A stretch of DNA of 64,000 nucleotides, from contig CAJFQF010000002.1 of assembly GCA_904418995.1 (NCBI GenBank), positions 30,223 through 94,222 of the forward strand. The letters run 5' to 3'. Numbering within the stretch: the stretch's first letter is position 1; each line of letters begins with the position of its first letter. Source of the DNA: Candidatus Heritagella intestinalis (lineage in GTDB: Bacteria; Bacillota; Clostridia; Oscillospirales; Acutalibacteraceae). Shown one piece after another: positions 1 to 64,000 of this stretch. A program made the position numbers and the translations under genes. Below the pieces are notes generated by a model. The model had not been told where the DNA came from and did not search any database. It was given only the letters and a program-made list of their open reading frames with translations.

Positions 1-237
1 GGACTGGAGGCTCTTGAGGGCTTCCTGTGCGGCATTTGCGCCGGCAACTACGACGTGACGGATATTCTGCTGGATTCCACTTTGAAGATTATCGGCACGG
101 ATATGGCTGCTCTGTCTGAGCTTATCGCCAAGATGGCGAAGCTCTCTGAGGCTGCCAACGTCACCTTTACCCTCTCTATCTCCGCTGACGAGAGCGAGCT
201 GCCGGAGGATGTTCTGGCCGCTGTGACCAAGCTGTAA
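1..237 (+). CDS. 3' end of a CDS that begins upstream of the window; product unknown
   Basis: Frame 1 is open from base 1 to the TAA at 235-237. The listed 55..237 ORF is only its last internal Met. An intrinsic terminator follows. Confidence 0.4.
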   Translation, partial: GLEALEGFLCGICAGNYDVTDILLDSTLKIIGTDMAALSELIAKMAKLSEAANVTFTLSISADESELPEDVLAAVTKL

Positions 238-257
238 TTTTAGGATTTGCTGATGGA

Positions 258-292
258 CCGCCTGCCTGCAATGGGCAGGCGGTTTTGCTTTT
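258..292 (+). terminator. rho-independent terminator
   Basis: Stem CCGCCTGCC / GGCAGGCGG with a 7-nt loop, followed by TTTTGCTTTT. Confidence 0.7.
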
Positions 293-307
293 AGAAAGAG
301 GAAGCGT

Positions 308-928
308 ATGTACTGTATTCTCGTGGCCGGTATGCCGGCTTCCGGAAAATCTACCTTTGCAGCCTGGCTGAGCCGGGAAAAGCATCTGCCGTGTATGTCG
401 AAGGACCAGATCAAGGAGCTGCTTTTCGATATTGTAGGGTTTCGTTCCCGGCAGGAAAAAGTGGCGCTGGGAACCGCTGCGGAGAAAATCCTGTATGCAT
501 TTGCACAAACCCACCTTGCGGCAGGGCTGCCGTTTATCCTGGAAAATAACTTTGAGGATTCCTCCCGGGAAGGGCTGGTCTCCCTGCTGGAAAAGTACGG
601 CTGTTTCCCCATAACGGTTTTGTTTGACGGCGATATAGAGGTTCTCTATCAACGGTTTATCCTCCGGGATCAGTCCCCGGCAAGGCATCGGGGGCATGTG
701 GTGAATACCCAGTATCCGGAAGCCAGCGAGCCTGCGCCCTATTGCCCCATGAGCCTGGAGGATTTCCGCTGGGGGATGGAGGCCAGAGGCTTTGCCCGGT
801 TTCATCCCGGCGGTGCGGTACTCCGCGTAGACTGCACGGATTTTGCCCGGGTGGAGTATTCGGCGATTGTACAGCAGATAGAGGAAATCCTGCGGAAAGA
901 TACCCTGAGAAAGGATGAGAAATTTTGA
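308..928 (+). CDS. P-loop NTPase / AAA-type kinase-like protein
   Basis: N-terminal Walker A GMPASGKST. About 200 aa, typical of small nucleotide/antibiotic kinase-like ATPases. Confidence 0.55.
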   Translation: MYCILVAGMPASGKSTFAAWLSREKHLPCMSKDQIKELLFDIVGFRSRQEKVALGTAAEKILYAFAQTHLAAGLPFILENNFEDSSREGLVSLLEKYGCFPITVLFDGDIEVLYQRFILRDQSPARHRGHVVNTQYPEASEPAPYCPMSLEDFRWGMEARGFARFHPGGAVLRVDCTDFARVEYSAIVQQIEEILRKDTLRKDEKF

Positions 929-1476
929 AATTGATGATTGCTTCGGATATCCATGGTTCGGCTTTTTACTGCCGCAAGTTACTGGATGCCTTTGAAAAGG
1001 AACAGCCGGACCGGCTGCTTTTGCTGGGAGACCTGCTCTATCACGGGCCCCGCAACGACCTGCCTCTGCAATATCTCCCTAAAGAGGTGATTTCCATGCT
1101 CAACGGCGTGAAGGAATCCCTGCTTTGCGTGCGGGGCAACTGCGACACCGAGGTGGATCAAATGGTGCTGGAATTTCCCATCCTCTCGGATTCCTGCTTT
1201 TTGTATTGGAATGGCCGGGCGATTTTCGCCACCCATGGCCACCACATCAATCCCCAGAATCCGCCTTTCCTGCGGCCCGGGGATATCCTTTTAAACGGCC
1301 ATACCCATGTGCCCAAGTGGGAGAAAATGGGGGAAAGCTACTATCTCAATCCCGGCTCCGTGTCCATTCCCAAGGAGGGAAGCACCCAAAGCTATGTGAT
1401 TTTAGAGGAAGAAAGCCTGGTGTTCAAGACCATTAACGGGGAAATCTATCGGGAAGAATCCCTGCCCCTCATCTAA
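925..1476 (+). CDS. yfcE: YfcE-family metallophosphoesterase (phosphodiesterase)
   Basis: Calcineurin-like motifs in order: SDIHG, GDLLYHGPRN, GNCD, THGH, GHTH. 183 aa. The start overlaps the upstream stop. Confidence 0.75.
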   Translation: MKLMIASDIHGSAFYCRKLLDAFEKEQPDRLLLLGDLLYHGPRNDLPLQYLPKEVISMLNGVKESLLCVRGNCDTEVDQMVLEFPILSDSCFLYWNGRAIFATHGHHINPQNPPFLRPGDILLNGHTHVPKWEKMGESYYLNPGSVSIPKEGSTQSYVILEEESLVFKTINGEIYREESLPLI

Positions 1477-1491
1477 AAATCTGTATAAAGG

Positions 1492-1533
1492 GAAGCTGGT
1501 GTGGAAGCGTATTTTACACCGGCTTCTTTTTTT
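1492..1533 (+). terminator. rho-independent terminator
   Basis: Stem GAAGCTGGTGT / ACACCGGCTTC followed by T7. Confidence 0.75.
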
Positions 1534-1625
1534 GTGGTACCCGCTAAGTTCCCCGGCATCCCCTGGGGGGATTCGGGAGAACTTGCCGGAATTTCGGGAA
1601 AATACTTTTCCCGTGTAGAAGGATG

Positions 1626-1713
1626 TGATATAATAGAAAACAATTGATAAGCCGTGCGGCGCCCTTCTGGCTCGGAAATGCAGAAAGGGCACAGCTCCGC
1701 CGGTTATTTTTTT
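1626..1713 (+). promoter_or_regulatory. candidate extended -10 promoter plus terminator-like leader hairpin upstream of fhs
   Basis: TGaTATAAT at 1626-1634. Nested stem CGGCG-CCCTTCTG ... CAGAAAGGG ... CGCCG at 1657-1702 is followed by TTATTTTTTT, immediately before the fhs RBS. Confidence 0.35.
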
Positions 1714-1730
1714 GAGAGGTGAAGAATTTC

Positions 1731-3407
1731 ATGCTGACTGACATTGAAATTGCACAGCAGGCAACCCTGCGTCCCATTTCTGAGATTGCTCAAAACCTGG
1801 GCATCCAGGAAGAAGAACTGGAACCCTATGGCCGCTATAAGGCCAAGGTCAACGAAGCCCTCTTTACCCGCCTGGAAGAGAAGCCCGATGGCAAGCTCAT
1901 CCTGGTGACAGCCATTAACCCTACCCCTGCCGGTGAGGGTAAGACCACCACCTCCGTGGGATTGGGTGAGGCCATGGCGAAAATCGGCAAGAAGGCCGTC
2001 ATCGCCCTGCGGGAGCCTTCCCTGGGGCCGGTGTTCGGCATTAAGGGCGGCGCAGCCGGCGGCGGCTATGCCCAGGTGCTGCCCATGGAGGACATCAACC
2101 TCCACTTCACCGGGGATATGCACGCCATTACCAGCGCCAACAACCTGCTCTGCGCCATGCTGGACAACCATATGCAGCAGGGCAATGCCCTGGATATCGA
2201 CCAGCGGCGGATTCTCATCAAGCGGTGCCTGGATATGAACGACCGGGCCCTGCGGAATATCGTTGTGGGCCTGGGAGGCAAGATCAACGGCGTTCCCCGG
2301 GAGGACGGCTTTATCATCACCGTGGCCAGTGAGGTCATGGCAATCCTGTGCCTGGCAACGGACCGGGAGGACTTGAAGCGCCGCTTGGGGAATATCCTGG
2401 TGGCCTATACTCGCAGCGGCCAGCCGGTGTATGCCCGGGATCTGAAGGCGGACGGCGCTATGGCCGCCCTGCTCAAGGACGCCATTAATCCCAACCTGGT
2501 GCAGACTCTGGAGGGAACCCCGGCCATTATGCACGGCGGCCCCTTTGCCAATATTGCCCACGGCTGTAACTCTGTCCGGGCTACCCGCCTGGCATTGAAG
2601 CTGGGAGATTACTGCATCACCGAGGCGGGCTTCGGCTCCGACCTGGGCGCAGAGAAGTTTATGGACATTAAGTGCCGCATGGCGGGCCTGGCCCCCTCCT
2701 GCGTGGTGGTGGTGGCCACTGTGCGGGCTCTGAAGTACAACGGCGGCGTTCCCAAGGCAGAGCTGGGCGCGGAGAATGTGGAGGCCCTAGAAAAGGGTTC
2801 CGTAAACCTGCGGGCCCATGTGGAGAATATGCGCAAATACGGTGTGCCGGTAGTGGTGGCCATTAACCGCTTCCCCTCGGATACCCAGGCGGAGCTGGAT
2901 GCTGTGGATGCGCTGTGCCGGGAGATGCAGGTGCCCTATGCCCTCAGCGAGGTCTTTGCCAAGGGCGGCGAAGGCGGCGTAGAGCTGGCCAAGATCATTA
3001 TGGAGATTGTGGACAAAGAGGACACCAGCGCAGGCTTCGCCCCCATTTACGGCGATTCCCTGACGGTAGAGGAGAAAATCGAGACCATTGCCCGGGAAAT
3101 TTACGGCGCCGACGGCGTGGTGTACACCAACCCCGCCAAAAAGGCCCTGAAGGAAATCCATGACCTGGGTGGCGACGCTATGCCCGTCTGTATCGCTAAG
3201 ACCCAGTATTCCCTGTCGGACAATGCCGCCCTGTTGGGCCGGCCTACGGGCTTTACTATCACCATCCGGGATTTGCGGCTGTCCAGCGGTGCGGGCTTTG
3301 TGGTGGCCTATGCCGGGGATATTATGACCATGCCCGGCCTGCCCAAGGTTCCTGCGGCAGAGAAGATTGATGTAGATAAAAACGGCGTAATTTCCGGCTT
3401 GTTCTAA
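1731..3407 (+). CDS. fhs: formate--tetrahydrofolate ligase
   Basis: [10 protein letters not shown]-terminus and [12 protein letters not shown]-loop; full-length (about 558 aa) family look. ATG 1731 is preferred over GTG 1719 because the RBS GAGAGGTGAAG sits 7 nt upstream. Confidence 0.95.
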
Positions 3408-3433
3408 ACAGGCCTTGCATAGGGAGGCGGCAT

Positions 3434-3859
3434 ATGAAGGAATACCGGACTTGTTCTCCGGAACAAACCGAAGCTCTGGGGGAAACACTGGCCGCCGGGC
3501 TTCAGGGCGGCGAGGTGCTGGCCTGCTTTGGCGGCATGGGCATGGGAAAAACGGCTTTTGCCCGGGGGTTGGCTCGGGGCCTGGGCAGTGACGATGCGGT
3601 TTCCAGCCCTACTTTCGCCCTGGTACACGAATATCGGGGAAAAATCCCCCTGTATCACTTTGATATGTTCCGGGTTTCCAGCTGGGAGGACCTGTATTCC
3701 ACCGGATTTTTCGATTATCTGGATACCGGTGCGGTGCTTCTCATTGAATGGAGCGAGAATATTGAGGATGCTCTGCCGAAAGACGCCATTCGCATCCGGT
3801 TCAGCCGGGGAGAAGAGGAAAACCAACGGGTAATCCAGGTGTCCAGCCTGGAAGAATGA
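3434..3859 (+). CDS. tsaE: tRNA t6A37 biosynthesis ATPase TsaE
   Basis: GGMGMGKT Walker A, SPTFALVHEY and HFDMFR motifs. 141 aa. Adjacent to tsaB. Confidence 0.9.
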   Translation: MKEYRTCSPEQTEALGETLAAGLQGGEVLACFGGMGMGKTAFARGLARGLGSDDAVSSPTFALVHEYRGKIPLYHFDMFRVSSWEDLYSTGFFDYLDTGAVLLIEWSENIEDALPKDAIRIRFSRGEEENQRVIQVSSLEE

Positions 3860-3900
3860 GCAGAGAGCTTCTTAGTTAAGAAAGGTTGGGGACAAAAGCA

Positions 3901-4644
3901 ATGCGAATATTGGCGCTGGAATCCTCTGCGGTGGCGGCTTCGGCCTGCATCCAGGAGGACGGAAAAATATTGGGGGAGTTCTATAGCAACACCCGGCAGA
4001 CCCACAGCCAGACCCTGCTGCCCATGGTGCGCACCCTGCTTCGGGACACCGGCACCCAGGTGAAGGATTTGGATTTGCTGGCAGTGTCGGCTGGGCCGGG
4101 CTCGTTTACCGGTGTGCGCATCGGTGTGGCCTGTGTCAAGGGGATGGCTTTCCCCAATGATACGCCCTGCTGCGGTGTTTCTACCCTGGAGGCCATGGCC
4201 ATGAACCTGCGGCAGAGCAGCGCGCTGGTCTGCGCGGTGATGGACGCCCGGTGCGGCCAGGTGTACAATGCCCTGTTTACTACCGGCGAGGGAGAAGTGT
4301 GCCGGTTGACAGAGGACCGGGCTCTCTCCATAGAAGAGCTGGCGGCAGAGTGTCCCAACTGGATGGAAAAGACCGGCAAACCTTTGGTTTTAGTGGGAGA
4401 TGGGGCCCAGCTTTGCTTTGACGCTCCGGCCTTTGCGGCCCTTCCCCGGCAGCTGGCCCCGGAGCACTTGCGGATGCAGCGGGCTTCCGGTGTGGCGGAA
4501 ACTGCCCGCCGGGCGGCTTTGGAGGGAAAGACGGTTTCCCCGGCAGAATTGGCCCCGGTGTATCTGCGGCTTCCCCAAGCCCAACGGGAGCTGAAAAAGC
4601 GGCAGGAGCAGCAGAAGAAGGCGGAACGGGAAAATCATCAATAA
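3901..4644 (+). CDS. tsaB: tRNA t6A37 biosynthesis protein TsaB (YeaZ family)
   Basis: MRILALESS N-terminus and GPGSFTGVRIG motif. ATG 3901 is preferred (RBS AAAGGTTGGGG upstream). Lys/Glu-rich C-terminal tail. Confidence 0.85.
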   Translation: MRILALESSAVAASACIQEDGKILGEFYSNTRQTHSQTLLPMVRTLLRDTGTQVKDLDLLAVSAGPGSFTGVRIGVACVKGMAFPNDTPCCGVSTLEAMAMNLRQSSALVCAVMDARCGQVYNALFTTGEGEVCRLTEDRALSIEELAAECPNWMEKTGKPLVLVGDGAQLCFDAPAFAALPRQLAPEHLRMQRASGVAETARRAALEGKTVSPAELAPVYLRLPQAQRELKKRQEQQKKAERENHQ

Positions 4645-4655
4645 GAGAAAGGCGG

Positions 4656-5582
4656 ATGGAAAGCATGATCGCATTGGGCGCGGATCACGGCGGTTACCGA
4701 TTGAAGGAGGCCGTGAAGCGGTATCTGGAGGAGAAGCAAATTCCCTACCGGGATTTCGGGACTGACAGCGAGGAATCCATAGATTATGGCCCGGTTGCCG
4801 AGCAGGTAGCGCGTTTTGTGGCAGAGGGAAAGGCCCAGCGGGGCATCCTTTGCTGCGGCACTGGCATCGGGATTTCCATAGCGGCTAATAAAGTGCCTGG
4901 AATCCGTGCGGCAGTGGTGACCAATGATTTCTGCGCGGAGATGACCCGCCGCCACAACGACGCCAATATCCTCTGTATGGGTGGTCGGGTGATCGATGAA
5001 GAGACGGCGGTGCGCCTGACGGAGATTTTTCTGACGACCCCCTTTGAGGGCGGCCGCCATACCCGGAGAGTGGCATATATCCATAAAATCGAAGAGGAAG
5101 CCGTGCATTTTGCAGCGCCCAAGGAGGAGGCTGCGGCCGGTATCGCATTGGGCGCGGATCACGGCGGTTACCGATTGAAGGAGGCCGTGAAGCGGTATCT
5201 GGAGGAAAAGCAGATTCCCTACCGGGATTTCGGCGCTAACAGTGAGGAATCCGTAGATTACGCCCCCATTGCCGAGCAGGTGGCGCGTTTTGTGGCAGAG
5301 GGAAAGGCCGAGCGGGGGATCCTCTGCTGCGGCACCGGCATTGGGATTTCCATAGCGGCCAATAAAGTGCCTGGAATCCGTGCGGCAGTGGTGACCAATG
5401 ATTTCTGTGCGGAGATGACCCGCCGCCACAACGACGCCAATATCCTCTGTATGGGGGGCCGGGTGATCGATGAAGAGACGGCAGTGCGCCTGACGGAGAT
5501 CTTTCTGACCACCCCCTTTGAAGGCGGCCGCCATGCCCGGCGGGTGGCATACATTGGGCAAATAGAGAGCAAAGGGCTCTGA
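4656..5582 (+). CDS. rpiB: tandem-fused double RpiB/LacA/LacB-family sugar-phosphate isomerase (two complete RpiB domains in one ORF)
   Basis: IALGADHGGYRLKE ... GILCCGTGIGISIAANK ... RHNDANILCMGGR occurs twice, 158 aa apart. The two copies are joined in frame by a roughly 20-aa linker. Confidence 0.85.
   Translation: MESMIALGADHGGYRLKEAVKRYLEEKQIPYRDFGTDSEESIDYGPVAEQVARFVAEGKAQRGILCCGTGIGISIAANKVPGIRAAVVTNDFCAEMTRRHNDANILCMGGRVIDEETAVRLTEIFLTTPFEGGRHTRRVAYIHKIEEEAVHFAAPKEEAAAGIALGADHGGYRLKEAVKRYLEEKQIPYRDFGANSEESVDYAPIAEQVARFVAEGKAERGILCCGTGIGISIAANKVPGIRAAVVTNDFCAEMTRRHNDANILCMGGRVIDEETAVRLTEIFLTTPFEGGRHARRVAYIGQIESKGL
4668..5575 (+). repeat. 474-bp direct tandem duplication (2 copies) inside the rpiB ORF
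   Basis: Copy 1 starts at 4668 and copy 2 at 5142 (both ATCGCATTGGGCGCGGATCACGG). Nucleotide identity is over 90 percent by eye across about 430 bp. Confidence 0.9.
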
Positions 5583-5618
5583 GTGATAAAAAACAACAGG
5601 ATAAGGGAGGAAACCTTC

Positions 5619-6251
5619 ATGGACAAACAGGTATTTGTCATGGATCATCCGTTGATTCAGCATAAGCTGACGTATCTGCGGGACAAAAATACCGGCTCCA
5701 AAGAATTCCGGGCGCTGGTCAGTGAAATTGCCACGCTGGTGTGCTATGAAGCCACCCGGGATCTGCCTTTGGAAGAGACGGAAATCGAAACGCCCCTGGT
5801 CAAGGCCAAAACCAAAGTGATTGCCGGGCGCAAGCTGGCTTTAGTGCCCATTCTCCGGGCTGGGCTGGGAATGGTGGACGGTGTGCTGACGCTGGTTCCC
5901 GCGGCAAAAGTGGGGCACATCGGCCTGTACCGGGATCACGAGACCCTGCAGCCGGTGGAATATTACAGCAAGCTGCCCTCTGATTTGCCCCAGAGGGACG
6001 TCTTGGTGCTGGACCCCATGCTGGCCACCGGCGGCTCCGCCATTGACGCAATCAGCATTATCAAGAGGAGTCAGCCCAAGAGCATTAAGTTCCTGTGCAT
6101 CATTGCGGCCCCGGAGGGGGTTCGTGCCCTGACCCAGGCCCATCCGGACGTCCAGGTGTACTGCGCTGCGGTGGATGACCGGCTCAATGAAAACGGCTAT
6201 ATCCTCCCAGGGCTGGGGGATGCCGGCGACCGGATTTTCGGAACTCTTTGA
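5619..6251 (+). CDS. upp: uracil phosphoribosyltransferase
   Basis: [21 protein letters not shown] and DPMLATGGS motifs. ATG 5619 has the RBS AAGGGAGG 8 nt upstream. Confidence 0.95.
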
Positions 6252-6262
6252 CAAATAATTTT

Positions 6263-6301
6263 CTCCGGGCTTTCTTGCGAGGCCCGGAGTTTTGTTTTTT
6301 T
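6263..6301 (+). terminator. rho-independent terminator after upp
   Basis: Stem CTCCGGGC / GCCCGGAG followed by TTTTGTTTTTTT. Confidence 0.8.
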
Positions 6302-6607
6302 GAGCCGCCAGGATGTCTGTCGCTGGAAGGGAAAGGGTTGTTTGAATTTTGTTACGGTTTCTTCGGATTTCCTTTCCAAACCCTTCAAAATTGGGACACA
6401 TTTTAGGGTTATACTGAAATCACAGAAACGGAATCAAACGGAGTGAGTTTTGGAAATAAAAAAATCGCGTTTCTCTCATAACTGCCGGAGCTTACCGGGG
6501 AAGGACGGAATACCGGCCCGGATGGCATGGCAGACCAAGTATAAGTGCCTATTGCAGGCGTTTTCATAAAACCCTTCTTTTTCATTATTCCTTCTCAAAA
6601 ACTAAAA

Positions 6608-6640
6608 GACCGGAGCGAGCGCTTCGGTCTTTTAGTTTTT
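6608..6640 (+). terminator. terminator hairpin of repeat unit A
   Basis: GACCGGAG / CTTCGGTC stem, then TTTTAGTTTTT. One pair is G-T on the + strand and would be A-C on the minus strand. Confidence 0.6.
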
Positions 6641-6933
6641 GTAAGGTTTGACATATGTATTCATAATTTATTGATAAAAACCTCCTAAAAAGTTCTGAAT
6701 GATATCAGAGAATCATCACACTTCCCCGATAGAATAGAGACAGCTTCCAAAAAGAAAGGAGGATGCCAATCAACAAGGTCTCCACGAAATTTCGTGTTTT
6801 GATTTCATAGATTTACTGCCACATGCCTGCCGGAGAAGGACGGAATACCGGGCCGGCTGGCCGGCAGACCAAGTACAAGTGCCCGACAGGGCGTTTCTAT
6901 AGAATTCTTTTTCATAAAACCTCCTTGTTTAAA

Positions 6934-6964
6934 GGGACCGGAAAGCCACCTCCGGTCCCTTTTG
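6934..6964 (+). terminator. terminator hairpin of repeat unit B
   Basis: GGGACCGGA / TCCGGTCCC stem, then TTTTG. Confidence 0.55.
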
Positions 6965-7225
6965 CTATCCAGAAAAATATTCGTTCATAAGTTGTTGATA
7001 AAAACACCCCAGAATATTCCCAGGTTCATCAGAAAACCATCACATTCCGGCGGTATCCTTATGTCAGCAGGAAAGAGAAGCAGACAGGATCAAGACCTGT
7101 TGATTCCTAAATTGATTTACTGCGCCGGAAAGGACGGAATACCGAGCCGGCGGTATGGCAGACCAAGTACAAGTGCCCGACAGGGCGTTTTCATAGATTC
7201 CTTCTTCATAAAAATCCCTTTCTCA

Positions 7226-7270
7226 TGCAGAAGGCCGGGAGCTGGTAATGCTCCCGGCCTTCTGCATTGT
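7226..7270 (+). terminator. long hairpin closing repeat unit C
   Basis: Perfect 17-bp stem TGCAGAAGGCCGGGAGC / GCTCCCGGCCTTCTGCA. Only a weak T tract (TTGT) follows. Confidence 0.45.
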
Positions 7271-7314
7271 GGATTGGAAATTCTTAGAAAATTAGAAAAT
7301 TTGTTCGAAACCTC

Positions 7315-7342
7315 TTGACAGAAATGGAGAAAGTGGTATACT
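7315..7342 (+). promoter_or_regulatory. sigma70-type promoter for the radical SAM gene
   Basis: TTGACA at 7315-7320, 16-nt spacer, TGgTATACT ending at 7342. Confidence 0.6.
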
Positions 7343-7376
7343 GATAAAAACAAACGTTCGAGAAAGAAGGATGCCT

Positions 7377-8642
7377 ATGACGGTCATGGAGAAGCTGGAG
7401 ATTCTTACGGATGCCGCCAAATACGATGTTGCCTGCACTTCCAGTGGGGTGGACCGGGCGGGAAAACAGGGCAGTATCGGGAGCTCGGCGGCCTGCGGGA
7501 TTTGCCATAGTTTTTCGGCGGATGGCCGGTGTATTTCTTTGCTAAAGGTGCTGTTTTCCAACGCCTGCATTTATAACTGCGAATACTGTATCAACCGCTG
7601 TTCCAACCAGGTGCGCCGGGCTTCTTTTACCCCCAGGGAACTGGCGGACCTGACCATGGGGTTTTATCGCCGGAACTATATCGAAGGCCTGTTCCTCAGC
7701 TCCGCCGTGATACGGAATCCCGACTATACCTGCGAGCAGCTTTTGGAAACCCTGCGCATCCTCCGGGAGGAATACCGGTTCCGGGGATATATCCACGCCA
7801 AGGCGATTCCCGGGGCGGACCCTTTATTGCTGTCTCGAATGGGCCTTCTGGCCGACCGGATGAGCGTGAATATTGAGCTGCCTAGCGAGGGGAGCCTCCG
7901 GCGGCTGGCGCCGGAAAAATCCCGCCACTCCATTTTTGCCCCTATGGGTTTGATTTCCGGGAAGATTCAGGAGCATTCCTCGGAGATGGTGCGTTATCGC
8001 CACGCCCAGCCCTTTTCTCCGGCAGGGCAGAGTACCCAGATGATTATCGGGGCCACCCCGGAGAGCGATTGGCAGATTCTCCGGCTGACACAGGGGCTGT
8101 ATCGGAAGTACCGGCTCAAGCGGGTGTTTTTCTCCGCTTATGTGCCGGTAAACACCACGGCCCTGCTGCCTCCGGCGGGCACCCGGCCGCCCCTGCTCCG
8201 GGAGCACCGGCTCTATCAGGCGGACTGGCTCCTGCGGTACTACGGGTTTACAGCGGAAGAGTTGCTGGACGAGGCCCATCCCAATTTCAATCCCCTCATC
8301 GACCCCAAGGCCAACTGGGCCCTGCACCACATGGAGCAATTCCCTGTGGAGGTAAACCGGGCGGACTATGAGGTGCTGCTCCGGGTACCGGGGATTGGGG
8401 TAAAGAGCGCCCGGGCGATTCTCAGGGCCCGGCGTGTGGCTTCTTTGGATTTCCCGGACCTGAAAAAGCTGGGAGTGGTTCTCAAGCGGGCTCAATATTT
8501 CCTCACCTGCCGGGGAAAAGCCATGGAGGGATTGTACGTGTCCCAAGATGCCGTTTTGCGGAATCTCATCACCCAGCAAGGCCGGAACCTGTTGCCTAAG
8601 GAATCCTTCCAGCAGCTTTCCCTTTTTGAAAGCCTTGCCTAA
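7377..8642 (+). CDS. putative DNA modification/repair radical SAM protein (TIGR03916-like)
   Basis: KYDVACTSSG N-terminal signature, CxxxCxxC cluster (CIYNCEYC), C-terminal helix-hairpin-helix-like LLRVPGIGVKSA. ATG 7377 is preferred on RBS spacing. Confidence 0.75.
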   Translation: MTVMEKLEILTDAAKYDVACTSSGVDRAGKQGSIGSSAACGICHSFSADGRCISLLKVLFSNACIYNCEYCINRCSNQVRRASFTPRELADLTMGFYRRNYIEGLFLSSAVIRNPDYTCEQLLETLRILREEYRFRGYIHAKAIPGADPLLLSRMGLLADRMSVNIELPSEGSLRRLAPEKSRHSIFAPMGLISGKIQEHSSEMVRYRHAQPFSPAGQSTQMIIGATPESDWQILRLTQGLYRKYRLKRVFFSAYVPVNTTALLPPAGTRPPLLREHRLYQADWLLRYYGFTAEELLDEAHPNFNPLIDPKANWALHHMEQFPVEVNRADYEVLLRVPGIGVKSARAILRARRVASLDFPDLKKLGVVLKRAQYFLTCRGKAMEGLYVSQDAVLRNLITQQGRNLLPKESFQQLSLFESLA

Positions 8643-9070
8643 GCACGGGGAAACTTACAGCAAGAAACAGCTTTGTTTTATCGTGAAGGTAGCCGCGCGT
8701 GGACTAAGAGAATGGTTTGCGCTCTCTTTAGGCGCGGATTGGGAGCGGCAACTTGCCGCCGAGGGTCCAGGGGCGAGAAGCCCTTGGTCGCCCATCGCAA
8801 TGGGCGAAATCCCCCTTTCCGTAGGGCGCATTTTCGGGGGTGAATTGGGAAATATCCCGGCGGGATGTTTCCCGAGAGGGCCCCTTTTGCAAGAAAAAAG
8901 GGGCCCTGGCCTCGATCCTGATGCTGTTTTCCTTCGTTTCCCTAGTAGGGGAAATCGAAACCATAGGGGATAGAAGAGATGTAACAGAGAAGTCGGGGGT
9001 CCTGCGTTTTTTCTTTGGCCATGCGTAGGCGCCCCCTATATTAGCCTTCGTGGGAAAGGAGAGAATAGTA

Positions 9071-9916
9071 GTGAAAGAAAAAAATATCGCTTATCGCTGT
9101 GATGGCAGCTTTCGCGGCATTTTGTGCTGTGTCTACGAGATGTATACCCGTAAAGAGTTCCCAGCCCAAATTCTCACCCCGGACAGCCCTGCCACCCTAT
9201 ACCCGGAACGGGAAATCCTCACCCAGGAGGCCCATGCCGGGCGCGTGTGGCGCTCCCTGCCCAAAAAGCTGGGGGCCCGGGGCGCCCGGATGGTTCGCGA
9301 CGGCTTTCTGACCTGTGTGCCGGAGAAAGAAATGCTTCTGTGCCGATTTATTGCCCGGGGTTATGAGCTGGGGCCCAGTGTGGCGGATATGCTGGCAGAT
9401 GAGACGGTTCATGCCTTGCACAGCGCCCTGAAGCATTTATACAACGAAGCGCACCTTTTCCGGGGATTCGTGCGGTTTTCCATCCATGACCGGGTGATGA
9501 CCGGGGCTATTACCCCTAAAAACCGTGTGCTGCCGCTGCTGAAATCGTATTTCTGCGACCGTTATCCCAGCGAAGCCTTTTTACTCTATGATAAAACCCA
9601 CCGGGAAGCCCTGATTCACCGGCCGGGCCAGGCACTGCTGCTGCCGGTGGAGGAATTTACCCCGCCATCTCCAGATGAAGAGGAGCGCAGTTATCGCCAG
9701 ATGTGGCGGAAGTTTTATGATACTGTGGCGATTCGGGAAAGGGAAAACCCCCAATGCCGCATGAGCCATCTGCCCAAGCGGTATTGGGGGGATATGACGG
9801 AGTTTCAGGAACCCGAGGGCGAGAGCGTCAGGAGCGCTTCGCGTCTTCCTGGCGTGCCCACCGGAGGAAGGTGTCCTGGGCTACCGAGAGCCGGCGGGCA
9901 GCTTCCCGGGAATTGA
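9071..9916 (+). CDS. TIGR03915-family putative DNA repair/metabolism protein (DUF4130-like) with an anomalous C-terminal extension
   Basis: Usual partner of the upstream radical SAM gene. Family-like ending ...LPKRYWGDMTEF is followed by about 37 extra G/P/R-rich residues that overlap the convergent recombinase gene. GTG 9071 has the RBS GGAAAGGAGAG upstream. Confidence 0.6.
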   Translation: MKEKNIAYRCDGSFRGILCCVYEMYTRKEFPAQILTPDSPATLYPEREILTQEAHAGRVWRSLPKKLGARGARMVRDGFLTCVPEKEMLLCRFIARGYELGPSVADMLADETVHALHSALKHLYNEAHLFRGFVRFSIHDRVMTGAITPKNRVLPLLKSYFCDRYPSEAFLLYDKTHREALIHRPGQALLLPVEEFTPPSPDEEERSYRQMWRKFYDTVAIRERENPQCRMSHLPKRYWGDMTEFQEPEGESVRSASRLPGVPTGGRCPGLPRAGGQLPGN

Positions 9917-10436
9917 TTTTTCCACTGGTCCACAAAGCCCTGACCGCAGGGAATTCTTTGGGAATGACTTTCCGGGGCCGGCCAAATTTGACGCCCCGTG
10001 CCTTTGCGGCGGCGATGCCCTCTGCCTGACGCTGGCGGATATTTTCCCGCTCTGTCTGGGCCACATAGGAGAGAAGCTGCAAAACAATGTCCGCAATGAG
10101 GGTGCCGATGAGGTCGTTTTCCCGGCGGGTATCCAGCAGGGGCATATCCAGCACCACAATGTGGACCTTTTTCTGTTTCGTCAAAAGGCGCCACTGCTCC
10201 AAAATTTCCTGATAGTTCCGCCCCAGGCGGTCGATGCTTTTGACTACCAGGATGTTTCCGGGCTTCAAAAGCCGGAGCAGGCGCTGGTATTGGGGCCGCT
10301 GGAAATCCTTCCCGCTCATTTTGTCCATGAAGATCCGCCTGGCCGGAATCGGAAATTCCTGCAAAGCAATGAGCTGGCGGTCTTCGTTTTGTTCCCTGGT
10401 GGATACCCTTATGTATCCATAGGTCTTTTCGTCCAT
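9828..10436 (-). CDS. small serine recombinase (resolvase/invertase family)
   Basis: YGYIRVSTREQ catalytic-serine motif, SIDRLGRN, C-terminal HTH (SREAARRLSVAQDTFLRW). 202 aa. Confidence 0.9.
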   Translation of the reverse strand: MDEKTYGYIRVSTREQNEDRQLIALQEFPIPARRIFMDKMSGKDFQRPQYQRLLRLLKPGNILVVKSIDRLGRNYQEILEQWRLLTKQKKVHIVVLDMPLLDTRRENDLIGTLIADIVLQLLSYVAQTERENIRQRQAEGIAAAKARGVKFGRPRKVIPKEFPAVRALWTSGKINSREAARRLSVAQDTFLRWARQEDAKRS

Positions 10437-10654
10437 AACAATTCCTCCATTTTTTCAGCCTGCGCCTGATTTCAGGAAATATGCATTTCTAAAATCCGGC
10501 GCGGAATTTTACCCCGGGCGACGGCAGCGCGCGTCTGCCCTTTGGTTTGTAATCCATAGTATCACAAGGGGGAAGAGGGCGAAAGCGGGAGGCCGCCACT
10601 GGGATTTTCTTGGAAGATGGGGTATAATAAGAGAAAAGGCGAAAATCGGGAGGG

Positions 10655-12061
10655 ATGTTTGTGAGCCGCTTGGAGGAATTGCAGGAGATTCGGAAGGCCC
10701 AAAAAGAAACTTTGGAGTGTGGGCTTCTTCGGGAAACCAAAGCCCGCCAGGCCCGTTTGGGAACGCTGTATCAAGCCATGAAAAAGTGGGAGCCCCAGCT
10801 TTTGGAGGCCATGCAGGCGGATTTGGGAAAGCCGCCTTTTGAATCCTATATTGCCGAGCTGGGGATGGTTTATGGGGAGCTCCGGGAAGCCATTCGATGC
10901 CTGCCCAAATGGAACCGTCCGGTGCGGGGAAAGACGGGAACGGCCAGCTTTCCGTCCCGGGGCTACCGTTTGCCGGAGCCCATGGGGATGGCCCTGATTT
11001 TCTCCCCGTGGAATTATCCGGTACAGCTGACCCTTGCCCCGCTGACGGCGGCTTTGGCGGCGGGATGCCCCTGTGTGCTGAAGTTGTCCCCGTATTCCGT
11101 CAACACCTCCCGGGTGTTGGAGGCCATGCTGGAAGAAGCGTTTCCCCGGGAGGAGGTGGCGGTATTCCAGGGAGGGGCCCGGGAAAACACCCTTTTGCTG
11201 GAACAGAAATGGGATACGATTTTCTTTACCGGCAGCCCCAAGGTGGGGCGGGTGGTGATGGAGGCAGCTTCCCGCCATTTGACCCCGGTGACGTTGGAAC
11301 TGGGAGGGAAAAGCCCGGTGATTGTGGATAGGACGGCTGACTTGGATTTGGCTGCCCGGCGGATTGTCTGGGGAAAGCTCCTGAATTCCGGCCAGACCTG
11401 TGTGGCCCCGGACTATGTGCTGGTGCATCATTCCCAGGTAGAGGCCCTGACCCGGCGGCTTCTGGAAGCGGTGAAAGCCTTTTATGGAGAGGAGCCCCTT
11501 CAAAGCCGGGATTATGGGCGCATCATCAATGAGAAGCATTTTCAGCGGCTGCGGGGCCTGTTGGAGCGGGCGGAAGAAGAGGGCTGCCGCCTGCATCGGG
11601 TGTCCCCCACTCCCTGGAACCCGGAAACCCGGCAGATTGCCCCCACTGTGCTCACAGAGGTCACCTGGGACAGCGCGGTGATGGAGGAGGAGCTTTTCGG
11701 CCCGATTCTGCCGGTGCTGCCTTATGATTCTCTGAAAGAAGCCGTTGACCGGGTAAACAGTCGGCCTCGGCCCCTGGCCCTGTATGTGTTCACTAACCGC
11801 CGGGAGACCGCCCGTTATCTGCTTCGGGAAATCCCCTTTGGCGGAGGCTGCGTCAATGATACAGTGCTGCACCTCACTGCCCCGGGGCTTCCCTTTGGGG
11901 GCCTGGGGGAGAGCGGCATGGGCCAGTATCACGGCAAGGCGGGGTTTGATGTGTTCACCCACTACAAAAGCGTGTTGGTTTCTTCCCGGCGGGTAGATTT
12001 GCCGGTACGGTATGCCCCTTATGGGAAGTTTGAAAAGCTGGCCCGGTTCCTGATGAAATAA
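10655..12061 (+). CDS. NAD(P)-dependent aldehyde dehydrogenase (class 3-like)
   Basis: FSPWNYP, ELGGKSP and GQTCVAPDY catalytic-Cys motifs. 468 aa. Confidence 0.9.
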   Translation: MFVSRLEELQEIRKAQKETLECGLLRETKARQARLGTLYQAMKKWEPQLLEAMQADLGKPPFESYIAELGMVYGELREAIRCLPKWNRPVRGKTGTASFPSRGYRLPEPMGMALIFSPWNYPVQLTLAPLTAALAAGCPCVLKLSPYSVNTSRVLEAMLEEAFPREEVAVFQGGARENTLLLEQKWDTIFFTGSPKVGRVVMEAASRHLTPVTLELGGKSPVIVDRTADLDLAARRIVWGKLLNSGQTCVAPDYVLVHHSQVEALTRRLLEAVKAFYGEEPLQSRDYGRIINEKHFQRLRGLLERAEEEGCRLHRVSPTPWNPETRQIAPTVLTEVTWDSAVMEEELFGPILPVLPYDSLKEAVDRVNSRPRPLALYVFTNRRETARYLLREIPFGGGCVNDTVLHLTAPGLPFGGLGESGMGQYHGKAGFDVFTHYKSVLVSSRRVDLPVRYAPYGKFEKLARFLMK

Positions 12062-12090
12062 AGGAACGCCAGTAAAAGGAGGAATCTTCC

Positions 12091-12849
12091 ATGACAGACA
12101 GCTTGCAGGATATCAAAACTTTGGCCCAATGGGTGGATGAGAGCCGCCGGATTGCCTTTTTCGGCGGAGCAGGGGTGTCCACGGAGAGCGGAATTCCCGA
12201 TTTCCGAAGCGAGGACGGCCTATACCGCCAGCGGTTTTCCCGTTCCCCGGAAGAGATGCTCAGCCGGGAGTTCTTTGACGCCTGCCCGGAGGAGTTTTTC
12301 GATTTTTATCGGGCTAAGATGGTGGCCCCTAACGCCAAGCCAAACCGGGCCCATGAGGTTTTGGCCGCCTGGGAGGCCCAGGGCCGTCTTTCAGCCGTGA
12401 TTACCCAGAATATCGACGGCCTGCACCAAATGGCCGGCAGCCAAAATGTCTTGGAGCTTCACGGCTCTGTCCACCGGAACCGGTGCATGGCCTGCGGCAA
12501 GGAGTGGTCTTTGGAATATGTGCTCCAAAGCCAGGGGGTTCCCCGGTGTACCTGCGGCGGCATCGTCAAGCCGGAGGTAGTGCTCTACGGGGAATCCTTG
12601 GATTCCTCTGTGCTGTTCCAGTCGGTGCAGGCGTTGGAGCAGTCGGATTTGCTCATTGTGGGCGGCACCAGCCTGGTGGTCTATCCGGCGGCGGGCCTGC
12701 TCCAATATTACCGGGGACGGCGGATGGTCCTCATCAACCGGTCGGAAACCAGCGCGGACCGGGATGCGGATTTGTGCTTCCGGGGGAAAATCGGGGAGGT
12801 GCTGGCCAAAACAGAAAGGGAACGCCAACAGCTCCATGTATCCAGCTAA
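12091..12849 (+). CDS. cobB: NAD-dependent protein deacylase, Sir2 family
   Basis: GAGVSTESGIPDFRS, TQNIDGLH, and a Zn ribbon CxxC...CxC. Confidence 0.9.
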   Translation: MTDSLQDIKTLAQWVDESRRIAFFGGAGVSTESGIPDFRSEDGLYRQRFSRSPEEMLSREFFDACPEEFFDFYRAKMVAPNAKPNRAHEVLAAWEAQGRLSAVITQNIDGLHQMAGSQNVLELHGSVHRNRCMACGKEWSLEYVLQSQGVPRCTCGGIVKPEVVLYGESLDSSVLFQSVQALEQSDLLIVGGTSLVVYPAAGLLQYYRGRRMVLINRSETSADRDADLCFRGKIGEVLAKTERERQQLHVSS

Positions 12850-12864
12850 TGGGTATCATTTACA

Positions 12865-12918
12865 TAAAAAAGCCCGCCTCCTGGCTGTCACAAGCCATGG
12901 GAGGCGGGCTGAAATTTT
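12865..12918. terminator. bidirectional terminator between convergent genes
   Basis: Stem AGCCCGCCTCC / GGAGGCGGGCT flanked by A6 and TTTT. Confidence 0.7.
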
Positions 12919-12931
12919 GCTGTCAGGGGAA

Positions 12932-13528
12932 TCAAGAAGACACCCGGGAGGGCTCTTGGCCCTGGGAGATGGTTGCGGCATGCTGCAAATCCCGAATCTT
13001 CTTGCGGCGGACGGTGTCCAGCCGGAAGCGGTTATAGCGCTGGATAATCGCAAAGGGCAGGTTGCCCAGCACGACCAGAGCGCCAAAAATCAATCCCAGG
13101 GGGAAGGCGTTAATCACAATAAGCACCACGGCGCACAGGCAGTTGGCCAGATGCATCCATTCTCCCCGGCAGGTCTCCATAATAAATTCATCCAGATATT
13201 CCAGGGAAAGATCCGTGATGTGGGATTTAGAAAACCCGTCTTTGGCGACAAACTGGGGAACTTTATCCTTCCAGAGCTGGATTTTCAGGTGGTCTTTATA
13301 CCAGCGGCCGCCTTTTTCCCAGTGCTTAGGTTGATAACGCTTGCGCTGGCTGTCAAAAACATCTCTGGGAAGGCGTACACAGAGGATAAATACCACCACA
13401 TGCCACCCGGCCACCAAGGCGATGTTACAGAGCAGCACAGCAAACGGACTGAAACTTTTCAGCACGGCTTCGTCTTCCTTTCCATCAAAATCTACATATG
13501 CAGTGTAGAGATCCGGCGATTCCGGCAT
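12932..13528 (-). CDS. CrtO-family membrane acyltransferase-like protein (glycosyl-4,4'-diaponeurosporenoate acyltransferase family)
   Basis: METCRGEWMHL and NLPFAIIQRYNRFRL match the staphylococcal CrtO signature as I remember it. Hydrophobic segments are present. Confidence 0.6.
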   Translation of the reverse strand: MPESPDLYTAYVDFDGKEDEAVLKSFSPFAVLLCNIALVAGWHVVVFILCVRLPRDVFDSQRKRYQPKHWEKGGRWYKDHLKIQLWKDKVPQFVAKDGFSKSHITDLSLEYLDEFIMETCRGEWMHLANCLCAVVLIVINAFPLGLIFGALVVLGNLPFAIIQRYNRFRLDTVRRKKIRDLQHAATISQGQEPSRVSS

Positions 13529-13656
13529 CTACTTTCTTATTCTGTATTATAGAACCCAAAGAAGGTTTTTTTATTCTTTAAAAGAATTAAAAAAGATTTG
13601 GGAATTTGTCTAACCGGGCTGAGAGGAACATGTGAAATTTGTAAAAGATTTGTAAA

Positions 13657-13944
13657 TTATTCTGTAAAAAAGAGGGAGAGCAGGTTTCGTTTCCGCCGGC
13701 GGCAGACGGTGCCGGAACGCACCAAAATGGTTTCCTCCCCGATTACCTGGATATCCTCCCAGCGGATTACCAGGTCGTCCTCCCGGCCCAAAAGCCCTAG
13801 CAGCCGAGGCCGGCCGTAGACAATCAGGGCGGAAAGGCAGGCGCCCTCGGTGTCCAGCTCTATATCGCCCACATAGCCCAGCCGGGCCCCGTTCTGCAGG
13901 CTGATGACCTCCCTGCGCTTGAAATCGGCCAATCTGCAAATCAT
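13657..13944 (-). CDS. ylmC: YlmC/YmxH-family sporulation protein (PRC-barrel)
   Basis: REVISLQNGARLGYVGDIELD and the family layout. About 95 aa from ATG 13944. Confidence 0.7.
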   Translation of the reverse strand: MICRLADFKRREVISLQNGARLGYVGDIELDTEGACLSALIVYGRPRLLGLLGREDDLVIRWEDIQVIGEETILVRSGTVCRRRKRNLLSLFFTE

Positions 13945-14093
13945 AAGGGTCAGCACTCCTTTCTGCGGTTTCAGAACCTTTCTTTCTTCATTTCTATGCG
14001 GCCGTTGTGTTTTGTTTTCCTCTATGGTACAATAAGAAAAAAGCCGCTTTCGGGATTTTCCCCAAAAGCGGCCCGGAAAGGCAGAGAGGTTCC

Positions 14094-14627
14094 ATGAATA
14101 TTTGGCATGACATTTCCCCGAAGCGGATTCACCCGGAGGACTTCTACGCGGTCATTGAGATTACCCGGGGCGGAAAAGTAAAATACGAGCTGGACAAGGA
14201 AACTGGCCTGCTGATGATGGACCGTATCCTTTATACCTCTACCCATTATCCCGCCAACTACGGTTTTATTCCCCGGACCTACGCCCAGGACGGGGACCCT
14301 CTGGATGTGCTGGTGCTGTGCTCTGAGAAGATTGAGCCCCTATCCCTGGTGCGCTGTTACCCCATCGGGGTGATCATCATGGAAGACGGCGGCGAGAAAG
14401 ACGAAAAAATCATCGCCATTCCCTTTAACGACCCCACCTACAATACCTACCGGGATATCCGGGAGCTGCCCACCCATATTTTTGCGGAAATGAGCCACTT
14501 TTTCTCCGTGTATAAGCAGTTGGAAACCGGGAAGAAAACAGAAATTGATGATGTGCGGGACCGGGATTCCGCTTTGGAGATTATCAAAAGCTGTATGGAC
14601 CGGTATTTGGACGATTTCTGCCGGTAA
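14094..14627 (+). CDS. ppa: inorganic pyrophosphatase (family I)
   Basis: YELDKETG, NYGFIP and DGDPLDVLVL motifs. The RBS lies upstream of ATG 14094. Confidence 0.95.
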   Translation: MNIWHDISPKRIHPEDFYAVIEITRGGKVKYELDKETGLLMMDRILYTSTHYPANYGFIPRTYAQDGDPLDVLVLCSEKIEPLSLVRCYPIGVIIMEDGGEKDEKIIAIPFNDPTYNTYRDIRELPTHIFAEMSHFFSVYKQLETGKKTEIDDVRDRDSALEIIKSCMDRYLDDFCR

Positions 14628-14643
14628 ACTTTTTATCCAAGAA

Positions 14644-14679
14644 GGGCCTTGGGAAAATTTGTCTCCCAGGCCCTTTTTT
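14644..14679 (+). terminator. rho-independent terminator after ppa
   Basis: Stem GGGCCTGGGA-type (GGGCCTTGGGA / TCCCAGGCCC) followed by T6. Confidence 0.75.
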
Positions 14680-14694
14680 CGGCCCTGTGGGGCG

Positions 14695-15477
14695 CTATAG
14701 GTCTTTTTTTATTTTCTCCAAGGCGCCCTTTTCCAGCCGGGAAACCTGGGCTTGGCTGATGCCGATTTCCGCCGCCACTTCCATCTGGGTTTTGCCCTGG
14801 AAAAACCGCAGGGAGAGGATGCGTTTTTCCCGCTGGTTCAAATCGTTGACCGCCTGCTTCAGGGCAATTTCGTCCAGCCAGTTCCGGTCATCGTTTTTGT
14901 CTCCCACCTGGTCCATGACGTAGATGGTGTCGCCGCCGTCGGAGAACACCGGTTCATAGAGGGAGAGGGGCTCCACAATGGCCTCCAGGGCCAGCACCAC
15001 ATTTTCCCGCTTGACCCCAATGGCCTGGGCAATCTCTTCCACGCTAGGCTCGGCTCCCTTTTCGGCGGTCATTTTTTCCCGGGCCTGCATGGCTTTATAG
15101 GCGATGTCCCGCATGGAGCGGCTCACCCGGATGGTGTTGTTGTCCCGGAGATAGCGGCGGATTTCCCCGATAATCATGGGCACGCCATAGGTAGAGAACC
15201 GCACTCCCTGCTCCACATCGAAGTGGTCGATGGCCTTCATCAGCCCGATGCATCCCACCTGGAACAGGTCGTCCAGGTTTTCTCCCCGGTTGGTAAAGCG
15301 CTGGATAACGCTGAGCACCAAGCGCAGGTTTCCGCTGATGAGTTCTTCCCGGGCGCGGCGGGCCTCCTCCGGGGTGCCATCCCGCATGGTCCGGAGAAGC
15401 TCCAGCTTTTCTTTCTCGGTGAGGACCTTCAGCTTGGAGGTGTTGACGCCGCAAATTTCGACTTTATTATACTGCAT
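14695..15477 (-). CDS. sigG: sporulation sigma factor SigG
   Basis: Near-colinear with B. subtilis SigG as I recall it: NKVEICGV, GNLRLVLSVIQRF, DDLFQVGCIGLMK, MIIGEIRRYLRDNN, FFQGKTQMEVAAEIGISQAQVSRLEK. The Met at 15477 matches the family N-terminus. Confidence 0.9.
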   Translation of the reverse strand: MQYNKVEICGVNTSKLKVLTEKEKLELLRTMRDGTPEEARRAREELISGNLRLVLSVIQRFTNRGENLDDLFQVGCIGLMKAIDHFDVEQGVRFSTYGVPMIIGEIRRYLRDNNTIRVSRSMRDIAYKAMQAREKMTAEKGAEPSVEEIAQAIGVKRENVVLALEAIVEPLSLYEPVFSDGGDTIYVMDQVGDKNDDRNWLDEIALKQAVNDLNQREKRILSLRFFQGKTQMEVAAEIGISQAQVSRLEKGALEKIKKDL

Positions 15478-15591
15478 ATTTTTCACCGGCCCTTTCACTG
15501 TGCTACTGTTGTGCGTTTTTTTCATGTTCTGCAGTTTCAGTATGGCCGGATTTTCAAGACTTCATACAACATGGGAAAAGGAGTGAGAAAA

Positions 15592-16935
15592 ATGTTTCAG
15601 ATTGCGATTCCCCAGCCGGTAGAGGAAATCCTCTCGGCCCTGGAAGCGGCCGGATTCCCCGCAGTGGTGGTAGGGGGCTGCGTTCGGGACAGCCTGCTGG
15701 GAAAAACGCCCCATGACTGGGACGTGGCCACCGCCGCCCGGCCGGAAGAAATGAAGCAGGCCCTTTCCCAATTCCGTTTGGCGGAGACCGGCATCCGTCA
15801 CGGGACCCTCACCGTGCGCAACCAAGGGGAGGCAGTGGAAACCACTACGTTCCGCCAGGACGGCAGCTACGGCGACAGCCGCCACCCGGACACCGTCACC
15901 TTTACCCGGAGCCTGGAAACTGACCTTTCCCGGCGGGATTTCACCGTCAACGCCATGGCCTACTCCCCGAAAAGAGGGCTGGTGGACTTGTTTGGCGGCC
16001 AGGAGGACTTGCAGGCCAAGGTGCTGCGCTGTGTGGGGGACCCGGAACAGCGCTTTACCGAGGACGCCCTGCGGATTGTCCGGGCCATGCGGTTTTCGGC
16101 GGTGCTGGATTTTTCCATCGAGCCGGCCACCGGTGAGGCAATTTTGGCCCAAAAGGAGCGGCTGCGGTATTTGGCCCGGGAGCGCATTGCCGATGAACTG
16201 AAAAAGCTCCTCTGCGCCCCGGGAGCGGCCCGGATTCTAGGGGCGTTTGCCCCGGCGGTGTGGGAGATGATTCCCGAGCTGGAACCCTGTTTTGGACAGC
16301 AGCAGTACAACCCCCACCACTTCGGCACGGTATGGGAGCACACCCTGGCGGCATTGGAGCACGCGGAGCCCATTTTGCCGGTGCGTCTGGCGGTGCTGCT
16401 TCACGATATTGGCAAGCCGGCCTGCTTTTCCCGGGAGGAAAACGGGGTAGGGCACTTTTACGGCCACGCCGCCAAAAGCACCGAGATAGCCGATGCGGTT
16501 TGCCGGAGCCTGCGGCTGGACAATGCCCTGCGAGAGCGGGTGATGCTTCTGGTGCGGTATCACGACGGCCCCATGATTGGCAATGAAAAGCTCATCCGCC
16601 GGCGGCTGCGGCAGTTAGGGGAGGAGGCCTTCTTCCAGCTCCTGGCCGTGCAGACGGCGGACACCTTGGGCCAGGCGGAGCCTTATCGCTCTCAGCGGCT
16701 GCCCCAGCTGGCCCAGGTGGGGGAGCTGGCCCGGCAGATTTTAGCGGAACGCCCCTGCCTGACTATGGACGCCCTGGCCATTTCCGGCCGGGACTTAATC
16801 GCCGCCGGCATGAACCCCGGCCCGGAGATGGGGCGGGTGCTCCGCCGGCTTTTGGAAGCGGTGTCCGAAGGGGAGCTCGACAATACCTCGGCTGTTTTGC
16901 TAAATTACGCACAACAAATTCGTGAGAAAATCTAA
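15592..16935 (+). CDS. cca: CCA-adding tRNA nucleotidyltransferase with HD domain
   Basis: GGCVRDSLLG, DWDVAT, RRDFTVNAM and LLHDIGKP motifs. ATG 15592 has the RBS GAAAAGGAGTG upstream. The 5' part of the listed 14752..16935 ORF is an antisense shadow of sigG. Confidence 0.9.
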   Translation: MFQIAIPQPVEEILSALEAAGFPAVVVGGCVRDSLLGKTPHDWDVATAARPEEMKQALSQFRLAETGIRHGTLTVRNQGEAVETTTFRQDGSYGDSRHPDTVTFTRSLETDLSRRDFTVNAMAYSPKRGLVDLFGGQEDLQAKVLRCVGDPEQRFTEDALRIVRAMRFSAVLDFSIEPATGEAILAQKERLRYLARERIADELKKLLCAPGAARILGAFAPAVWEMIPELEPCFGQQQYNPHHFGTVWEHTLAALEHAEPILPVRLAVLLHDIGKPACFSREENGVGHFYGHAAKSTEIADAVCRSLRLDNALRERVMLLVRYHDGPMIGNEKLIRRRLRQLGEEAFFQLLAVQTADTLGQAEPYRSQRLPQLAQVGELARQILAERPCLTMDALAISGRDLIAAGMNPGPEMGRVLRRLLEAVSEGELDNTSAVLLNYAQQIREKI

Positions 16936-16951
16936 TCTTTTGTTTATGATG

Positions 16952-16979
16952 TTGCTTTTCTCTCGAATTATGGTATAAT
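16952..16979 (+). promoter_or_regulatory. sigma70-type promoter upstream of the GH13 gene
   Basis: TTGCTT, 16-nt spacer, TGgTATAAT. About 115 nt of GC-rich leader follow before ATG 17096. Confidence 0.5.
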
Positions 16980-17095
16980 AGGAAAGGTCGCTTCTGGCGA
17001 CGGCCGAAGCTGCTCCGCTGCTCGGCCCTGTAAAATACCATGGCGCTGCGGCGGCGCAAACTGCATGGCTGCGGCAGAAGGGAGTAGGAGTTACT

Positions 17096-18403
17096 ATGTG
17101 GGCATACGAATCTGTGTTTTATCAAATCTATCCGCTGGGGTTCTGTGGGGCCCCGCTTTCCAATGATGGGGTGCAGGCACCCCGTATCCGCAAGGTGGAG
17201 GAGTGGATTCCTCACCTGCAAGCCCTGCACATTGGGGCCATTTATTTTTCCCCCATATTCGAGTCGGACAACCACGGCTATGACACCCGGGATTTCACCA
17301 AAATTGATTGCCGCTTGGGCAGCAACGAGGATTTCAAGGCCGTTTGTCAGGCACTGCACAAGGCCGGCATCCGGGTAGTGCTGGACGGCGTTTTCAACCA
17401 TGTGGGCCGGGGCTTCTGGGCTTTCCAGGATGTCCTGCGCAACCGGGAGGGTTCCCCCTATAAGGACTGGTTCTGCATCAATTTCGGCGGCAACAACGGC
17501 TACAACGACGGCCTCTGGTATGAGGGCTGGGAGGGCCACTTTGAGCTGGTGAAGCTGAACCTGCGGAACCCGGAAGTGGTGGAATATCTTCTGCATTGCA
17601 TCCGGGGCTGGGTAGAGGAGTTCGATATTGACGGCCTGCGTCTGGATGTGGCCTACAGCCTGGACTTGGACTTTCTGCGCCGGCTGCGGAGCTTCTGCGA
17701 CAGCCTGAAGCCGGAGTTTTTCCTCCTGGGGGAGATGCTCCACGGGGACTATAACCAGCGCATGAACGACCAGATGCTCCATAGCGTCACCAACTATGAG
17801 TGCTATAAGGGCCTGTATTCCAGCTTTAATTCCATGAATCTGTTTGAAATCGGATTTTCTCTGAACCGGCAGTTCGGCCCGGAAAACTGGACCCTGTATA
17901 AGGGCAAGCACCTGCTGAATTTCGTGGATAATCACGATGTTACCCGGGTAGCCAGCATTCTCACCGAGCCCCGGCATCTGAAGCCCATCTACGGCCTGCT
18001 CTTTGGAATGCCCGGCATTCCCTGTGTCTATTATGGCAGCGAGTGGGGCGCCCAGGGGAAAAAGCAGGACGGCGACCCGGCTCTGCGTCCCTGCTTTGAG
18101 AAGCCCGAAGAGAATGACCTGACCCAGTGGATTGCCGCTTGCGCCAAGGCGTTTTCCGGTAGTAAAGCCCTGCAATATGGAAGCTATAAAACCGTGATGC
18201 AGCAGAATCATCAGCTCATTTTTGAGCGGAAGTATGAGGACCAGCGGGTGCTGGTGGCTATCAACGCATCGGCGGAGCCTTATCATGCCCACTTTGACGC
18301 CCAGGCGGGCCGTGCCCGGGATTTGATTACCGGGGAAGTCCACGATTTTGGCGGCGGCAGCGAGCTGCCCCCCTTCTTCGCCGCCTTCCGGGAGATCTTT
18401 TAA
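17096..18403 (+). CDS. GH13 alpha-amylase-family glycoside hydrolase
   Basis: VLDGVFNHVG, DGLRLDVA, LLGEMLHGDY and FVDNHD conserved regions I-IV. Confidence 0.85.
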   Translation: MWAYESVFYQIYPLGFCGAPLSNDGVQAPRIRKVEEWIPHLQALHIGAIYFSPIFESDNHGYDTRDFTKIDCRLGSNEDFKAVCQALHKAGIRVVLDGVFNHVGRGFWAFQDVLRNREGSPYKDWFCINFGGNNGYNDGLWYEGWEGHFELVKLNLRNPEVVEYLLHCIRGWVEEFDIDGLRLDVAYSLDLDFLRRLRSFCDSLKPEFFLLGEMLHGDYNQRMNDQMLHSVTNYECYKGLYSSFNSMNLFEIGFSLNRQFGPENWTLYKGKHLLNFVDNHDVTRVASILTEPRHLKPIYGLLFGMPGIPCVYYGSEWGAQGKKQDGDPALRPCFEKPEENDLTQWIAACAKAFSGSKALQYGSYKTVMQQNHQLIFERKYEDQRVLVAINASAEPYHAHFDAQAGRARDLITGEVHDFGGGSELPPFFAAFREIF

Positions 18404-18406
18404 CCC

Positions 18407-18730
18407 ATGGAAGAGGGATTTCTCCGGCGGGTGTATGATATTACCGCCCGGATCCCCCGGGGGAAAGTGAGCACCTATGGACAGATCGCCTTTCTGGCGG
18501 GCAGTCCTCGTGCCGCCCGGATTGTGGGGGCCGCCATGTACCGGGCGCCGGCAGGGCTTCCCTGCCACCGGGTGCTGTACCGGGATGGCTCCCTGTGCCC
18601 GGGAGAGATTTTCGGCGGGCCGGGCCGCCAGCGGGAAATGCTGGAAGGAGAAGGGGTGCCCTTCCTGCCGGATGGCCGGGCGGATTTAAAACAGTGCCTG
18701 TGGCATCCGGGGGATTTATCGAAAGAATAA
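18407..18730 (+). CDS. MGMT-family protein (methylated-DNA--protein-cysteine methyltransferase DNA-binding domain only)
   Basis: IPRGKVSTYGQIA and the PCHRV active-site motif. 107 aa. Confidence 0.8.
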   Translation: MEEGFLRRVYDITARIPRGKVSTYGQIAFLAGSPRAARIVGAAMYRAPAGLPCHRVLYRDGSLCPGEIFGGPGRQREMLEGEGVPFLPDGRADLKQCLWHPGDLSKE

Positions 18731-18807
18731 CAGCGTGCAGCTGTTTCTAAAAATTAAAACAGGATGAATAAGCGGCCGCTTGAGCGGCTGTGGGAAGGAT
18801 GATACCA

Positions 18808-19260
18808 ATGTTTAATTCTACAAGCCAATTTACCAAACTTTTAGATGAGAAGAACCTGCGTTATCGCGTTTTAGAAGCGGAAGGCCCTAACGCGCCGGAC
18901 GACCGGGTACTCATGAAATTCCAGGGGCACTACGCCTCCATGGAAACCTGCGTTTTCTTTCCGGAAAAGGTACAGCTGGCTGGTGTACGGATTTTCCGGG
19001 TGGCTCAGGTGCCGGTGGAAAAACGGGAAGAGGTTCTGCGCCTGCTCAACCAGTGGAACCGCCGGTTTGTTTTGGCCAAGTTTTACCTGGATCCCAGCAG
19101 CGGCTTTGTGGAGATCGCGGTGGACGTCCTCTATCAGGAGGACAATGGGGCGCAGCTTTGCTTTGAGGCTTTGAACCGGGCTGTAAGTACCTGTGACATG
19201 GTGTTTCCCACACTGCTGGAAGCGATGGGAGATTTCCAAGCGAAACCAGAAAATTCCTAA
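18808..19260 (+). CDS. YbjN-domain protein (paralog 1)
   Basis: About 150 aa. Pattern L.Y.......D..V.KF......I.....A.FYLD matches the YbjN-like fold family. Paralogous to 19378..19809. Confidence 0.5.
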   Translation: MFNSTSQFTKLLDEKNLRYRVLEAEGPNAPDDRVLMKFQGHYASMETCVFFPEKVQLAGVRIFRVAQVPVEKREEVLRLLNQWNRRFVLAKFYLDPSSGFVEIAVDVLYQEDNGAQLCFEALNRAVSTCDMVFPTLLEAMGDFQAKPENS

Positions 19261-19291
19261 AAATAAACCGTTTAAAGATTGCGGGTTTTTG

Positions 19292-19320
19292 TTGACTTTG
19301 AACGAGAAATTGTGTAATAT
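19292..19320 (+). promoter_or_regulatory. sigma70-type promoter for the second YbjN-like gene
   Basis: TTGACT, 17-nt spacer, TAATAT. Confidence 0.55.
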
Positions 19321-19377
19321 AAGAAGGTAGAAACCAAAAATTTGGCTGCAGAAGGCGGTCAAAAAGGAGGATGGAAT

Positions 19378-19809
19378 ATGTTTTACGCAACCCAGGAGTT
19401 CGTCAACCATTTGAAGAAGGAAGAGCTGAAGTACACTCTTCATGAAGCGGAAGACCCGGAGTCCGGGAAAGACCGTGTGATCGTGAAGTTCGGCGGCGAG
19501 AACATCAGCGATATTGTCATTCAGTTCTTCTTCTCCGATGACAGTGAGGATGCAGGCGTCCGCATTTTTGACATTGTCAAGGTGCCGGAAATGAAATCCA
19601 ATAAGATGATCAAGGTTATTAACGACTTGAACAATAAGTACCGCTTCGCTAAGTTCTGCCTGGATACGAAGGATGACACCATCCAGCTGGAGATCGACCT
19701 GATTTTCCGGCAGCACGATATCGGGGCAATCTGCACGGAGGCTATGCTGCGTGCCCTGCGCATCTGCGATGATTCCTATCCGGAGCTGATGAAGGAGCTG
19801 TGGGCCTGA
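19378..19809 (+). CDS. YbjN-domain protein (paralog 2)
   Basis: Colinear with the upstream paralog (LKYTLHEAED.., VKFGG, RFAKFCLD). RBS AAAAAGGAGG lies 7 nt upstream. Confidence 0.5.
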   Translation: MFYATQEFVNHLKKEELKYTLHEAEDPESGKDRVIVKFGGENISDIVIQFFFSDDSEDAGVRIFDIVKVPEMKSNKMIKVINDLNNKYRFAKFCLDTKDDTIQLEIDLIFRQHDIGAICTEAMLRALRICDDSYPELMKELWA

Positions 19810-19865
19810 GAAACTGGGCTTAGGCAGGAGAGGAATAGGGAGAAAGAACGGGTTCTTTTGTAATC

Positions 19866-20061
19866 GTTCATAATTTGGCTAAGAAACCTTTTTGAAATAT
19901 TCGCAGCTTTGAGACAAAAGGGTCATATTTCTAAGGTATACTAAAGCCATGGAAACGAGTACAAGAGCCTGTCCCAACAGGCGATTTCATAAAACCCTTC
20001 TTTTTCATGATTCCTTCTCAAGATCAAAAGGCCGGACTTCGCGTCCGGCTTTTTGATTTTT
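19866..20061 (+). repeat. dispersed, 5'-shortened fourth copy of the 6.5-7.3 kb repeat family
   Basis: GTTCATAATTT box at 19866. AGTACAAGAGCCTGTCCCAACAGGCGATTTCATAAAACCCTTCTTTTTCATGATTCCTTCTCAA is nearly identical to unit A. Ends with a hairpin plus T-run. Confidence 0.65.
20031..20061 (+). terminator. rho-independent terminator (repeat copy D / ybjN-like operon)
   Basis: Stem GCCGGAC / GTCCGGC followed by TTTTTGATTTTT. Confidence 0.7.
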
Positions 20062-20125
20062 AGGGAGGGTTCCCGCTGAAAGGGGCTCGGCCTTCCACGA
20101 TACATACCATCCAGGAGGAAAGACT

Positions 20126-20512
20126 ATGCCAGAAATGATTTGGCAGGACCGGAAGCGGATTCTGGGAATGCCCATTACCTTTACCAAATATTCCATGTCG
20201 GAGGACCGGCTGTTTATTAAGAAAGGCTTTTTAAACCTCTCCACCGATGAACTGCTCCTCTACCGGGTGCGCGACATCAGCTTAAAGCGGTCTTTGGGCC
20301 AGCGAATCTTCGGGGTGGGGAGCGTTGTTGTGTATTCTTCCGATCAAACGACCCCCTCTTTGGAATTGAAGAACATCAAAAACAGCGAAGAAGTTAAAGA
20401 GCTCCTTCATCAGCAGGTAGAAGAGATGAAGCTTCAGAGAAGGGTGCGCATTGGGGAATTGATGGACGGAGACCCGGGGGACGAGGACTTTGACGATGGA
20501 GAAGTGCTCTGA
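20126..20512 (+). CDS. bacterial PH-domain protein (bPH_2 / DUF304-like)
   Basis: Y.MSEDRLFIKKGFL....DELLLYRVRDI......L.QRIFGVGSV pattern. Acidic C-terminal tail. Confidence 0.6.
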   Translation: MPEMIWQDRKRILGMPITFTKYSMSEDRLFIKKGFLNLSTDELLLYRVRDISLKRSLGQRIFGVGSVVVYSSDQTTPSLELKNIKNSEEVKELLHQQVEEMKLQRRVRIGELMDGDPGDEDFDDGEVL

Positions 20513-20544
20513 TTTTTGATTTTTTCGAGAGTATCCGGAAGCAA

Positions 20545-20595
20545 AAAGTGCCGGCAGGCATAGGCCGTTACGGCCTGGAACCTGCCGGCGCTCTT
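20545..20595. terminator. hairpin terminator between convergent genes
   Basis: GCCGGCAGG ... CCTGCCGGC stem with an inner GGCCGTTACGGCC hairpin. A-run/T-run flanks favour the minus-strand gene. Confidence 0.55.
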
Positions 20596-20614
20596 TGTGG
20601 ATGAGGCCCTTTTC

Positions 20615-20815
20615 TCAGTGAGCGGAATAGCCCATGAGGTTTTCGGCAAACTGGCGCAGCTCTGCTTCGGTGCGCAGGTTTACCCCGCTTTGATGGATGC
20701 CTTCCTGGATATAGGGGGGCAGCGAAGCGAAATATTGGCGCATACGCTCCTGCTGGGCTGCTGCGGACTCGTAAGTCCCAGAGGACTGGGGGAAAGATCG
20801 GTTCATTTCCGGCAT
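20615..20815 (-). CDS. small hypothetical protein (66 aa)
   Basis: RBS GGAGGTG 7 nt upstream of ATG 20815 and a terminator downstream. No recognisable family. Confidence 0.45.
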   Translation of the reverse strand: MPEMNRSFPQSSGTYESAAAQQERMRQYFASLPPYIQEGIHQSGVNLRTEAELRQFAENLMGYSAH

Positions 20816-20898
20816 TTGATTCACCTCCGGCTTTATTCTTTGCTGGAAACCGGTTTCCTATACCGGATATTTTGAAAAACAGAGAGGAGAAAGACTTT

Positions 20899-21570
20899 AT
20901 GTACCGGATCTTTATTGTGGAGGACGACCGGGGAATTGCCCAGGCCATCCAGGAGCAGGCGGAAATGTGGGGCCTCCAGGCCAAATGCGCCGGGGATTTC
21001 CGGAATGTGCTGGCGGAGTTTGCCGGTTACGACCCGCACCTGGTGCTGCTGGACATCTCCCTGCCCTTTTATAACGGGTACCATTGGTGCAGTGAGATCC
21101 GGCAGGTCTCCAAGGTGCCTATTATCTTTATTTCCTCCGCGTCGGACAATATGAATATTGTCATGGCCATGAACATGGGGGCGGATGACTTTATCGCCAA
21201 GCCCTTTGACCAGAGTGTCCTCATTGCCAAAATCCAGGCTTTACTGCGCCGCACCTATGATTTCGCCGCCGCCGTGCCGGTGCTGGAACACCGGGGCGCT
21301 CTGCTGAATACCGGGGATAATACCCTTACCTATGAAGGGGAGCAGGTTTCCCTGACCAAAAATGAATACCGCATTTTGCTGGCCCTCATGGAAAATAAGG
21401 GCAAAGTGGTCAGCCGGGAACGTCTCATGGAGCGCCTGTGGGAAACCGACAGCTTTGTGGACGACAATACCCTGACCGTCAATGTCAACCGCCTGCGGAA
21501 AAAACTGGACGCCGTGGGCCTGCAGGATTTTATCACTACCAAGTTCCGGGTGGGATATATTATTGCTTGA
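20899..21570 (+). CDS. OmpR-family response regulator (BceR/GraR-like)
   Basis: Receiver domain (IFIVEDD, LLDISLP, KP) plus winged-helix output (LTKNEYRILL, TVNVNRLRKKL). Confidence 0.9.
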   Translation: MYRIFIVEDDRGIAQAIQEQAEMWGLQAKCAGDFRNVLAEFAGYDPHLVLLDISLPFYNGYHWCSEIRQVSKVPIIFISSASDNMNIVMAMNMGADDFIAKPFDQSVLIAKIQALLRRTYDFAAAVPVLEHRGALLNTGDNTLTYEGEQVSLTKNEYRILLALMENKGKVVSRERLMERLWETDSFVDDNTLTVNVNRLRKKLDAVGLQDFITTKFRVGYIIA

Positions 21571-21595
21571 GAAAATCAGGAAAGGAGGAAACGGT

Positions 21596-22591
21596 ATGGC
21601 GCCATTTTTGAAAGCCTATTGGAAACAGTGCAGGAAGGGCTTGGGGATTTTCCTGCTTTTTAGCCTGATTTTCCTCGGCGTCTTTCTGCTGTATGGGATT
21701 TCCATAGAGGCAGTGTTGTATCCGGCGATTCTTTGCGGCCTGTTGGGGCTGATATTTTTGGCGCTGGATATGCATCGTGCCTGGCGTACTTACCGGCAGC
21801 TGGAAATTTTAAAGACGCTGCCAGCTCCCCTGATGGAACCCTTTCCGGAGCCGGATACCATGGAATCCGAGGAGTATCAGGAGATCGTCCAGACTTTGCG
21901 GGAGGGGCAGAAGCAGCTGGAAAGCGGCATGGCCCTGCGCTATGAGGAGATGGTGGAGTATTACACGATCTGGGCCCATCAGATCAAAACCCCCATTGCC
22001 TCTATGCGGCTGACCCTGCAAAACGAGGACTCCGAGCTTTCCCGGCGGCTTTCGGAGGACTTGTTGCGCATTGAGCAGTATGTGGAGATGGTGCTGTGCT
22101 ATCTGCGGCTGGATTCCAGTTCCACGGACTATGTGTTCCAGGAATACGATTTGGACAGCATTGTCAAGCAAGCCGTGCGGAAATTTGCCGGGCAGTTTAT
22201 CCGACGCAAAATCCGCCTGGACTACCAACCCCTGCATACCCGGGTGGTGACAGACGAGAAATGGCTTCTTTTTGTCGTGGAGCAGGTGCTCTCCAACGCT
22301 CTGAAATACACCCCGGCCGCAGGTACGGTGACCATTGATTTGGAGGAACCGAAAACCCTTTGCATTCGGGACACGGGCATAGGGATTGCGCCGGAGGATC
22401 TCCCACGGGTATTCGAAAAGGGATATACCGGCTATAACGGCCGGAATGATAAGAAGGCCAGCGGCATCGGATTGTATCTGTGCCGGCGGATTTGTAAGAA
22501 CCTGAACCATGTTATTTCTGTGGATTCCTCCCTGGACAGCGGAACCGTGGTGCGTATCCGTTTGGAGCAGGTGAAGTTAGGCAAAGAATAG
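21596..22591 (+). CDS. intramembrane-sensing histidine kinase (BceS-like)
   Basis: Two N-terminal TM helices with a very short loop, H-box WAHQIKTPI, N-box SNALKYT, G-boxes DTGIGI and GIGLYL. Confidence 0.85.
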   Translation: MAPFLKAYWKQCRKGLGIFLLFSLIFLGVFLLYGISIEAVLYPAILCGLLGLIFLALDMHRAWRTYRQLEILKTLPAPLMEPFPEPDTMESEEYQEIVQTLREGQKQLESGMALRYEEMVEYYTIWAHQIKTPIASMRLTLQNEDSELSRRLSEDLLRIEQYVEMVLCYLRLDSSSTDYVFQEYDLDSIVKQAVRKFAGQFIRRKIRLDYQPLHTRVVTDEKWLLFVVEQVLSNALKYTPAAGTVTIDLEEPKTLCIRDTGIGIAPEDLPRVFEKGYTGYNGRNDKKASGIGLYLCRRICKNLNHVISVDSSLDSGTVVRIRLEQVKLGKE

Positions 22592-22817
22592 GCGCCGTCA
22601 CGGGAATATGTGGATTCCAACAGGCCTTGCCTATACTTATTTCAACCTGTGACAAAAGCGTAAGTTATGTAAAATTTCTAATTACTTAATAAAAATCGGC
22701 TATTTAAAGCCATTTTTTCAAATTGATTCTATTTTATTACACCACTACTACACCATTTGCGAATCAATACACTACACCCATACATAAAAATAATCAGTCA
22801 ATTTGAGGAAAGTACCG

Positions 22818-22846
22818 TTGATATATGTTACGAGATAGAGTACAAT
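22818..22846 (+). promoter_or_regulatory. near-consensus sigma70 promoter for the plus-strand cassette at the prophage end
   Basis: TTGATA, 17-nt spacer, TACAAT. Confidence 0.6.
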
Positions 22847-22878
22847 AAAAATAAGCTATCGACAGCAATAAGGCTATT

Positions 22879-23700
22879 TTGCAAACCAATGAAGGGTGTG
22901 ATAAAGCAGTGCCTAAAGAAAAAGACCTAACAGGGAGGCGGTTTGGAAGCTTGGTGGTATTGCGCAAAGCGGCCACTCCGTATATCTCTCCCTCCGGGAA
23001 GAAAACAATTCGTTGGGTATGCAAGTGCGAAGCCTGCGGACGAGAAGTAACAATGCTGCGAAACACATTGATTTACGCAACCTCATGTGGATGCAAAAGG
23101 TCGGAAAGCGCAAAGAAGAAAGAGCGAAATCAAAAAGTATGTGTTGTATGCGGCAATAAATTTGATTCGCCACCATCTGAGCGTAAAAAAACCTGCTCCC
23201 CAGAATGTTCTTCTGTTTTACGTGCCAAAATCCAGACGGGGACAAAACATGCCTGGTCTGACGAAGCAAAGAGAAGATATAGCCAAAACACAGCGCACAT
23301 ACAACAAGCTAAGGAGCAAGTAGTAGAAGCAACAAAAAAAGCAGCAAGTTTGCCAGAAGGGCAAAGAGGAGCACAAAACCGCGAATGCAAAGTTTGGATA
23401 CTCAAAGATCCTTTCGGCAATATACATCGCGCTGTTGGTTTGCGACCTTGGGCACGTTCTAACTATGAGTTGTTTGAACCTGGCTCTACAGACATTGAGG
23501 CTACGGCAAATAGAATTGTATCTGGCCTATATGCTGTTGCTGGCAGTCTTTTTTATAGTTCGCCATCCAGGCAAAAGAACCCGACATCAACATATAAGGG
23601 CTGGACAGTAATTTCGGTAAGGGACAAAAACGCAAATGAACAGCTGCAAGCTATGATAGAACACGAAAGTACCAAAGCAAAAGGAGGAACACAAAAATGA
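22879..23700 (+). CDS. phage-associated zinc-ribbon protein with homing-endonuclease-like DNA-binding layout; function unknown
   Basis: LTGRRFGSLVVL...WVCKCEACG N-terminal module is common in phage HNH/AP2-type proteins. A second CxxC...CxxC follows. C-terminal KVWILKDPFGNIH...YKGWTV resembles NUMOD-type modules. Start uncertain (TTG 22879 or GTG 22909). Confidence 0.4.
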   Translation: MQTNEGCDKAVPKEKDLTGRRFGSLVVLRKAATPYISPSGKKTIRWVCKCEACGREVTMLRNTLIYATSCGCKRSESAKKKERNQKVCVVCGNKFDSPPSERKKTCSPECSSVLRAKIQTGTKHAWSDEAKRRYSQNTAHIQQAKEQVVEATKKAASLPEGQRGAQNRECKVWILKDPFGNIHRAVGLRPWARSNYELFEPGSTDIEATANRIVSGLYAVAGSLFYSSPSRQKNPTSTYKGWTVISVRDKNANEQLQAMIEHESTKAKGGTQK

Positions 23701-24008
23701 CATCAAAAGAAGCATATTCTCTCGGATGGTGCTTTGGGGCAATTTCGAATGTAGCCGAAGACCCATTTATCGGCGGGGATAAAACTCTCGCCTGTCAGCG
23801 CCCCTATTCTGCATTGGCGAAAATCATTGCAGAAGCGAAACGCAGAGGTATTCTCACCGGGAAGTTGGAACAATCGATTGCAGAGCATATACAGAATGTT
23901 ACGAACTTTCCGGATTTAGACAAAGAGGGGTCGGAACCATATCTTCCCCTTCCACTTCAAGGAGATTGGCAGAGAGGGTATTTTGCTGGCTTGGCAGAAG
24001 AAATTTGA
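23697..24008 (+). CDS. hypothetical protein (103 aa), translationally coupled to the upstream gene
   Basis: ATGA start/stop overlap at 23697-23700. No recognisable family. Confidence 0.45.
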   Translation: MTSKEAYSLGWCFGAISNVAEDPFIGGDKTLACQRPYSALAKIIAEAKRRGILTGKLEQSIAEHIQNVTNFPDLDKEGSEPYLPLPLQGDWQRGYFAGLAEEI

Positions 24009-24057
24009 GCACCAAACAACCGTTAACCAAAATAAAAATACATTATCCCATCTCAGC

Positions 24058-24104
24058 AAAAAAATAGCCTCACTTGTCTTTGTGACGTGTGAGGCTATTT
24101 CATT
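24058..24104. terminator. bidirectional terminator shared by the convergent cassettes
   Basis: Stem ATAGCCTCAC / GTGAGGCTAT flanked by A7 (T7 on the minus strand) and TTCATT. Confidence 0.7.
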
Positions 24105-24247
24105 GTGCTGGCAGGGCGGCACTTCTGCATCTCAAATACCCAGTGGGTGTGTCGGGTGCCATTTCCGACCTCAGCACATTTCAAACCTACTACTTATACC
24201 CCGCTACAGGTAAGCGGCATCCGTTTTGCGATACATTTTTTAAATTA

Positions 24248-25324
24248 TTAAACTTTGGAGATAGTCTCCAAACAATTTTTTATTTCTCCACAAAGCACCT
24301 GTATATCCTCTTGTATATATATCTTGGGTGCAGCTCCACTATCCAAACAGCAAGCACCATCTGCGCCATTATATTCTTCGGGCTTACTAATATATGCCTC
24401 AGAAAATTGCTCTCCATGCGTTAATCTCTGAGTGTATTCGTTCATATCATTCCGTTTTTTGTCTGGACGAGCTCTTATTCGCAAAAGTCTTGATTGTGTA
24501 ACTTCTAAAGACCAAGGAACTTCTTTCGCTTGTAGAGGATACTCAGTAATCTCTTGATTAGCCTCTAAACGCCCTTTGATTTTCTGAAGTTCTGAAGTCA
24601 ACGCCATTACATTTCGTTGCGTCAGTTGGGATTTAGTGATCCTTGGTTTTACGGGGGAATTAGACTGAGCATCCGTAGGTAAATCTGTTGTGTCAGATTC
24701 TTCCGTCACGCCATCAGACGAACAAGAAGAAATATCAGTAAATTCTACAATATCCGTTTTTTTGGGTGGATGCCCATGTTTTGCAAGTAATCGCTCTTTT
24801 AACTCTCGCTGGCTTGATGGGGTGGATTCAGGTATTAAAGTCTTGGGGTTTGAATGGCTGTTATTTGTAGCCATTTGAGCTACTGGATAAAATCGCTTTG
24901 CTTTACGCCGTTCTCTTTCTTGACTATGAATTAAATGGGGATTTCCGCCGAGCGATGAAGATGCAATTTTGAAATCGCCAGATAAAATACATCTTTCAAT
25001 TTCTTCTGCGGTCACATATCCGTCACGAAAATTGGCAACGGCGTCCAACGGAACTCCCCTTGTGACAAACTCGTCGGCCTTTTGTGCAATATCCAGGGGT
25101 GGTTCTGAACTGAGCGATATAGGTTTAGCCTCTGGATCAGAAGGTTTTTCTTGTTGTTTTGGGGGTGTTTTAAAAAAGCGCACAGCAAACACTAGCATAA
25201 CAATGAGCAATACAATCGCTAAAATACCCGCAAAAGAACCTGTTTGAACAAGATAACAGATTATCAAAATAATCGCAACTAAACCCAGAATAGCCTCCAC
25301 TATATACACCCCTATATGAATCAA
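24248..25324 (-). CDS. membrane-anchored hypothetical protein (two N-terminal TM helices, about 300-aa soluble part)
   Basis: Hydrophobic stretches IVEAILGLVAIILIICYLV and FAGILAIVLLIVMLVFAV, then a Pro/Lys/Glu-rich linker. Has its own promoter. Start uncertain (TTG 25324 or GTG 25300). Confidence 0.5.
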   Translation of the reverse strand: MIHIGVYIVEAILGLVAIILIICYLVQTGSFAGILAIVLLIVMLVFAVRFFKTPPKQQEKPSDPEAKPISLSSEPPLDIAQKADEFVTRGVPLDAVANFRDGYVTAEEIERCILSGDFKIASSSLGGNPHLIHSQERERRKAKRFYPVAQMATNNSHSNPKTLIPESTPSSQRELKERLLAKHGHPPKKTDIVEFTDISSCSSDGVTEESDTTDLPTDAQSNSPVKPRITKSQLTQRNVMALTSELQKIKGRLEANQEITEYPLQAKEVPWSLEVTQSRLLRIRARPDKKRNDMNEYTQRLTHGEQFSEAYISKPEEYNGADGACCLDSGAAPKIYIQEDIQVLCGEIKNCLETISKV

Positions 25325-25332
25325 TTGATTTT

Positions 25333-25361
25333 ATTATATGGCTGCCCATCAATAAAATCAA
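25333..25361 (-). promoter_or_regulatory. near-consensus sigma70 promoter for the 24248..25324 gene
   Basis: Minus strand reads TTGATT, 17-nt spacer, TATAAT. It lies only about 8 nt upstream of TTG 25324. Confidence 0.55.
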
Positions 25362-25379
25362 GGTAAAGGTGTAACGCCT

Positions 25380-25637
25380 TTATTCCTTCGGTTCCTGATA
25401 AGTCATAGCCTGGTCACTATCCGATCCACCCGCAGTAGTCGGGTCATTCACAACCCCAAAGAGAGCCAGTAGGGTAAACACGGTGCCGACAATGCCCAAC
25501 AACTGTTCCTGCAAAGCGCTCAAGTCCAATCCCAGGCCAAACATGGCGCAAATCTGCTGAATCAAAAGCAGCACCGCAGGAATCAGCGCCAGCCAAAAAG
25601 CTTTATTCTTAAAACGCACAGTCCAGTTAATCTTCAT
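25380..25637 (-). CDS. holin (phi LC3-type family)
   Basis: MKINWTVRFKNKAFWLALIPAVLLLIQQ matches the LC3-type holin N-terminus as I recall it. Two TM segments. RBS GGAGGG upstream of ATG 25637. Confidence 0.8.
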   Translation of the reverse strand: MKINWTVRFKNKAFWLALIPAVLLLIQQICAMFGLGLDLSALQEQLLGIVGTVFTLLALFGVVNDPTTAGGSDSDQAMTYQEPKE

Positions 25638-25944
25638 GATGATTCCCTCCAATCTCTTCTTGATACTTCTCAACTAAAAGGCGGTAACGGGCTTTTACGG
25701 CTCCATTGCCGCCTTCTTTAATATATTCCTCGCCTGCCTTCAGGCGTTCCTCCATCGGCATTTCTTCGGACATAATCGTAAGCCTCAGCGTACACAGATA
25801 GTCATTGCGCTGATGGGCTTCTACGCGCTCCAATCTCTGAACAATATCTTTCAGCGGCTTTGAGAGCTTCCATACCGTAGCAAATAGCGCTATGATTACG
25901 GAAATATAGCCGCACAAAGTGGCAATGTCCTCAATCCACGACAC
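25627..25944 (-). CDS. small membrane protein of the lysis cassette (function unknown)
   Basis: N-terminal TM LCGYISVIIALFATVW. GTG start with RBS AAGAGGTGG. Lies between the endolysin and holin genes. Confidence 0.5.
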   Translation of the reverse strand: MSWIEDIATLCGYISVIIALFATVWKLSKPLKDIVQRLERVEAHQRNDYLCTLRLTIMSEEMPMEERLKAGEEYIKEGGNGAVKARYRLLVEKYQEEIGGNHHED

Positions 25945-25955
25945 ACAACCACCTC

Positions 25956-27188
25956 TTACTCAATTTCCAGCTGGAAGCGATCCACCTGTTTTCCAAAGAG
26001 CCCTGCATACCCGTCCTGATTGTTTTTAGTCTCGGTGTCGTACTGCCAGGAGTAGTAGTCGCTGTTCACGGGGCTGACGCGGTACTTGGCCTTTTTGTAG
26101 GGGCGGATGCTGTCGGGGGTGTAGTAATAGATCTGGATAGCGTCAATGGGCTTACCGTTGCCAGCATAGCCTTTGGCCGAATCATTAACATTGTATCCGG
26201 TGATCCATCCCAGCCAGCCGCCGCCTTTGACATGTACCCGGTATTTGACGCTACCCTTACTCACCTTGATAGCCACATCAGTAATAGCATATCCCTTCAA
26301 TCCGGCGTAGTCACTCAGGTCTTTAACCTCCGGCAGCCAGCGACCCTCGGTAGTGCGCACCCGATAAGTGGCCGTCACGACGTCGAAAGAGGCACCGGGG
26401 CTGGGTTTGCTGGCGGAGGTGGAGCCGGAAGAGCCGCCCTTGAGCTTGCTGTTTACCAGCGCCTGGATAGCGTCAGGGTCATAACCGGCGGCCTTGAGCT
26501 TGGCCTTGCGATCGTCGCCGTTGCCCCACTTGCCAGCGATTACTTCGTCCGCAATTTCGGCGTTGGACTTTTTCCCGGAGGGGGCGGACTCAGAAGAGCC
26601 GGAAGATGCGGAGCCGCCGGAAAGAGCCTTTTGCACATCTGCCCGGAAGTCATCCATATTCTTGCCGTGCTTGGGGAACCAGTGCAGCACGTCCCCATGG
26701 TTGGAAGCGATACCCCGGTCGTGGCCCTCGCTGTGGCAGATGACGTCCTCTGCCGTCAGGCCGTATTCCTTGCACAGATAGGCGCAAAGTTCCACGGCCT
26801 CCTGGTATACGGCGGAGAAGTAGTCGGCGTCCGTCAGATCATCCTCGCAAATCTCGAAAGAGATGTGGGTATCGTTGCCGGAGCCTTTGGAACCGGAGCC
26901 GCAGTGCCAGCCGCGATGGTCCCAAGGCAGCACCTGATAGGTGGCAATAGAGCCGTCTGCCAGTTTGCCAATAAAGGCGTGGGGGCACACCTCCCGCCCG
27001 TCGGGCTTGTCCTGGTTCCAGTGGTTGCCGTACTGATTTTTTCCCAGTAGGCCATCATCCGGGCCGACATAGCGCTTGAGGTTGGGGTTGTTGGCCCCGG
27101 TGCTATGTACCATGATGCCCTTTGGGGTAATCTTGCGGCCTGCCTTGTAGCAGGCGTTTTCCGTAAAAATGAGCTTATGCAGATTCAT
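25956..27188 (-). CDS. endolysin: N-acetylmuramoyl-L-alanine amidase (Amidase_2/PGRP-type) + CW_7 repeat + C-terminal wall-binding-like domain
   Basis: IMVHSTGANNP...HAFIG...WHCG...EICED...CHSEGH zinc-amidase pattern. KWGNGDDRKAKLKAAGYDPDAIQALVN is Cpl-7-like. ATG 27188 follows the RBS AGGAGGG. Confidence 0.85.
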   Translation of the reverse strand: MNLHKLIFTENACYKAGRKITPKGIMVHSTGANNPNLKRYVGPDDGLLGKNQYGNHWNQDKPDGREVCPHAFIGKLADGSIATYQVLPWDHRGWHCGSGSKGSGNDTHISFEICEDDLTDADYFSAVYQEAVELCAYLCKEYGLTAEDVICHSEGHDRGIASNHGDVLHWFPKHGKNMDDFRADVQKALSGGSASSGSSESAPSGKKSNAEIADEVIAGKWGNGDDRKAKLKAAGYDPDAIQALVNSKLKGGSSGSTSASKPSPGASFDVVTATYRVRTTEGRWLPEVKDLSDYAGLKGYAITDVAIKVSKGSVKYRVHVKGGGWLGWITGYNVNDSAKGYAGNGKPIDAIQIYYYTPDSIRPYKKAKYRVSPVNSDYYSWQYDTETKNNQDGYAGLFGKQVDRFQLEIE

Positions 27189-27190
27189 AG

Positions 27191-27862
27191 TCATCCCTCC
27201 TGTTTTTCCCACGCCTGCGGATAGTCCGTAGGCGAAAAGTTGGTATCGCTGATGCACTTATACAGCGCACCATCCGTCCAGATCATGTACTCCCCGGCCT
27301 TGTAGATGTCCGTGGCGTTGGTGGGAGCTGCCCAGGACATAGCCGTTTCCGGCGTTGTGCCGTGGAGAGGCCGGTTAAACGTCCGCCACGCCGAAGAGCC
27401 AGGGTAGATATCCGGATAGACGGCGGTATCATAGGCGGCAAAACACTCCCAGACCTGCCCAATGGCAGTGTAGATATCGTCCACCTCGTGCTTGCCCTCT
27501 GCCCACTCCGGCCAGAGCCCCGCCACGGCGATCCGCTGGTTGTCGGTTTGGAGGTCAGCTGTCTTGAGCAGTTCTTTGCCCAGAGCTGCCAGTGAGTCCG
27601 TAGCGCTGGGAATGTACTTGGATTGCAGATAGGTGTTTTCCCCAGCATCCAGCATGGCCTGGGCGTCGTCGCAGGGGGTGGTGGTGTCTGGCAGCGTTAT
27701 GCCGTCAATCCACTCATGCTCCGGGGGAATTTCCACCGGTTCCACTTCTCCTCCCGTAAAATCCGCGATTGCCTGGGCGGACTTCTCATCTACAAAATAT
27801 GCGTCTTCCACCTTGTACCGGCAGAGGCGCACTGTCATACCTTCCATTGCGATTTGTGTCAT
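27191..27862 (-). CDS. tail-associated protein with CBM5/12-like carbohydrate-binding repeats
   Basis: YKAGEYMIWTDGALYKCISDTNFSPTDYPQAWEK and an earlier W.EW..G..V.DIY...GQVWEC motif resemble chitin-binding-type repeats. Confidence 0.4.
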   Translation of the reverse strand: MTQIAMEGMTVRLCRYKVEDAYFVDEKSAQAIADFTGGEVEPVEIPPEHEWIDGITLPDTTTPCDDAQAMLDAGENTYLQSKYIPSATDSLAALGKELLKTADLQTDNQRIAVAGLWPEWAEGKHEVDDIYTAIGQVWECFAAYDTAVYPDIYPGSSAWRTFNRPLHGTTPETAMSWAAPTNATDIYKAGEYMIWTDGALYKCISDTNFSPTDYPQAWEKQEG

Positions 27863-27872
27863 GATGTCCTCC

Positions 27873-28994
27873 TTAATAAGAGTTGTTGTCGATCAATACA
27901 CGGCTACCCATGGTAGTGATTTGTTTGCCTGGGGTGATATTGCTGGTGATGACGTTGCGCTCGCCTGCAATCGCTATAGGGTGACCGCTGGGAGTTTGGA
28001 TGGTATCGTCCAGCGCCACATAGTTGCCAGTCACGTTAATGTATTGGCAGTACTGGCTTTGTGTATAAATCCCATATGAACTGTAGTTCAATACAATATT
28101 GTTTATAATGTTGTATCCAACTACAGTCCCGTTTACCATAATCCCGTTGTTAACAGTATTAAAGTAGTTATTGGAAATCGTTACCCGGTTGCTGTTGAGG
28201 CAGTTAATGCCGGTATAAGCGTTGCGTACATAGCACTCATCGATAACAACATCATCCCCGGAAATCGCCAGCCACGGTTGTGTCCCGCCGGAATCCCCCG
28301 TGCGGCTGCACCGGTATACCCTTGCACCGCTATGAGTGTTGGCCGTGCCGCCGATCTGCGCAATCGTGAAATCGGCACCCAGTAATAGGGCATCGGTTCC
28401 AGTAATGGTCATGCTGGGAACGGAAGCATTTGTAAATTTGCAATTTTTGAGTTGGAATCCAGATCCAGACACAACGACCGTCGCCTGTCCGCTGGTTCGG
28501 GAATCCTGAATTACAAAGCCTTGAAGCGTCACGTTTTCACCAGTAACGGAAATCATAGAGGCGCTGCTTTGGTTGGCCAGAATGGACGCCCGATGATTCC
28601 CCGCCAGCGTGATATTGTCGCCGGAAATGGTCAGAGTGCTGGTGAGCACATAAGTGCCATCCAAAAAGTACACCACCCCACCCTCTTCTGGCAGGGCCGC
28701 AATCGCCTGGCTGATGGTGGTTTGGTCCGCGGTGCCGTCACAAAGATAATCACAGTCATCCTCAGTCCAGCCTGCTGTGCTGGTGCCAACGACTACCCGA
28801 TAGGTGCGGGGGCTTCCGCCCCCAGAAGGCCGCCCGGCCAGTTCTTCCAAAGCGTCCTGCACATTGGTGGAACCCAATCCAGAATCACCAGGCGTAAAAG
28901 AGACATTGACAGCTGATGCGTTTACTGTGTTGTCTCTGACTTTGCCAATCGCATCATCGATCTGCTGGCCTGTCCATTGGCTGTTGTAAGGCAT
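27873..28994 (-). CDS. tail spike / receptor-binding protein with right-handed parallel beta-helix (possible depolymerase)
   Basis: Repetitive ITL.GN, VTLQGF, NC.F.N, ISGDDVVIDECYV, ISNNYF, GNYV beta-helix rungs. Confidence 0.6.
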   Translation of the reverse strand: MPYNSQWTGQQIDDAIGKVRDNTVNASAVNVSFTPGDSGLGSTNVQDALEELAGRPSGGGSPRTYRVVVGTSTAGWTEDDCDYLCDGTADQTTISQAIAALPEEGGVVYFLDGTYVLTSTLTISGDNITLAGNHRASILANQSSASMISVTGENVTLQGFVIQDSRTSGQATVVVSGSGFQLKNCKFTNASVPSMTITGTDALLLGADFTIAQIGGTANTHSGARVYRCSRTGDSGGTQPWLAISGDDVVIDECYVRNAYTGINCLNSNRVTISNNYFNTVNNGIMVNGTVVGYNIINNIVLNYSSYGIYTQSQYCQYINVTGNYVALDDTIQTPSGHPIAIAGERNVITSNITPGKQITTMGSRVLIDNNSY

Positions 28995-28998
28995 ACTC

Positions 28999-29373
28999 TC
29001 ACCCCCTCATGCATAAAAACTCTTCTCCATCTGCTGTAGTCAGCCCATCACTGCCAGACGGGATAAAAGCGTAGTTGTCATTCCATGCGCCGCCCTCGCT
29101 TTGAGCAAACAAGGAAATTCTGTACTCACCATCCCCCTGCACCAGATAGTCATCATAAATCTCAAACGTTCGCTCAGTTCCTGAAGGGGTAAAAGAAAAG
29201 GACGCCACAAGAGCGCCCTTTCCCACACCGTATTCCTCTCCAACGCGGGTAGCGCGGCACTCGAACGCCTGATAGGCAATATCAGACGAGAATGTCACGC
29301 TAATGCTGTCGAACCCCGTTTCATCGGAAATCTTGTTGGAACTATGCTCGAACGTCAACTGCGGGGCGGGCAT
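28999..29373 (-). CDS. phage structural hypothetical protein
   Basis: Co-oriented and tightly packed within the fibre module. Confidence 0.4.
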   Translation of the reverse strand: MPAPQLTFEHSSNKISDETGFDSISVTFSSDIAYQAFECRATRVGEEYGVGKGALVASFSFTPSGTERTFEIYDDYLVQGDGEYRISLFAQSEGGAWNDNYAFIPSGSDGLTTADGEEFLCMRG

Positions 29374-30035
29374 TATGCCACGCTCCAGGTGCCAGCCGCC
29401 GTGCGGACAAACACCTTGATGATCTTAACGCCATCACCACCAGAAACGGTCTCCAAGTCGGTGCCGTTAATCATCACCTGAATGGGGGTAGATGCTTCAT
29501 AATCACCATCGCTGCCAGAGGTGTTGGTAGAACCAGCAGTGGTGGGAATCACCTGACCGGCTTCCTGCGTAGAGCTGTTCTGAGGCACCACACAGACCTT
29601 GTACTCCTCAAATGCCACGTCAGCAGAGAAGGAGAAGCGGCTCTCGTTGAAGGTGGCAACCTTAGAAATCTTAGACTTATCCGGCCCAGTAATGGTCACG
29701 CTGGGAACCTTAGTATCCAGAATAATGGTGTCCGTTACGGCGGAAGTCTCGTTACCTACATCGTCTCGTACTTTCACGTATACTGTTTTTTGACCATCAC
29801 CAGAAATTAAGGTGATGGACTTAGAGGGGGTATATGTTTCCCAACTTGCGTCATCTTCGTTTTCAGCGCTGTTGATGCCCCAAATTTTCATCTGGTATCC
29901 AGTAGTAGGGGAGTCCTCTACTTCCACAGAGAGCGTTACCGTAGCAGACGTAGTATATTCTGCGCTGTCATTAAGGCTAACCGTTAACCCGGTTGGGGCC
30001 AGAGTATCCAATGTTAAGTTAAAAAAGCTTGCCAT
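29373..30035 (-). CDS. phage structural protein with Ig/FN3-like repeats
   Basis: Beta-rich Thr/Ser/Val composition (TVTLSVEVED, KTVYVKVRDDVGNETS). Lies in the fibre module. Confidence 0.4.
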   Translation of the reverse strand: MASFFNLTLDTLAPTGLTVSLNDSAEYTTSATVTLSVEVEDSPTTGYQMKIWGINSAENEDDASWETYTPSKSITLISGDGQKTVYVKVRDDVGNETSAVTDTIILDTKVPSVTITGPDKSKISKVATFNESRFSFSADVAFEEYKVCVVPQNSSTQEAGQVIPTTAGSTNTSGSDGDYEASTPIQVMINGTDLETVSGGDGVKIIKVFVRTAAGTWSVA

Positions 30036-30184
30036 TACGCATCATTCTCCTTTGTGTTCAGTTCGATATAAATGTATCCTCCAGACCGTTCGTAAATCGG
30101 ATTCCCACCCGACATGACGGTCTTAATCCCCATGTCGCCAACAAAAATTTCAGAGATGGGGGTATTCCCCTGATTTATGTCCAT
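30035..30184 (-). CDS. small hypothetical protein (49 aa, below the ORF-track cutoff)
   Basis: Own translation gives MDINQGNTPISEIFVGDMGIKTVMSGGNPIYERSGGYIYIELNTKENDA. RBS GAGAGGA upstream. TAATG stop/start overlap with the next gene. It fills an otherwise empty gap. Confidence 0.4.
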   Translation of the reverse strand: MDINQGNTPISEIFVGDMGIKTVMSGGNPIYERSGGYIYIELNTKENDA

Positions 30185-30188
30185 AAAC

Positions 30189-30545
30189 TCATCCTCTCAA
30201 GAAATATAAAATCCGAGTGTTGTTGCGATCGCTTTCGGGCAAGACCTCATAATCGGTTCTGTCCATTACCCGAATCGTATCGACATCGGGAGAAGAAATC
30301 CCTCCGCTACCGCCATCAAATCCAATCAGACCGTTAAATCCAACCAGATACAAAGAAACCGTCTGGGTTGACTCGTCCACGACTGTGACAGGCTGGCCCA
30401 CGACGGCTGTAGGATTGTTGACGGCATATTCCTGCGCGTCTTCATAACTGTAAAAGACAGAGCTGGCATCCAGGGGGAAATTGCCCTGGCGCTTAATGGA
30501 CAGAGGGAATTCCATAAAGCTGTAGTTCTTATTGACTTGCGCCAT
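30189..30545 (-). CDS. phage structural hypothetical protein
   Basis: Co-oriented within the fibre module. Confidence 0.4.
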   Translation of the reverse strand: MAQVNKNYSFMEFPLSIKRQGNFPLDASSVFYSYEDAQEYAVNNPTAVVGQPVTVVDESTQTVSLYLVGFNGLIGFDGGSGGISSPDVDTIRVMDRTDYEVLPESDRNNTRILYFLRG

Positions 30546-30562
30546 GTTTTCTCATTCCCCCT

Positions 30563-32347
30563 TTAGTCCAAAGTAACTTTCAACGTAGCCGGATTCTCGT
30601 ATGGGAGTGCTGGCTCAAATGTCCACACATTATAAGCCAGAGGGTGATACCCATTAGCACCGGCCACATCCACAGAGGTTTTTGTAAAAGTGCTGGTCAC
30701 ATCTGCATTCAAAGCAGTCTCATTGATTACTCGCGTCACACCTACCGCCGTTCCAATACAAGCAATGCAAACACGCACTGCACCTGCCGGGACATTCAAA
30801 GTCAGTGTGGTGGCCCCGTAAGCTTTGCCGCTTCCAGTCAGGCTCCGAATATAATCACTGTTGATTGGCGGCTTGCCCGTTGTAGCTCCATAAAAATACT
30901 GCCGAAAACTTGTGTAAGCGGAAGTGTTTTGGGACTTGCTCCCCGCCTGAATCTGGACGGGAGGATTCGATTCGTCTCCCAGATTATCCAAGGCAACGAC
31001 ACCGGCGCTGTGTTTTACAGTTACCGTATAGCGCAGGCTGGAGACTGTGTTAGTCTCTCCGCCATCACCGATTACAAAGCCTGCTCCGCCATTATCATCG
31101 GTTCCGCTATTGCTTGCAGCGATCCCCGTTTGACTCATAGAAGAGGGGACGGCAACCCGATCTACCTGATATGATTCAGCGGTTACCCCGGTAGCTGGGC
31201 CATAAGTGTAGGAACCCGGATTCAATCTGGCCGTTCCAAAACTTACGGACGCCAATGTTGTACCGGCTTCCACGGCTTTAGCCCCACTCAGTGCGAATCC
31301 TGTTACAGATGGCTGAGCGGTAATGGAGGGCTGCAAGCGTTTGGAAAGAATCTCCACAAAGGCTTCCAAGACAGATTTACCCTTGACTGCAAACACAGAA
31401 GTGCCGTTAGCCGATTTTGTGAGGTTGCCAAACTGTGTGTAGTTTCCCGCCAATGTAATATCCTGTGAGAAGATCACGTTGTCCGCATCAAGAGATTCCG
31501 CTCTTTCTCCTGGGTCTCCCTTTGGAATCACAAAATCAAAAACAGCGGCATTTTCTGTACCGCTGTTCGTCACTTCTGCCGGAGTTCCCGGCTCACCAGT
31601 TGTTACAGTTCCAACCTGAATTGTGGCCGCCTGGCCTGGATCTCCCTTATCGCCATCCTTGCCCGAAGGCCCCATAATATTAACGGGTTCTGGGTTCGGC
31701 AAGTCCTTATCGTTTGTCCAACTAATGATCCCGTCCTCAGAGACATCAGGAACAAAGGTAGCGCCATTTTCGCCGGAACCTCCACCCCCTGTTGGGTCTT
31801 TCCATTCCATGTCCCTGTCTGCGTCCGATTTTTTAGTAAGGACTTGTCCGGCAGTGCCTCCAAGAGGAACGACATTCTTAGCCTCTTCAGCAGATTGCGC
31901 CGCACTGTCCGCTGCTTCCTGTGCTTCTTTCACCAGCTCGTCAAGCGTCTTGAATTCGTCGGTACTGTCGATTTCCCCTTGTGCAACAGGATTCTCAACG
32001 ACATTTAAAATACAGGGAAAGGAGTAGATGGCGTTTTCACCATCAATTACCTCAACGACAAAGGGATGCTCACCCACTACCACGCACATTTGCTGTGTCA
32101 CTTGAAACAAAGCAAGATTTCCCTGCAAAACAGAAGAGGGATTTAATACAACCTTTCCATCGCTTTTTTCCATGCGTAAATTGACGCTAAAGCCCTCAGG
32201 AATAGGCCAAATCCTGCGATTGTCAAAAAAAGAGACAGCCATAAACCGAACATTGCTGTCATACTGCATCACATCAATTTTTTCAGGAGAGTGGGGCGCA
32301 GATTGGAAATCGCAGGGGATGTGCCGAATTACATCATACTTCTCCAT
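30563..32347 (-). CDS. tail fibre protein with BppU-like N-terminus and a short collagen-like segment
   Basis: GPSGKDGDKGDPGQ Gly-X-Y run and the IPKGDPGE motif. The N-terminal beta domain is paralogous in layout to the upstream gene. Confidence 0.6.
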   Translation of the reverse strand: MEKYDVIRHIPCDFQSAPHSPEKIDVMQYDSNVRFMAVSFFDNRRIWPIPEGFSVNLRMEKSDGKVVLNPSSVLQGNLALFQVTQQMCVVVGEHPFVVEVIDGENAIYSFPCILNVVENPVAQGEIDSTDEFKTLDELVKEAQEAADSAAQSAEEAKNVVPLGGTAGQVLTKKSDADRDMEWKDPTGGGGSGENGATFVPDVSEDGIISWTNDKDLPNPEPVNIMGPSGKDGDKGDPGQAATIQVGTVTTGEPGTPAEVTNSGTENAAVFDFVIPKGDPGERAESLDADNVIFSQDITLAGNYTQFGNLTKSANGTSVFAVKGKSVLEAFVEILSKRLQPSITAQPSVTGFALSGAKAVEAGTTLASVSFGTARLNPGSYTYGPATGVTAESYQVDRVAVPSSMSQTGIAASNSGTDDNGGAGFVIGDGGETNTVSSLRYTVTVKHSAGVVALDNLGDESNPPVQIQAGSKSQNTSAYTSFRQYFYGATTGKPPINSDYIRSLTGSGKAYGATTLTLNVPAGAVRVCIACIGTAVGVTRVINETALNADVTSTFTKTSVDVAGANGYHPLAYNVWTFEPALPYENPATLKVTLD

Positions 32348-33728
32348 TTGCCACCTCGTTTTCTACCGCAATTATATTTGCTGGACTTGCCTGCGTATCT
32401 ACATACCAGTCCATATCAATACAAATCCAGGATAACTGGCCGTCGAAGCGGTTTCCGGTTTGCAGAGAATACACCCATTCCACATACAGATTTCGAGCGG
32501 AACCAATCAGCAGACGGCCTAACTGGAATCCTGTCGCCATAGCGCCTTTGTAGACGTTTCCAGGTGGGCCGTATCCCTCTGGCAGTTGGGCGATCAGCGC
32601 CAGATTCGTCCCATCAATCTTTATAGCCACATCTCCGGAAACAAACACATGGTTACCGATTATCCGATATTGGGGTTTGCGGTATGGGCCCGGAGTAGCT
32701 CCGCTGGCCAGAGGCAGGTCGTGCCATTCCGTAGAAGCATCATCCATGATGTTTTTTGCGCTTTCCTGGGCGGTAGTTCCACCTCCGCCACCTTGTGAAA
32801 TAGGGATTACCGCATCATCAGCCATTGCCCCTAAAGCGCTTCTTGCGCCTGCTGCTGTAGAGGAACCGGTGCCTCCTTTAGAAACGGGAAGCGTCCCCGT
32901 CAAACTGGTACTTGTCAGTGCGTGTGTGTGAGTCAAAGAAGCAGCCCCCAAAGCAGAACGGGCAGCGGAAGAAGTTGTAGCCCCTGTGCCACCCTTAGAA
33001 ATAGGAAGCGTCCCTGTAAGGCTTGTGCTGGACAGCGAATGTGTGTGACCCGTAGCGGCAGCACCCAATGCGGCACGAGCGGACGTTGCGTTCGTTGCCC
33101 CTGTGCCACCTCGTGTTATGGGGATGGTTTCTGTATTCTTAACAAAATCATCTTCAATTTTTTTACTGCTGTAAACAGTAGAGGGAGAAGCGGACGAATC
33201 GTTGATAAGCGTCCCATCTACAGCTTCTTCAATACTATCTGCGATATTGTTTGCCCGATCTGCTGCTGTATTAGCAGCCTGCGCCGCAGAAGTTGCTGTG
33301 CTTGTCGCAGCATTGGCTGCATCAACCGCTTCCTGCAATTCCTCAAAAAAGCCTCCGTCTCCGGTGTCACTGTCCACCAGGGAGTTAATATTGCAAGGGG
33401 TTACTGTCATGCTCAGGCCATCCAACCGGATCTCGACATCATCCGCAATCAATATCAGCCAGCAATCAAATGTCCCTGGGTTTTCCGTTGCTTTGCTAGG
33501 TATGGAAATATGTCCTTCCGTATTGTGTTGTACGCTTACCGTGTAAACAAGCGCTTCCGTTCCGGTGTTAATGGCAAGCTTAACGTTATATTGAGACAAG
33601 TCAACAAATCCGCCCTCATTGGTCTTGACCTTAAACACGAAAGGACGGTTACTTTCATTCTGCGTTACTTGCATCTGTGCGTTCTGCCATTTAGCCCCCA
33701 GCTCCAAAATAATGGTTTGTGCGACCAT
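32334..33728 (-). CDS. tail fibre protein with GGTGA-type repeats
   Basis: The 39-aa unit GGTGAT..SARAALGA...THTHxLxSTSLTGTLPxSK is repeated 2.5 times. A coiled Ala-rich neck is present. Confidence 0.6.
   Translation of the reverse strand: MVAQTIILELGAKWQNAQMQVTQNESNRPFVFKVKTNEGGFVDLSQYNVKLAINTGTEALVYTVSVQHNTEGHISIPSKATENPGTFDCWLILIADDVEIRLDGLSMTVTPCNINSLVDSDTGDGGFFEELQEAVDAANAATSTATSAAQAANTAADRANNIADSIEEAVDGTLINDSSASPSTVYSSKKIEDDFVKNTETIPITRGGTGATNATSARAALGAAATGHTHSLSSTSLTGTLPISKGGTGATTSSAARSALGAASLTHTHALTSTSLTGTLPVSKGGTGSSTAAGARSALGAMADDAVIPISQGGGGGTTAQESAKNIMDDASTEWHDLPLASGATPGPYRKPQYRIIGNHVFVSGDVAIKIDGTNLALIAQLPEGYGPPGNVYKGAMATGFQLGRLLIGSARNLYVEWVYSLQTGNRFDGQLSWICIDMDWYVDTQASPANIIAVENEVANGEV
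32826..33122 (-). repeat. 117-bp tandem coding repeat (about 2.5 copies) in the tail fibre gene
   Basis: GGTGA motifs at aa 207, 246 and 285 of the 464-aa product. The repeat is visible at nucleotide level. Confidence 0.8.
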
Positions 33729-33729
33729 T

Positions 33730-36429
33730 TTACCCTCCTTCCTTCAAAGTTTTTATCTCAGCCTCTAAGGCACTGATTCTTTTTTCTTGTTCCTGAATCG
33801 TTTGCACCATAGGAGCAATCAATTCTGTATAATTTAAATACCAACGCAAATCCTCTTCAGATGTATCCGCAGAGTAGGCAATACTTTCTCCAAGGCTACC
33901 CAAAGAATGGGCACGATACATGGATAAATCCCCCATGTCCAAATCTTCAGCAACCTGAGCCACATCCTGTGCCAAAAATCCCATGTGTGTCCGGTTCCCA
34001 TCCTTGAAGGTAAAGGAAACCGGCGTCGACGCCATCACAAACTCTTTGGCCTTAGAGATTTCCTGGATGTTTTCTTTTACCTTTTTGTCGGATTGCACCG
34101 CTATCCCATTGGTGTACAAATCTTGAAAATATGCGCCATCCGATTTGATTTCTGCCCTGGAGGTGTTGTTGCCTACAACACGGAACATGGTGCCATCGAC
34201 ATAGACATAGTTATTGCCCCCAAAGAACAGGCCAGTGCGACTTTCGTCAGCAAACATCACCCATTCGGTAGTGCCCGCAGTAGAGCCCCGCATGATATAA
34301 ACTTGGCTTTCGTCTGTGGTGGCATTGCCGATCATCCGAAAAGAACTATTGCCACCAGAATTGGAAGCAATCGCGTTTGCCCTCAGCACAAGATCTCCGT
34401 TTGAAATGATCTCAGACATATTCGCAGGATAAAATTGATCTCGTTCCTGGTCTACAGCAAGCAACAATGCGCCGTGATTGCCGGATTGACAAACGATTCG
34501 TACACCCTCATAAGTAGTTCCCTCAGCGTAATGACCTTCGCCGATTACAGCATAAGTAGAAGAGCCCTCATCCACTCCACGCAAGACAGAAGAAGCTAAC
34601 TCGCCTTTGCCATTATTGGCTTCCAAATCAAAGTAGGGGCCTCCAGATTCAGGCCCTTGAATTCTGCCGGTCGTAATGTTCCCGCCGTCTATAATGGTTT
34701 TGCCGGGAGTCTTTGCGTTTTCAACGGAGATGTATTCTGTGTTAATCTTCTTGACTGTCAACTCACCGGAACTGAGAATAGCCTCAGCTTGTCCTTTCAA
34801 GGCGAGGGTTTCATCATAAAGCTCATCGAAGTCAGAGGAATTTACTTTGTTGGATATAGAATTTTGAATGCTGCTGGCAGAAGAGGCAAGCTGGCCGTAT
34901 AATTTCGCATACGTATCCAGAGGGTTATTCTTACTGCCAAGGTTGCTGAAACTCAGGCTCAGGTCGTTGGAATCATAACTGAAGGAATAACTAACCAATA
35001 GATAATCCGTGTAGGTTCCCGCTTCTGTCTCTACGAAGATTCGCTTACCAAGAGCAAGCTCCTGCGCGTATGGCCGGAAATTAGAGTCGAACAAAAAGTT
35101 TTTGCTGTCAATGTCAAACTCACCACGGGGCACCAGGATCGCTTCCAGTTCCGCCATGCCTCGATTATAAAGCTCCAAATACTGACCCTGCTTATCTTCA
35201 AAATCCATGTTGGAGGTAATGATGATGTTCTCATCCGAAAACTCTCCCATGATAATATAGCAAGACAGCTCTTTGATTTGGGATTCAGAAAAGTTTGCTT
35301 CAAAGGTTAGGGATTCTTGGATTTGCAAATATTGGTCTTGGTAAGGTTTTTTCTCCGCTTCCAACGAATCAATCTCAGCATTGACGGACTGGATTTCCTC
35401 CATTGTCTCATCGTAACTCTCTTGGACGTCGGAATAATCCAGGCCGCTTTCTTTGCGCAAATCAATAATTTCCTGATAAGAGTCAGCCTCCGCTTGCAGT
35501 GCGATAACCGTTTGCTGTTTTAAGAGGATTTCTCCATCATACTGCTGGACTTTTCCCATAGCCTCAGCAAAATCTTCCTGAGAGTTCTCTACCTTGGTTT
35601 GCCAAGCATCCACAGCCTCCCAGAGAGAAGGCGTCATATCGTCCTTGAAATAATCAAAGCGGTAGATTACACTGCCACCAATGGGGTTGACGCTCTCAAT
35701 AGAAATCCCATCTCCGCCGGATACCCGCAGAGCAGTGAAGACATCATCGGCAACAGACGACTGCTCAATATTCTCCACAAAGTTATCATGTGAAAGCAGT
35801 AAATGGGTCTTGTCGATTACCTGGTTTTGGTCTACAATCTGAATCCAGCGATTCTCAAAATCAAAAAGGAAAATACACGCAAACCGGTCTTCAATGGTAT
35901 TCCGGATGTATTCGTACACATTGGAGTCAGACTCGTCCAAAATGCGGGTCTTCTCACTTAGAGATTCATCCACTGACCGTACAGACCAGTTAGGGCACCG
36001 CTCCAAAATTTTGCCGAGTAGGGTAGAGGTGTCCGAAAAATTGGCAGGGTTATAGAGTTGATACGTCCCTTCTGCAATCGCCAAGTATTTATTTCCTAGT
36101 TCAATCTCGCAGGAGGTGCCGGTAACAGTCTTATAAGGATTGTCGCCATCATCGGTCTCATCACAGTCAGTGATAATGTAGTAACCTAATCCCTCTGCAT
36201 GTACCTGCTTTTGTACCCGCAAAAGGTCATACTCCGCCCACTTTTTTACCTCTCCATTGAGGGAGTAGTATTTGTAAACCCGGAAAGATATTTCTGAAGT
36301 AGACAAGAATTCAAAGGTCACTTCAATCTCACGTGGGTCAACAATAGGCGCAATCTCATGGCCGGAAAGGGTACACAAAGTCAAGTCGGGCTGTTCCGGA
36401 TTCCCAAAGTAGTCAAAAAGAACATTCAT
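33730..36429 (-). CDS. tail-associated (Tal-like) minor structural protein with C-terminal S74 intramolecular-chaperone domain
   Basis: Position after Dit. N-terminal prophage-tail-type region. C-terminal SDKKVKENIQEI...THMGFLAQDVAQV matches the endosialidase-chaperone (Peptidase_S74) signature. Confidence 0.7.
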   Translation of the reverse strand: MNVLFDYFGNPEQPDLTLCTLSGHEIAPIVDPREIEVTFEFLSTSEISFRVYKYYSLNGEVKKWAEYDLLRVQKQVHAEGLGYYIITDCDETDDGDNPYKTVTGTSCEIELGNKYLAIAEGTYQLYNPANFSDTSTLLGKILERCPNWSVRSVDESLSEKTRILDESDSNVYEYIRNTIEDRFACIFLFDFENRWIQIVDQNQVIDKTHLLLSHDNFVENIEQSSVADDVFTALRVSGGDGISIESVNPIGGSVIYRFDYFKDDMTPSLWEAVDAWQTKVENSQEDFAEAMGKVQQYDGEILLKQQTVIALQAEADSYQEIIDLRKESGLDYSDVQESYDETMEEIQSVNAEIDSLEAEKKPYQDQYLQIQESLTFEANFSESQIKELSCYIIMGEFSDENIIITSNMDFEDKQGQYLELYNRGMAELEAILVPRGEFDIDSKNFLFDSNFRPYAQELALGKRIFVETEAGTYTDYLLVSYSFSYDSNDLSLSFSNLGSKNNPLDTYAKLYGQLASSASSIQNSISNKVNSSDFDELYDETLALKGQAEAILSSGELTVKKINTEYISVENAKTPGKTIIDGGNITTGRIQGPESGGPYFDLEANNGKGELASSVLRGVDEGSSTYAVIGEGHYAEGTTYEGVRIVCQSGNHGALLLAVDQERDQFYPANMSEIISNGDLVLRANAIASNSGGNSSFRMIGNATTDESQVYIMRGSTAGTTEWVMFADESRTGLFFGGNNYVYVDGTMFRVVGNNTSRAEIKSDGAYFQDLYTNGIAVQSDKKVKENIQEISKAKEFVMASTPVSFTFKDGNRTHMGFLAQDVAQVAEDLDMGDLSMYRAHSLGSLGESIAYSADTSEEDLRWYLNYTELIAPMVQTIQEQEKRISALEAEIKTLKEGG

Positions 36430-37217
36430 CGGAATCCCACCCTTCTTGCGTCACGGTACGAAAAGACTACAGAGCTAATGTCTCCTGTCCGCTGGAACTG
36501 ATTGCGGCCTTGAATCAACCGAATCTTGCCAGAGGCGGAGTCATAAATATTGCCGTTCTTTTCTGAGGTGATTTGCATATAGGGGTCAACCGTAATGACA
36601 TCGTTAGCAGCGACATCGTTAAAGGCGATTTGTTCTCCTGTAGTCAGATTGTTCAACCTAAGAGACCCGCCAGTACTTCCAACATTGATGGTTACATGGG
36701 GATAGGTGTAATAAGGCTCATCACTCCGATTGTCCACAACAAAAGAATCGGCGGTGCTGGTATTGTACTGATACGTTTTCTCGTTTGTCCAAGCATAGGG
36801 AGCATCCGCAATCACCGTAAATTTCCATCCAACGGTGTTCCCAGCCACATCAATTCGCTCAGGGGCTGTGAGAATGCTGTTGTAATAGGTTTGGTCATAG
36901 GGGGTAGACCCATTACCACGGTTGAAGAATTGCAGTTTCTTAAAAACAGGGGAGTCCGTCAGCCAACGGAGAATCTCCCTTTCAGCGTAATCTGGAATCT
37001 CCTCGTCGCAAACAACCTCCATCTCAAACTGAAAAGTCTCCTCATACGCCCGGCTGACAACTCTGGCCTCATGGGTAGTGCGGCTTAAATCCAGTTCATA
37101 AGAATAGGGTTGCTGCATTTCCAAATTACTGTCTGCGCTTTGATTTACTTTTCCAACCCACAAACCATACCGCAGACTGGAAATGCCATCATAAACAAAA
37201 TAAAGTCTTCCCGGCAT
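36426..37217 (-). CDS. distal tail protein (Dit)
   Basis: Lies immediately downstream of the tape measure gene. Size about 263 aa. RBS AAAGGAGG upstream of ATG 37217. Confidence 0.6.
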   Translation of the reverse strand: MPGRLYFVYDGISSLRYGLWVGKVNQSADSNLEMQQPYSYELDLSRTTHEARVVSRAYEETFQFEMEVVCDEEIPDYAEREILRWLTDSPVFKKLQFFNRGNGSTPYDQTYYNSILTAPERIDVAGNTVGWKFTVIADAPYAWTNEKTYQYNTSTADSFVVDNRSDEPYYTYPHVTINVGSTGGSLRLNNLTTGEQIAFNDVAANDVITVDPYMQITSEKNGNIYDSASGKIRLIQGRNQFQRTGDISSVVFSYRDARRVGFR

Positions 37218-37292
37218 GATTCCTCCTTTAAAACAAAAAGGCCTGAACACTCCATATAGAAGTGCTCAGGCAATCAAAAAGGCAACAGCTGT

Positions 37293-40200
37293 TTAGCCAT
37301 TGCCCGGTTGTAACTTATATCCCTGCCGCATGGCGGAGCGCTTGGTTTCGCCATACACAAGGGTTGCAATATATTCTCTTTGCTGTTTCAGCGCATTGCG
37401 GAACTGCGCAACCGTACTGCGGTCTGCATTTCCCTGGATAATAATGTCCCCGTATTCCACATGGACGCTTTCGGAAGGTGGGGTAGAGCCCATTCCGGAA
37501 AGGCTGTGGCTGATGCTGGCAATGGCGCTTGCAATATACTGTTCCGGTCGGCTTCCCAAGTCCATCAGGGTTTGCGTGATGTTATGGGGAACCACACCGT
37601 CACCGGACTCCAGGTAAGTCATCCGGCCTTTGCCACGGGTAATGAGTTCTGCGCCTCTCTCATCAACAATTGCCAATTCTCCGGGGCCTCCTGTACGACC
37701 TTTTGCAAACTTGGCGATATTGTAATAAGAAGAAGAGAGGCCAGATTGCCGCAAAGCTGCTTGGGCGTCTTTTAGCGTGGCATATGCGCTACCAGTCAAA
37801 GGCCGTCCAGTCATAGTGTCTACAATCATGTATACAGTAACATGTTTAGGGGCTGACACATTTCCAGAAGCCGAAGCAGCTTTACTCAAATTACTATAGA
37901 GAGAAGCCGCCTGGTCAGATGCCTTCTTAATGGAGCTCGACGCATTGTTCATAGCCGTCTTCAAAGAATCGGCCTTCTTGCGGGCATTTTCAATTTTAGG
38001 AGCCAGCTGGTCAATGCGGCTTTGCAGAGTGGACGCCGTAGATGAAATCTGTTCCAGGGTTTTCTTGACGTTGATTTGCCCATTGTTGTATCGGCCCAGC
38101 GCATCATACGCCTTGTCCCACTGCTGCTTTACGTCCGCATCAATGGCGTTGCCGTAGTGCTTGTTGTACTCCAACAGGGATTGATAAAGCTCCTGACCGC
38201 CCTTGTTGATGAGCCGGTATGCCTCTTGCCGAAGGTTCCACTCGTCATCAAGGTATGCTTCCAGAGCTTCCTTCTGCTTTTCATAGTTGCCGATAACAGC
38301 TTGGTACTCTTCTTCCAGCGCCTCTTTTTTGGCATCCAGAGCTTCTTCAGCATTTTCTTTTTCCTGCTCCAGAGCATCTTCTTCCAAATCGACTGAGTGG
38401 TCATGTTGGAAGTCTTCCAGCTCTTCTGTTTTCTCAGCAATCTCCTCTTCCAGTTCCAGCCGCTTTCTCTTGCCGTAGTCAGAATCATCCAGTTCCAAAG
38501 CCAGAAGCTGCGCTTTCAAATCAGATAGGTCTTTGCTCTTATCCGCAAGTTCTTCTTCAAACTGCCGCTCTTCTTCCTTGAGCCGCAGAAGCTCCAACTG
38601 AGCATCAATCTTTTCTGTGTACGCTTCCGTTTCTTTCTCAAGGGCTTCGATTTCGCTGTCCCGCTGTTCTTCTTCCTTAGAAATCAACTCGTCAAGCCGC
38701 TCAATCTCATCGTCATAGCGTTGCTTGAGCATTGCCATAACAGTATCCAGCAAGGATTCAATGGCGTCACGGTCATCATTGATATTATCCAGATTTTCCT
38801 GGAGCTCATCGTTCAGATCTTCCAACTCGTCTACTGCCTTCTGCGCAGCATCCGCCGCTTTTTTAGCCGCCTCCTCAGCGGCATCTCCGGCCTCTTCTGT
38901 TTTATCCTTGATGTCCTGGAGGGCTTCGGAAGTTTTAGGAATCTCAATGTTAATATCGCTAATGATCTCGTCTAGTTGCCCTAAAAAAGAATTGGTGTCA
39001 TAGCTACCAGTCCCACTCATTAAACTACGGATAGAAGCAATTTGTTGATCAATAGCCGCAGCTTGTTCTTGCATCTCTTCAAAAGCATTTAGACGCGCAG
39101 TTCCGCCCATAATATTATCAAGAGGGGTGTTTAGAATTTGTTGTTTTTGCGCCTCCAGCGCATCAATAGCTCCTTGAAGAGATTGTTTCTGCGCATCATT
39201 AACTACACCATAGGTTTGAATTAACTTGTTGGCTATAGCAGCTGCAATTTCAGGCTTCTTAGACTCAACATCAGAAAAATTGCTCAAATCTACGCCGTAC
39301 ATAGCGGCAACATTACCAATTTGAGCAGCGTTCATGCTTTGAATCTGAGATAGTACCCCAGCTTCAATCTGTGACTTTGCTTGCTCAAATTCTGCATAAT
39401 TATTAAAATCAGCCAGATACAGATTGACATAATCGCTCGCCATAGCGGCACTGAGTAGCCACCTTTGATTTTCAGCCTGCAATTTGACAGCAGCCTTAGC
39501 CTCTTCCATGGTAGCATAGTTTTCGGCATCCAGACGATACAGCGAGGTCATGGCTTGGGCGATTTGCTCCTGCTGGGCCAAATCCGGCCACAGACCTTCT
39601 ATCATCTCATCCCGATACAGGCTTTCCGCTTCTTTCATGGATTGCTTGATAGCTTCCACTAAAGCATCTGCGCTGGAAAGTCCGGTCAGATACCGGCGCA
39701 CGTCATCCTCCAAATTGGGGTCCAGCTGAATAATGGACTGCAAATCATCAGAAGAGAATTGCCCAAACTCTTTGTAATTATCCAGGGCTTTCTGCAATCC
39801 GCCAATTCGGCTTGTGGTGTCTTCCAAGGTGTCGGCCAGGGTTTCCACTGCCTCTGCTGCGGTTTCTGCGGAGTCGGCGGTGCCCTCTAGGGTTTCTCCG
39901 GCTTCTCCCATGAACTGAGAAAATTCGGGAGCGGAAGATATAACTTTATCGACCGCAGATTCAATATCCTCTTGGGAACCAAGGAACTGTCCGGAATCTT
40001 TTGCAGTTTCTATGAGAGATTCACGGAATTGCTTGAATTCTTCTTGGGTTTGGGGGAGGTCTTGAAAAAGAGCATTGGTTTTGAGGATTGAAGCCGCGCC
40101 ATCGTTAACTTCTTTGATAGTCTCGGAATACCCTTCAATCATCGGCTCAAAAGCATTAAGACGATCAGACAAAAACTGAAATGCAGAATTTTCAGATGCT

Positions 40201-42923
40201 TGCTCTGCCCCTAACTCACTAGACATTTCTGACAAAGCTTGTTTTAACAGATTGACACGTTCAATCAAACCATCTATTGTAGAAGTATCTCCGGGCAAAT
40301 ACCAGCGACCGCTTACTCCACTATACTCGATTTGATTTCTATCTAAAATTTCCTGAACAGCTTTTCTGTCATCTGAATCTATTGTTTTATAGTCGGGGGT
40401 AAAATCCTCCCAAAAAGCCGCGTCAAGAGCTTCTTGTTTTTTTGCCTCTGCCGACGCTAAAAGCGTTGCCTGATTTGCTTTTAACTGTTCAATAGTTTGT
40501 TGCCGTAAGGATTCTGTTACGCTATCAATGCCATCTTTTTCGACACCAAGATTATCAATGAGCTTTTGCTGCACTTCCAGCAAATCTTCTTTGGCTGAAG
40601 AGTCTGTTTTAACAGCTTCAGACAAAGTGATATATTGTGTAGCTAAATCAATAAGTTCTTCGTTTTGAGCCTGCGCTTCTTCTCCGGCTTTAATCGCAGT
40701 TTGCCAAGCCTTTTCTTGCTCACTTCTCCAATAACTAATGCCTCCAACAATAAGCGAAATGACACTGGTCGCAATACCTCCAAAAACACTCCATGCGCTT
40801 CCAAGATTACTAATTCCAGTTTGGAGAGAAGAAAACAAACTCGCTCCGCCTGCGCGTGCTTGCCTAATATCGTCTACTACAGTATAAATAGCAGTACCGA
40901 TAGTGGAAAACGTATTAACAATGCCGGGGCCAAACTTAGTGATCGCAAAACCAGTAAGCGCAACCAAAATAGTTTGCAAACCGCCAATCGCATCTACAGC
41001 CTGTAATGCGCCATTTGCCAAGTCAATAAACCACTTTACTGTATCCGAACTCAGGCTTTCATTGGCAAACTGCTGGAAGGTAGAGGTCAGATTATTAAGC
41101 CGTCCCTGGATGGAATCCATAAAGGCGGCGTTTTCCTGCTCTGCCGACCCTACGCTGTTGTTTGCATTCTCAACTGCGGACTCAACGTCCTGCCAGCCCG
41201 CCATAATAGAGTTGAGAACCTTAACCTGCCGGTTACCTGCCGCTAACTCACCGAGATACTGCCGCTGCTGAGAGGTAAGAGTAGGCCACACCTGCGCTAA
41301 ATCTTGCAGAATATCATAAGTGCTCCGAAGTTCCCCGTTCTCATCCTCAATGCTAATGTTGGCGTACTCCTGAAATGCCTCTTGCAGTTTAGGAACGAGT
41401 CCATCAATGGCTTCTCCGTCTTCGTCAATACCACGCAAGCGCTGTGAAATCATGACAAGCCCCGAAGACACCATTTCGATGTCTCTAAGCTGTGCAAAAC
41501 CGCCGGTCAGCAGGCCAATGGTTTCGCCCAGGGAAGAGCCGGTCTGAGACAAGGTGCTGGATACCCGTCGTAGACCTTCTGCAATGTTATCAAAATCAAT
41601 AGGGGCTTTATTGGACGTTTCGTTAATGGCATCTACAATGCCCATGGCTTCCGAATCATCCATGTTGAAGCCCTTGAGGACTGAAATCAAGTAGGAGGCA
41701 GCCTCTGCCGTATCGGTAATGTTGTCGCCTACGTTGGTCATCACCAGGGCGGCTTCCGATAAGTCCAAACTTTCTTCCATGTCGTATCCGGCACGTTTGA
41801 AAGTCGTGGTAGCATCAATGACCTCCTGTCCGGTGCGCCCAATTTCCGACCCTAAGTCAAACGCCTCATCTACAAAGGAGTCCAGAGATGAACCGGTCAA
41901 GTCCGAAACCTTCCGCAACTCCGTCAGGCTTGCGTCCAAATCCGTCACAGCTGAAATCATATTCCGAATTTGCTGTGTGGCCGAAGATACAACGCCGCCA
42001 ATAAAGAACCATTCGCTGAATTTGCTGATGTTGCTTGTCAGGTTTTGCCGGAAAGTCTTAGTTGCTGCACCCGCCGCACGAGTGTTTGCCACAAAGCTTT
42101 GGTATTCTTTATTCCAAACCTTGAGCTGCTCCGGGTCAGAAATATCAAAGTTCTTCAAATACTCAAACTGCTCTGTCAACCCTTTGTTCTTAAATAGCGC
42201 GGAATTTTGTTTGCCAAACTCTTCTAATCTGGCACGGGCCGTAGAAACACTGGCATTGAATTTTGCTAACTCATCCCCAGAAAGAAAGCTGGTAGTACGC
42301 TGGGCAGAACTCATTACCTTCTGAAACTCACTTTGAAGGCCTTTGAGCTTTTCCAGTAGCTCATCATATTCCTTTGTGGAAATATCAGTGTTGTTCAGGG
42401 ATTTGAGCAAAGACTGATACCTTTGCTCCAAAGACTGAACCTGCTGAACAACCTTCTGAACATTTTCACTTTTAGAACCTGTAATAATTTCGTTGGAAGA
42501 AATTCCCCCAAGAGCGGACAGGTTACTCTGGGCGGTTTGCACGATGCGTTGGCGATTTTGAATGGCCTTGTTAACCGCTTTGGCTTGTTCTGCCTCCGCT
42601 TTCATCTCACGGATTCTTTGCTGGGACGCTTGACGCGCTGTCGAAGTTTGTGACTGCTGGGACGCCCTATAATCAGATTCGATTTCCCTGTTAGTCGCCT
42701 TAGCCTGCGTCAAAACCGCCTTTTGCGCCTGCTGCATCTGCTGCTGGATGATAGACATCATCTGTGTCTGACCCGTGTTAAGTTGTCGCAAGCTGTCTCC
42801 GAGCAAATTGGCGCTGACGTTCACCTTTAGGTTACGAATTTTATTGAGTTGAGTCTGTAGCTGCTGCTCAGAAGCTTGCTCATCCAATGCAGCTTTAATA
42901 ATAATCTGTAATGGATTTGCCAC
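37293..42923 (-). CDS. tail tape measure protein (1876 aa)
   Basis: Very long coiled-coil-rich ORF with a TP901-type TMP core (LDASLTELRKVSDLTGSSL...ATTTFKRAGYDMEES), central TM-like segments and a position upstream of Dit. Confidence 0.9.
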   Translation of the reverse strand: MANPLQIIIKAALDEQASEQQLQTQLNKIRNLKVNVSANLLGDSLRQLNTGQTQMMSIIQQQMQQAQKAVLTQAKATNREIESDYRASQQSQTSTARQASQQRIREMKAEAEQAKAVNKAIQNRQRIVQTAQSNLSALGGISSNEIITGSKSENVQKVVQQVQSLEQRYQSLLKSLNNTDISTKEYDELLEKLKGLQSEFQKVMSSAQRTTSFLSGDELAKFNASVSTARARLEEFGKQNSALFKNKGLTEQFEYLKNFDISDPEQLKVWNKEYQSFVANTRAAGAATKTFRQNLTSNISKFSEWFFIGGVVSSATQQIRNMISAVTDLDASLTELRKVSDLTGSSLDSFVDEAFDLGSEIGRTGQEVIDATTTFKRAGYDMEESLDLSEAALVMTNVGDNITDTAEAASYLISVLKGFNMDDSEAMGIVDAINETSNKAPIDFDNIAEGLRRVSSTLSQTGSSLGETIGLLTGGFAQLRDIEMVSSGLVMISQRLRGIDEDGEAIDGLVPKLQEAFQEYANISIEDENGELRSTYDILQDLAQVWPTLTSQQRQYLGELAAGNRQVKVLNSIMAGWQDVESAVENANNSVGSAEQENAAFMDSIQGRLNNLTSTFQQFANESLSSDTVKWFIDLANGALQAVDAIGGLQTILVALTGFAITKFGPGIVNTFSTIGTAIYTVVDDIRQARAGGASLFSSLQTGISNLGSAWSVFGGIATSVISLIVGGISYWRSEQEKAWQTAIKAGEEAQAQNEELIDLATQYITLSEAVKTDSSAKEDLLEVQQKLIDNLGVEKDGIDSVTESLRQQTIEQLKANQATLLASAEAKKQEALDAAFWEDFTPDYKTIDSDDRKAVQEILDRNQIEYSGVSGRWYLPGDTSTIDGLIERVNLLKQALSEMSSELGAEQASENSAFQFLSDRLNAFEPMIEGYSETIKEVNDGAASILKTNALFQDLPQTQEEFKQFRESLIETAKDSGQFLGSQEDIESAVDKVISSAPEFSQFMGEAGETLEGTADSAETAAEAVETLADTLEDTTSRIGGLQKALDNYKEFGQFSSDDLQSIIQLDPNLEDDVRRYLTGLSSADALVEAIKQSMKEAESLYRDEMIEGLWPDLAQQEQIAQAMTSLYRLDAENYATMEEAKAAVKLQAENQRWLLSAAMASDYVNLYLADFNNYAEFEQAKSQIEAGVLSQIQSMNAAQIGNVAAMYGVDLSNFSDVESKKPEIAAAIANKLIQTYGVVNDAQKQSLQGAIDALEAQKQQILNTPLDNIMGGTARLNAFEEMQEQAAAIDQQIASIRSLMSGTGSYDTNSFLGQLDEIISDINIEIPKTSEALQDIKDKTEEAGDAAEEAAKKAADAAQKAVDELEDLNDELQENLDNINDDRDAIESLLDTVMAMLKQRYDDEIERLDELISKEEEQRDSEIEALEKETEAYTEKIDAQLELLRLKEEERQFEEELADKSKDLSDLKAQLLALELDDSDYGKRKRLELEEEIAEKTEELEDFQHDHSVDLEEDALEQEKENAEEALDAKKEALEEEYQAVIGNYEKQKEALEAYLDDEWNLRQEAYRLINKGGQELYQSLLEYNKHYGNAIDADVKQQWDKAYDALGRYNNGQINVKKTLEQISSTASTLQSRIDQLAPKIENARKKADSLKTAMNNASSSIKKASDQAASLYSNLSKAASASGNVSAPKHVTVYMIVDTMTGRPLTGSAYATLKDAQAALRQSGLSSSYYNIAKFAKGRTGGPGELAIVDERGAELITRGKGRMTYLESGDGVVPHNITQTLMDLGSRPEQYIASAIASISHSLSGMGSTPPSESVHVEYGDIIIQGNADRSTVAQFRNALKQQREYIATLVYGETKRSAMRQGYKLQPGNG

Positions 42924-42976
42924 TTAGTTAACCACCTCTTTACACAAAAAAGAAAAGAGGCAGCCGAGACCACCCC

Positions 42977-43450
42977 TTATGAACATTTGATTCCACGGGA
43001 TTGCAATCCCTTTTTCATTGCTGTGATATGTGGCTTTGTTGATTTGAGTTCTTGTCGGGTATTGGAAATAAAAGGACGGGGTTTTAAAAACGCTGCATCA
43101 GGTTTCGGATGCTCGTAATAATACCCATCCCATCCGTTGCCAAACTCAATCAGCCCAGATAATTCCCACCCATAATTGTCCGAAGGAGGATTTTGGCTAA
43201 ATTCTGCTGAGTTTCCGATCCACACAACCCCATCAGAGGCCAAATCCGAAACAATGTTATCCGGATCTGAAAGACCGCCATCCTCACGCCTCCGCACATA
43301 TTCACGTGGGGAATATTTGTCATAAACATCCGCTTCAACGTGTCGGAGCATCACTGTCCGGACTGCATCCAACACCTCATCTTCCAAAACCTCGTTGATA
43401 TTATCCTGGACATAACGCGTCAAGTCCTGCAATGACGAAAAGGTAGACAT
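42977..43450 (-). CDS. phage hypothetical protein upstream of the tape measure gene
   Basis: TAATG coupling to the preceding gene. No recognisable family. Confidence 0.4.
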   Translation of the reverse strand: MSTFSSLQDLTRYVQDNINEVLEDEVLDAVRTVMLRHVEADVYDKYSPREYVRRREDGGLSDPDNIVSDLASDGVVWIGNSAEFSQNPPSDNYGWELSGLIEFGNGWDGYYYEHPKPDAAFLKPRPFISNTRQELKSTKPHITAMKKGLQSRGIKCS

Positions 43451-44031
43451 TACTTCTCACCGTTCCGAATGTCAATAATGCTGTGAGCCAGAGTCCGCAT
43501 ATCTGCCGCCTTAGTGGTCTGCGCCAATCTTGCAATATTCTCCATGTTTTCAGGAGTCAGATTGTCACTGATAGAATTGATAGCTTTCTGTAAGCTGTCT
43601 GCTACTTCATCCCACTTGCTCTTGTGCAGCAGCCGTTCCTTCTGGAACTGAATCTGTTCTTCTGCGCTGTTTTTAAGGGATTTAAACTGCGCCTGGTCAA
43701 TCACAGAATAAATTTTTGCGTAGAAATCATCGGGCAAAGAAAACAGAAGAGCATACTGCTTTTCCTCATCCTCCGGCAGGTTACAGTCCGTGTAGGCCAT
43801 CAGCAAATTCTTCAGAAAGGCAAAGTCGCGCAGCTCTGAATAATAATGGTCATCGTCAAAACAGCCATACACACACCCAACAATGAAATTGGAAGCCTCT
43901 TGAAAAGACAAAAGGCGCTTTACGGTAAACTGGACATCTCCATTTGCCGTAGAATAAACCACTTCCACAGGACTGTTGTCGTTGGCTTTAGAAATATCCG
44001 TCAGTGCTCTTACACTCAATTTCTTTTTCAT
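43450..44031 (-). CDS. putative tail assembly chaperone
   Basis: Call is by position between the major tail and tape measure genes, and by acidic composition. No slippery frameshift site was seen. Confidence 0.35.
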   Translation of the reverse strand: MKKKLSVRALTDISKANDNSPVEVVYSTANGDVQFTVKRLLSFQEASNFIVGCVYGCFDDDHYYSELRDFAFLKNLLMAYTDCNLPEDEEKQYALLFSLPDDFYAKIYSVIDQAQFKSLKNSAEEQIQFQKERLLHKSKWDEVADSLQKAINSISDNLTPENMENIARLAQTTKAADMRTLAHSIIDIRNGEK

Positions 44032-44037
44032 TTATAT

Positions 44038-44511
44038 TTACTTCTCCTTTTGTCTTAAAATAAATGACCAGCCGATGCAAATCGCCTCACACTGGTCTTC
44101 TGGAGCCAAAATTCCAAAGTAGTCCTTTACATAGTCTTTGGCCTGTTTCTTTAGCTCTTTTCGTGCAACACCCGCACCTTGATTAAATCCCAATACTTTT
44201 CTCCAACTGGACGGCTTGAAAAACTCAAACGGAATCTTGTGATTTAAACATACCCCTATGATAAACCCCTGCAAACGAGCAAGGAGCATAACAACGGAGA
44301 TGTTAGTCTGTAGGGAGATGTCTTCAAAAACCACATAGTCTGGTTGGCGATTTACGATATTGGCCTCAATCTTTAAGCACATCTGAGAAAATCTTTTGTC
44401 CCGGTCCTGCTCCCCGGAACAATTGATAACGCCGCTTTCCACCAGCTTCCCTTCTTCAAAAACCGCGTACCCGCTTTTGGAAGAAGACTGATCAAAGGCT
44501 AAAATCTTCAT
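44038..44511 (-). CDS. RuvC-like Holliday junction resolvase
   Basis: ILAFDQSSSKSGYAV (first catalytic Asp), PDYVVFEDI (Glu), SSWRKVL, and EDQCEAICIG (last acidic pair) are colinear with E. coli RuvC. Confidence 0.75.
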   Translation of the reverse strand: MKILAFDQSSSKSGYAVFEEGKLVESGVINCSGEQDRDKRFSQMCLKIEANIVNRQPDYVVFEDISLQTNISVVMLLARLQGFIIGVCLNHKIPFEFFKPSSWRKVLGFNQGAGVARKELKKQAKDYVKDYFGILAPEDQCEAICIGWSFILRQKEK

Positions 44512-44512
44512 G

Positions 44513-44553
44513 ATAAAAAGAAATCGATGGGGGAGAGGGGGTTCCCCCATCGA
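44513..44553 (-). terminator. strong rho-independent terminator after the major tail gene
   Basis: Minus strand has a perfect 11-bp stem TCGATGGGGGA / TCCCCCATCGA with an 8-nt loop, followed by TTTCTTTTTAT. Confidence 0.75.
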
Positions 44554-44561
44554 AATCAGAA

Positions 44562-45284
44562 TCAGGCGCTCTCTTCGCCGTCTTCAAAAATCATATCCAG
44601 CATATTGTCATCATCATCCACAAGCAGGTCGCAGGTGATGGTAATGGATGCCGGATCGCCGGTATTGCTGAAAGCAATCTCAAAGTTCAGCTGCGGGGAT
44701 GCCTTGTAAGCAATCATCTTGTAAGGAATCACCACATCTTCAGAAGTCTTGAAGTAGGTATCCGCATAGATTTTCACGGCTTTCGGGAAAGTGGTAGACT
44801 TCAGATTCAGCTTGCGGACGCCAGTGGCGGCAGTGGTCAGGTAATATACCACATAGTCGCCAGAAGCACCGGTGATGGTTACGGAAGTACCTTCCACATC
44901 TGCCTCAACCGCAGTGCCGCAATCATCGTCGGCCTTAAATACGTTAACACTACCGTCAAGAGGCTCTTCGCTCAGAGTGAGAGTTGTCCCAGAAGCGGTC
45001 AGTACCTCTCTCTTCAGAAGCGTTGCGGTGTTTTCGATGGTAGCGCCGGTCATAAAGCTGTAAAGCTCAGCACTCTGCATCTGGGTTTCGATAGCAATCG
45101 TACCACCCTTTTCGCCGTAGAAAGTCACTCGCCGAGGGTGGCCCTGGCCGCCGTATGCAAATACGGATTCACCGGTAACGCTGGTGGTCGTAGTGTTTGC
45201 ATACGGGAAGTTCAAAATAGGCTTGTTCGTAGCAAAGTCAACCATAATCAGGTTACATACGTCTCTATTAGCAAAAACATCCAT
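44562..45284 (-). CDS. major tail protein
   Basis: Call is by position, 240-aa size, beta-rich composition and the terminator directly downstream. Confidence 0.55.
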   Translation of the reverse strand: MDVFANRDVCNLIMVDFATNKPILNFPYANTTTTSVTGESVFAYGGQGHPRRVTFYGEKGGTIAIETQMQSAELYSFMTGATIENTATLLKREVLTASGTTLTLSEEPLDGSVNVFKADDDCGTAVEADVEGTSVTITGASGDYVVYYLTTAATGVRKLNLKSTTFPKAVKIYADTYFKTSEDVVIPYKMIAYKASPQLNFEIAFSNTGDPASITITCDLLVDDDDNMLDMIFEDGEESA

Positions 45285-45290
45285 TTTGCT

Positions 45291-46007
45291 TTATTCCTCC
45301 TTTTTTTGTTTGGGGCGATACCATCCGGACAGATCAAATTTCTCTGTGGAATAAGCCGCCCATCTCATGCTTGATATATCAAACCCAATCCGTTGATTGA
45401 GCTGCGCAAATTGGTCGTAAAGTTGATAGATTGTCAGATCCCATATGTTGAACAGATTGTAGGAGGGGCTGTTTGCGGCCACCGCAGACACCAGGTCGGC
45501 AATCGAAGTTCCGGAACTATGTTTAGAAGCCTGCATAGCTTTTTTGCCGGACTGGATTTTTTCATAAATCCTCCTGGCTTTTTCATTGAAAAACTTCATA
45601 GGCGCTGCCTTTTTGGGCTCCAAGTGATTGCAAATCAAAATGGCGTTGACAACATCAGGGAAGTTTTCTTCATTGATAGTGCCCACACAGCCCTTTTCAC
45701 CCATCGAAATCCACATAGACCCGACAGGCTGGAAAACCAAGTCTTCCAAAAAAAAGAACCTGAAGAGCTCTTCATAAAAAGCTCTTAGGTCTGGAATCTG
45801 AATAATATAATGAAATCGGTCTCTTCCGTTCAGCGGTACTCCGATTTTGTCCGCTAAATCCAAATCTTCAATGTTCAACATTCCCATATAGGTATCGTAA
45901 GACTTGCCCGCATGGCGGATGTCATTCAACGTGGGGACCTTCAGGTGGCCAATCCCAAATAAAAAAATGGGCTCCTTGTGTAGGAGGTCTAATTTTGAGA
46001 TTTCCAT
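45291..46007 (-). CDS. head-tail joining / tail completion module protein (unassigned)
   Basis: Co-oriented and packed between the capsid and tail genes. Confidence 0.35.
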   Translation of the reverse strand: MEISKLDLLHKEPIFLFGIGHLKVPTLNDIRHAGKSYDTYMGMLNIEDLDLADKIGVPLNGRDRFHYIIQIPDLRAFYEELFRFFFLEDLVFQPVGSMWISMGEKGCVGTINEENFPDVVNAILICNHLEPKKAAPMKFFNEKARRIYEKIQSGKKAMQASKHSSGTSIADLVSAVAANSPSYNLFNIWDLTIYQLYDQFAQLNQRIGFDISSMRWAAYSTEKFDLSGWYRPKQKKEE

Positions 46008-46010
46008 ATA

Positions 46011-46472
46011 TCACCCACCTTGATTGAATTCCTTCGCCACATAGGTTACATACCTGCCGTAAAATCCAACAGGAACGTTAAACCCCTTAGATCCCTTCAG
46101 TTCTAGCGGCCCAATAGCAAACGCCTTGTTTCCATTGAAAATATGGTCAATCTGGGAAATCAGGATGTCCGACAGAACGCCTTCTTCCGTCACCAGCAAA
46201 TCTTCACTGATAACCGCCCAGAAAATAATCTCATACGTCATGGCCGTGCGGTTTTGCACCTTTACAGGGTCTACCTCAAACAGAATATAAACACCCTTTT
46301 CCTTGACCGTATCCGGATTTTTGGCGTAGTTCCTCACATAGAAACGAAACTGTTCATAGGTGAGATCTGGGATGTTAGCTGATTCAGAGATAATCCTTCG
46401 GATACTATCACTCTCCCAAAGGCTTCGCAGTATCCGAGTCTTATACTCTTTTAAATCATCCATGAATGGCAT
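46011..46472 (-). CDS. head-tail joining module protein (unassigned)
   Basis: ATG 46472 is preferred (RBS GGGAGGTG 9 nt upstream). This removes the 62-nt overlap implied by the longer ORF. Confidence 0.35.
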   Translation of the reverse strand: MPFMDDLKEYKTRILRSLWESDSIRRIISESANIPDLTYEQFRFYVRNYAKNPDTVKEKGVYILFEVDPVKVQNRTAMTYEIIFWAVISEDLLVTEEGVLSDILISQIDHIFNGNKAFAIGPLELKGSKGFNVPVGFYGRYVTYVAKEFNQGG

Positions 46473-46491
46473 AACTGGCAGCACCTCCCTT

Positions 46492-47241
46492 TCACCAGAA
46501 AATATCTGGGTCTTTTGTCCCGCCTGTTTCTGGTTCCTTATAATAGTCAGCAACCATCAGGTCTTTGTTATCACGAACGGGGGAGAACTGGTCTTCCATG
46601 ACCGTCCATTGCAGCAGGGAGATGTTTTTATAAAGAAAAGATGTAGAATCCACCTGCGTCAAACGGTAAGCGTTGGGAATTGGAGTTGGCTGATCCATCA
46701 GAAACCGGCACCCATTGTCAATTAGGGCGGTTTCCTCGTTGTAGGGAATGTAAATCAGGTGCTGTGCGCTGCCAATCGTAATCTTTTGGCCGCTCGTCTC
46801 TCCGGAATTATATTGGGTACTGTTGATGGTATAAACCGGATACGATACAACAGCTTGAGACAGGGGAGAGATGAATTTCAGCCAAAGTTTGCAATACCAG
46901 GCGGAGACTTTAGAATAGATTTTATTGCGGGAGACAGGGGAGTTGACCATCCAGTAAATATCCTGAGATTTGTCGTACACATAGTAAATCCCATCTCCAA
47001 AATCTATATCCAATAGAATCTGACGGTTAACCGCACTGGTATAGTTATCCGCAGAGGCGTTTTGAATGATAGCCCTGGTTTCTATTCCGTTCTGCAACTG
47101 GTTGTCATACAAGATGACGTCCGTCCCCAAAAAACTGTTCAACGCTTCTTTGAACCCGTCTTTGGCATAGTACTCAAACTCTTCTGATTCAAACCCACTG
47201 CTATACACCGGAGGCTTACGCATTAAATACCAGTCCTTCAT
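46492..47241 (-). CDS. head-tail joining module protein (unassigned)
   Basis: Co-oriented, with an RBS AAGGGGG upstream. Confidence 0.35.
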   Translation of the reverse strand: MKDWYLMRKPPVYSSGFESEEFEYYAKDGFKEALNSFLGTDVILYDNQLQNGIETRAIIQNASADNYTSAVNRQILLDIDFGDGIYYVYDKSQDIYWMVNSPVSRNKIYSKVSAWYCKLWLKFISPLSQAVVSYPVYTINSTQYNSGETSGQKITIGSAQHLIYIPYNEETALIDNGCRFLMDQPTPIPNAYRLTQVDSTSFLYKNISLLQWTVMEDQFSPVRDNKDLMVADYYKEPETGGTKDPDIFW

Positions 47242-47250
47242 AATGCCCCC

Positions 47251-47643
47251 TTACGCATAGCAATGTGTTTTCTGCTTGTTGAGCAGATCCTCTACACGAG
47301 ACTGCTCAAATTCCAGCTCTTCCATAGACACTCTCTTTTGATCACCTGTACCCGTAAGAGAGATGTCCTTGCCTACGATATTCTGAATCTTATTGATTCT
47401 GCTGATCTCACGGACACAATAAGACCTTTTCATCATCAGCCCCAACGTAGTAATCTGATATTGTTCTACATCCTCCGGAAACGTGTCTGTCTCAATATCA
47501 TAGTGCAGGTCTTTGATTTCCAAGGCATATTGTGCCAAAGCATCCCTGAACCACTGCATCTCCAAAAATGGGGAAATCTCAAATTTGTCCTGGAATGTGG
47601 ACTCAAAAGAATCAATCACATCCTGAGAGGTCTTTTTGCGCAC
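47251..47643 (-). CDS. possible head-tail connector protein
   Basis: 130-aa size and position. Confidence 0.3.
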   Translation of the reverse strand: MRKKTSQDVIDSFESTFQDKFEISPFLEMQWFRDALAQYALEIKDLHYDIETDTFPEDVEQYQITTLGLMMKRSYCVREISRINKIQNIVGKDISLTGTGDQKRVSMEELEFEQSRVEDLLNKQKTHCYA

Positions 47644-47657
47644 AAAATTCCCCCTCC

Positions 47658-48149
47658 TTATTCTTCAAAATGCCTTTCGCTGATTTTTTCAATGGCCGTT
47701 ACCTTGTAAGACTCTGCATTTTCAATGCCAGCCTTTTTCGCCAGAGGAACGATCATCCGCTTATCGCCATCTGTCACCACAAGGCGGTTCAGTTTTTCCA
47801 TAAAGGCCGCTTTGGGGGAAGTGGCAATCAAATCCTTCACGTTCTCCAGTGTCAGCATGACAGGCTGTTCTGCGTCCGCCTCTTCAATGCCAAAAACGTA
47901 TTTCCGCACGTTTTCATCCATGATTTGAACAGCGGCATTTGCCCCAAAACCATCAGTACCACAGAAGAAACGGTTTCCGGATTTGGCCTGGGCATCCACT
48001 TCAGCAACCGTCAATCGCTTCCAATTCTTGACGCTGGGCGGGATAGTAATGTCCCTCATAGATTCCTGACCATGAAAATGCAGCGGCCAATTGCGCAAGT
48101 TTGTCAGCGCCACCCGGTCATTCAGATTGACCTTTGTTCTTGCTGCCAT
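47658..48149 (-). CDS. phage structural hypothetical protein
   Basis: First gene after the capsid gene hairpin. Confidence 0.35.
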   Translation of the reverse strand: MAARTKVNLNDRVALTNLRNWPLHFHGQESMRDITIPPSVKNWKRLTVAEVDAQAKSGNRFFCGTDGFGANAAVQIMDENVRKYVFGIEEADAEQPVMLTLENVKDLIATSPKAAFMEKLNRLVVTDGDKRMIVPLAKKAGIENAESYKVTAIEKISERHFEE

Positions 48150-48186
48150 ATGCTATATGCTCCTTTGTTTTGAAATTAAAATGAAG

Positions 48187-48210
48187 GCGGGGATGGAACT
48201 CCACCCCCGC
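48187..48210 (-). terminator. hairpin (possible attenuator) after the major capsid gene
   Basis: GCGGGG ... CCCCGC stem. The downstream U tract on the minus strand is imperfect (CTTCATTTTAATTTC). Confidence 0.35.
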
Positions 48211-48223
48211 AAAAAAGCTGAAA

Positions 48224-49318
48224 TCAGTCGGATTCCTTAGCCAGCATACCAATCTCAAACTCACGGCCCTTAACAACGTCAGCGCCAATCTCAATGTCAT
48301 ACCGGGTCTTCATAACACCGGTCTCCACATCGTTGCCGCTCATGCTGGTAAGGCCACCACGACGGAAGATGTTGACAGGAGAGGCGTTGCCCTGAGCAGT
48401 GAAATAGATACGGTCGGGGTTGTAGTAAGTCTCGAATGCAGACTTATCAGCCAGAGGCTTCATGTAGTTATAGGGATTGGGCAGTTCTACCAGAGCAGCG
48501 CCCTTATAGAAGCCGTTCAGGCCCACACGCGCCATTTCGTCTACCTGAGCGGCAGAGAAGAAGGGCACAGTGCTTTCACCCACAGTCTTATAGCCGTTCC
48601 AATCGCAGATGGTAGACAGCACGGAGAAGTCACCGATAATGTTTACACGACCCATCCGGCGCATCTTGGCGATCATATCATCCACAGCGGTCTGGGTGGG
48701 GGTGTCGGAATACTCAGCGAAGAAGCTCACATAATCGGTGTTGTTCTTCAGAGCGTTGTAAATGGTGTCCATCGCAAAAGCAATAGCCTTGTTATTCATA
48801 TCAATCTGAATCTGACCTACCTCTTCAGCGGTAGTACCAGCAAAGTTACCAGATTCCAGCTCACGATAGTCTACCACCATGCCGGAAGAAATCGTGTGGG
48901 TCACAACAGGATACTGCTTCCAATTCTTAGCGGCAAAAGTTACGTCTCCACCAGAAGCCTGGGCACGAGCATCCAGGCCTTCGTAGGTATAGGTCTTCAC
49001 CATTGCCTGCTCGTTATAGCCAATCTCATGGTAGTTACCCATAAAAGAGAGAACCTTCATAGACTCCAGCAGCTTGGGCTGTACAATGAACTTGACAATC
49101 TCATTGATTTCGGCTCTGGCCTTGGAGTCGCCGTTGTTGCTCCGGTTGCCAAGAGCCTTCAGGGTAGCGACAGCATGATCCTTTTCTTTGCCAAACTTGT
49201 CAGCATCGTTGCCGGAGAGCAGGGCAGAGCAGATCTCAACAAACTTCTTGAATTTGGCCTGATCCTTGATTACAACCTGGTCTCTCTGTGCGTTATTCAA
49301 CTCAAAAGTATATTCCAT
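48224..49318 (-). CDS. major capsid protein
   Basis: 364 aa. Lies downstream of the protease/scaffold and a small decoration-like gene, and a hairpin follows. No motif-level confirmation is possible by eye. Confidence 0.55.
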   Translation of the reverse strand: MEYTFELNNAQRDQVVIKDQAKFKKFVEICSALLSGNDADKFGKEKDHAVATLKALGNRSNNGDSKARAEINEIVKFIVQPKLLESMKVLSFMGNYHEIGYNEQAMVKTYTYEGLDARAQASGGDVTFAAKNWKQYPVVTHTISSGMVVDYRELESGNFAGTTAEEVGQIQIDMNNKAIAFAMDTIYNALKNNTDYVSFFAEYSDTPTQTAVDDMIAKMRRMGRVNIIGDFSVLSTICDWNGYKTVGESTVPFFSAAQVDEMARVGLNGFYKGAALVELPNPYNYMKPLADKSAFETYYNPDRIYFTAQGNASPVNIFRRGGLTSMSGNDVETGVMKTRYDIEIGADVVKGREFEIGMLAKESD

Positions 49319-49387
49319 GGTTTCATTCCTTTCCTTTGCATAAAAGAAGCTCCGCTTTAGCGGAGCCTGTTACTTGCTTTGTTTAGT

Positions 49388-49879
49388 TTAACCGCCAACG
49401 CCGGGGGAAGTGGTGGTGGGAGCCTGGGCAATTACCCGCACGGCAAGACCCTGGCCGTTGAAAGCAGTCTTTTCGATTACCTCAAAATAGGTCAGGTAAT
49501 CGGCAACATCGCTTACCTTTACCATCTTGCCATCTGTGCCAAAGCCCAGCTTATCGCCTACCGCAATAGAGCTGTACTCACCGGTTACCTGATCCATATC
49601 CAGATCCAGAATATAGCCATCCAGGCTCTTTACTCTGAACAGACGGGGATACTCACCAGGATTGATGACATACTCATTGGGGGAGTTCACTTCCGGCTTG
49701 TCATAACGGTTCATCACCAGAAATACATCCTCTTTGGCGGTAGTAGCGTTGGGCAGTGCCACCGTCTTGGCGGCGAAATCAACGGTTACGCCCATACCGT
49801 TGTGCAGTACAACGGAAGTGGTGCAGTAGGGAATGTTCTGCGCAGCTTTATATGCGCCGATGTCTCTAAACTTAATCAT
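49388..49879 (-). CDS. possible head decoration / scaffold-associated protein
   Basis: Position between the protease/scaffold and capsid genes. Confidence 0.3.
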   Translation of the reverse strand: MIKFRDIGAYKAAQNIPYCTTSVVLHNGMGVTVDFAAKTVALPNATTAKEDVFLVMNRYDKPEVNSPNEYVINPGEYPRLFRVKSLDGYILDLDMDQVTGEYSSIAVGDKLGFGTDGKMVKVSDVADYLTYFEVIEKTAFNGQGLAVRVIAQAPTTTSPGVGG

Positions 49880-49899
49880 AGCTTATCTCCTTTTCTCAA

Positions 49900-51051
49900 T
49901 TAGTCAAACATATCGCAGAAACCATCGTTTACGACGACCGTATACGATACGGGGCCAAAAATATCATCTACACGAGCAGCGGAATTCAGCTCCGCAGCCA
50001 TAGATGCCTTCATCTGCCGGTAAGCAGCAGCTTCAATTTTCTCCGTAATCTGATTGATCTCAATACCGCAGCCCTCCGGGTCTTTTTCAAAGGCAGCGAT
50101 TTCGTCTTTGGCAGCTTCTCGTTCCTTGGCGGAGTAGGGCTCCAAAGCAACATTCAGCTCGCCGACGCGCTCCTTCACACGCATTTCGGCCAGATCCTCC
50201 TGTACCAAATTATACTGCCGCATCAGATCCTCATATTTCTGGCTAAGAGCCTGATACTGCTTATCCAGGGCGTCCCTTTCCTCCAAAATAGATGCACGAG
50301 CATCTTCCAGCTCCTGAATCTTGTTGTCCTTCACTCCCATCTCGGCCTCATTGGACGCAATGGTGTCTTTGCACGCATTGGTCTCATCCAGGCGGGAAAG
50401 AAGAGTTTCAAACAATTCTTTGATTTCTCTGTTGTCCATTAAATTGTCCTCCTCATTTTTTGCTTGATTCAATTCCAGCATCATTGCCGCAGGGTCACTG
50501 GGCTTAACGGTCAACACACAGTAGCCACTATAAACATACTCAATGGGCACCCGGTATTTGTCGTCTCCGCCTTTACCATCCTTATAAATAATCCTCTGGT
50601 TCTCCTGGGTTCCGACAAATTCCACACTGCCATAAGTCGTCAGGCCAGCGTCCTGCCGCTCTTCCAGCCATTCTACAAACTTGGGATACCGCTGCTGGTT
50701 GATGTATCCCAATGCCACCATTGCCTTGCGCTTTTCGCCATCTACCTCAACTTCTTCTATGTCCCAGCCATCAGCGCTGCCAACCTGCACAGAGTCTTCA
50801 AAAACTGGCATAGAACCAATTTCTCCTGTCAGGCCGTGGTCATAGGGGATTTCCTTATCATCATCCAGAAATCGTGCGCAAAATGGCATTCCGATAATGC
50901 TATCAGCGTTCTTCCTGGAATACTCTTCCAAGTATGTGATGCCATTGGCATTACAATGGGTTTCGTCAGGGTAGATTTCGTGCAATGCAAACTTAACGCG
51001 CCTTCTTCCATCTGGAGCAAGCGCCTGCGAAATTTCAAATGTGCTTTTCAT
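49900..51051 (-). CDS. putative prohead protease-scaffold fusion
   Basis: Globular N-terminal half, then a long coiled-coil C-terminal half (EDARASILEERDALDKQYQALSQKYEDLMRQ). Lies after the portal gene. ATG 51051 follows the RBS GGGAGGTG. Confidence 0.4.
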   Translation of the reverse strand: MKSTFEISQALAPDGRRRVKFALHEIYPDETHCNANGITYLEEYSRKNADSIIGMPFCARFLDDDKEIPYDHGLTGEIGSMPVFEDSVQVGSADGWDIEEVEVDGEKRKAMVALGYINQQRYPKFVEWLEERQDAGLTTYGSVEFVGTQENQRIIYKDGKGGDDKYRVPIEYVYSGYCVLTVKPSDPAAMMLELNQAKNEEDNLMDNREIKELFETLLSRLDETNACKDTIASNEAEMGVKDNKIQELEDARASILEERDALDKQYQALSQKYEDLMRQYNLVQEDLAEMRVKERVGELNVALEPYSAKEREAAKDEIAAFEKDPEGCGIEINQITEKIEAAAYRQMKASMAAELNSAARVDDIFGPVSYTVVVNDGFCDMFD

Positions 51052-51071
51052 CCATATCACCTCCCTTTACA

Positions 51072-52658
51072 TCAAGTTGAAGGCTTGGGAGATGCATTCC
51101 CATTGTTGGACTTACTCTGTACCGTATTGGGGTTGTCACTGTCTACACTGGGACGTCCCGCAGTAGCAGATTGCGTATACATACTCTGATGGGGCGTAAA
51201 ACGTTCGTCGAAACCGTTATCACGCTCATATTCCATCATAGAAATGTATCCGTCCACATCCATACCGGAGGCAGCCACCAATGCCTGCAAAGAACCACCA
51301 CAATCCGAATACAGGGTCTTCATATATCCAAAAAACTTATCCCTATTCACATAGGTAGTCGGTAAAATCTGAAAATCCACTACGCAGCTTGGGTCACGAA
51401 TTACCAGCGCGTTGACACACTTGTTGAGTTCTGTCATGAAGTCGCAAATCCAGGAATAGACATTCCCCGCCACAAGCTCCATGTTCAGGGTGGCCGTGGC
51501 ATAGTTTCCTTTGGTGTTGCCATTCAGCGAACTGGAGGCAATTCCCAAATCAGCAGGCACCGCATCCTGGATAGCGGCCTCATTTTTTTCATCGAAAATC
51601 GAAGTATCAACGCTGATTTTATCCAGCTTAGTCCCAGAAGCCAGAGAAAAGAAGGTCATCCCCATTTGATTGCTTCGGCTCAGCAAAGCAGACTTCACAG
51701 TATCGTGCTGCGCCTTCTGCTGTTTATCTGTGAGGGCGCAACGGCCTTTTTCCTTCCCCTCTGGGAAAGTCTCATAGATAATGACATTGTTAAGCTGGTC
51801 TAATACCCGCCGCTTTGTGTTGGTGAAATATTCCGCATACAGAATATCATCCAGAGCACAAACAGAAACCGGCACACCCCAGGGCTCATCAATTCCGGAT
51901 TTTATTTTTGTGATAATGGTGTGTTTGTTGTCCAATCGCACCCAAGATCCCCGCACCTTGCTTCCAGGTGAACTGTACGCTTCCCATGCATCCCGAATCT
52001 CTTTAGGGAAGGCCGCCACTCTCCGCTGCAAGTCCGGCTCCGCAAACTGCAAAAAGTATTTCAGGTCAAACGCCATCACGTAGGAATTATTCTTTCTGCC
52101 GATGATTTTGCAGTAATCGACAGGAAGTGTGATGATAGTGGCGTTGATGTCCGTCTGGTTAATTTCTCTGACGTTGTAGACCTCAGCATCAGACAGATAC
52201 TTCGGCAAGATGTTCTGAGAAGTAGGGGACAACTCAAAATACCCAAAGTAAATGCCATCATTGGCATCCTTGAGCAATGCATCTCGTATGGCCTGCTTAT
52301 ACCGGATGCTATTTAGCACTTTCAGCATCTTAGAACGGTTACGGTCAAAGTTAGAAGACTTTCTCCCATTGCTTTTCTGGGTTTTGCAAACTGCTACACC
52401 ATCCAGCGTGTGCATGGTGCGCATATAATCAACTGCACTGGTTACGCTCCCATTAGAGCGGTAAGCCCACCAAGCAAACTCCCTAAGCTCTCTATTGTGT
52501 TCCATAGGATGTTTGATAAATCCCTGGATTGCCTCTATAGAATAAGGGGCGTCCACCAAAAAATCTGAGAAGATGGTGTACACTACCCCCAAGTCTGTAT
52601 TGTACTCATAAGAAGAATCACCCGGCTTTTCGTTGACGGGCGCTTGATTGTTACTCAT
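51072..52658 (-). CDS. portal protein
   Basis: 528 aa, immediately downstream of the large terminase gene. Confidence 0.6.
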   Translation of the reverse strand: MSNNQAPVNEKPGDSSYEYNTDLGVVYTIFSDFLVDAPYSIEAIQGFIKHPMEHNRELREFAWWAYRSNGSVTSAVDYMRTMHTLDGVAVCKTQKSNGRKSSNFDRNRSKMLKVLNSIRYKQAIRDALLKDANDGIYFGYFELSPTSQNILPKYLSDAEVYNVREINQTDINATIITLPVDYCKIIGRKNNSYVMAFDLKYFLQFAEPDLQRRVAAFPKEIRDAWEAYSSPGSKVRGSWVRLDNKHTIITKIKSGIDEPWGVPVSVCALDDILYAEYFTNTKRRVLDQLNNVIIYETFPEGKEKGRCALTDKQQKAQHDTVKSALLSRSNQMGMTFFSLASGTKLDKISVDTSIFDEKNEAAIQDAVPADLGIASSSLNGNTKGNYATATLNMELVAGNVYSWICDFMTELNKCVNALVIRDPSCVVDFQILPTTYVNRDKFFGYMKTLYSDCGGSLQALVAASGMDVDGYISMMEYERDNGFDERFTPHQSMYTQSATAGRPSVDSDNPNTVQSKSNNGNASPKPST

Positions 52659-52669
52659 TTTTCCTCACC

Positions 52670-54466
52670 TCAATTCACCAGCGGCATATAATCGTAATCC
52701 GATTGGTCAGAAAGCAAGTCCTGCTCTAATAAGGAGGCAAACCAGTTGGCATAAGATACGCTGGTATATCGATCCTTTGTATTGGTTCCTACCTCAAAAA
52801 TTTTGTAAACGCCAGTTTGTTCACCACGCTCATATTCCAAAGCGATCATCTCACTGATGAGCTCTTGCGTCTCCAAGTAGGGACGTTCATAAAACACCAT
52901 AGTATCGGCGTCCAGCGCATTGGCGTACTCTGGGATGTGGTTCAAAATATCATCCACCGCCTCATTGTGGCTAACCAGCAAATCAATACGTTTGCTTTCA
53001 AGCACGTCCCTCATACAAGTGGCAATGTCGCTGTTCAGCTTCTGGCTGGCATTGATTGCAAATACCACCGGCTCTGCACCTGTTACGATAACCCGGTTCG
53101 CAATCGTCTCATCGTTGATGCATTGCCAGGCCCGATATTCCACATCCCGGTCTTCGTCGTAAAGGAACTTTGCCAGTCTATCGTATACCAAGATACCGCC
53201 GTTACGTGTGTCCAGTACGACATAATCGGCCCCAAAATCATAGAAGAGCTGCTTAATCCGGATTGCCTGACGATCCACGTCACCGCCCTTGTTGGCCTCC
53301 ATATAGGAGAGCACCCGGCGATACCCCTTCTTCACACTCACAACACTTCCGGAATTCGCTCCAGTCTTGTACTGCATAGACTCCGGAAGAAGCCGCACAC
53401 AAGAGAACACCGAATTATCGTTATTCTTTCTGTCCACAAAGGCGATGTCACAAGACAAGACCCGTATTTCACCAGGCTGCTTGGGGATCTCATAGGGGTT
53501 TTTCTTTTTGGCCAATACATCCCCATTGTTCCGTGGATAAAAGCACTTGCGCAAGACCTGGTTCTGCGTAATCATCTCATAAGAAAAGAAAGCGCTGGTA
53601 TTTTCCCGCAGCATTTCGTTCTCATATTCAATGCGGAACGTCAGAGAGTCCAAAGACTGTTTGTCCGCCACAAGTTGTGCTTTGGTTTTGATGCCATGTC
53701 GCAAGGCGATAGAATAGTCCATTGCAATTAGGCAGCTGGAATTATCTTTGAACTTACCACGAATGAGGTTTTTACAGGTGTCCCAAATCCACTCAGAGGT
53801 TGTACCGCTGGAAGAAATATAGATATTGATAGGCTCTTCTATCAAATCCTTGTATTGGTCTTTTGTGGAAAACTCTGTTTGGCGAACAATCTGAAAAGGA
53901 CGAAGAACGCTATCCACAATCTTTTTCTTCAAATGACGGAATTCTTCCAGTACCAAAACCGTACTGCGATACCCTCTGGAATTATCGTTGCCAGCGACCA
54001 CTACAATGGAGCTCATGTTCCGGAACTTGACCTCAATATCGTTATTGTTCGTCTTGATGCCCACAATCTCACGAGCCAGGTTTGGACACCTCGGCACAAG
54101 CTCTTTTTCAATTTTCTCCTTTACAATCAAGGCAGCCTGCTTCTTTGTGGCGCTGGCCACCACAATATAGCTTCCCGGATACAAGATACAACGTGCGCAG
54201 GCATATACGGCAATCAAAAAGGATTTGGCGGAGGCACGGGCTGCAACAATACCAATAGAGCCGAATAAATTCAGCAAGTATAGGCAAATAACCTGATACA
54301 AATACAGGGTCAGCCCAAAATAGTGCTGCACGAATGCTGGGATATTTCGGCGATAGAATGTTGTCCAATCAATAATACGCTCTATGTGTTTAGGGCTTGC
54401 CAACCAAGACTCTGAGGAAAACTTGGTGTAGAGTTGGGCCTGGTTTTCATCCAACATCGTCATCAC
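52670..54466 (-). CDS. terminase large subunit
   Basis: 598 aa. Walker-A-like VAARASAKS, Walker-B-like VLVLEEF, and a C-terminal nuclease-like region with acidic motifs (LSCDIAF, VVLDTRNGG). Confidence 0.75.
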   Translation of the reverse strand: MMTMLDENQAQLYTKFSSESWLASPKHIERIIDWTTFYRRNIPAFVQHYFGLTLYLYQVICLYLLNLFGSIGIVAARASAKSFLIAVYACARCILYPGSYIVVASATKKQAALIVKEKIEKELVPRCPNLAREIVGIKTNNNDIEVKFRNMSSIVVVAGNDNSRGYRSTVLVLEEFRHLKKKIVDSVLRPFQIVRQTEFSTKDQYKDLIEEPINIYISSSGTTSEWIWDTCKNLIRGKFKDNSSCLIAMDYSIALRHGIKTKAQLVADKQSLDSLTFRIEYENEMLRENTSAFFSYEMITQNQVLRKCFYPRNNGDVLAKKKNPYEIPKQPGEIRVLSCDIAFVDRKNNDNSVFSCVRLLPESMQYKTGANSGSVVSVKKGYRRVLSYMEANKGGDVDRQAIRIKQLFYDFGADYVVLDTRNGGILVYDRLAKFLYDEDRDVEYRAWQCINDETIANRVIVTGAEPVVFAINASQKLNSDIATCMRDVLESKRIDLLVSHNEAVDDILNHIPEYANALDADTMVFYERPYLETQELISEMIALEYERGEQTGVYKIFEVGTNTKDRYTSVSYANWFASLLEQDLLSDQSDYDYMPLVN

Positions 54467-55400
54467 CCACTACAAATTCAGGATCTCTATCCCTGGACCC
54501 CGTAAGCAGATTCTTCAGCGGACGATACATATGGCGCTCAATATATTCCCCAATCCCAAAGAAATCCCAATACTTCTTTTTGTCGCTGAAATACTCGGCC
54601 GGTGTATATTTCTCAATAGATTGCAGCCAGACCCCATAGGCATCTTTGGAGGTGTCGGATACGGCAGCAACATTGATTTTGGCTTCCTTCATCATCTTGT
54701 GATAGAGTGTTGTGAGGTCTGCATAATCATCCAGCCGATTATCCTTCATGGCGCGTTCTTGCTGAAGTTTGATTTTACACAAGTCCTTGATCAAGCTGTC
54801 CTGCAATGGGTCATCGTTGTCCACATACTTGAGCAGCAGCTTATAATGGTTATCCAGAAAGCGATACTCCTCGACACCAAAGTCCTCGCCCCATCTGTCC
54901 ATAGCTCGCACAGACGGCAACTTAGGTGCTTCATCCGGAGTATTTTCATATAGGTCATCTTCATCGTCATGGGTTTTAATGCCCCGCTCCTCATCAATGG
55001 TATCATCATAGGTAACGCCTTTGTACTGCACCAGATTGGACTTGATCATATACTTCCGTATTAGGCTGTTAGGCTGCGGGGAGTTCATAGCAGCATACAC
55101 GATGGCCCGGTTGTAATAGAGGTCAAACTTCATGCAAACTCGGCGGATAGCTTCCGCTTCGTTTTTCAGGACTTCCACATAATGGTTGTACAATTCTTCT
55201 AAGCACTTATTGCAGATGGGCAAATACATATTATTGTGATACCAGAGAGGGGACTTGGCTTTTGCGAAATTACCGCTTTGCTTGGTAAAACTGCGCGGAC
55301 AACGAGTACAGTAATATACCCTTCGCTCTTCGTGCTTCCCATCTACGACAGCCGTTGTACTGCGCTGGGTTTGCTTTTTCTTTTTGATGCTCTTCTCCAT
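54447..55400 (-). CDS. possible terminase small subunit / zinc-ribbon DNA-binding protein
   Basis: Lies directly upstream of, and overlaps, the large terminase gene. CTRC...CNKC zinc ribbon. ATG 55400 follows the RBS GGAAAGGGGGGTG. Confidence 0.35.
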   Translation of the reverse strand: MEKSIKKKKQTQRSTTAVVDGKHEERRVYYCTRCPRSFTKQSGNFAKAKSPLWYHNNMYLPICNKCLEELYNHYVEVLKNEAEAIRRVCMKFDLYYNRAIVYAAMNSPQPNSLIRKYMIKSNLVQYKGVTYDDTIDEERGIKTHDDEDDLYENTPDEAPKLPSVRAMDRWGEDFGVEEYRFLDNHYKLLLKYVDNDDPLQDSLIKDLCKIKLQQERAMKDNRLDDYADLTTLYHKMMKEAKINVAAVSDTSKDAYGVWLQSIEKYTPAEYFSDKKKYWDFFGIGEYIERHMYRPLKNLLTGSRDRDPEFVVGDDDVG

Positions 55401-55420
55401 TGACACCCCCCTTTCCAATT

Positions 55421-55455
55421 AAAATAGAAAGGCCCTCCCACAATAGGGGAGAGCC
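55421..55455 (-). terminator. rho-independent terminator between the HU-like gene and the packaging genes
   Basis: Minus strand reads GGCUCUCCC / GGGAGGGCC (9 bp, with one G-U that would be a C-A mismatch on the + strand), followed by TTTCTATTTTAATT. Confidence 0.65.
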
Positions 55456-55462
55456 AGAGAAC

Positions 55463-55801
55463 TTACTCTTCTTCCGTTTCGATCTGCGTCACAACATCCG
55501 CCACATCTTCAGCAGGCGGCACAAAGTCTTCCCGCACCGCAATCCGGAAGTTCTTACTGGGTTCAAACTTTGGGACATACCGTTCAGAAGCAATATAGGA
55601 TTCGCCGGTGCTGATATTGTAGCGCTTCATAGCCTTCCGCTTGTCGGCATAAAAGTCACCCACACCCTGGATGTGCAGTTTTTTACCAGTTTTCATTGCG
55701 TGGATAAAATACTTGACGACATCATCAAAAATCGTCGAAGCATCAGACTGGGTATATCCGGCAAACTTTGCAAAATCCCTGATAATTTCAGGTTTATTCA
55801 T
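55463..55801 (-). CDS. HU/IHF-family DNA-binding protein
   Basis: HU fold pattern at about 110 aa: KPEIIRDFAKFAGYTQSDA...IQGVGDFY...R.....N..TGE......YVPKF.PSK.F. Confidence 0.75.
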   Translation of the reverse strand: MNKPEIIRDFAKFAGYTQSDASTIFDDVVKYFIHAMKTGKKLHIQGVGDFYADKRKAMKRYNISTGESYIASERYVPKFEPSKNFRIAVREDFVPPAEDVADVVTQIETEEE

Positions 55802-55819
55802 AAGCGTTAAACGCTCCTT

Positions 55820-57127
55820 TCAAACAATATTTGTATAGAGGACTGTGGTTAGCCCCTTGTCCTTATCATAAATAAATGATTTGCATTGCCGCTTGGCATT
55901 ATATCCCTGCTCTTCAGACCAGCGGCTCTTTGCAGAAATAGTGGGAAGACGCTGTATCCGGATATTGTGATCCTCTACCAACACCTGTTCGCTGTGCATA
56001 TGCTGCAACATCACTTCGCACGTATCGATGTCACTCCAATACTGCTTACCTTCATCCGCAACGATTCTGGGCAGCCTTTTGACATCTCCGTTATGAGCAA
56101 AGACGAAAAGGGTTCGCCCAAATTTGTAATACTTGCGCGGCTTAGGGGAACTGTCTACAGTAATACGGTCTGATTTTCTGAACCATGCCTCCACGTACTT
56201 TGCCAGTTTGAATCCGCTTACGGTATCGTGATTGCCGGGAATGTAGATAACGTCCACAGGAGCCAGATAAGATAACGCCCCAATAACCTGTACGATCATT
56301 GCGTACAACTGTTCACAGGCGTCGTAATAGTGCGTACAGTTGTCTTGGGGAGTCCCTTTATAGGTCATCCCAGAAGGGCCATCCGCATTGAGCATATCAC
56401 CGCCAATAGTGAAGATAATCCGGTTAAAACGATACTGATATGTTCTTGAAATAATATCCTTGACAACCTTAAAGAAAACTTCTTCTGCGATTTTACAATT
56501 ATACTCATTGCCCGTAGTCATCATAGTGGACTGCAAGTTATAATGGAGATCACTGATAGGAATAATCAACAGCTTGTTTCCGTCCAAGTAGGACTCATCG
56601 TATTCCGTAAAGGGAGCGCCGACATCATCCGGCAAATTTCGTATCCATGCATCCAAGTCCTCCATCAAAATATCACTTGCCTTGGGACGCACGGTAATAC
56701 GGCTTGCGCACAATCTTTTATTGCCAGCATCCCATTGACTGGATTTGGAGGAAACCAAATCAAAAAGTCTGGGGTCATACCCATGGGACTTTAGCAAAAA
56801 TTCTGGATTGCGCAAGCATGAGTCATCCGTCACTTCAAACTCACACTCTGACACTTCTGTGTGATCTCCATTGATTTTGACAGTCTTTCTTTGCTGGGCT
56901 ATCCCATCTTCGCCTCCAGGCGGAACCAAAGACCAGCCATTTGCAAGATACTCCCCAAGCAGCTTGTACCCTTTGCGAATAGTATCCCTAGATTCAGGGT
57001 AGTGTAAATGCTGACAGCGAAAATCAGCAATATCCTGCCACTCGATTTCGCTGTTAGACTGCTTCTCAATCAGCATTCCAAGCTGCTGTTCCAGAAACTG
57101 TGTGGTAATAATAAGACCTCCATTCAC
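55820..57127 (-). CDS. calcineurin-like metallophosphoesterase with an extra N-terminal domain
   Basis: ISDLHYN, GGDMLNADG, IPGNHD, FAHNGD and LQHMHSE motifs in canonical order, in the C-terminal 250 aa. Confidence 0.65.
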   Translation of the reverse strand: MNGGLIITTQFLEQQLGMLIEKQSNSEIEWQDIADFRCQHLHYPESRDTIRKGYKLLGEYLANGWSLVPPGGEDGIAQQRKTVKINGDHTEVSECEFEVTDDSCLRNPEFLLKSHGYDPRLFDLVSSKSSQWDAGNKRLCASRITVRPKASDILMEDLDAWIRNLPDDVGAPFTEYDESYLDGNKLLIIPISDLHYNLQSTMMTTGNEYNCKIAEEVFFKVVKDIISRTYQYRFNRIIFTIGGDMLNADGPSGMTYKGTPQDNCTHYYDACEQLYAMIVQVIGALSYLAPVDVIYIPGNHDTVSGFKLAKYVEAWFRKSDRITVDSSPKPRKYYKFGRTLFVFAHNGDVKRLPRIVADEGKQYWSDIDTCEVMLQHMHSEQVLVEDHNIRIQRLPTISAKSRWSEEQGYNAKRQCKSFIYDKDKGLTTVLYTNIV

Positions 57128-58359
57128 ATTTTATCGGCAATCGCCGCAATCTTGCTGCGATAGATATTTTGAAGCTTCACTTCGCCATACAAAGATTCAC
57201 CCCTGAATGCCTGAGACATGCACCTCATACCGTTAACAGCTCCGGCATATGCGCTGCTGTCTACCTGGGATTCATAATCCCCCTCCACAATGCACTTAGA
57301 ATCCTCTCCAAGCCGTTGCAGCATCAGCTTCAGCAAATCTTTGTCTGTGTTCTCCGCTTCTGTAATCAGAACGCCCGCTCTCATGTTGGTGGTGTCGAAT
57401 CCACGAATATCACAAGCGGGATAGATCTCCAAATGGCCTCTGCTAATTTCGTCCTGCACACCATATCTGCCTCCAAGCTTAGAGGCAAGAATGTTGCCAA
57501 CAGAAGATTCCAGTAATTTTTCTTCTCTTGTGCCTGGCAAAAAACCAATGGTGGCTGTGTTACGAACAGGCACTGTATTGGCAAACACTAAAATCTTGTC
57601 GATTTCATGGTGTTCCAACAAATAATAAAGAAAAGACAGCGCCAAATATGTTTTTCCGGATGCCGCCTTTCCTGACAACATCGTTACTTGGTTGCTCCAC
57701 ATGGAATCAATCGCCAATGACTGATAGACATCATTGCGATAAGGCCGCAAGTCACCAAACATGGTGCTTTTGATTGTGCGCGGCAAAATTCTAACGTTCG
57801 CATCACCAACCCACTTGCATTTATCAATGACAGCCCCATCTTCAGCTTGCAGTATCGCATATTCGTTTGGAAGCAGTCCAAAATGATTGATAGTGGGATC
57901 AGAATAGAATTGATGCAGTTCATCCGCAGAAGGCGTCAGCAACTTATATCCGCAGTACGAATCATCTACAGCCTTTACGAACTGGGTAGGAATGCGGAAG
58001 ATTTTATCTGCAATCGTTTTGCAAAGAATATCATTGGTGTAAAACACCACATCCTCAGTTACATCATACATATACTTAGCAGATGCGATGATCATCACAT
58101 CCGGAGTGGGAGCCAGAGAGAAATCCTCAATTATCTGTCGTATGTTTTCTTGGCAAATCACCACCTGAACCAAAAAGCGGTTCTCCTGAATGAGCCGGGC
58201 AGCGTTTCGTGCCCTCCATTTTGTCTCTTGATCTTTGTGAGCAGAAGATTTAATACTTTCCAGCTCTATCAGAGTTTCAGAAGCAATAAAAAAGGCTTCT
58301 TGAAACGCTTCTTCTTGCAACAGCAAAAGAGCGTTTGTGTCATAAAACCGCAAGCTCAT
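57124..58359 (-). CDS. PIN-domain + PhoH-like ATPase (PhoH2/YlaK-type)
   Basis: N-terminal PIN (FYDTNALLL), Walker A GKAASGKT, and a PhoH-like C-terminal region (ITEAENT, GDYESQVD). Confidence 0.8.
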   Translation of the reverse strand: MSLRFYDTNALLLLQEEAFQEAFFIASETLIELESIKSSAHKDQETKWRARNAARLIQENRFLVQVVICQENIRQIIEDFSLAPTPDVMIIASAKYMYDVTEDVVFYTNDILCKTIADKIFRIPTQFVKAVDDSYCGYKLLTPSADELHQFYSDPTINHFGLLPNEYAILQAEDGAVIDKCKWVGDANVRILPRTIKSTMFGDLRPYRNDVYQSLAIDSMWSNQVTMLSGKAASGKTYLALSFLYYLLEHHEIDKILVFANTVPVRNTATIGFLPGTREEKLLESSVGNILASKLGGRYGVQDEISRGHLEIYPACDIRGFDTTNMRAGVLITEAENTDKDLLKLMLQRLGEDSKCIVEGDYESQVDSSAYAGAVNGMRCMSQAFRGESLYGEVKLQNIYRSKIAAIADKM

Positions 58360-58613
58360 TCCTCACTTTCATAATCATCATCAGGCTCCATCTCTTCTCC
58401 GATAGAGAACCCAATCGCATGAGTCTGAGTTTCTACGTCCTCATCTGTCCCAGCAAGCTTTTGCGCTTCCTGGTTTTGTTTGAGGATCTTAATGCTGATG
58501 ATGTTCTTGAAGTAATCAAAAAGGGATTCCATTAGTTCCGTAATCTGCTGTAAGGCGACAAAAATCGCAACCGAAAAAGCCACGATACACAAAGCGTTCC
58601 GTAAATTTTTCAT
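58356..58613 (-). CDS. small membrane-anchored acidic protein (85 aa)
   Basis: ATG 58613 has the RBS GAGAGGT upstream. TM segment ALCIVAFSVAIFVAL. Acidic C-terminus. The stop overlaps the PhoH start. Confidence 0.45.
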   Translation of the reverse strand: MKNLRNALCIVAFSVAIFVALQQITELMESLFDYFKNIISIKILKQNQEAQKLAGTDEDVETQTHAIGFSIGEEMEPDDDYESEE

Positions 58614-58832
58614 CCAATACCTCTCATGCGCCGCAAATGATCCAACACGTCCGGTTCTTCCGAACACCAGTAACGATGCCTCTTTGATTTCTGTTTGGAC
58701 GTGCGGTAAACGTGCGCATAAGGGAATCGACTCCGTACTTGTCTGGCCTCTTCTTTTGTAACCAACACCATAAATAACCATCCTTTTTATTTTATTTGAG
58801 GAGGGGTATGCCCCTCCTTGTTGGCTAACATT

Positions 58833-58885
58833 AAATATCGACATTGAAAACCGACATCAAATATCGACATTCAATCTGGACACAT
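58833..58885. repeat. four tandem 13-bp repeats (CGACAT core)
   Basis: CGACAT at 58839, 58852 and 58865, and GGACAC at 58878, give an exact 13-bp spacing. The AAATATCGACATT unit occurs twice. Confidence 0.75.
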
Positions 58886-58904
58886 TTATAGTATCCATAT
58901 ATAG

Positions 58905-59522
58905 TTAGCTGAAAATTTCAGCCGACAATTTTTGAATGTTGTTGTTGGTTAAAATAAATTCCCCGCTATTGTGGATAGGGACTTCCAGCCGATACTTGGT
59001 TGAGTGAAAAGATTTCTTTGCGCCCCAGGAATAGGTGTTCTGCGGCTTCTGTATGATTGACAGGTACTCATAATCCACCAACTCTGGGATATAAATGGTT
59101 TGCAATGTGCTGCGTGACATATCCAACCATGCACCCAAAGCGGCGGACGATACAGAAAATTCCCTGTCTCTGTCTGCATAGGCCTTGCCATAGCACAGGA
59201 ACGCAAGGGCCACATACTTGGTTTTGCGGCTGTCGAATCTCCTGTTGATTTCTGCTATATCCGCCTGGTTGACCCTGACTACCACATTGTCTGTGAGACG
59301 CCGCTTATCTTCTAACGCTCTCCCAATCAAGTCATTGACATTGTATTTGATGTGAATTCCGTTCTCTTTTGCCCAGGCGAAGATAGATTCCCTGATCTTC
59401 AATTTGGGATAGCCTTGTTCTTTGTACCACTTGGCAATCAACAGCAGGATGTGATACAGGTTGTCTTTCTTCAGATTCTTACCAGCCAGATACCTCTGTA
59501 CTTCTGCAACCTCGTTAATCAA
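58905..59522 (-). CDS. phage early hypothetical protein (205 aa)
   Basis: Overlaps the stop of the RNA-polymerase-like gene. No recognisable family. Confidence 0.45.
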   Translation of the reverse strand: MINEVAEVQRYLAGKNLKKDNLYHILLLIAKWYKEQGYPKLKIRESIFAWAKENGIHIKYNVNDLIGRALEDKRRLTDNVVVRVNQADIAEINRRFDSRKTKYVALAFLCYGKAYADRDREFSVSSAALGAWLDMSRSTLQTIYIPELVDYEYLSIIQKPQNTYSWGAKKSFHSTKYRLEVPIHNSGEFILTNNNIQKLSAEIFS

Positions 59523-61974
59523 TAGACACCGCCTCCATTCTGTATCTCTTACCTAAATATTCAAAATCCCCATCGTCACAGTGAGCAGGCAACAATAATT
59601 GCTGCTGTTTTAAATTGCTCACAATGCCATCTCCAGCCACCACCCACATAAACTTTTTATTTTTGTTGGGGTACTTCTCATAGCACAGTGTTACCGCAAT
59701 ATTTGCCAGTTCCTTCTGGTCGCAAATGCGCTCACACCGGCTCTTGTATTGGTCGTAATAATAGCGCCAGTTGATTTCCAAGCGGCTACCCTCAGCTCGC
59801 AAAGACGCCTGGTCTTTTCCTAACTGCACCATCTCTGCGCAAAAATCCAGAAAAACAGATTCAATCTGCGCAAACGTATCCTCTGAGATAGAAAGGCTTT
59901 CGTCAATCATAATACGGTAATCGAAATCCTTATAAGTTCTCTTCCAGCGTATGCGCTTTTCCCACTTTTCCAATTCCCAGCACAGACGATTCATATTACT
60001 CCGCGCCATAGACAGCTTCATGCGCTTGTAGTAGTCACCACGATAACGCATGAAATAGGGGAGAGGCCGCCCAAATTTTGAAATGTATGGGGGAATCAAA
60101 TACAAAACACCGGTCTTTGCGAAATCGATGGATTTTCCAGTGAGGACAGAAATAATATCAATGTAATGCTCATACTTGAGCTTCTGCTCCTGGGTTTTTG
60201 GCGTTTTGTTGTGGTAAGCGCTGGCGTAATTGCTATATTCACCAATCAGATTCTTCATACTGCGATAGATGATCTTAATGCGGTTTTCCGGCGTGTCTAA
60301 CTCTGGCTCAACTGTGATTTTGTCATCGACATCCAGTACAATGGGCAAATCCCGTTGGATGCCGTTCAATACCGTATCGTTCTGGATAACCAAAACCAAA
60401 TCCCCATCAGAGTCAGCACCCTGCAAACGTTGCATCACAATGTCATAGCAATTTACCATGCAAACATTGGATAAGTGCCCACAATACTTAGAAAGCAGGG
60501 GAGAAGAGACACCGGAAAGGATTGTGTGCTCTGAACGGCAAATGTGAGGATTTCGTTCAATAGCACACTCACCGATAATATCGCCTGTGGCGTTATTAGA
60601 GTAGAACTCCTGGTTGCGTAAAGACCCTTGCGGAGGAAGGCCACCAATTACCTCCATAGCCATCACCAAATCCGGAACCAGGAATTTAAAGCAAGATTTG
60701 AGATACAGCTTCCCGCATTTGAAGTCATCAATGTACTTCTCCAGCAAAGAAATAAAATATTTTCTGACCCCATACTCCTTTAACATCTCTGGATTTTTCA
60801 GAATGGCCGCCGTATAGTTGTTCAGAGGTGTGTGCTTATCGGCGAACATCCCCAGAAAGCACATGGCATACCGCAAGTCTCCATCGATAATCTTCATCGC
60901 CCAATCTGTGCTATAGCCTGCCAAATGAGAGAATTCCTCATAATCCAAATCCAAGTCCTGCAAAATTTGATAATTGCTGCGCGTATAAACCGGCTCCTGC
61001 TCTTTGGAGAAGTTCCACTTGGCGACCCCAAAGCAATGCTCATACCGATAAAATCTATCCCAATAATCCTGCCAGTCCCGAATGTCCCCGTACTGCTTAA
61101 AATACTTGAGGCCCTTGTACATACTCTCAAAAATAATCATGAGAGGTTCTCCTTGCGACGTTACATCATACTCCTGCCCCCATATGTCCTTGATTTTCAT
61201 TACGTTTCGCTCCGCAAAGAAAGAAACATAGTCCATTTCGTGGGTAACGCCTTTGATGAAAGGCAATCGGATTAAGACAGAAGTGGGACGCACATCGCTT
61301 TGCAATAGCTCTTGGATTTTGTCTGTAATGGCTGGATGATGAATTCCACAGCCGTCAAATACATTGATTTCAATATCCCTAACATCTTCCTTTACGTCCT
61401 TTTGCGTACCATGGCGCGGCTTTCCGTCTTTGTCTGTAAAGTCATTTTCCTTGTCGTAGATATATTTGATTTTTTGCGACTTGATCGTCTTATAAAAGTC
61501 CGGAACGACTACAATCTTAGGAACCCAGCCCTCAAGGCAATGGCAGGAACTCAGCATTAGGCCACGGTAAGCATACCATTTGGATAAAACGGTCTTAACA
61601 CCCATAAGGCCCATACAAACCCTGTTGGTGATCTCATCAGCAATAGAATCATCAATGAAGCTCAGAATAGAATTGCGGGTCATAGAGGCAGAGCGCTCAC
61701 ACAACACAAAGTGCTGCTGTCCCACAAAAAAACCGTTTTGCAGCATCTCTGTAAATCCAGGTGTATCCTCCTTGGCTCCCCGGCAATCAACAAACACTAC
61801 ATAAGCGTTGTATTTGCGGGTATCATGGGAGACCAAGCGCACTTGTCTGAACAAAGGGTTGTCCTGTTGTTTGATCTGGTACTGAGTATCGTCATCTCCC
61901 GTAAGACAAAGACCAGACTCCAGAATAACCTTCAGTGGGTATTTGCGAACAATATAAAGCGGTGGTGCGAACAA
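59515..61974 (-). CDS. YonO-like / RdRP-superfamily single-subunit two-barrel RNA polymerase (candidate)
   Basis: 819 aa. LIRLPFIKGV (compare RdRP QIRYGGYKGV), ERNPHICRSEH (compare KNPCLHPGD) and GADSDGD (DxDGD metal site, nt 60400-60420) occur in the family order. Confidence 0.6.
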   Translation of the reverse strand: MFAPPLYIVRKYPLKVILESGLCLTGDDDTQYQIKQQDNPLFRQVRLVSHDTRKYNAYVVFVDCRGAKEDTPGFTEMLQNGFFVGQQHFVLCERSASMTRNSILSFIDDSIADEITNRVCMGLMGVKTVLSKWYAYRGLMLSSCHCLEGWVPKIVVVPDFYKTIKSQKIKYIYDKENDFTDKDGKPRHGTQKDVKEDVRDIEINVFDGCGIHHPAITDKIQELLQSDVRPTSVLIRLPFIKGVTHEMDYVSFFAERNVMKIKDIWGQEYDVTSQGEPLMIIFESMYKGLKYFKQYGDIRDWQDYWDRFYRYEHCFGVAKWNFSKEQEPVYTRSNYQILQDLDLDYEEFSHLAGYSTDWAMKIIDGDLRYAMCFLGMFADKHTPLNNYTAAILKNPEMLKEYGVRKYFISLLEKYIDDFKCGKLYLKSCFKFLVPDLVMAMEVIGGLPPQGSLRNQEFYSNNATGDIIGECAIERNPHICRSEHTILSGVSSPLLSKYCGHLSNVCMVNCYDIVMQRLQGADSDGDLVLVIQNDTVLNGIQRDLPIVLDVDDKITVEPELDTPENRIKIIYRSMKNLIGEYSNYASAYHNKTPKTQEQKLKYEHYIDIISVLTGKSIDFAKTGVLYLIPPYISKFGRPLPYFMRYRGDYYKRMKLSMARSNMNRLCWELEKWEKRIRWKRTYKDFDYRIMIDESLSISEDTFAQIESVFLDFCAEMVQLGKDQASLRAEGSRLEINWRYYYDQYKSRCERICDQKELANIAVTLCYEKYPNKNKKFMWVVAGDGIVSNLKQQQLLLPAHCDDGDFEYLGKRYRMEAVSID

Positions 61975-62429
61975 TCAATCACCTTCTGCAATATTAGTTT
62001 GGGAAGTCGGCCTAAAAATACAAACCATAGAGGGAAAAGGGGCCGAATTCTTGGAGTTTCCAAATTTTAATCTTCCTTTTACGAATCGAATTTCAGCATA
62101 CGGGTAAACATATTGATGAAACCACTTCGTATCAGTTCTGGACGGAACCAGAAACACCACCGTGTTCCCCCCCGACTCTCTTCATAACATTTTTTTGCCC
62201 ACTCTGCACATTCAGAATAGGGAGGATTACACCACACCACTCCACTCCAGGGTTGAAGAAGACCATCATCCTCTGGTGTATAATACTTTTGGCACTTCGC
62301 ATTCTCAGGGAGTGCACAAGCATCCAGAGTGAAGTGAAACTCCTTGTCTAAGTTATCAAAAAAATCCTGTGGCGTTTCCCACAAATCACTTTTGCTGGAA
62401 AACATGACTTTCCTCTGCGCATTGGTCAA
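61975..62429 (-). pseudogene. phage Dam-type N6-adenine DNA methyltransferase interrupted by a frameshift in a G7 tract
   Basis: N-terminal ORF (62079..62429) has WETPQDFF and NPPY. The C-terminal part (from about 62160) reads VVFLVPSRTDTKWFH...GRLKF in another frame. The frames switch at C7/G7 (62167-62173). Confidence 0.7.
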
Positions 62430-62444
62430 TATCTCAATCCTCCA

Positions 62445-63254
62445 TCAATTAACCAGACAACGATCGCATTCTTCCGGCTCAATCTCACAGAACCATCTAT
62501 TTTTACATTCGCCACATTTGAAAAGTACGGTTTTATTGCTAACACGCCGCAAAATAGCCCGCTCCTGTAAGGTTTTGTCCAAAAACTCAACTCCCTTAGT
62601 TGTCCAAAGGGTTTCGTTTACAACCTCTGTCTCTCCATTGCTGCGAATTATCGGCGTCCTTCGAGTAACGGTATATCCTTTATTTTGATAATCAGAATAT
62701 AAAACCCACTGTTTTCCAACTTTATATTGGATACCCAATCCGTGAAGAAGCTGATTGAAGCGCTTTGCTGACATACCATAGTTCTTAGCAACACTGGTAG
62801 TCGTAATCCCATTGGAAGCCATTAGACATCTGGACGCGTAGTCCGCAGCAGGTTCCAGTTTTTCAATCAATTTCTTTTGCTGCGCATTCTCTCCCTCCAA
62901 AAGCCGCAGCTTCTGATCCGCAATCTGCAAGGCTCTTGCCATGACTTTCTCCGGACTGTTCCAATCCTTCTCTAGCTGAATAAAATATTGACGGGCTTGT
63001 TTCCCACGCTCATTGCGCTGGAGCATACAGATTTCCTTGGCCATCTCGATGGTGAGCTGGGCATCCTGTGCCGGACGGCCTCCGGTACTTTCGCTCAAAA
63101 ATGAGCGAAAGTCCTGTCCCTCCGCAAAACCATATTCGCACATTCTAGGAAACCAATCTTTATAGGCGGTTTTGACTCCCAAAAATTCATGCAGTTCTCT
63201 GGCCGACACAGTGGGACGGCCATCATCGTAAGAAACTCGAATCAATTCATTCAT
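62445..63254 (-). CDS. phage antirepressor (AntA/AntB N-terminal + KilA-C-type domain) with a C-terminal Cys cluster
   Basis: VSARELHEFLGVKTAYKDWFPRM and LTIEMAKEICMLQRNERGKQARQYFI are typical Ant motifs. ATG 63254 is preferred. Confidence 0.8.
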   Translation of the reverse strand: MNELIRVSYDDGRPTVSARELHEFLGVKTAYKDWFPRMCEYGFAEGQDFRSFLSESTGGRPAQDAQLTIEMAKEICMLQRNERGKQARQYFIQLEKDWNSPEKVMARALQIADQKLRLLEGENAQQKKLIEKLEPAADYASRCLMASNGITTTSVAKNYGMSAKRFNQLLHGLGIQYKVGKQWVLYSDYQNKGYTVTRRTPIIRSNGETEVVNETLWTTKGVEFLDKTLQERAILRRVSNKTVLFKCGECKNRWFCEIEPEECDRCLVN

Positions 63255-63258
63255 AGCA

Positions 63259-63927
63259 TCACACCCCCACAATCTCACTCAACGTCTTATGCTTTCCGCA
63301 GCTCTTCCGCTCTGGACAGAAGGCAAACTCGTATCTTTCGCACTGCGGGGCCATCATATCTGCAACCTCTGGGCAATAACAACGCACTGCCTTGCGCATG
63401 GCGTAGAACAGCTCTCTAATTTCGCTCTGGGCACGATTGCAAAGACGCAGGCGACTGGCCTCAACCAACGCCCTTGCATTCATGGTCACAACAATCTCTG
63501 TTGTACACGCATTGGGAAGCACTGCTCGTGCATCTTCCGGTCTTACACCATCCTGAACCAGATATTTGTAGGACGTAGCCGCATCCTGCATGGCGTCCTC
63601 AAAAATATCATGAGCAGAGTCGCCAGGCAGGGGAGGGTAGACATACTCAAACCCGTCTTCCAAACAGTAGCGCTGGCTGCGTTGGCTGTAGCTGGCATGG
63701 CGATGCCGCACAAGCTGATGGCTGCAAGCACGACTGATTCCAGAGATGTGAAAGGTGAAAGAGATATGTTCCCATACGCTCATATGTCCAGACTTGGCGC
63801 ATCCCTTTGCGATGGAATAGGTAGGGGTAGGGGAGCTGTCATAGCAAACACAAGCCGCCTCCTCTACAATTTGGGTGGGAGAACCTCCTTGAACGGGTGT
63901 GGACATTCCGATTACTTTAACTTCCAT
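63259..63927 (-). CDS. thyX: FAD-dependent thymidylate synthase ThyX
   Basis: ThyX signature RHRHASYSQRSQRY (RHRxxSxxxxSxRY) plus the HMSVWEH motif. Confidence 0.9.
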   Translation of the reverse strand: MEVKVIGMSTPVQGGSPTQIVEEAACVCYDSSPTPTYSIAKGCAKSGHMSVWEHISFTFHISGISRACSHQLVRHRHASYSQRSQRYCLEDGFEYVYPPLPGDSAHDIFEDAMQDAATSYKYLVQDGVRPEDARAVLPNACTTEIVVTMNARALVEASRLRLCNRAQSEIRELFYAMRKAVRCYCPEVADMMAPQCERYEFAFCPERKSCGKHKTLSEIVGV

Positions 63928-63954
63928 AAAACTACCTCCAAAAAGCTTGTTGGA

Positions 63955-64000
63955 TTATGCGCTCTTTTGTTTTGCCAAATCTCCCAGCATAATATCTTTG
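63955..64000 (-). CDS. 3' end of a further phage gene whose start lies beyond the window
   Basis: Open minus-strand frame ending ...KDIMLGDLAKQKSA then TAA at 63955-63957. Confidence 0.3.
   Translation of the reverse strand, partial: KDIMLGDLAKQKSA

Follow-up and report, generated by a model that had tools for sequence, protein, structure and literature searches.

Repeat units between upp and the radical-SAM gene

In the 64-kb stretch of DNA analyzed here (the window), the region 6252-7370 lies between the UPRTase gene upp (5583-6251) and a TIGR03916 radical-SAM gene (7371-8642), and is occupied by three head-to-tail repeat units, A, B and C. The core sequence GGACGGAATACCG has exact matches at 6503, 6838 and 7132, with unit spacings of 335 and 294 nt, and a second core sequence, GGCAGACCAAGTAYAAGTGCC, matches exactly at 6529, 6863 and 7157, with a chance expectation of 0.00. 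A covariance model built for the family finds exactly four copies within the window. The fourth, copy D, is matched at 19926-20019 (E=4e-10) and lacks the entire 5' domain found in the other units. An earlier, sequence-only reading had described a tandem array of three units in this setting and a 5'-shortened fourth copy elsewhere; the core matches and gene coordinates bear out the array and its neighbors, and the fourth copy is real, spanning approximately 19937-20061.

The plus-strand order of elements is a -10-like box, a variable leader, a 5' domain consisting of helices P1, P2 and P2a, a linker, the hairpin P3, a pyrimidine tail and an intrinsic terminator. In unit A, the promoter-like box (6371-6415) contains conserved TCA...CA.A.TT elements, defined in an alignment of 17 copies, followed by TATACT at 6410-6415. 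The leader (6422-6481), which includes the predicted transcription start, is A/G-rich and contains AAACGGAG; its assignment draws on conservation in kinase-adjacent copies and on full-length folds. The 5' domain (6482-6533) comprises P1 (CUGCC 6482-6486 with GGCAG 6529-6533), P2 (6491-6498 with 6518-6525) and P2a (CGG 6506-6508 with CCG 6513-6515), as supported by covariance model R1, the pair counts and a single-sequence fold. It is followed by the nearly invariant linker ACCAAGUAUAAGU (6534-6546), by P3 (GCCU-AUUGC-AGGC, 6547-6559), which has two covarying pairs, by the tail (6560-6596), and by a terminator (6596-6645, inverted repeat I1) with 22-nt arms, one G.U pair on the plus strand and a subsequent U-run.

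Unit B has a -10-like box, TAGAAT, at 6730-6735 in the promoter alignment, and a core at 6816-6892 that is supported by a fold and by a model match of 107.7 bits (6814-6926). Its P1 pairs 6816-6820 with 6863-6867 and its P2 6826-6833 with 6853-6860; the linker (6868-6880), P3 (GCCC 6881-6884 with GGGC 6889-6892), tail (6893-6928) and a terminator hairpin with CCCUUUUGCU (6931-6969; inverted repeat I6 and fold) complete the unit. In unit C, the aligned box is TATCCT (7054-7059), and the core (7120-7186; alignment and a model match of 88.5 bits at 7118-7224) has lost the P1/P2 junction, with P1 formed by CUGC 7120-7123 and GCAG 7158-7161, and P2 by GCCGG 7124-7128 and CCGGC 7147-7151. The linker (7162-7174), P3 (7175-7178 with 7183-7186) and tail (7187-7224) follow, as does a terminator with 18-nt perfect arms and a weak U-run (7225-7275; inverted repeat I2 and fold). 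Copy D, with TATACT aligned at 19937-19942, is a short form of approximately 113 nt (19949-20061) that carries the motif GAGUACAAG without P1, P2 or P2a; its P3 (GCCUGU 19967-19972 with ACAGGC 19977-19982) leads into a tail at 19983-20019 and a terminator at 20022-20061. All of these features are on the plus strand.

Most of the structural detail previously proposed from the sequence agrees with these assignments, including the small hairpin that reads GCCU/AGGC in A, GCCC/GGGC in B and C and GCCUGU/ACAGGC in D, the G-T pair in the unit A terminator, and the unit C pairing CGCCGG/CCGGCG, which corresponds to P2. The co-varying outer stem does covary, but it is not a single stem; it resolves into two helices, P1 (CUGYC/GRCAG) and P2 (for example UUGCCGG/CCGGCAA). 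The pairing CTGCCGG/CCGGCAG suggested for unit B joins the 5' strand of P2 to the 3' strand of P1 and is not the one that homologues conserve. A GC hairpin followed by a T-run was said to end each unit; the hairpins are present in all copies, but the T-run of unit C is only weak (CCTTCTGCATTGT).

Covariation, strand and distribution of the family

Across the family, 92.1-92.6% of cells are paired, versus at most 44% when the partners are slid, and double-sided changes occur in eight pairs (one in P1, five in P2 and two in P3); these counts were taken on model-fitted alignments of a small family of approximately 12 lineages, some of them paralogues, so that inherited changes are counted repeatedly. 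The covariation score is 0.229 versus 0.116 in shuffles and was reached by none of 500 shuffles. P2, for example, occurs as UUGCCGG/CCGGCAA in locus L004, UUAUCG/CGAUAG in L006 and CUUACAGG/CCUGUAAG in L021. For the core, thermodynamic z-scores lie between -1.4 and -2.0, which is modest. An extension of P3 by AAGU/GUUU pairs was set aside, as these positions are either invariant or broken (in D and L021) and have no covariation support. Self-pairing or a pseudoknot that would join GGAAUA of the 5' domain to UAUUCC of the tail was rejected, since B, C and L002 do not keep it.

Several observations bear on the strand. The terminator hairpins contain 18 G.U pairs when read on the plus strand versus 7 on the minus strand, their summed energies are -458 versus -417 kcal/mol, respectively, and U-runs lie 3' of the hairpins on the plus strand. 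In unit A alone, the terminator energy is -31.3 kcal/mol on the plus strand versus -27.7 kcal/mol on the minus strand. Within the core helices, there are 12 G.U cells versus 7 A.C cells. Both wobble pairing and terminator energy favor the plus strand. The copies also have the general attributes of intrinsically terminated sRNA genes, namely a promoter-like box (in 17 copies), terminator hairpins in all copies and no conserved open reading frame (ORF) on the minus strand.

The search of related genomes that had been proposed recovers homologues in at least ten further lineages of uncultured Clostridia, in four genomes and in metagenomes, and the family is found only in one narrow group of uncultured gut Clostridia. 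Two genomic positions recur. Copies are located just 3' of an araB-like FGGY kinase gene in L003-L006, L016-L022 and L031-L033. At the other position, seen in L002, L025-L027, L031-L033 and window copy D, the copy immediately precedes a bPH_2 gene. These sites are orthologous across lineages, with flanking proteins that are 77-100% identical, and there are two to four copies per genome or region. FGGY-kinase homologues of at most 69% identity (L023 and L024) are found in ara operons with no sRNA, and the bPH_2 relatives L028-L030 have no sRNA copy. Viral contigs, phage records and plasmid records contain no similar sequence, and an exact-protein look-up of the radical-SAM protein of the window returned no record. 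Three of ten loci from the metagenome pattern scan (L007, L013 and L014) lack the rest of the element and were dropped as chance matches, and a weak model match in L004 (4866-4953, E=0.08, 26% GC) was treated in the same way.

Short forms, reduced to the promoter, the GUACAAG motif, P3, the tail and the terminator, originated on at least three occasions, as D, L025 and L031a. Copy D occupies the same genomic position as a full-length copy in L002, and is identical to the strain variant L009 over the 125 nt that run from the -10 box through the terminator, although the flanks differ. The units also recombine with one another: L008 contains a hybrid unit whose 5' half resembles C and whose 3' half resembles B.

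The unpaired tail and its possible functions

Between P3 and the terminator, nearly every copy has a pyrimidine-rich tail of approximately 38 nt containing two CAU-N3-8-YCCUUC modules, each of which is the exact complement of a Shine-Dalgarno (SD) sequence, a spacer and an AUG codon, often followed by AAAAAG. In unit A, the modules of this candidate seed are CAU-AAAA-CCCUUC and CAU-UAU-UCCUUC, and the tail is conserved and unpaired in the consensus fold of a 14-sequence alignment. In unit C they are CAU-AGA-UUCCUUC and CAU-AAAAA-UCCCUUUC. In unit B, the sequence and alignment identify a second module, CAU-AAAA-CCUCCUU, that is close to the 16S anti-SD sequence, and a degenerate first module. 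The first module is also degenerate in L025, and CAC replaces CAU in L031c. The sequence-only reading overlooked this conserved tail, with its complementarity to SD and AUG, along with the misleading SD-ATG "ORF" that it creates on the minus strand.

The linker ACCAAGUACAAGU is almost invariant across the family (mean column identity 0.96), the seed is somewhat less so (0.83), and junctions and loops are far more variable (0.37-0.43), a distribution of conservation that is typical of base-pairing sRNAs. The conserved unpaired tail complementary to SD and AUG is the feature most suggestive of function, although such complementarity is generic and tells little about specificity. When the predicted transcripts are folded at full length, the purine-rich leader is often base-paired to the seed, which may therefore be masked rather than free. 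A duplex-energy search of the 64-kb window for trans targets yielded no convincing candidate, and the strong matches were only the antisense strands of the sRNA genes themselves. The best other match, a purine-rich stretch adjoining copy D, is poorly conserved in the strain variant and was rejected.

In the 17 copies aligned on the -10 box, the region upstream of the leader has TATACT as a conserved -10-like box and lacks a -35 consensus; TCA/xCA elements spaced 11 nt apart are conserved at about -37 and -26, giving the overall box TCA-N8-xCA-N11-TATACT. Compared by eye with consensus sequences, the spacings do not fit sigma-70 (with its -35 element), sigma-54 or the sporulation sigma factors E, F, G, K and H, and the promoter was assigned to none of them. 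The same unusual promoter is present in every copy, which suggests that a single activator or a single alternative sigma factor co-regulates the copies. An OmpR-type regulator is encoded at 20872-21570 of the window. If transcription begins just 3' of the -10-like box, the predicted RNAs would be approximately 205-235 nt in the full-length copies and approximately 113 nt in the short ones.

Each unit is probably an independent gene for a plus-strand, trans-acting regulatory sRNA of a single family that would block translation initiation. The predicted fold would consist of an optional 5' scaffold (P1-P2-P2a), the invariant linker, P3 and the terminator, and the single-stranded tail would pair with the initiation regions of target mRNAs, blocking 30S binding and repressing translation. 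Given the complementarity of the tail to a ribosome-binding site and start codon, such an sRNA would most likely switch translation off. The paralogues may act additively, with a dosage effect. The sequence-only reading had likewise favored one family of small RNAs, each read from the plus strand and ending at its own terminator, a view supported here by the covariation, the strand comparisons, the synteny and the absence of an Rfam match.

Other models account for some of the same features. It is possible, though rather unlikely, that the structured plus-strand RNA binds a protein instead of an mRNA, with the U/C-rich tail or the linker functioning as a sponge, decoy or scaffold for Hfq, S1 or another RNA-binding protein. 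No part of the RNA is conserved more strongly than the linker, which is present in all short forms and has no obvious role in complementarity; no specific target was found in the window, and the seed is so generic a complement that discrimination among mRNAs may fail. However, the logic of CAU, spacer and YCCUUC survives sequence divergence in B, C, L002 and L031c, so a base-pairing constraint fits better than a protein-binding motif, and CsrA-type GGA motifs are not conserved (L006 has GGC and L021 GGU at that position). A cis-acting leader, in which a ligand-sensing 5' domain and the terminator control the downstream gene as in a riboswitch or attenuator, is improbable. The arrangement of a structured 5' domain with conserved loop nucleotides before an intrinsic terminator is suggestive, as is the co-orientation of the window units with the downstream radical-SAM gene, before which the tandem units would be stacked attenuators, and of the L002, L025, L031 and D copies with the downstream bPH_2 gene. 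Yet each unit has its own promoter-like box, the radical-SAM gene has a near-consensus promoter (TTGACA-16-TATACT) 3' of the unit C terminator, and beyond the L004 terminator the sole ORF that reaches 100 aa is convergent. The putative sensor is also absent from short forms that keep everything else, there is no conserved alternative antiterminator pairing, and no Rfam riboswitch matches.

The remaining models invoke the minus strand or no RNA function at all. A minus-strand product, either a small protein (MKKKG...) or a type I toxin for which the plus-strand RNA would be the antisense antitoxin, would explain why an SD sequence and ATG are conserved on the minus strand in every copy (for example GAAGGAATAATGAAAAAG) and why gene callers mark minus-strand ORFs of 36-68 aa over the L016 and L031-L033 copies. 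It is nonetheless very improbable: the ORFs that start at the conserved SD-ATG range from 5 to 68 aa and use three reading frames across a core that is conserved at the nucleotide level, since the length differences among the P3 loops are not divisible by 3. The L021 frame stops after 7 codons owing to a 1-nt insertion and that of L002 after 5, the peptides are not hydrophobic, unlike type I toxins, and the wobble pairs and terminator energies favor the other strand. An "MKKK" ORF that changes frame or is truncated between copies is evidently not coding. Finally, there is the structured selfish repeat raised by the sequence-only reading, taken here as a MITE or REP-like element that would have spread within the genome without RNA function. 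Several tandem copies per genome and recombination between units, as in L008, would be in keeping with such an element, but the idea is hardly credible when no terminal inverted repeats flank the units (the terminator hairpins are the only strong inverted repeats), copy number is low, positions are orthologous, compensatory changes preserve the helices, and the phage, plasmid and viral collections contain nothing similar.

Within the favored model of a translation-blocking sRNA family, a far more speculative elaboration concerns the optional 5' domain. It is conceivable, at long odds, that P1-P2-P2a, with its conserved GG-N-CGG-AAUA-CCG loop, is a ligand or protein sensor that gates the double anti-initiation-region seed, perhaps by releasing it from the purine-rich leader with which predicted folds pair it. 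Full-length copies would then be signal-gated repressors and the repeatedly evolved short forms constitutive versions, making this a riboswitch-like, trans-acting system of translational regulation in gut Oscillospiraceae-like Clostridia.

Almost nothing is known about post-transcriptional regulation in these uncultured bacteria, and the family described here is a well-defined, previously uncatalogued and clade-restricted family of multicopy putative sRNAs. Its covariance model is usable, its strand and its candidate seed are clear, and its common promoter motif points to one regulator. Full-length forms, short forms of independent origin, and tandem arrays with recombination between strains make up a natural series in which the evolution of sRNA dosage and modular architecture might be followed. 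Annotation calls for caution, as gene callers mark spurious ORFs of 36-68 aa antisense to these sRNAs: read on the opposite strand, the seed looks like a perfect ribosome-binding site. The proposed mechanism is a familiar one, and the finding is that of a new family rather than a new principle.

Comparison with known small RNAs

The motif had been described as unrecognizable as a known riboswitch or sRNA, and the Rfam 15 scans agree. At the gathering threshold, the only match in the whole window is a skipping-rope RNA at 24103-24179, and none is to the units; a permissive scan of 6200-7400 returns only sub-threshold matches, mostly to terminator hairpins and none near a gathering score.

Among characterized RNAs, the csRNAs of Streptococcus provide one parallel. 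They pair with comC mRNA from the SD sequence to the AUG and act additively (PMC4507080). Like the cia-dependent csRNA1-5, the present family has several related sRNA genes per genome, each with a promoter and terminator, and an unpaired stretch complementary to the SD-to-AUG region, a resemblance of mechanism only and one that is here predicted from sequence. The promoters of both appear to be of an activator type. Those of the csRNA genes, as Halfmann and colleagues reportedly described in 2007, have a direct repeat immediately 5' of the -10 box. No CiaR box (TTTAAG-N5-TTTAAG, allowing two mismatches) is located near any unit, and the window contains 2 matches versus 6.1 expected by chance. 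The present family differs further in its additional covarying 5' domain, its two tandem anti-(SD+AUG) modules, its invariant linker and its host, a clade of uncultured Clostridia and not streptococci, and it matches no Rfam family.

LhrC1-5 of Listeria monocytogenes are also multicopy; their redundant CU-rich motifs bind SD regions and block translation, and all copies are co-induced via one two-component system (PMC4132741). Both families thus have multiple copies and several redundant pyrimidine target-binding motifs per molecule. However, LhrC, which depends on LisRK, uses three short UCCC elements, located in two loops and in the spacer separating the hairpins, whereas the tail here is long, linear and also covers the start codon; there is no UCCC in the P2a or P3 loops, and neither the sequence nor Rfam links the two. 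RsaE/RoxS, FsrA and other C-rich anti-SD sRNAs of Firmicutes are trans-acting sRNAs of low-GC Gram-positives in which unpaired C/U-rich motifs mask the SD sequence (PMC4132741), but they are encoded by single-copy genes, have a different fold and CCCC/UCCC motifs, and do not match the present family in Rfam. CsfG, a conserved, sporulation-specific Firmicutes sRNA of endospore formers, has a sigma-F and sigma-G promoter (PMC9147052). Its use of a non-housekeeping promoter may be set beside the lack of a sigma-70-type -35 element in the present family, which is seen in one narrow clade only. Taken together, the family most likely resembles the csRNAs, LhrC and RsaE in its mode of action while belonging to none of them.

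The array and its copies

The region between upp, the uracil phosphoribosyltransferase gene at 5583-6251 (Pfam UPRTase, E=9e-82), and a TIGR03916 radical-SAM gene at 7371-8642 (666 bits) extends over 6252-7370 and contains three head-to-tail units, A, B and C. The core motif GGACGGAATACCG has exact matches at 6503, 6838 and 7132, and GGCAGACCAAGTAYAAGTGCC at 6529, 6863 and 7157 (shuffle expectation 0.00); a repeat search returns identical three-copy families, spaced 333-335 and 294 nt apart. With a covariance model of the family, R1, the 64-kb window yields only four copies: the tandem units and copy D (about 19937-20061), whose 5' half is missing. Both the tandem units and the 5'-shortened fourth copy proposed in a sequence-only reading are thus borne out. 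Upstream of unit A, upp has a strong intrinsic terminator of its own (6263-6299, plus strand; an 11-bp stem, then TTTTGTTTTT), which rules out the array as a 3'UTR extension of that gene.

At gathering thresholds, no Rfam 15 family falls on the repeat units, and the window's sole match, on the minus strand at 24103-24179, is a skipping-rope RNA (RF02924; E=1e-13, 66 bits where the gathering score is 36.7). Under permissive settings, 6200-7400 yields sub-threshold matches only, mostly to terminator hairpins, and nothing resembling the units was found in phage, plasmid and viral collections. The sequence-only reading had recognised no known riboswitch or sRNA here, and the Rfam scan it proposed agrees.

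The promoter, 5'UTR and start region of the radical-SAM gene (7315-7378) have blocks in common with the units (repeat families D5, D8 and D11). There, GGTATACTGA is similar to the -10 region of unit A, CTGATAAAAAC to the TTGATAAAAAC box that precedes B and C, and AGAAAGAAGGATGCCTATG to AGAAAGGAGGATGCCAAT of the unit B leader. These shared blocks suggest that the array and the radical-SAM 5' region have a duplication history in common.

Structure, strand and promoters

R1 was built on a 14-sequence alignment with the structure assigned by hand, and every match was then re-aligned to it. On the plus strand, the 5' domain consists of P1 (CUGYC/GRCAG), P2 (6-8 bp) and an apical hairpin, P2a (CGG-AAUA-CCG). 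It is followed by the linker ACCAAGUACAAGU, hairpin P3 (GCCYR...YRGGC, with a variable loop), an unpaired tail, typically GUUUUCAUAAAUACCCUUCUUUUUCAUUAUUCCUUCUC, and a terminator, which is a long GC-rich hairpin between an A-tract and a U-tract. Mean column identity is 0.96 in the linker, 0.83 in the tail and 0.37-0.43 in loops and junctions, and the stems covary; this is the pattern that would be expected of a base-pairing sRNA.

Over 20-21 distinct rows, standard pairs occupy 92.1-92.6% of cells, versus 17-44% after the 3' partners have been shifted by 1-3 columns, and both sides have changed in 8 of 22 pairs (one in P1, five in P2, two in P3); these counts come from alignments fitted to R1 in a small family whose rows include paralogues and strain variants, so that inherited changes are counted repeatedly. 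The covariation score is 0.218-0.229, compared with 0.108-0.116 for shuffled alignments, and was reached by none of 500 shuffles. P2 reads UUGCCGG/CCGGCAA in homologous locus L004, UUAUCG/CGAUAG in L006, UUUAUCG/CGGUGAA with two U.G pairs in L017, CUUACAGG/CCUGUAAG in L021 and GUUUACCGG/CCGGUAAAC in L031c. P1, P2 and P3 also emerge independently when single sequences are folded to minimum energy; the z-scores are modest (plus strand, -1.4 to -2.0; minus strand, -0.6 to -1.1). The outer stem of the sequence-only reading was partly mis-assigned: its pairing in unit B joined the 5' strand of P2 to the 3' strand of P1.

The plus-strand orientation proposed as probable in that reading is supported by the terminators, which differ wholly in sequence between lineages and always keep their folding. 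They contain 18 G.U pairs on the plus strand versus 7 on the minus strand, their summed energies are -458 versus -417 kcal/mol, and the U-runs after the hairpins are on the plus strand. In the core helices, G.U cells outnumber A.C cells (12 versus 7), and two A-to-G changes between the P2 helices of L006 and L017 yield U.G pairs on the plus strand, where the opposite strand would have C.A mismatches.

Short forms lacking P1, P2 and P2a (window 19949-20061, copy D; L025 2778-2854; L031 1463-1561, L031a) have at least three origins from different parent types. In each, the promoter is almost directly joined to ...GUACAAGAGCC, and P3, tail and terminator are retained; a small 5' hairpin differs between them (GUACAC/GUGUAC in L031a, UUGC/GCAA in L025). 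Between the -10 box and the terminator end, a stretch of 125 nt, copy D and strain variant L009 are identical; the intergenic DNA on either side differs. Taken together, the three independent short forms and this identity identify P3, tail and terminator as the predicted functional core.

Aligned on the -10 box, 17 distinct copies have TATACT at that position, except for TAGAAT (B), TATCCT (C) and TATAAT (L031b, L031c), and no -35 consensus was found among them. The conserved positions are instead TCA at about -37 to -35, CA at -25/-24, A at -22 and TT at -20/-19, and include two TCA/xCA elements 11 nt apart, a geometry that fits activator dependence. A candidate for the factor recognising the common promoter box is an OmpR-family response regulator (Response_reg and Trans_reg_C; 20872-21570, plus strand), encoded about 800 bp 3' of copy D; L025 and L031 do not conserve this neighbourhood. 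The purine-rich leaders (60-85 nt) are of two types, one with AAACGGAG in kinase-adjacent copies and unit A, and one with GAAAGGRGG...AUAGAUUUACUG in B, C, L001, L002 and L031b/c. In full-length folds, leader purines are frequently paired with the tail, which could mask the seed or be a trivial result of base composition.

Distribution among relatives

A two-part exact pattern finds five loci (L001-L005) in four genomes of uncultured Clostridia, and a second pattern finds seven real loci in metagenomes and three more without the remainder of the element. Two sites recur in the flanks: directly 3' of an araB-like FGGY kinase gene (L003-L006) and directly 5' of a bPH_2-domain gene (L002 and copy D). 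With these two proteins as handles, relatives were gathered and the contigs of the nearest taken. The RNA is downstream of the kinase in all loci with a kinase identity of 77% or more (L016-L022) and is absent from ara operons with less similar kinases (L023; L024, 68% identity). One lineage (L031-L033) has a short copy and two full-length ones, three in all, between kinase and bPH_2 gene; L025-L027 have a single short form and L028-L030, which are bPH_2 relatives, have none. The named bPH_2 relatives at about 70% identity belong to the Oscillospiraceae, for example Candidatus Fimivicinus. There are 2-4 copies per genome or region. The kinase and bPH_2 distribution indicates a family restricted to one narrow clade and inherited vertically at fixed positions.

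A weak R1 match in L004 (4866-4953, minus strand; 17.6 bits, E=0.08, 26% GC), between a dinB-like gene and the kinase gene, is probably due to chance. In L012, whose strain is related to the window organism, unit B is interrupted within the seed (1356-1468 onward; ...TTCTTCA|AAAGCAG...) and continues into a serine-recombinase fragment that is missing about 30 N-terminal residues. A second contig from this sample (L008, 861-963) carries a hybrid unit whose 5' domain is C-like and whose seed and terminator are B-like. These rearrangements reflect either repeat-induced mis-assembly or recombination, be it between units or with a mobile element.

The tail and its proposed role

Nearly all copies, including diverged ones, have two CAU-N3-8-YCCUUC modules in the tail, each complementary to a Shine-Dalgarno (SD) sequence, spacer and start codon. 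The modules are CAU-AAAA-CCCUUC and CAU-UAU-UCCUUC in unit A, CAU-AGA-UUCCUUC and CAU-AAAAA-UCCCUUUC in unit C, and CAU-AUAUUUUA-UCCUUUC and CAU-UCAA-UCCUUC in L002. In unit B, the first is degenerate and the second is CAU-AAAA-CCUCCUU. L031c has CAU-AAAUA-UCCUUC and CAC-AAU-CCCUCCUU, of which the CAC would fit a GUG start. Within the 64-kb window, a scan by duplex energy gave no convincing targets. The best non-self partner there (-30 to -32 kcal/mol) is a purine-rich stretch, GAGAGGAATAGGGAGAAAGAACGGG, at 19826-19850 on the plus strand, in the 3' region of a YbjN-like gene just upstream of copy D. By eye, about 21 of its 25 positions are identical to the seed reverse complement; it is conserved only loosely in L009, and could be a decoy or a remnant, or have arisen by chance.

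It seems reasonably likely that the copies are co-regulated, trans-acting sRNAs, each transcribed and terminated on its own. The tail would pair with the translation-initiation regions of other mRNAs and block ribosome binding, and the effects of the paralogues would be additive. The invariant linker is unexplained by such pairing and favours an RNA that binds protein or acts as a sponge, which we consider unlikely. A cis-acting leader or riboswitch is more doubtful still, given that there is a separate promoter box for every unit and a further promoter (TTGACA-16-TATACT) for the radical-SAM gene, that the downstream ORF in L004 is convergent and that the 5' domain is missing from the short forms.

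The minus-strand sequence of the tail, GAGAAGGAAUAAUGAAAAAGAAGGG, is a textbook ribosome-binding site and ATG, and public gene calls place 36-68 aa ORFs opposite the sRNAs (L031 1463-1561, 1779-1897 and 2768-2886; L016 2353-2559). These calls are probably annotation artefacts, as the seed reverse complement mimics a perfect ribosome-binding site and ATG. ORFs from this ATG range from 5 to 68 aa and, beyond about 11 residues, run in three frames over the nucleotide-conserved core because differences in P3 loop length are not multiples of three; a 1-nt insertion in L021 leaves 7 aa. No conserved plus-strand ORF was seen on reading the sequences. The varying minus-strand frames and lengths, with no plus-strand ORF, argue that selective constraint is on RNA rather than protein, and a small protein or type I toxin from the minus strand is accordingly very improbable. 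Least credible is the MITE or selfish repeat offered as an alternative in the sequence-only reading, against which stand syntenic positions, low copy number and terminal inverted repeats that were sought and not found.

The trans-acting mode preferred here has known analogues. Streptococcus csRNAs have complementarity covering the SD-to-AUG stretch of comC, and several copies are required (PMC4507080). Listeria LhrC1-5 are multicopy, with redundant CU-rich SD-binding motifs, under control of the two-component system LisRK (PMC4132741). The present family would resemble the former in initiation-region pairing and additive copies and the latter in its multicopy, SD-directed action; the proposed action is also like that of RsaE-type anti-SD sRNAs, of which the family is not a member. 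The CiaR box, a csRNA hallmark, was not found at the units of the family. Its architecture is unlike that of csRNA, LhrC and RsaE: it has a covarying 5' domain and an invariant linker, and its double module extends over the start codon. Given the different architecture and the lack of an Rfam match or CiaR box, the units do not belong to these three groups and are classed as a putative new sRNA family of the known anti-SD kind. The family is a solid, reusable result for a poorly studied group, and its proposed mechanism would be no surprise to specialists.

Follow-up and report, generated by a model that had tools for sequence, protein, structure and literature searches.

A predicted YonO-family RNA polymerase and a candidate promoter module at the head of the late genes of an SPbeta-like phage of gut Clostridia

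YonO, from Bacillus subtilis phage SPbeta, is the only two-barrel RNA polymerase of its lineage whose function has been demonstrated. The enzyme is processive and DNA-dependent, relies on an essential triad of aspartates, prefers DNA templates and pauses little, without having a flap domain; a 3D>3N mutant, for which the mutagenic primer covers the DNDGD motif, is inactive (Forrest et al. 2017, PMC5467207). YonO is needed for 37 late genes, with a single start site upstream of yonK, and the same study left open the nature of its promoter and of any accessory factor (PMC5467207). We found no paper on either subject in the literature after 2017. By 2010, YonO-like genes of Firmicutes had already been catalogued (Ruprich-Robert and Thuriaux 2010, PMC2919709), and those of Clostridia and phages are also on record in Forrest 2017 (PMC5467207). 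The family is large (about 1,400 clusters at 50% identity), with annotated members in gut Clostridia as well as in cultured phages of Thomasclavelia and Enterocloster. Hence, the suggestion of the earlier note on this DNA, that such a polymerase was undescribed in this kind of phage and host, does not hold, since it is already recorded in these two papers, in NCBI names and in phage annotations. The presence of the polymerase gene alone is unsurprising. Here, we describe one such gene and the less familiar elements that follow it.

The window, i.e. the whole stretch of 64,000 nucleotides of Candidatus Heritagella intestinalis analysed here, carries on its minus strand an ORF of 819 aa with a TTG start (59515..61974). 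Its homologues align from the same MFAPPLY start residues with a coverage of 100%, and a Shine-Dalgarno-like GAAGGTG stands directly 5' of the start codon. The earlier note had proposed a YonO-like two-barrel RNA polymerase, and profile, pairwise and structural comparisons all bear this out. The Pfam RdRP model (PF05183), the sole Pfam match at E<=1, reaches 47.5 bits for a gathering threshold of 23.8 (E=1.4e-12) and spans aa 74-650 of the protein and positions 58-570 of the 582 in the profile; it is also present in all 120 homologues among the matches listed. SPbeta YonO is recovered directly, by BLASTP (3e-30, 23% identity over 685 columns) and by tblastn (5e-24, across 79% of the query). 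The AlphaFold model (pLDDT 91.8, pTM 0.88) has as its structural neighbours two-barrel polymerases: Foldseek aligns QDE-1 (E=3.6e-23) and RDR2 (TM 0.59) along the whole chain, followed by weaker matches to a phage gp64 RNA polymerase (2.5e-7) and crAss gp66 (0.025), and weakly by Pol II Rpb1 and E. coli beta'. No unrelated fold appears among the structural neighbours of the model, and the primase or structural protein that the note had allowed for was not matched. The resemblance to the family far exceeds chance.

Several other searches delimit this assignment. Searching the PDB by sequence, with the single protein or with a profile of 66 sequences, returned no polymerase, and the comparison of folds alone succeeded. 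There is no NCBIfam model matching the polymerase, YonO or the protein encoded after the polymerase (see below). The T7-like (Pol A-type) RNA polymerase families gave no Pfam match and are absent from the Foldseek structures. Scanning a genome collection with the polymerase gave 46 pattern matches, none of them confirmed. The C-terminal domain (aa 650-819) matches PHROG 35857 only.

The motifs agree with the assignment. The three on which the earlier note was based (LIRLPFIKGV, ERNPHICRSEH and GADSDGD) are all in the translation, at the amino acid positions it gave or one residue away, with an exact nucleotide range for GADSDGD, and BLASTP aligns all three with YonO. All the motifs described here lie on the minus strand, and invariance was counted over 66 homologues that are only 52-96% identical to the query. 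LIRLPFIKGV (aa 234-243, 61246..61275) is the R...KG motif of the beta-like barrel, aligned with MVRLPWVKGL of YonO, and its R236, P238, K241 and G242 are invariant. ERNPHICRSEH (aa 473-483, 60526..60558) is the R-x-P motif of the beta'-like barrel, aligned with LRSPHLFREH; here R474, N475, P476, H477, S481 and E482 are invariant. GADSDGD (aa 519-525, 60400..60420), aligned with QFDNDGD, carries the catalytic aspartate triad D521/D523/D525, which is invariant together with G519 and G524, and in the AlphaFold model the triad sits in a loop between a helix (513-516) and a strand (526-530). Past the catalytic loop, KSIDFAKTG (aa 614-622, 60109..60135) aligns with TIDFAKT of YonO and has invariant K614, D617, K620, T621 and G622. 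Finally, FDGCG (aa 206-210, 61345..61359) aligns with TDGCG of YonO and its D207, G208 and G210 are invariant; D207 is a candidate for the fourth acidic residue, in the first barrel, and we infer via PMC2919709 that it corresponds to D837 of Rpb2 and D709 of QDE-1. Two-barrel polymerases are described as sharing an invariant set made of the R-x-P residues Arg and Pro, two Lys in the beta-like barrel and a fourth Asp (PMC2919709). The residues of this set that are both invariant and aligned with YonO are R474 and P476 (R-x-P), K241 (with R236) and D207. Sequence and model together thus argue for a member of the YonO family, a DNA-dependent RNA polymerase with both barrels in one chain; its predicted fold has two double-psi beta-barrels and DxDGD on a barrel loop.

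The polymerase gene extends a nearly gapless, co-oriented run on the minus strand (61975..63927) made of thyX (63927-63259), an anti-repressor (63278-62445) and a Dam methylase (62429-61975). The earlier note had rightly seen these three genes, although Dam is frameshifted. Directly past the polymerase region lies a co-oriented late block of 33 kb (25380..58613, minus strand), identified by ORF mapping and by matches to PHROGs and Pfam. It holds an 85-aa ORF, PhoH-like, exonuclease, HU-like and YonG-like genes, the large terminase, the portal and a YonD-like gene, and then capsid and tail genes, the tape measure (1876 aa), Dit, fibres, endolysin and holin. The co-oriented packaging and structural genes that had been noticed downstream are thus there, and so are the terminators reported around the late operons, in the form of terminator-like hairpins; one of these, with a T tract, follows the HU-like gene and precedes the YonG-like and terminase genes (55421..55455, minus strand). 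The late module follows the SPbeta order (RNA polymerase, exonuclease, HU, YonG-like, terminase, portal, YonD-like) in a single orientation, and the Pfam families YonG_N and YonD_N are found on the orthologous genes of the related locus L002. The portal is 40% identical to that of SPbeta-like Bacillus phages (1e-112) and 22.6% to YonE (4e-15). An RNA polymerase 96% identical to that of the window is also found on two permuted contigs, 96,553 and 96,637 bp long. The phage is temperate and SPbeta-like, a siphovirus with a genome of about 96 kb, and just 40 kb of it fall within the window. The siphovirus-type prophage of the earlier note is thus no ordinary small siphovirus; near-identical free contigs measure about 96.6 kb. 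With identities of 22-40%, membership of the genus Spbetavirus is unlikely.

The gene that follows the polymerase is less easily placed. It encodes a protein of 205 aa from a TTG start (58905..59522, minus strand), overlaps the last codons of the polymerase gene and has a GGAGG 9 nt upstream, an arrangement which indicates that it is translationally coupled to the polymerase. A homologue lies directly 3' of the polymerase in 38 related loci, and also in Thomasclavelia phage TR-TP1, where the profile built from the related loci recognises gp4 (E=3e-74). A single-sequence tblastn of this partner against the whole phage collection found no homologue and missed gp4 too; this null is a failure of sensitivity, because the profile does find gp4. 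No Pfam, PHROG or NCBIfam family matches the partner, including those of sigma factors, ArpU/RinA and other described regulators. Its model (pLDDT 84.5) has an H-E-H-H-E-E topology. Foldseek returned only weak matches, none of them significant by itself (best E=0.033), and almost all of these are winged-helix DNA-binding domains. The C-terminal half is thus probably a winged helix. In SPbeta the partner is absent within the 7.9 kb examined from yonT to yonJ, and in two related clades other ORFs replace it after the polymerase.

Between the partner and the next ORF (53 aa, 58610..58771, minus strand) lies a gap of 134 nt; no other sizeable non-coding stretch occurs from the polymerase to the terminase genes. 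The gap contains a conserved box of 23 nt, ATATGGATACTATAAATGTGTCC (58878..58900, minus strand), which is found just past the partner gene in diverged relatives too, is absent from loci without the partner, and constitutes a candidate late promoter. The box occurs once in the window, with a weight-matrix score of 29.9 (next best 12.2); the matrix was anchored by hand on 23 columns and 14 sites including that of the window, so that this score is inflated and the matrix is circular for its training sites. Hand anchoring replaced a gapless motif refinement, which drifted on spacing differences of 1-3 bases. Next to the box, Tandem Repeats Finder identifies 3.4 copies of a repeat with a 13-nt period (AATGTCGATATTT, GATGTCGGTTTTC, AATGTCGATATTT and a final AATGT; 58828..58871, minus strand). 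The period of 13 nt recurs in relatives, with units whose sequences differ between clades. It is the best period for 21 of the 31 unique regions, while random segments favour it in 7.6% of cases. Further on come a hairpin, GGAGGGG-CATA-CCCCTCC (58800..58817, minus strand), an A-rich stretch and a ribosome-binding site, and GC-rich hairpins occupy the same place in the related loci L084, L085 and L088. In L085, genes of the YonK and YonJ_N families come straight after the box and repeats, with the YonK-family gene in the slot of the 53-aa ORF. Rfam contains no known RNA family over the gap.

The matrix found no site in the P_YonO region of SPbeta, as delimited by the published primers, and therefore the box is not tied to the sole mapped start site of YonO. 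In TR-TP1, a second copy of the box (21/24) heads the opposite arm, which includes MazF-like, integrase and replication genes, and this weakens the box as a mark of late promoters only. We also considered the box and repeats as a pac site; by analogy only, this was set aside, since the opening point of the SPbeta genome lies upstream of yonP-yonO and not downstream.

The gene order common with the SPbeta late module suggests that the enzyme drives late phage transcription. If the analogy with SPbeta extends to regulation, the host polymerase would transcribe the polymerase gene together with the genes upstream, and the phage enzyme would then transcribe, in a single long unit, the genes for packaging, head, tail and lysis, reading through the terminator-like hairpins inside the block. 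One might object that these hairpins could mark several transcription units. More tentatively, late transcription might start in the 134-nt gap, at or near the box, and the winged-helix-like partner might bind the adjacent 13-bp repeats, acting there as a specificity or recruitment factor. We regard the explanation as a whole, a YonO-type late polymerase of an SPbeta-like phage, as quite likely, with the proposal on initiation as its weaker part. The partner, the box and the repeats appear to be undescribed, and what we see of them in sequences and in the model suggests a module that would provide promoter and specificity to YonO-type polymerases. The stronger claim, that a fast-evolving winged-helix partner with its box and repeats is the first promoter and specificity-factor system for these enzymes, and that a zinc-ribbon protein or a protein of 270-290 aa takes the slot in other clades, is one we put forward as a speculation that may well prove wrong.

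The box itself raises the most serious alternative. It contains a TATAAT-like hexamer, and could thus be the -10 element of the host sigma-A. The polymerase would still belong to the YonO family, but the host polymerase would start late transcription, the phage enzyme would start elsewhere or serve another task, and the partner would be a regulator of a classical type: an activator, or else a repressor or roadblock acting on the repeats downstream. The end of the box (TATAAA, TAATAA or TATAAT), preceded by TATG-RATACT, does resemble a -10 region, and the repeats stand downstream of the hexamer, the usual place of operators and leader elements. Besides the near copy of the box that heads its other arm, TR-TP1 has a good, related sigma-A promoter (TTTACA-N17-TGaTATACT) upstream of the polymerase operon. 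Yet, the -35 is not conserved, and in the window the letters at its position, GCTAAC, belong to the last part of the partner gene. An extended -10 would need the TG in another register, and a sigma-70 scan returned no site on the gene strand in the gap. Moreover, the promoter that SPbeta has in the equivalent position is YonO-dependent (PMC5467207), and the gap has no sizeable non-coding competitor between the polymerase and terminase genes. We consider initiation by sigma-A at the box rather unlikely.

The enzyme might also be an RNA-dependent RNA polymerase, the name given to it by Pfam and NCBI, that copies or amplifies RNA instead of transcribing phage DNA, e.g. for antisense regulation or counter-defence. 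It passes the Pfam RdRP model that YonO fails, and its best neighbours among solved structures, QDE-1 and RDR2, are RNA-templated enzymes; structures of QDE-1 exist with RNA as well as with DNA templates (entries 7y7p-7y7t). But the closest characterised relative by sequence is YonO, which prefers DNA and transcribes late genes, dsDNA phages, whether temperate or virulent, have the gene at the head of the late arm, and the late module is syntenic with that of SPbeta. A role on RNA templates is thus quite improbable. Finally, a decaying or domesticated remnant of a defective prophage, without a polymerase role, is scarcely credible: the neighbouring Dam gene is frameshifted and the prophage lies only partly within the window, but the ORF is full-length with all catalytic residues intact and invariant, 75 members fall in its 90% cluster, a 96%-identical RNA polymerase is encoded on contigs of about 96.6 kb, and the genes for structure and lysis remain intact as ORFs.

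A YonO-type late polymerase, our preferred reading, belongs to a large and well-sampled branch of the family that inhabits SPbeta-like phages of gut Clostridia and resembles the eukaryotic RdRP profile more than YonO does. The partner, the box and the repeats provide concrete proteins and templates with which to test how minimal polymerases start transcription.

By structure, the same two-barrel core is found in the RNA polymerase 'Phage P32 gp64' (8f72) and in gp66 of the crAss-like phage phi14:2 (6vr4). The likeness is far weaker there (TM 0.28-0.42), with undetectable sequence similarity to the polymerase of the window. The phi14:2 gp66 is packaged in the virion and injected, and there is no sign of such packaging for the polymerase of the window. 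The likeness to QDE-1 and RDR2 covers the fold of the whole chain (E of about 1e-23 to 1e-21, TM 0.49-0.59) and the PF05183 domain. But identities are of 12-15%, the phage protein is shorter and has another C-terminal domain, and, being encoded by a dsDNA phage, it would be expected to use a DNA template.

Closer relatives are found in phages. The siphoviruses of Thomasclavelia (TR-TP1, TR-TP2) and Enterocloster (PMBT24, CB457P1 and others) have genomes of 90-100 kb. Their records name the polymerase only automatically, as 'RNA-dependent RNA polymerase', and label gp4 as 'hypothetical', and the PMBT24 paper does not mention the polymerase gene. The proteins of the Enterocloster phages are related much more remotely, with 24-25% identity across 54-69% of the query. 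The relative in TR-TP1, a phage available in culture, is gp3, 41% identical over the full length. There, gp3 is followed by gp4 of the partner family, by a gap of 134 nt that contains a variant box, and by HU/IHF-like and exonuclease genes, the terminase and the portal.

With YonO itself the protein of the window is only 23% identical, and the two differ in their match to the Pfam RdRP model; YonO serves a phage of Bacillus whereas the host here is a gut Oscillospirales member, which its formate-THF ligase (best amino acid identity 84%) placed only to the level of order or family. In SPbeta, yonO is preceded by yonP and followed by yonN (HU), while a translationally coupled 205-aa gene follows the polymerase in the window. 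From the SPbeta start site it is about 0.3-0.5 kb back to yonN and about 1.2-1.4 kb forward to yonK, and a non-coding RNA lies in between, whereas our candidate lies in a gap of 134 nt. Nevertheless, both enzymes are single chains of about 820-840 aa with R...KG, R-x-P-H and DxDGD in the same order, and both head a co-oriented late block with HU-like, exonuclease, YonG-, YonF-, YonE- and YonD-like genes.

The 819-aa open reading frame on the minus strand at 59515..61974 (TTG start) very probably encodes a member of the family typified by YonO, the single-chain DNA-dependent RNA polymerase of Bacillus subtilis phage SPbeta. Translation of the exact coordinates returned the three motifs reported in the earlier note, in the same order: LIRLPFIKGV (aa 234-243), ERNPHICRSEH (aa 473-483) and GADSDGD (aa 519-525, nt 60420-60400). 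Homologues cover 100% of the protein and begin with the same residues, MFAPPLY..., which argues that the start is correctly called. The single Pfam family matched is RdRP (PF05183, E=1.4e-12), over aa 74-650 and almost the entire profile. Its 47.5 bits, where the gathering score is 23.8, and the BLASTP alignment to YonO (E=3e-30) amount to the significant similarity to two-barrel polymerases that the note had anticipated. BLASTP pairs the motifs with MVRLPWVKGL, LRSPHLFREH and QFDNDGD of YonO. Forrest et al. changed the aspartate triad of this last motif to asparagines, and complexes formed with no RNA extension (PMC5467207). Across 66 aligned homologues, which share 52-96% identity with the query, the motif residues are invariant, as are D207 (in FDGCG), K614, D617, K620, T621 and G622. 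Among PHROGs the protein matches phrog_8308 ('unknown function', 4e-80). A tblastn search of 50,697 phage records matched 42, including SPbeta yonO (E=5e-24, 23% identity over 79% of the query) and some genes named 'DNA-directed RNA polymerase' or 'RNA-dependent RNA polymerase'.

The predicted fold agrees with this assignment. The AlphaFold model built from the same alignment (mean pLDDT 91.8, pTM 0.88) has QDE-1 (E=3.6e-23, TM 0.54) and the RDR2 enzymes of maize and Arabidopsis (TM 0.55-0.59) among its solved-structure neighbours. They also include the 'Phage P32 gp64' RNA polymerase (8f72, 2.5e-7) and, more weakly, crAss-like gp66, Pol II Rpb1 and E. coli beta'. The DSDGD segment is modelled as a loop between a helix (513-516) and a strand (526-530). 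The note had named a confident match to an unrelated family as a refutation; no unrelated fold occurs among the solved-structure neighbours, and every refuting check that the note proposed came out in favour of the YonO-like reading.

Positions 1 to about 24,000 belong to the host and encode, among others, a formate-THF ligase, a CCA-adding enzyme and a histidine kinase. The closest matches to the ligase, in MAGs of Ruminococcaceae/Acutalibacteraceae, reach 84% identity. From about 24.2 kb to the window end every long ORF lies on the minus strand. In transcription order these are thyX, an anti-repressor and a frameshifted Dam; the polymerase, a 205-aa ORF and two small ORFs; PhoH-like, exonuclease and HU-like genes; a YonG-like protein, large terminase, portal and a YonD-like protein; head and tail genes with a 1876-aa tape measure, Dit and fibres; and finally endolysin and holin. 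This bears out the proposed placement of the polymerase after thyX, anti-repressor and Dam and ahead of co-oriented packaging and structural genes, with the qualification that Dam is split. The methylase gene (61975-62429, minus strand) reads as overlapping ORFs of 116 and 61 aa, the frameshift falling in a run of seven G (62173-62167). One added G restores a 151-aa protein ending one base ahead of the polymerase start. Either a sequencing error in the homopolymer or a phase-variable switch might explain the frameshift; a 116-aa product is also called in an independent assembly, L167.

Two metagenome contigs of 96,553 and 96,637 bp (ERZ27280775 k141_436881 and ERZ28616088 scaffold_137) encode polymerases 96% identical to that of the window at differing offsets, as expected of complete and permuted genomes about 96.6 kb long. 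The window shows only the late arm of the phage and the end of another block. Genes of both contigs carry Pfam YonG_N and YonD_N, and a more distant relative, locus L085, has in addition the YonK and YonJ_N families. The portal is 40% identical to those of SPbeta-like Bacillus phages (E about 1e-112) and 22.6% identical to SPbeta YonE. Contig size, shared families and portal identities together indicate, by sequence, a distant SPbeta-like temperate siphovirus, a type that already includes cultured and sequenced relatives. Some further features of the prophage were recorded. A skipping-rope RNA (Rfam RF02924, 66 bits for a gathering score of 36.7) lies at its extreme end (24103-24179, minus strand), past the last phage ORF (24248-25324, 358 aa), which has no family match. 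A RuvC-like Holliday junction resolvase gene (44038-44550, minus strand) sits amid the tail genes, with structural genes on either side. G+C rises to 0.57 at 26000-28000, the region of the endolysin (Amidase_2 and CW_7), against 0.43-0.50 in other parts of the prophage, which suggests that the lysis cassette was recently exchanged.

A YonO-family polymerase with an intact active site heads a late block of the SPbeta type. In SPbeta, deletion of yonO silences 37 late genes forming one operon, whose start site lies downstream of yonO and upstream of yonK (PMC5467207). By analogy, the host polymerase would transcribe the phage polymerase gene as the last of the thyX, anti-repressor and Dam run, and its product would then transcribe the late block. 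We consider this role probable. The strong intrinsic terminators described around the late operons were recovered as terminator-like hairpins inside the late block (55455-55431, 49368-49347, 48210-48187, 42978-42955 and 37305-37241, all minus strand). YonO shows little pausing and has no flap domain, which hairpin-dependent termination uses (PMC5467207), so it is plausible that a related enzyme would read through them. The second and third hairpins, strong and GC-rich, flank a 364-aa gene (48224-49318) that is probably the major capsid gene; hairpins flanking highly expressed capsid genes are a frequent arrangement. In SPbeta, the interval from the mapped YonO start region to yonK contains an Rfam DUF3800-VIII RNA (L001 7171-7236, plus strand), which may be the 'unannotated non-coding RNA' of Forrest et al.

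The interest of the locus lies in a coupled partner gene, a conserved box and a 13-nt repeat array. The TTG start of the 205-aa ORF (59522..58905, minus strand), preceded at 9 nt by GGAGG, overlaps the last polymerase codons. A homologue of this partner stands directly behind the polymerase in 38 related loci, where polymerase identity goes down to 41-43%, and gp4 of the cultured Thomasclavelia phage TR-TP1, annotated 'hypothetical protein', belongs to the same family (E=3e-74). The partner has no Pfam, PHROG or NCBIfam match and evolves fast, its sequence retrieving only 11 clusters. The model of the partner (pLDDT 84.5) is helical in the N-terminal half and shows an H-E-H-H-E-E topology in the C-terminal half. 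Foldseek gave weak matches only (best E=0.033), nearly all of them winged-helix DNA binders: ArsR/MarR, RepA_N bound to iterons, the AspA centromere binder and TFE-alpha.

Behind the partner lies the only sizeable non-coding stretch between polymerase and terminase genes, a gap of 134 nt (58904-58772, minus strand). It opens with a conserved 23-nt box, ATATGGATACTATAAATGTGTCC, which recurs at the corresponding position in relatives with partners of just 40-58% identity. A 23-column weight matrix, hand-anchored on 14 sites including this one, finds a single copy in the 64-kb window. The box is absent from related loci without the partner, even where the polymerase is nearer to that of the window. 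Tandem repeats of 13-nt period follow (58871-58828, minus strand). Among relatives the period is kept and the repeat sequence is not: the array of L085 consists of eight copies of AAAGTCACATTTT, in contrast with ATGTCGATATTT in another clade, and other relatives use GATTCATTTTACT, TTTCATTTGAnnT, TATACCATT and so on. In 21 of the 31 unique regions the best period was 13; among 3,000 segments drawn at random from these loci the figure was 7.6%. At least 26 of 42 matches were reached in 8 of the 31 regions, compared with 0.8% of the random controls. A GC-rich hairpin (58817-58800, minus strand) precedes a ribosome-binding site and a small ORF, which in L085 is a YonK-family gene.

The box may be the start region for late transcription, with the partner bound to the repeats in the role of a clade-specific recruitment factor. 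We hold this only tentatively, as somewhat less likely than not. Several observations count against it. The box contains a TATAAT-like hexamer. In TR-TP1, a 21/24 copy of that phage's box heads the minus-strand arm (88938, minus strand), and a good sigma-A-type promoter upstream of the polymerase operon (TTTACA-N17-TGaTATACT, about 850-890, plus strand) has a related -10 region. The weight matrix finds no box in the SPbeta region holding the mapped YonO start site. Finally, clades that lack the 205-aa partner carry other ORFs in its slot: loci L113-L130 have a zinc-ribbon ORF of 82-86 aa (weak Pfam matches to MqsA_antitoxin and Zn_ribbon_TFIIB), and L090-L098 an ORF of 271-291 aa that matches no family. 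Together, partner, box and repeats offer a concrete and testable route to start-site choice by YonO-type polymerases.

The finding is real and was correctly read from sequence; the polymerase is a new addition to an already known family. The suggestion that such enzymes were undescribed in this kind of phage and host did not hold. Ruprich-Robert and Thuriaux (2010) had catalogued YonO-like proteins from five phages of Firmicutes and from about 50 bacterial genomes, two 'Bacteroides' species among them (PMC2919709). When 1.84 billion cluster representatives were searched exhaustively with HMMER, 1,402 clusters matched at E<=1e-3, of which 204 reached E<=1e-30; a word-indexed search gave 447 clusters at the 90% identity level, and PF05183 is present in all of the best 120. 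Two clusters, from Anaerolentibacter hominis and Gehongia tenuis, carry the NCBI name 'RNA dependent RNA polymerase', and the two 'Bacteroides' carriers have presumably since been reclassified as Clostridia. IMG/VR holds 167 stretches encoding relatives, many on contigs of 85-150 kb, and the exact sequence occurs in a chicken-gut run and a 237-kb NCBI contig. Both the family and its occurrence in this host group are hence already known. In loci L131, L137, L140, L144, L146 and L151-L165 the tblastn match spans 3.0-3.7 kb instead of 2.5 kb, and L144 carries an inserted ORF (6938-7801) with GIY-YIG homing endonuclease and HTH domains (Pfam 4.7e-12), which points to a mobile intron within the gene; certain SPbeta-like Bacillus phages likewise annotate yonO_1 and yonO_2.

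Functional work on the family is known only for SPbeta. YonO (L001 2770-5289) has no Pfam RdRP match at E<=0.01, whereas the window polymerase and gp3, the polymerase of TR-TP1 (69 bits), both reach that model. This places them, in sequence, between YonO and the eukaryotic enzymes, and the gut-Clostridia branch lies nearer the eukaryotic RdRP profile than does the type member itself.
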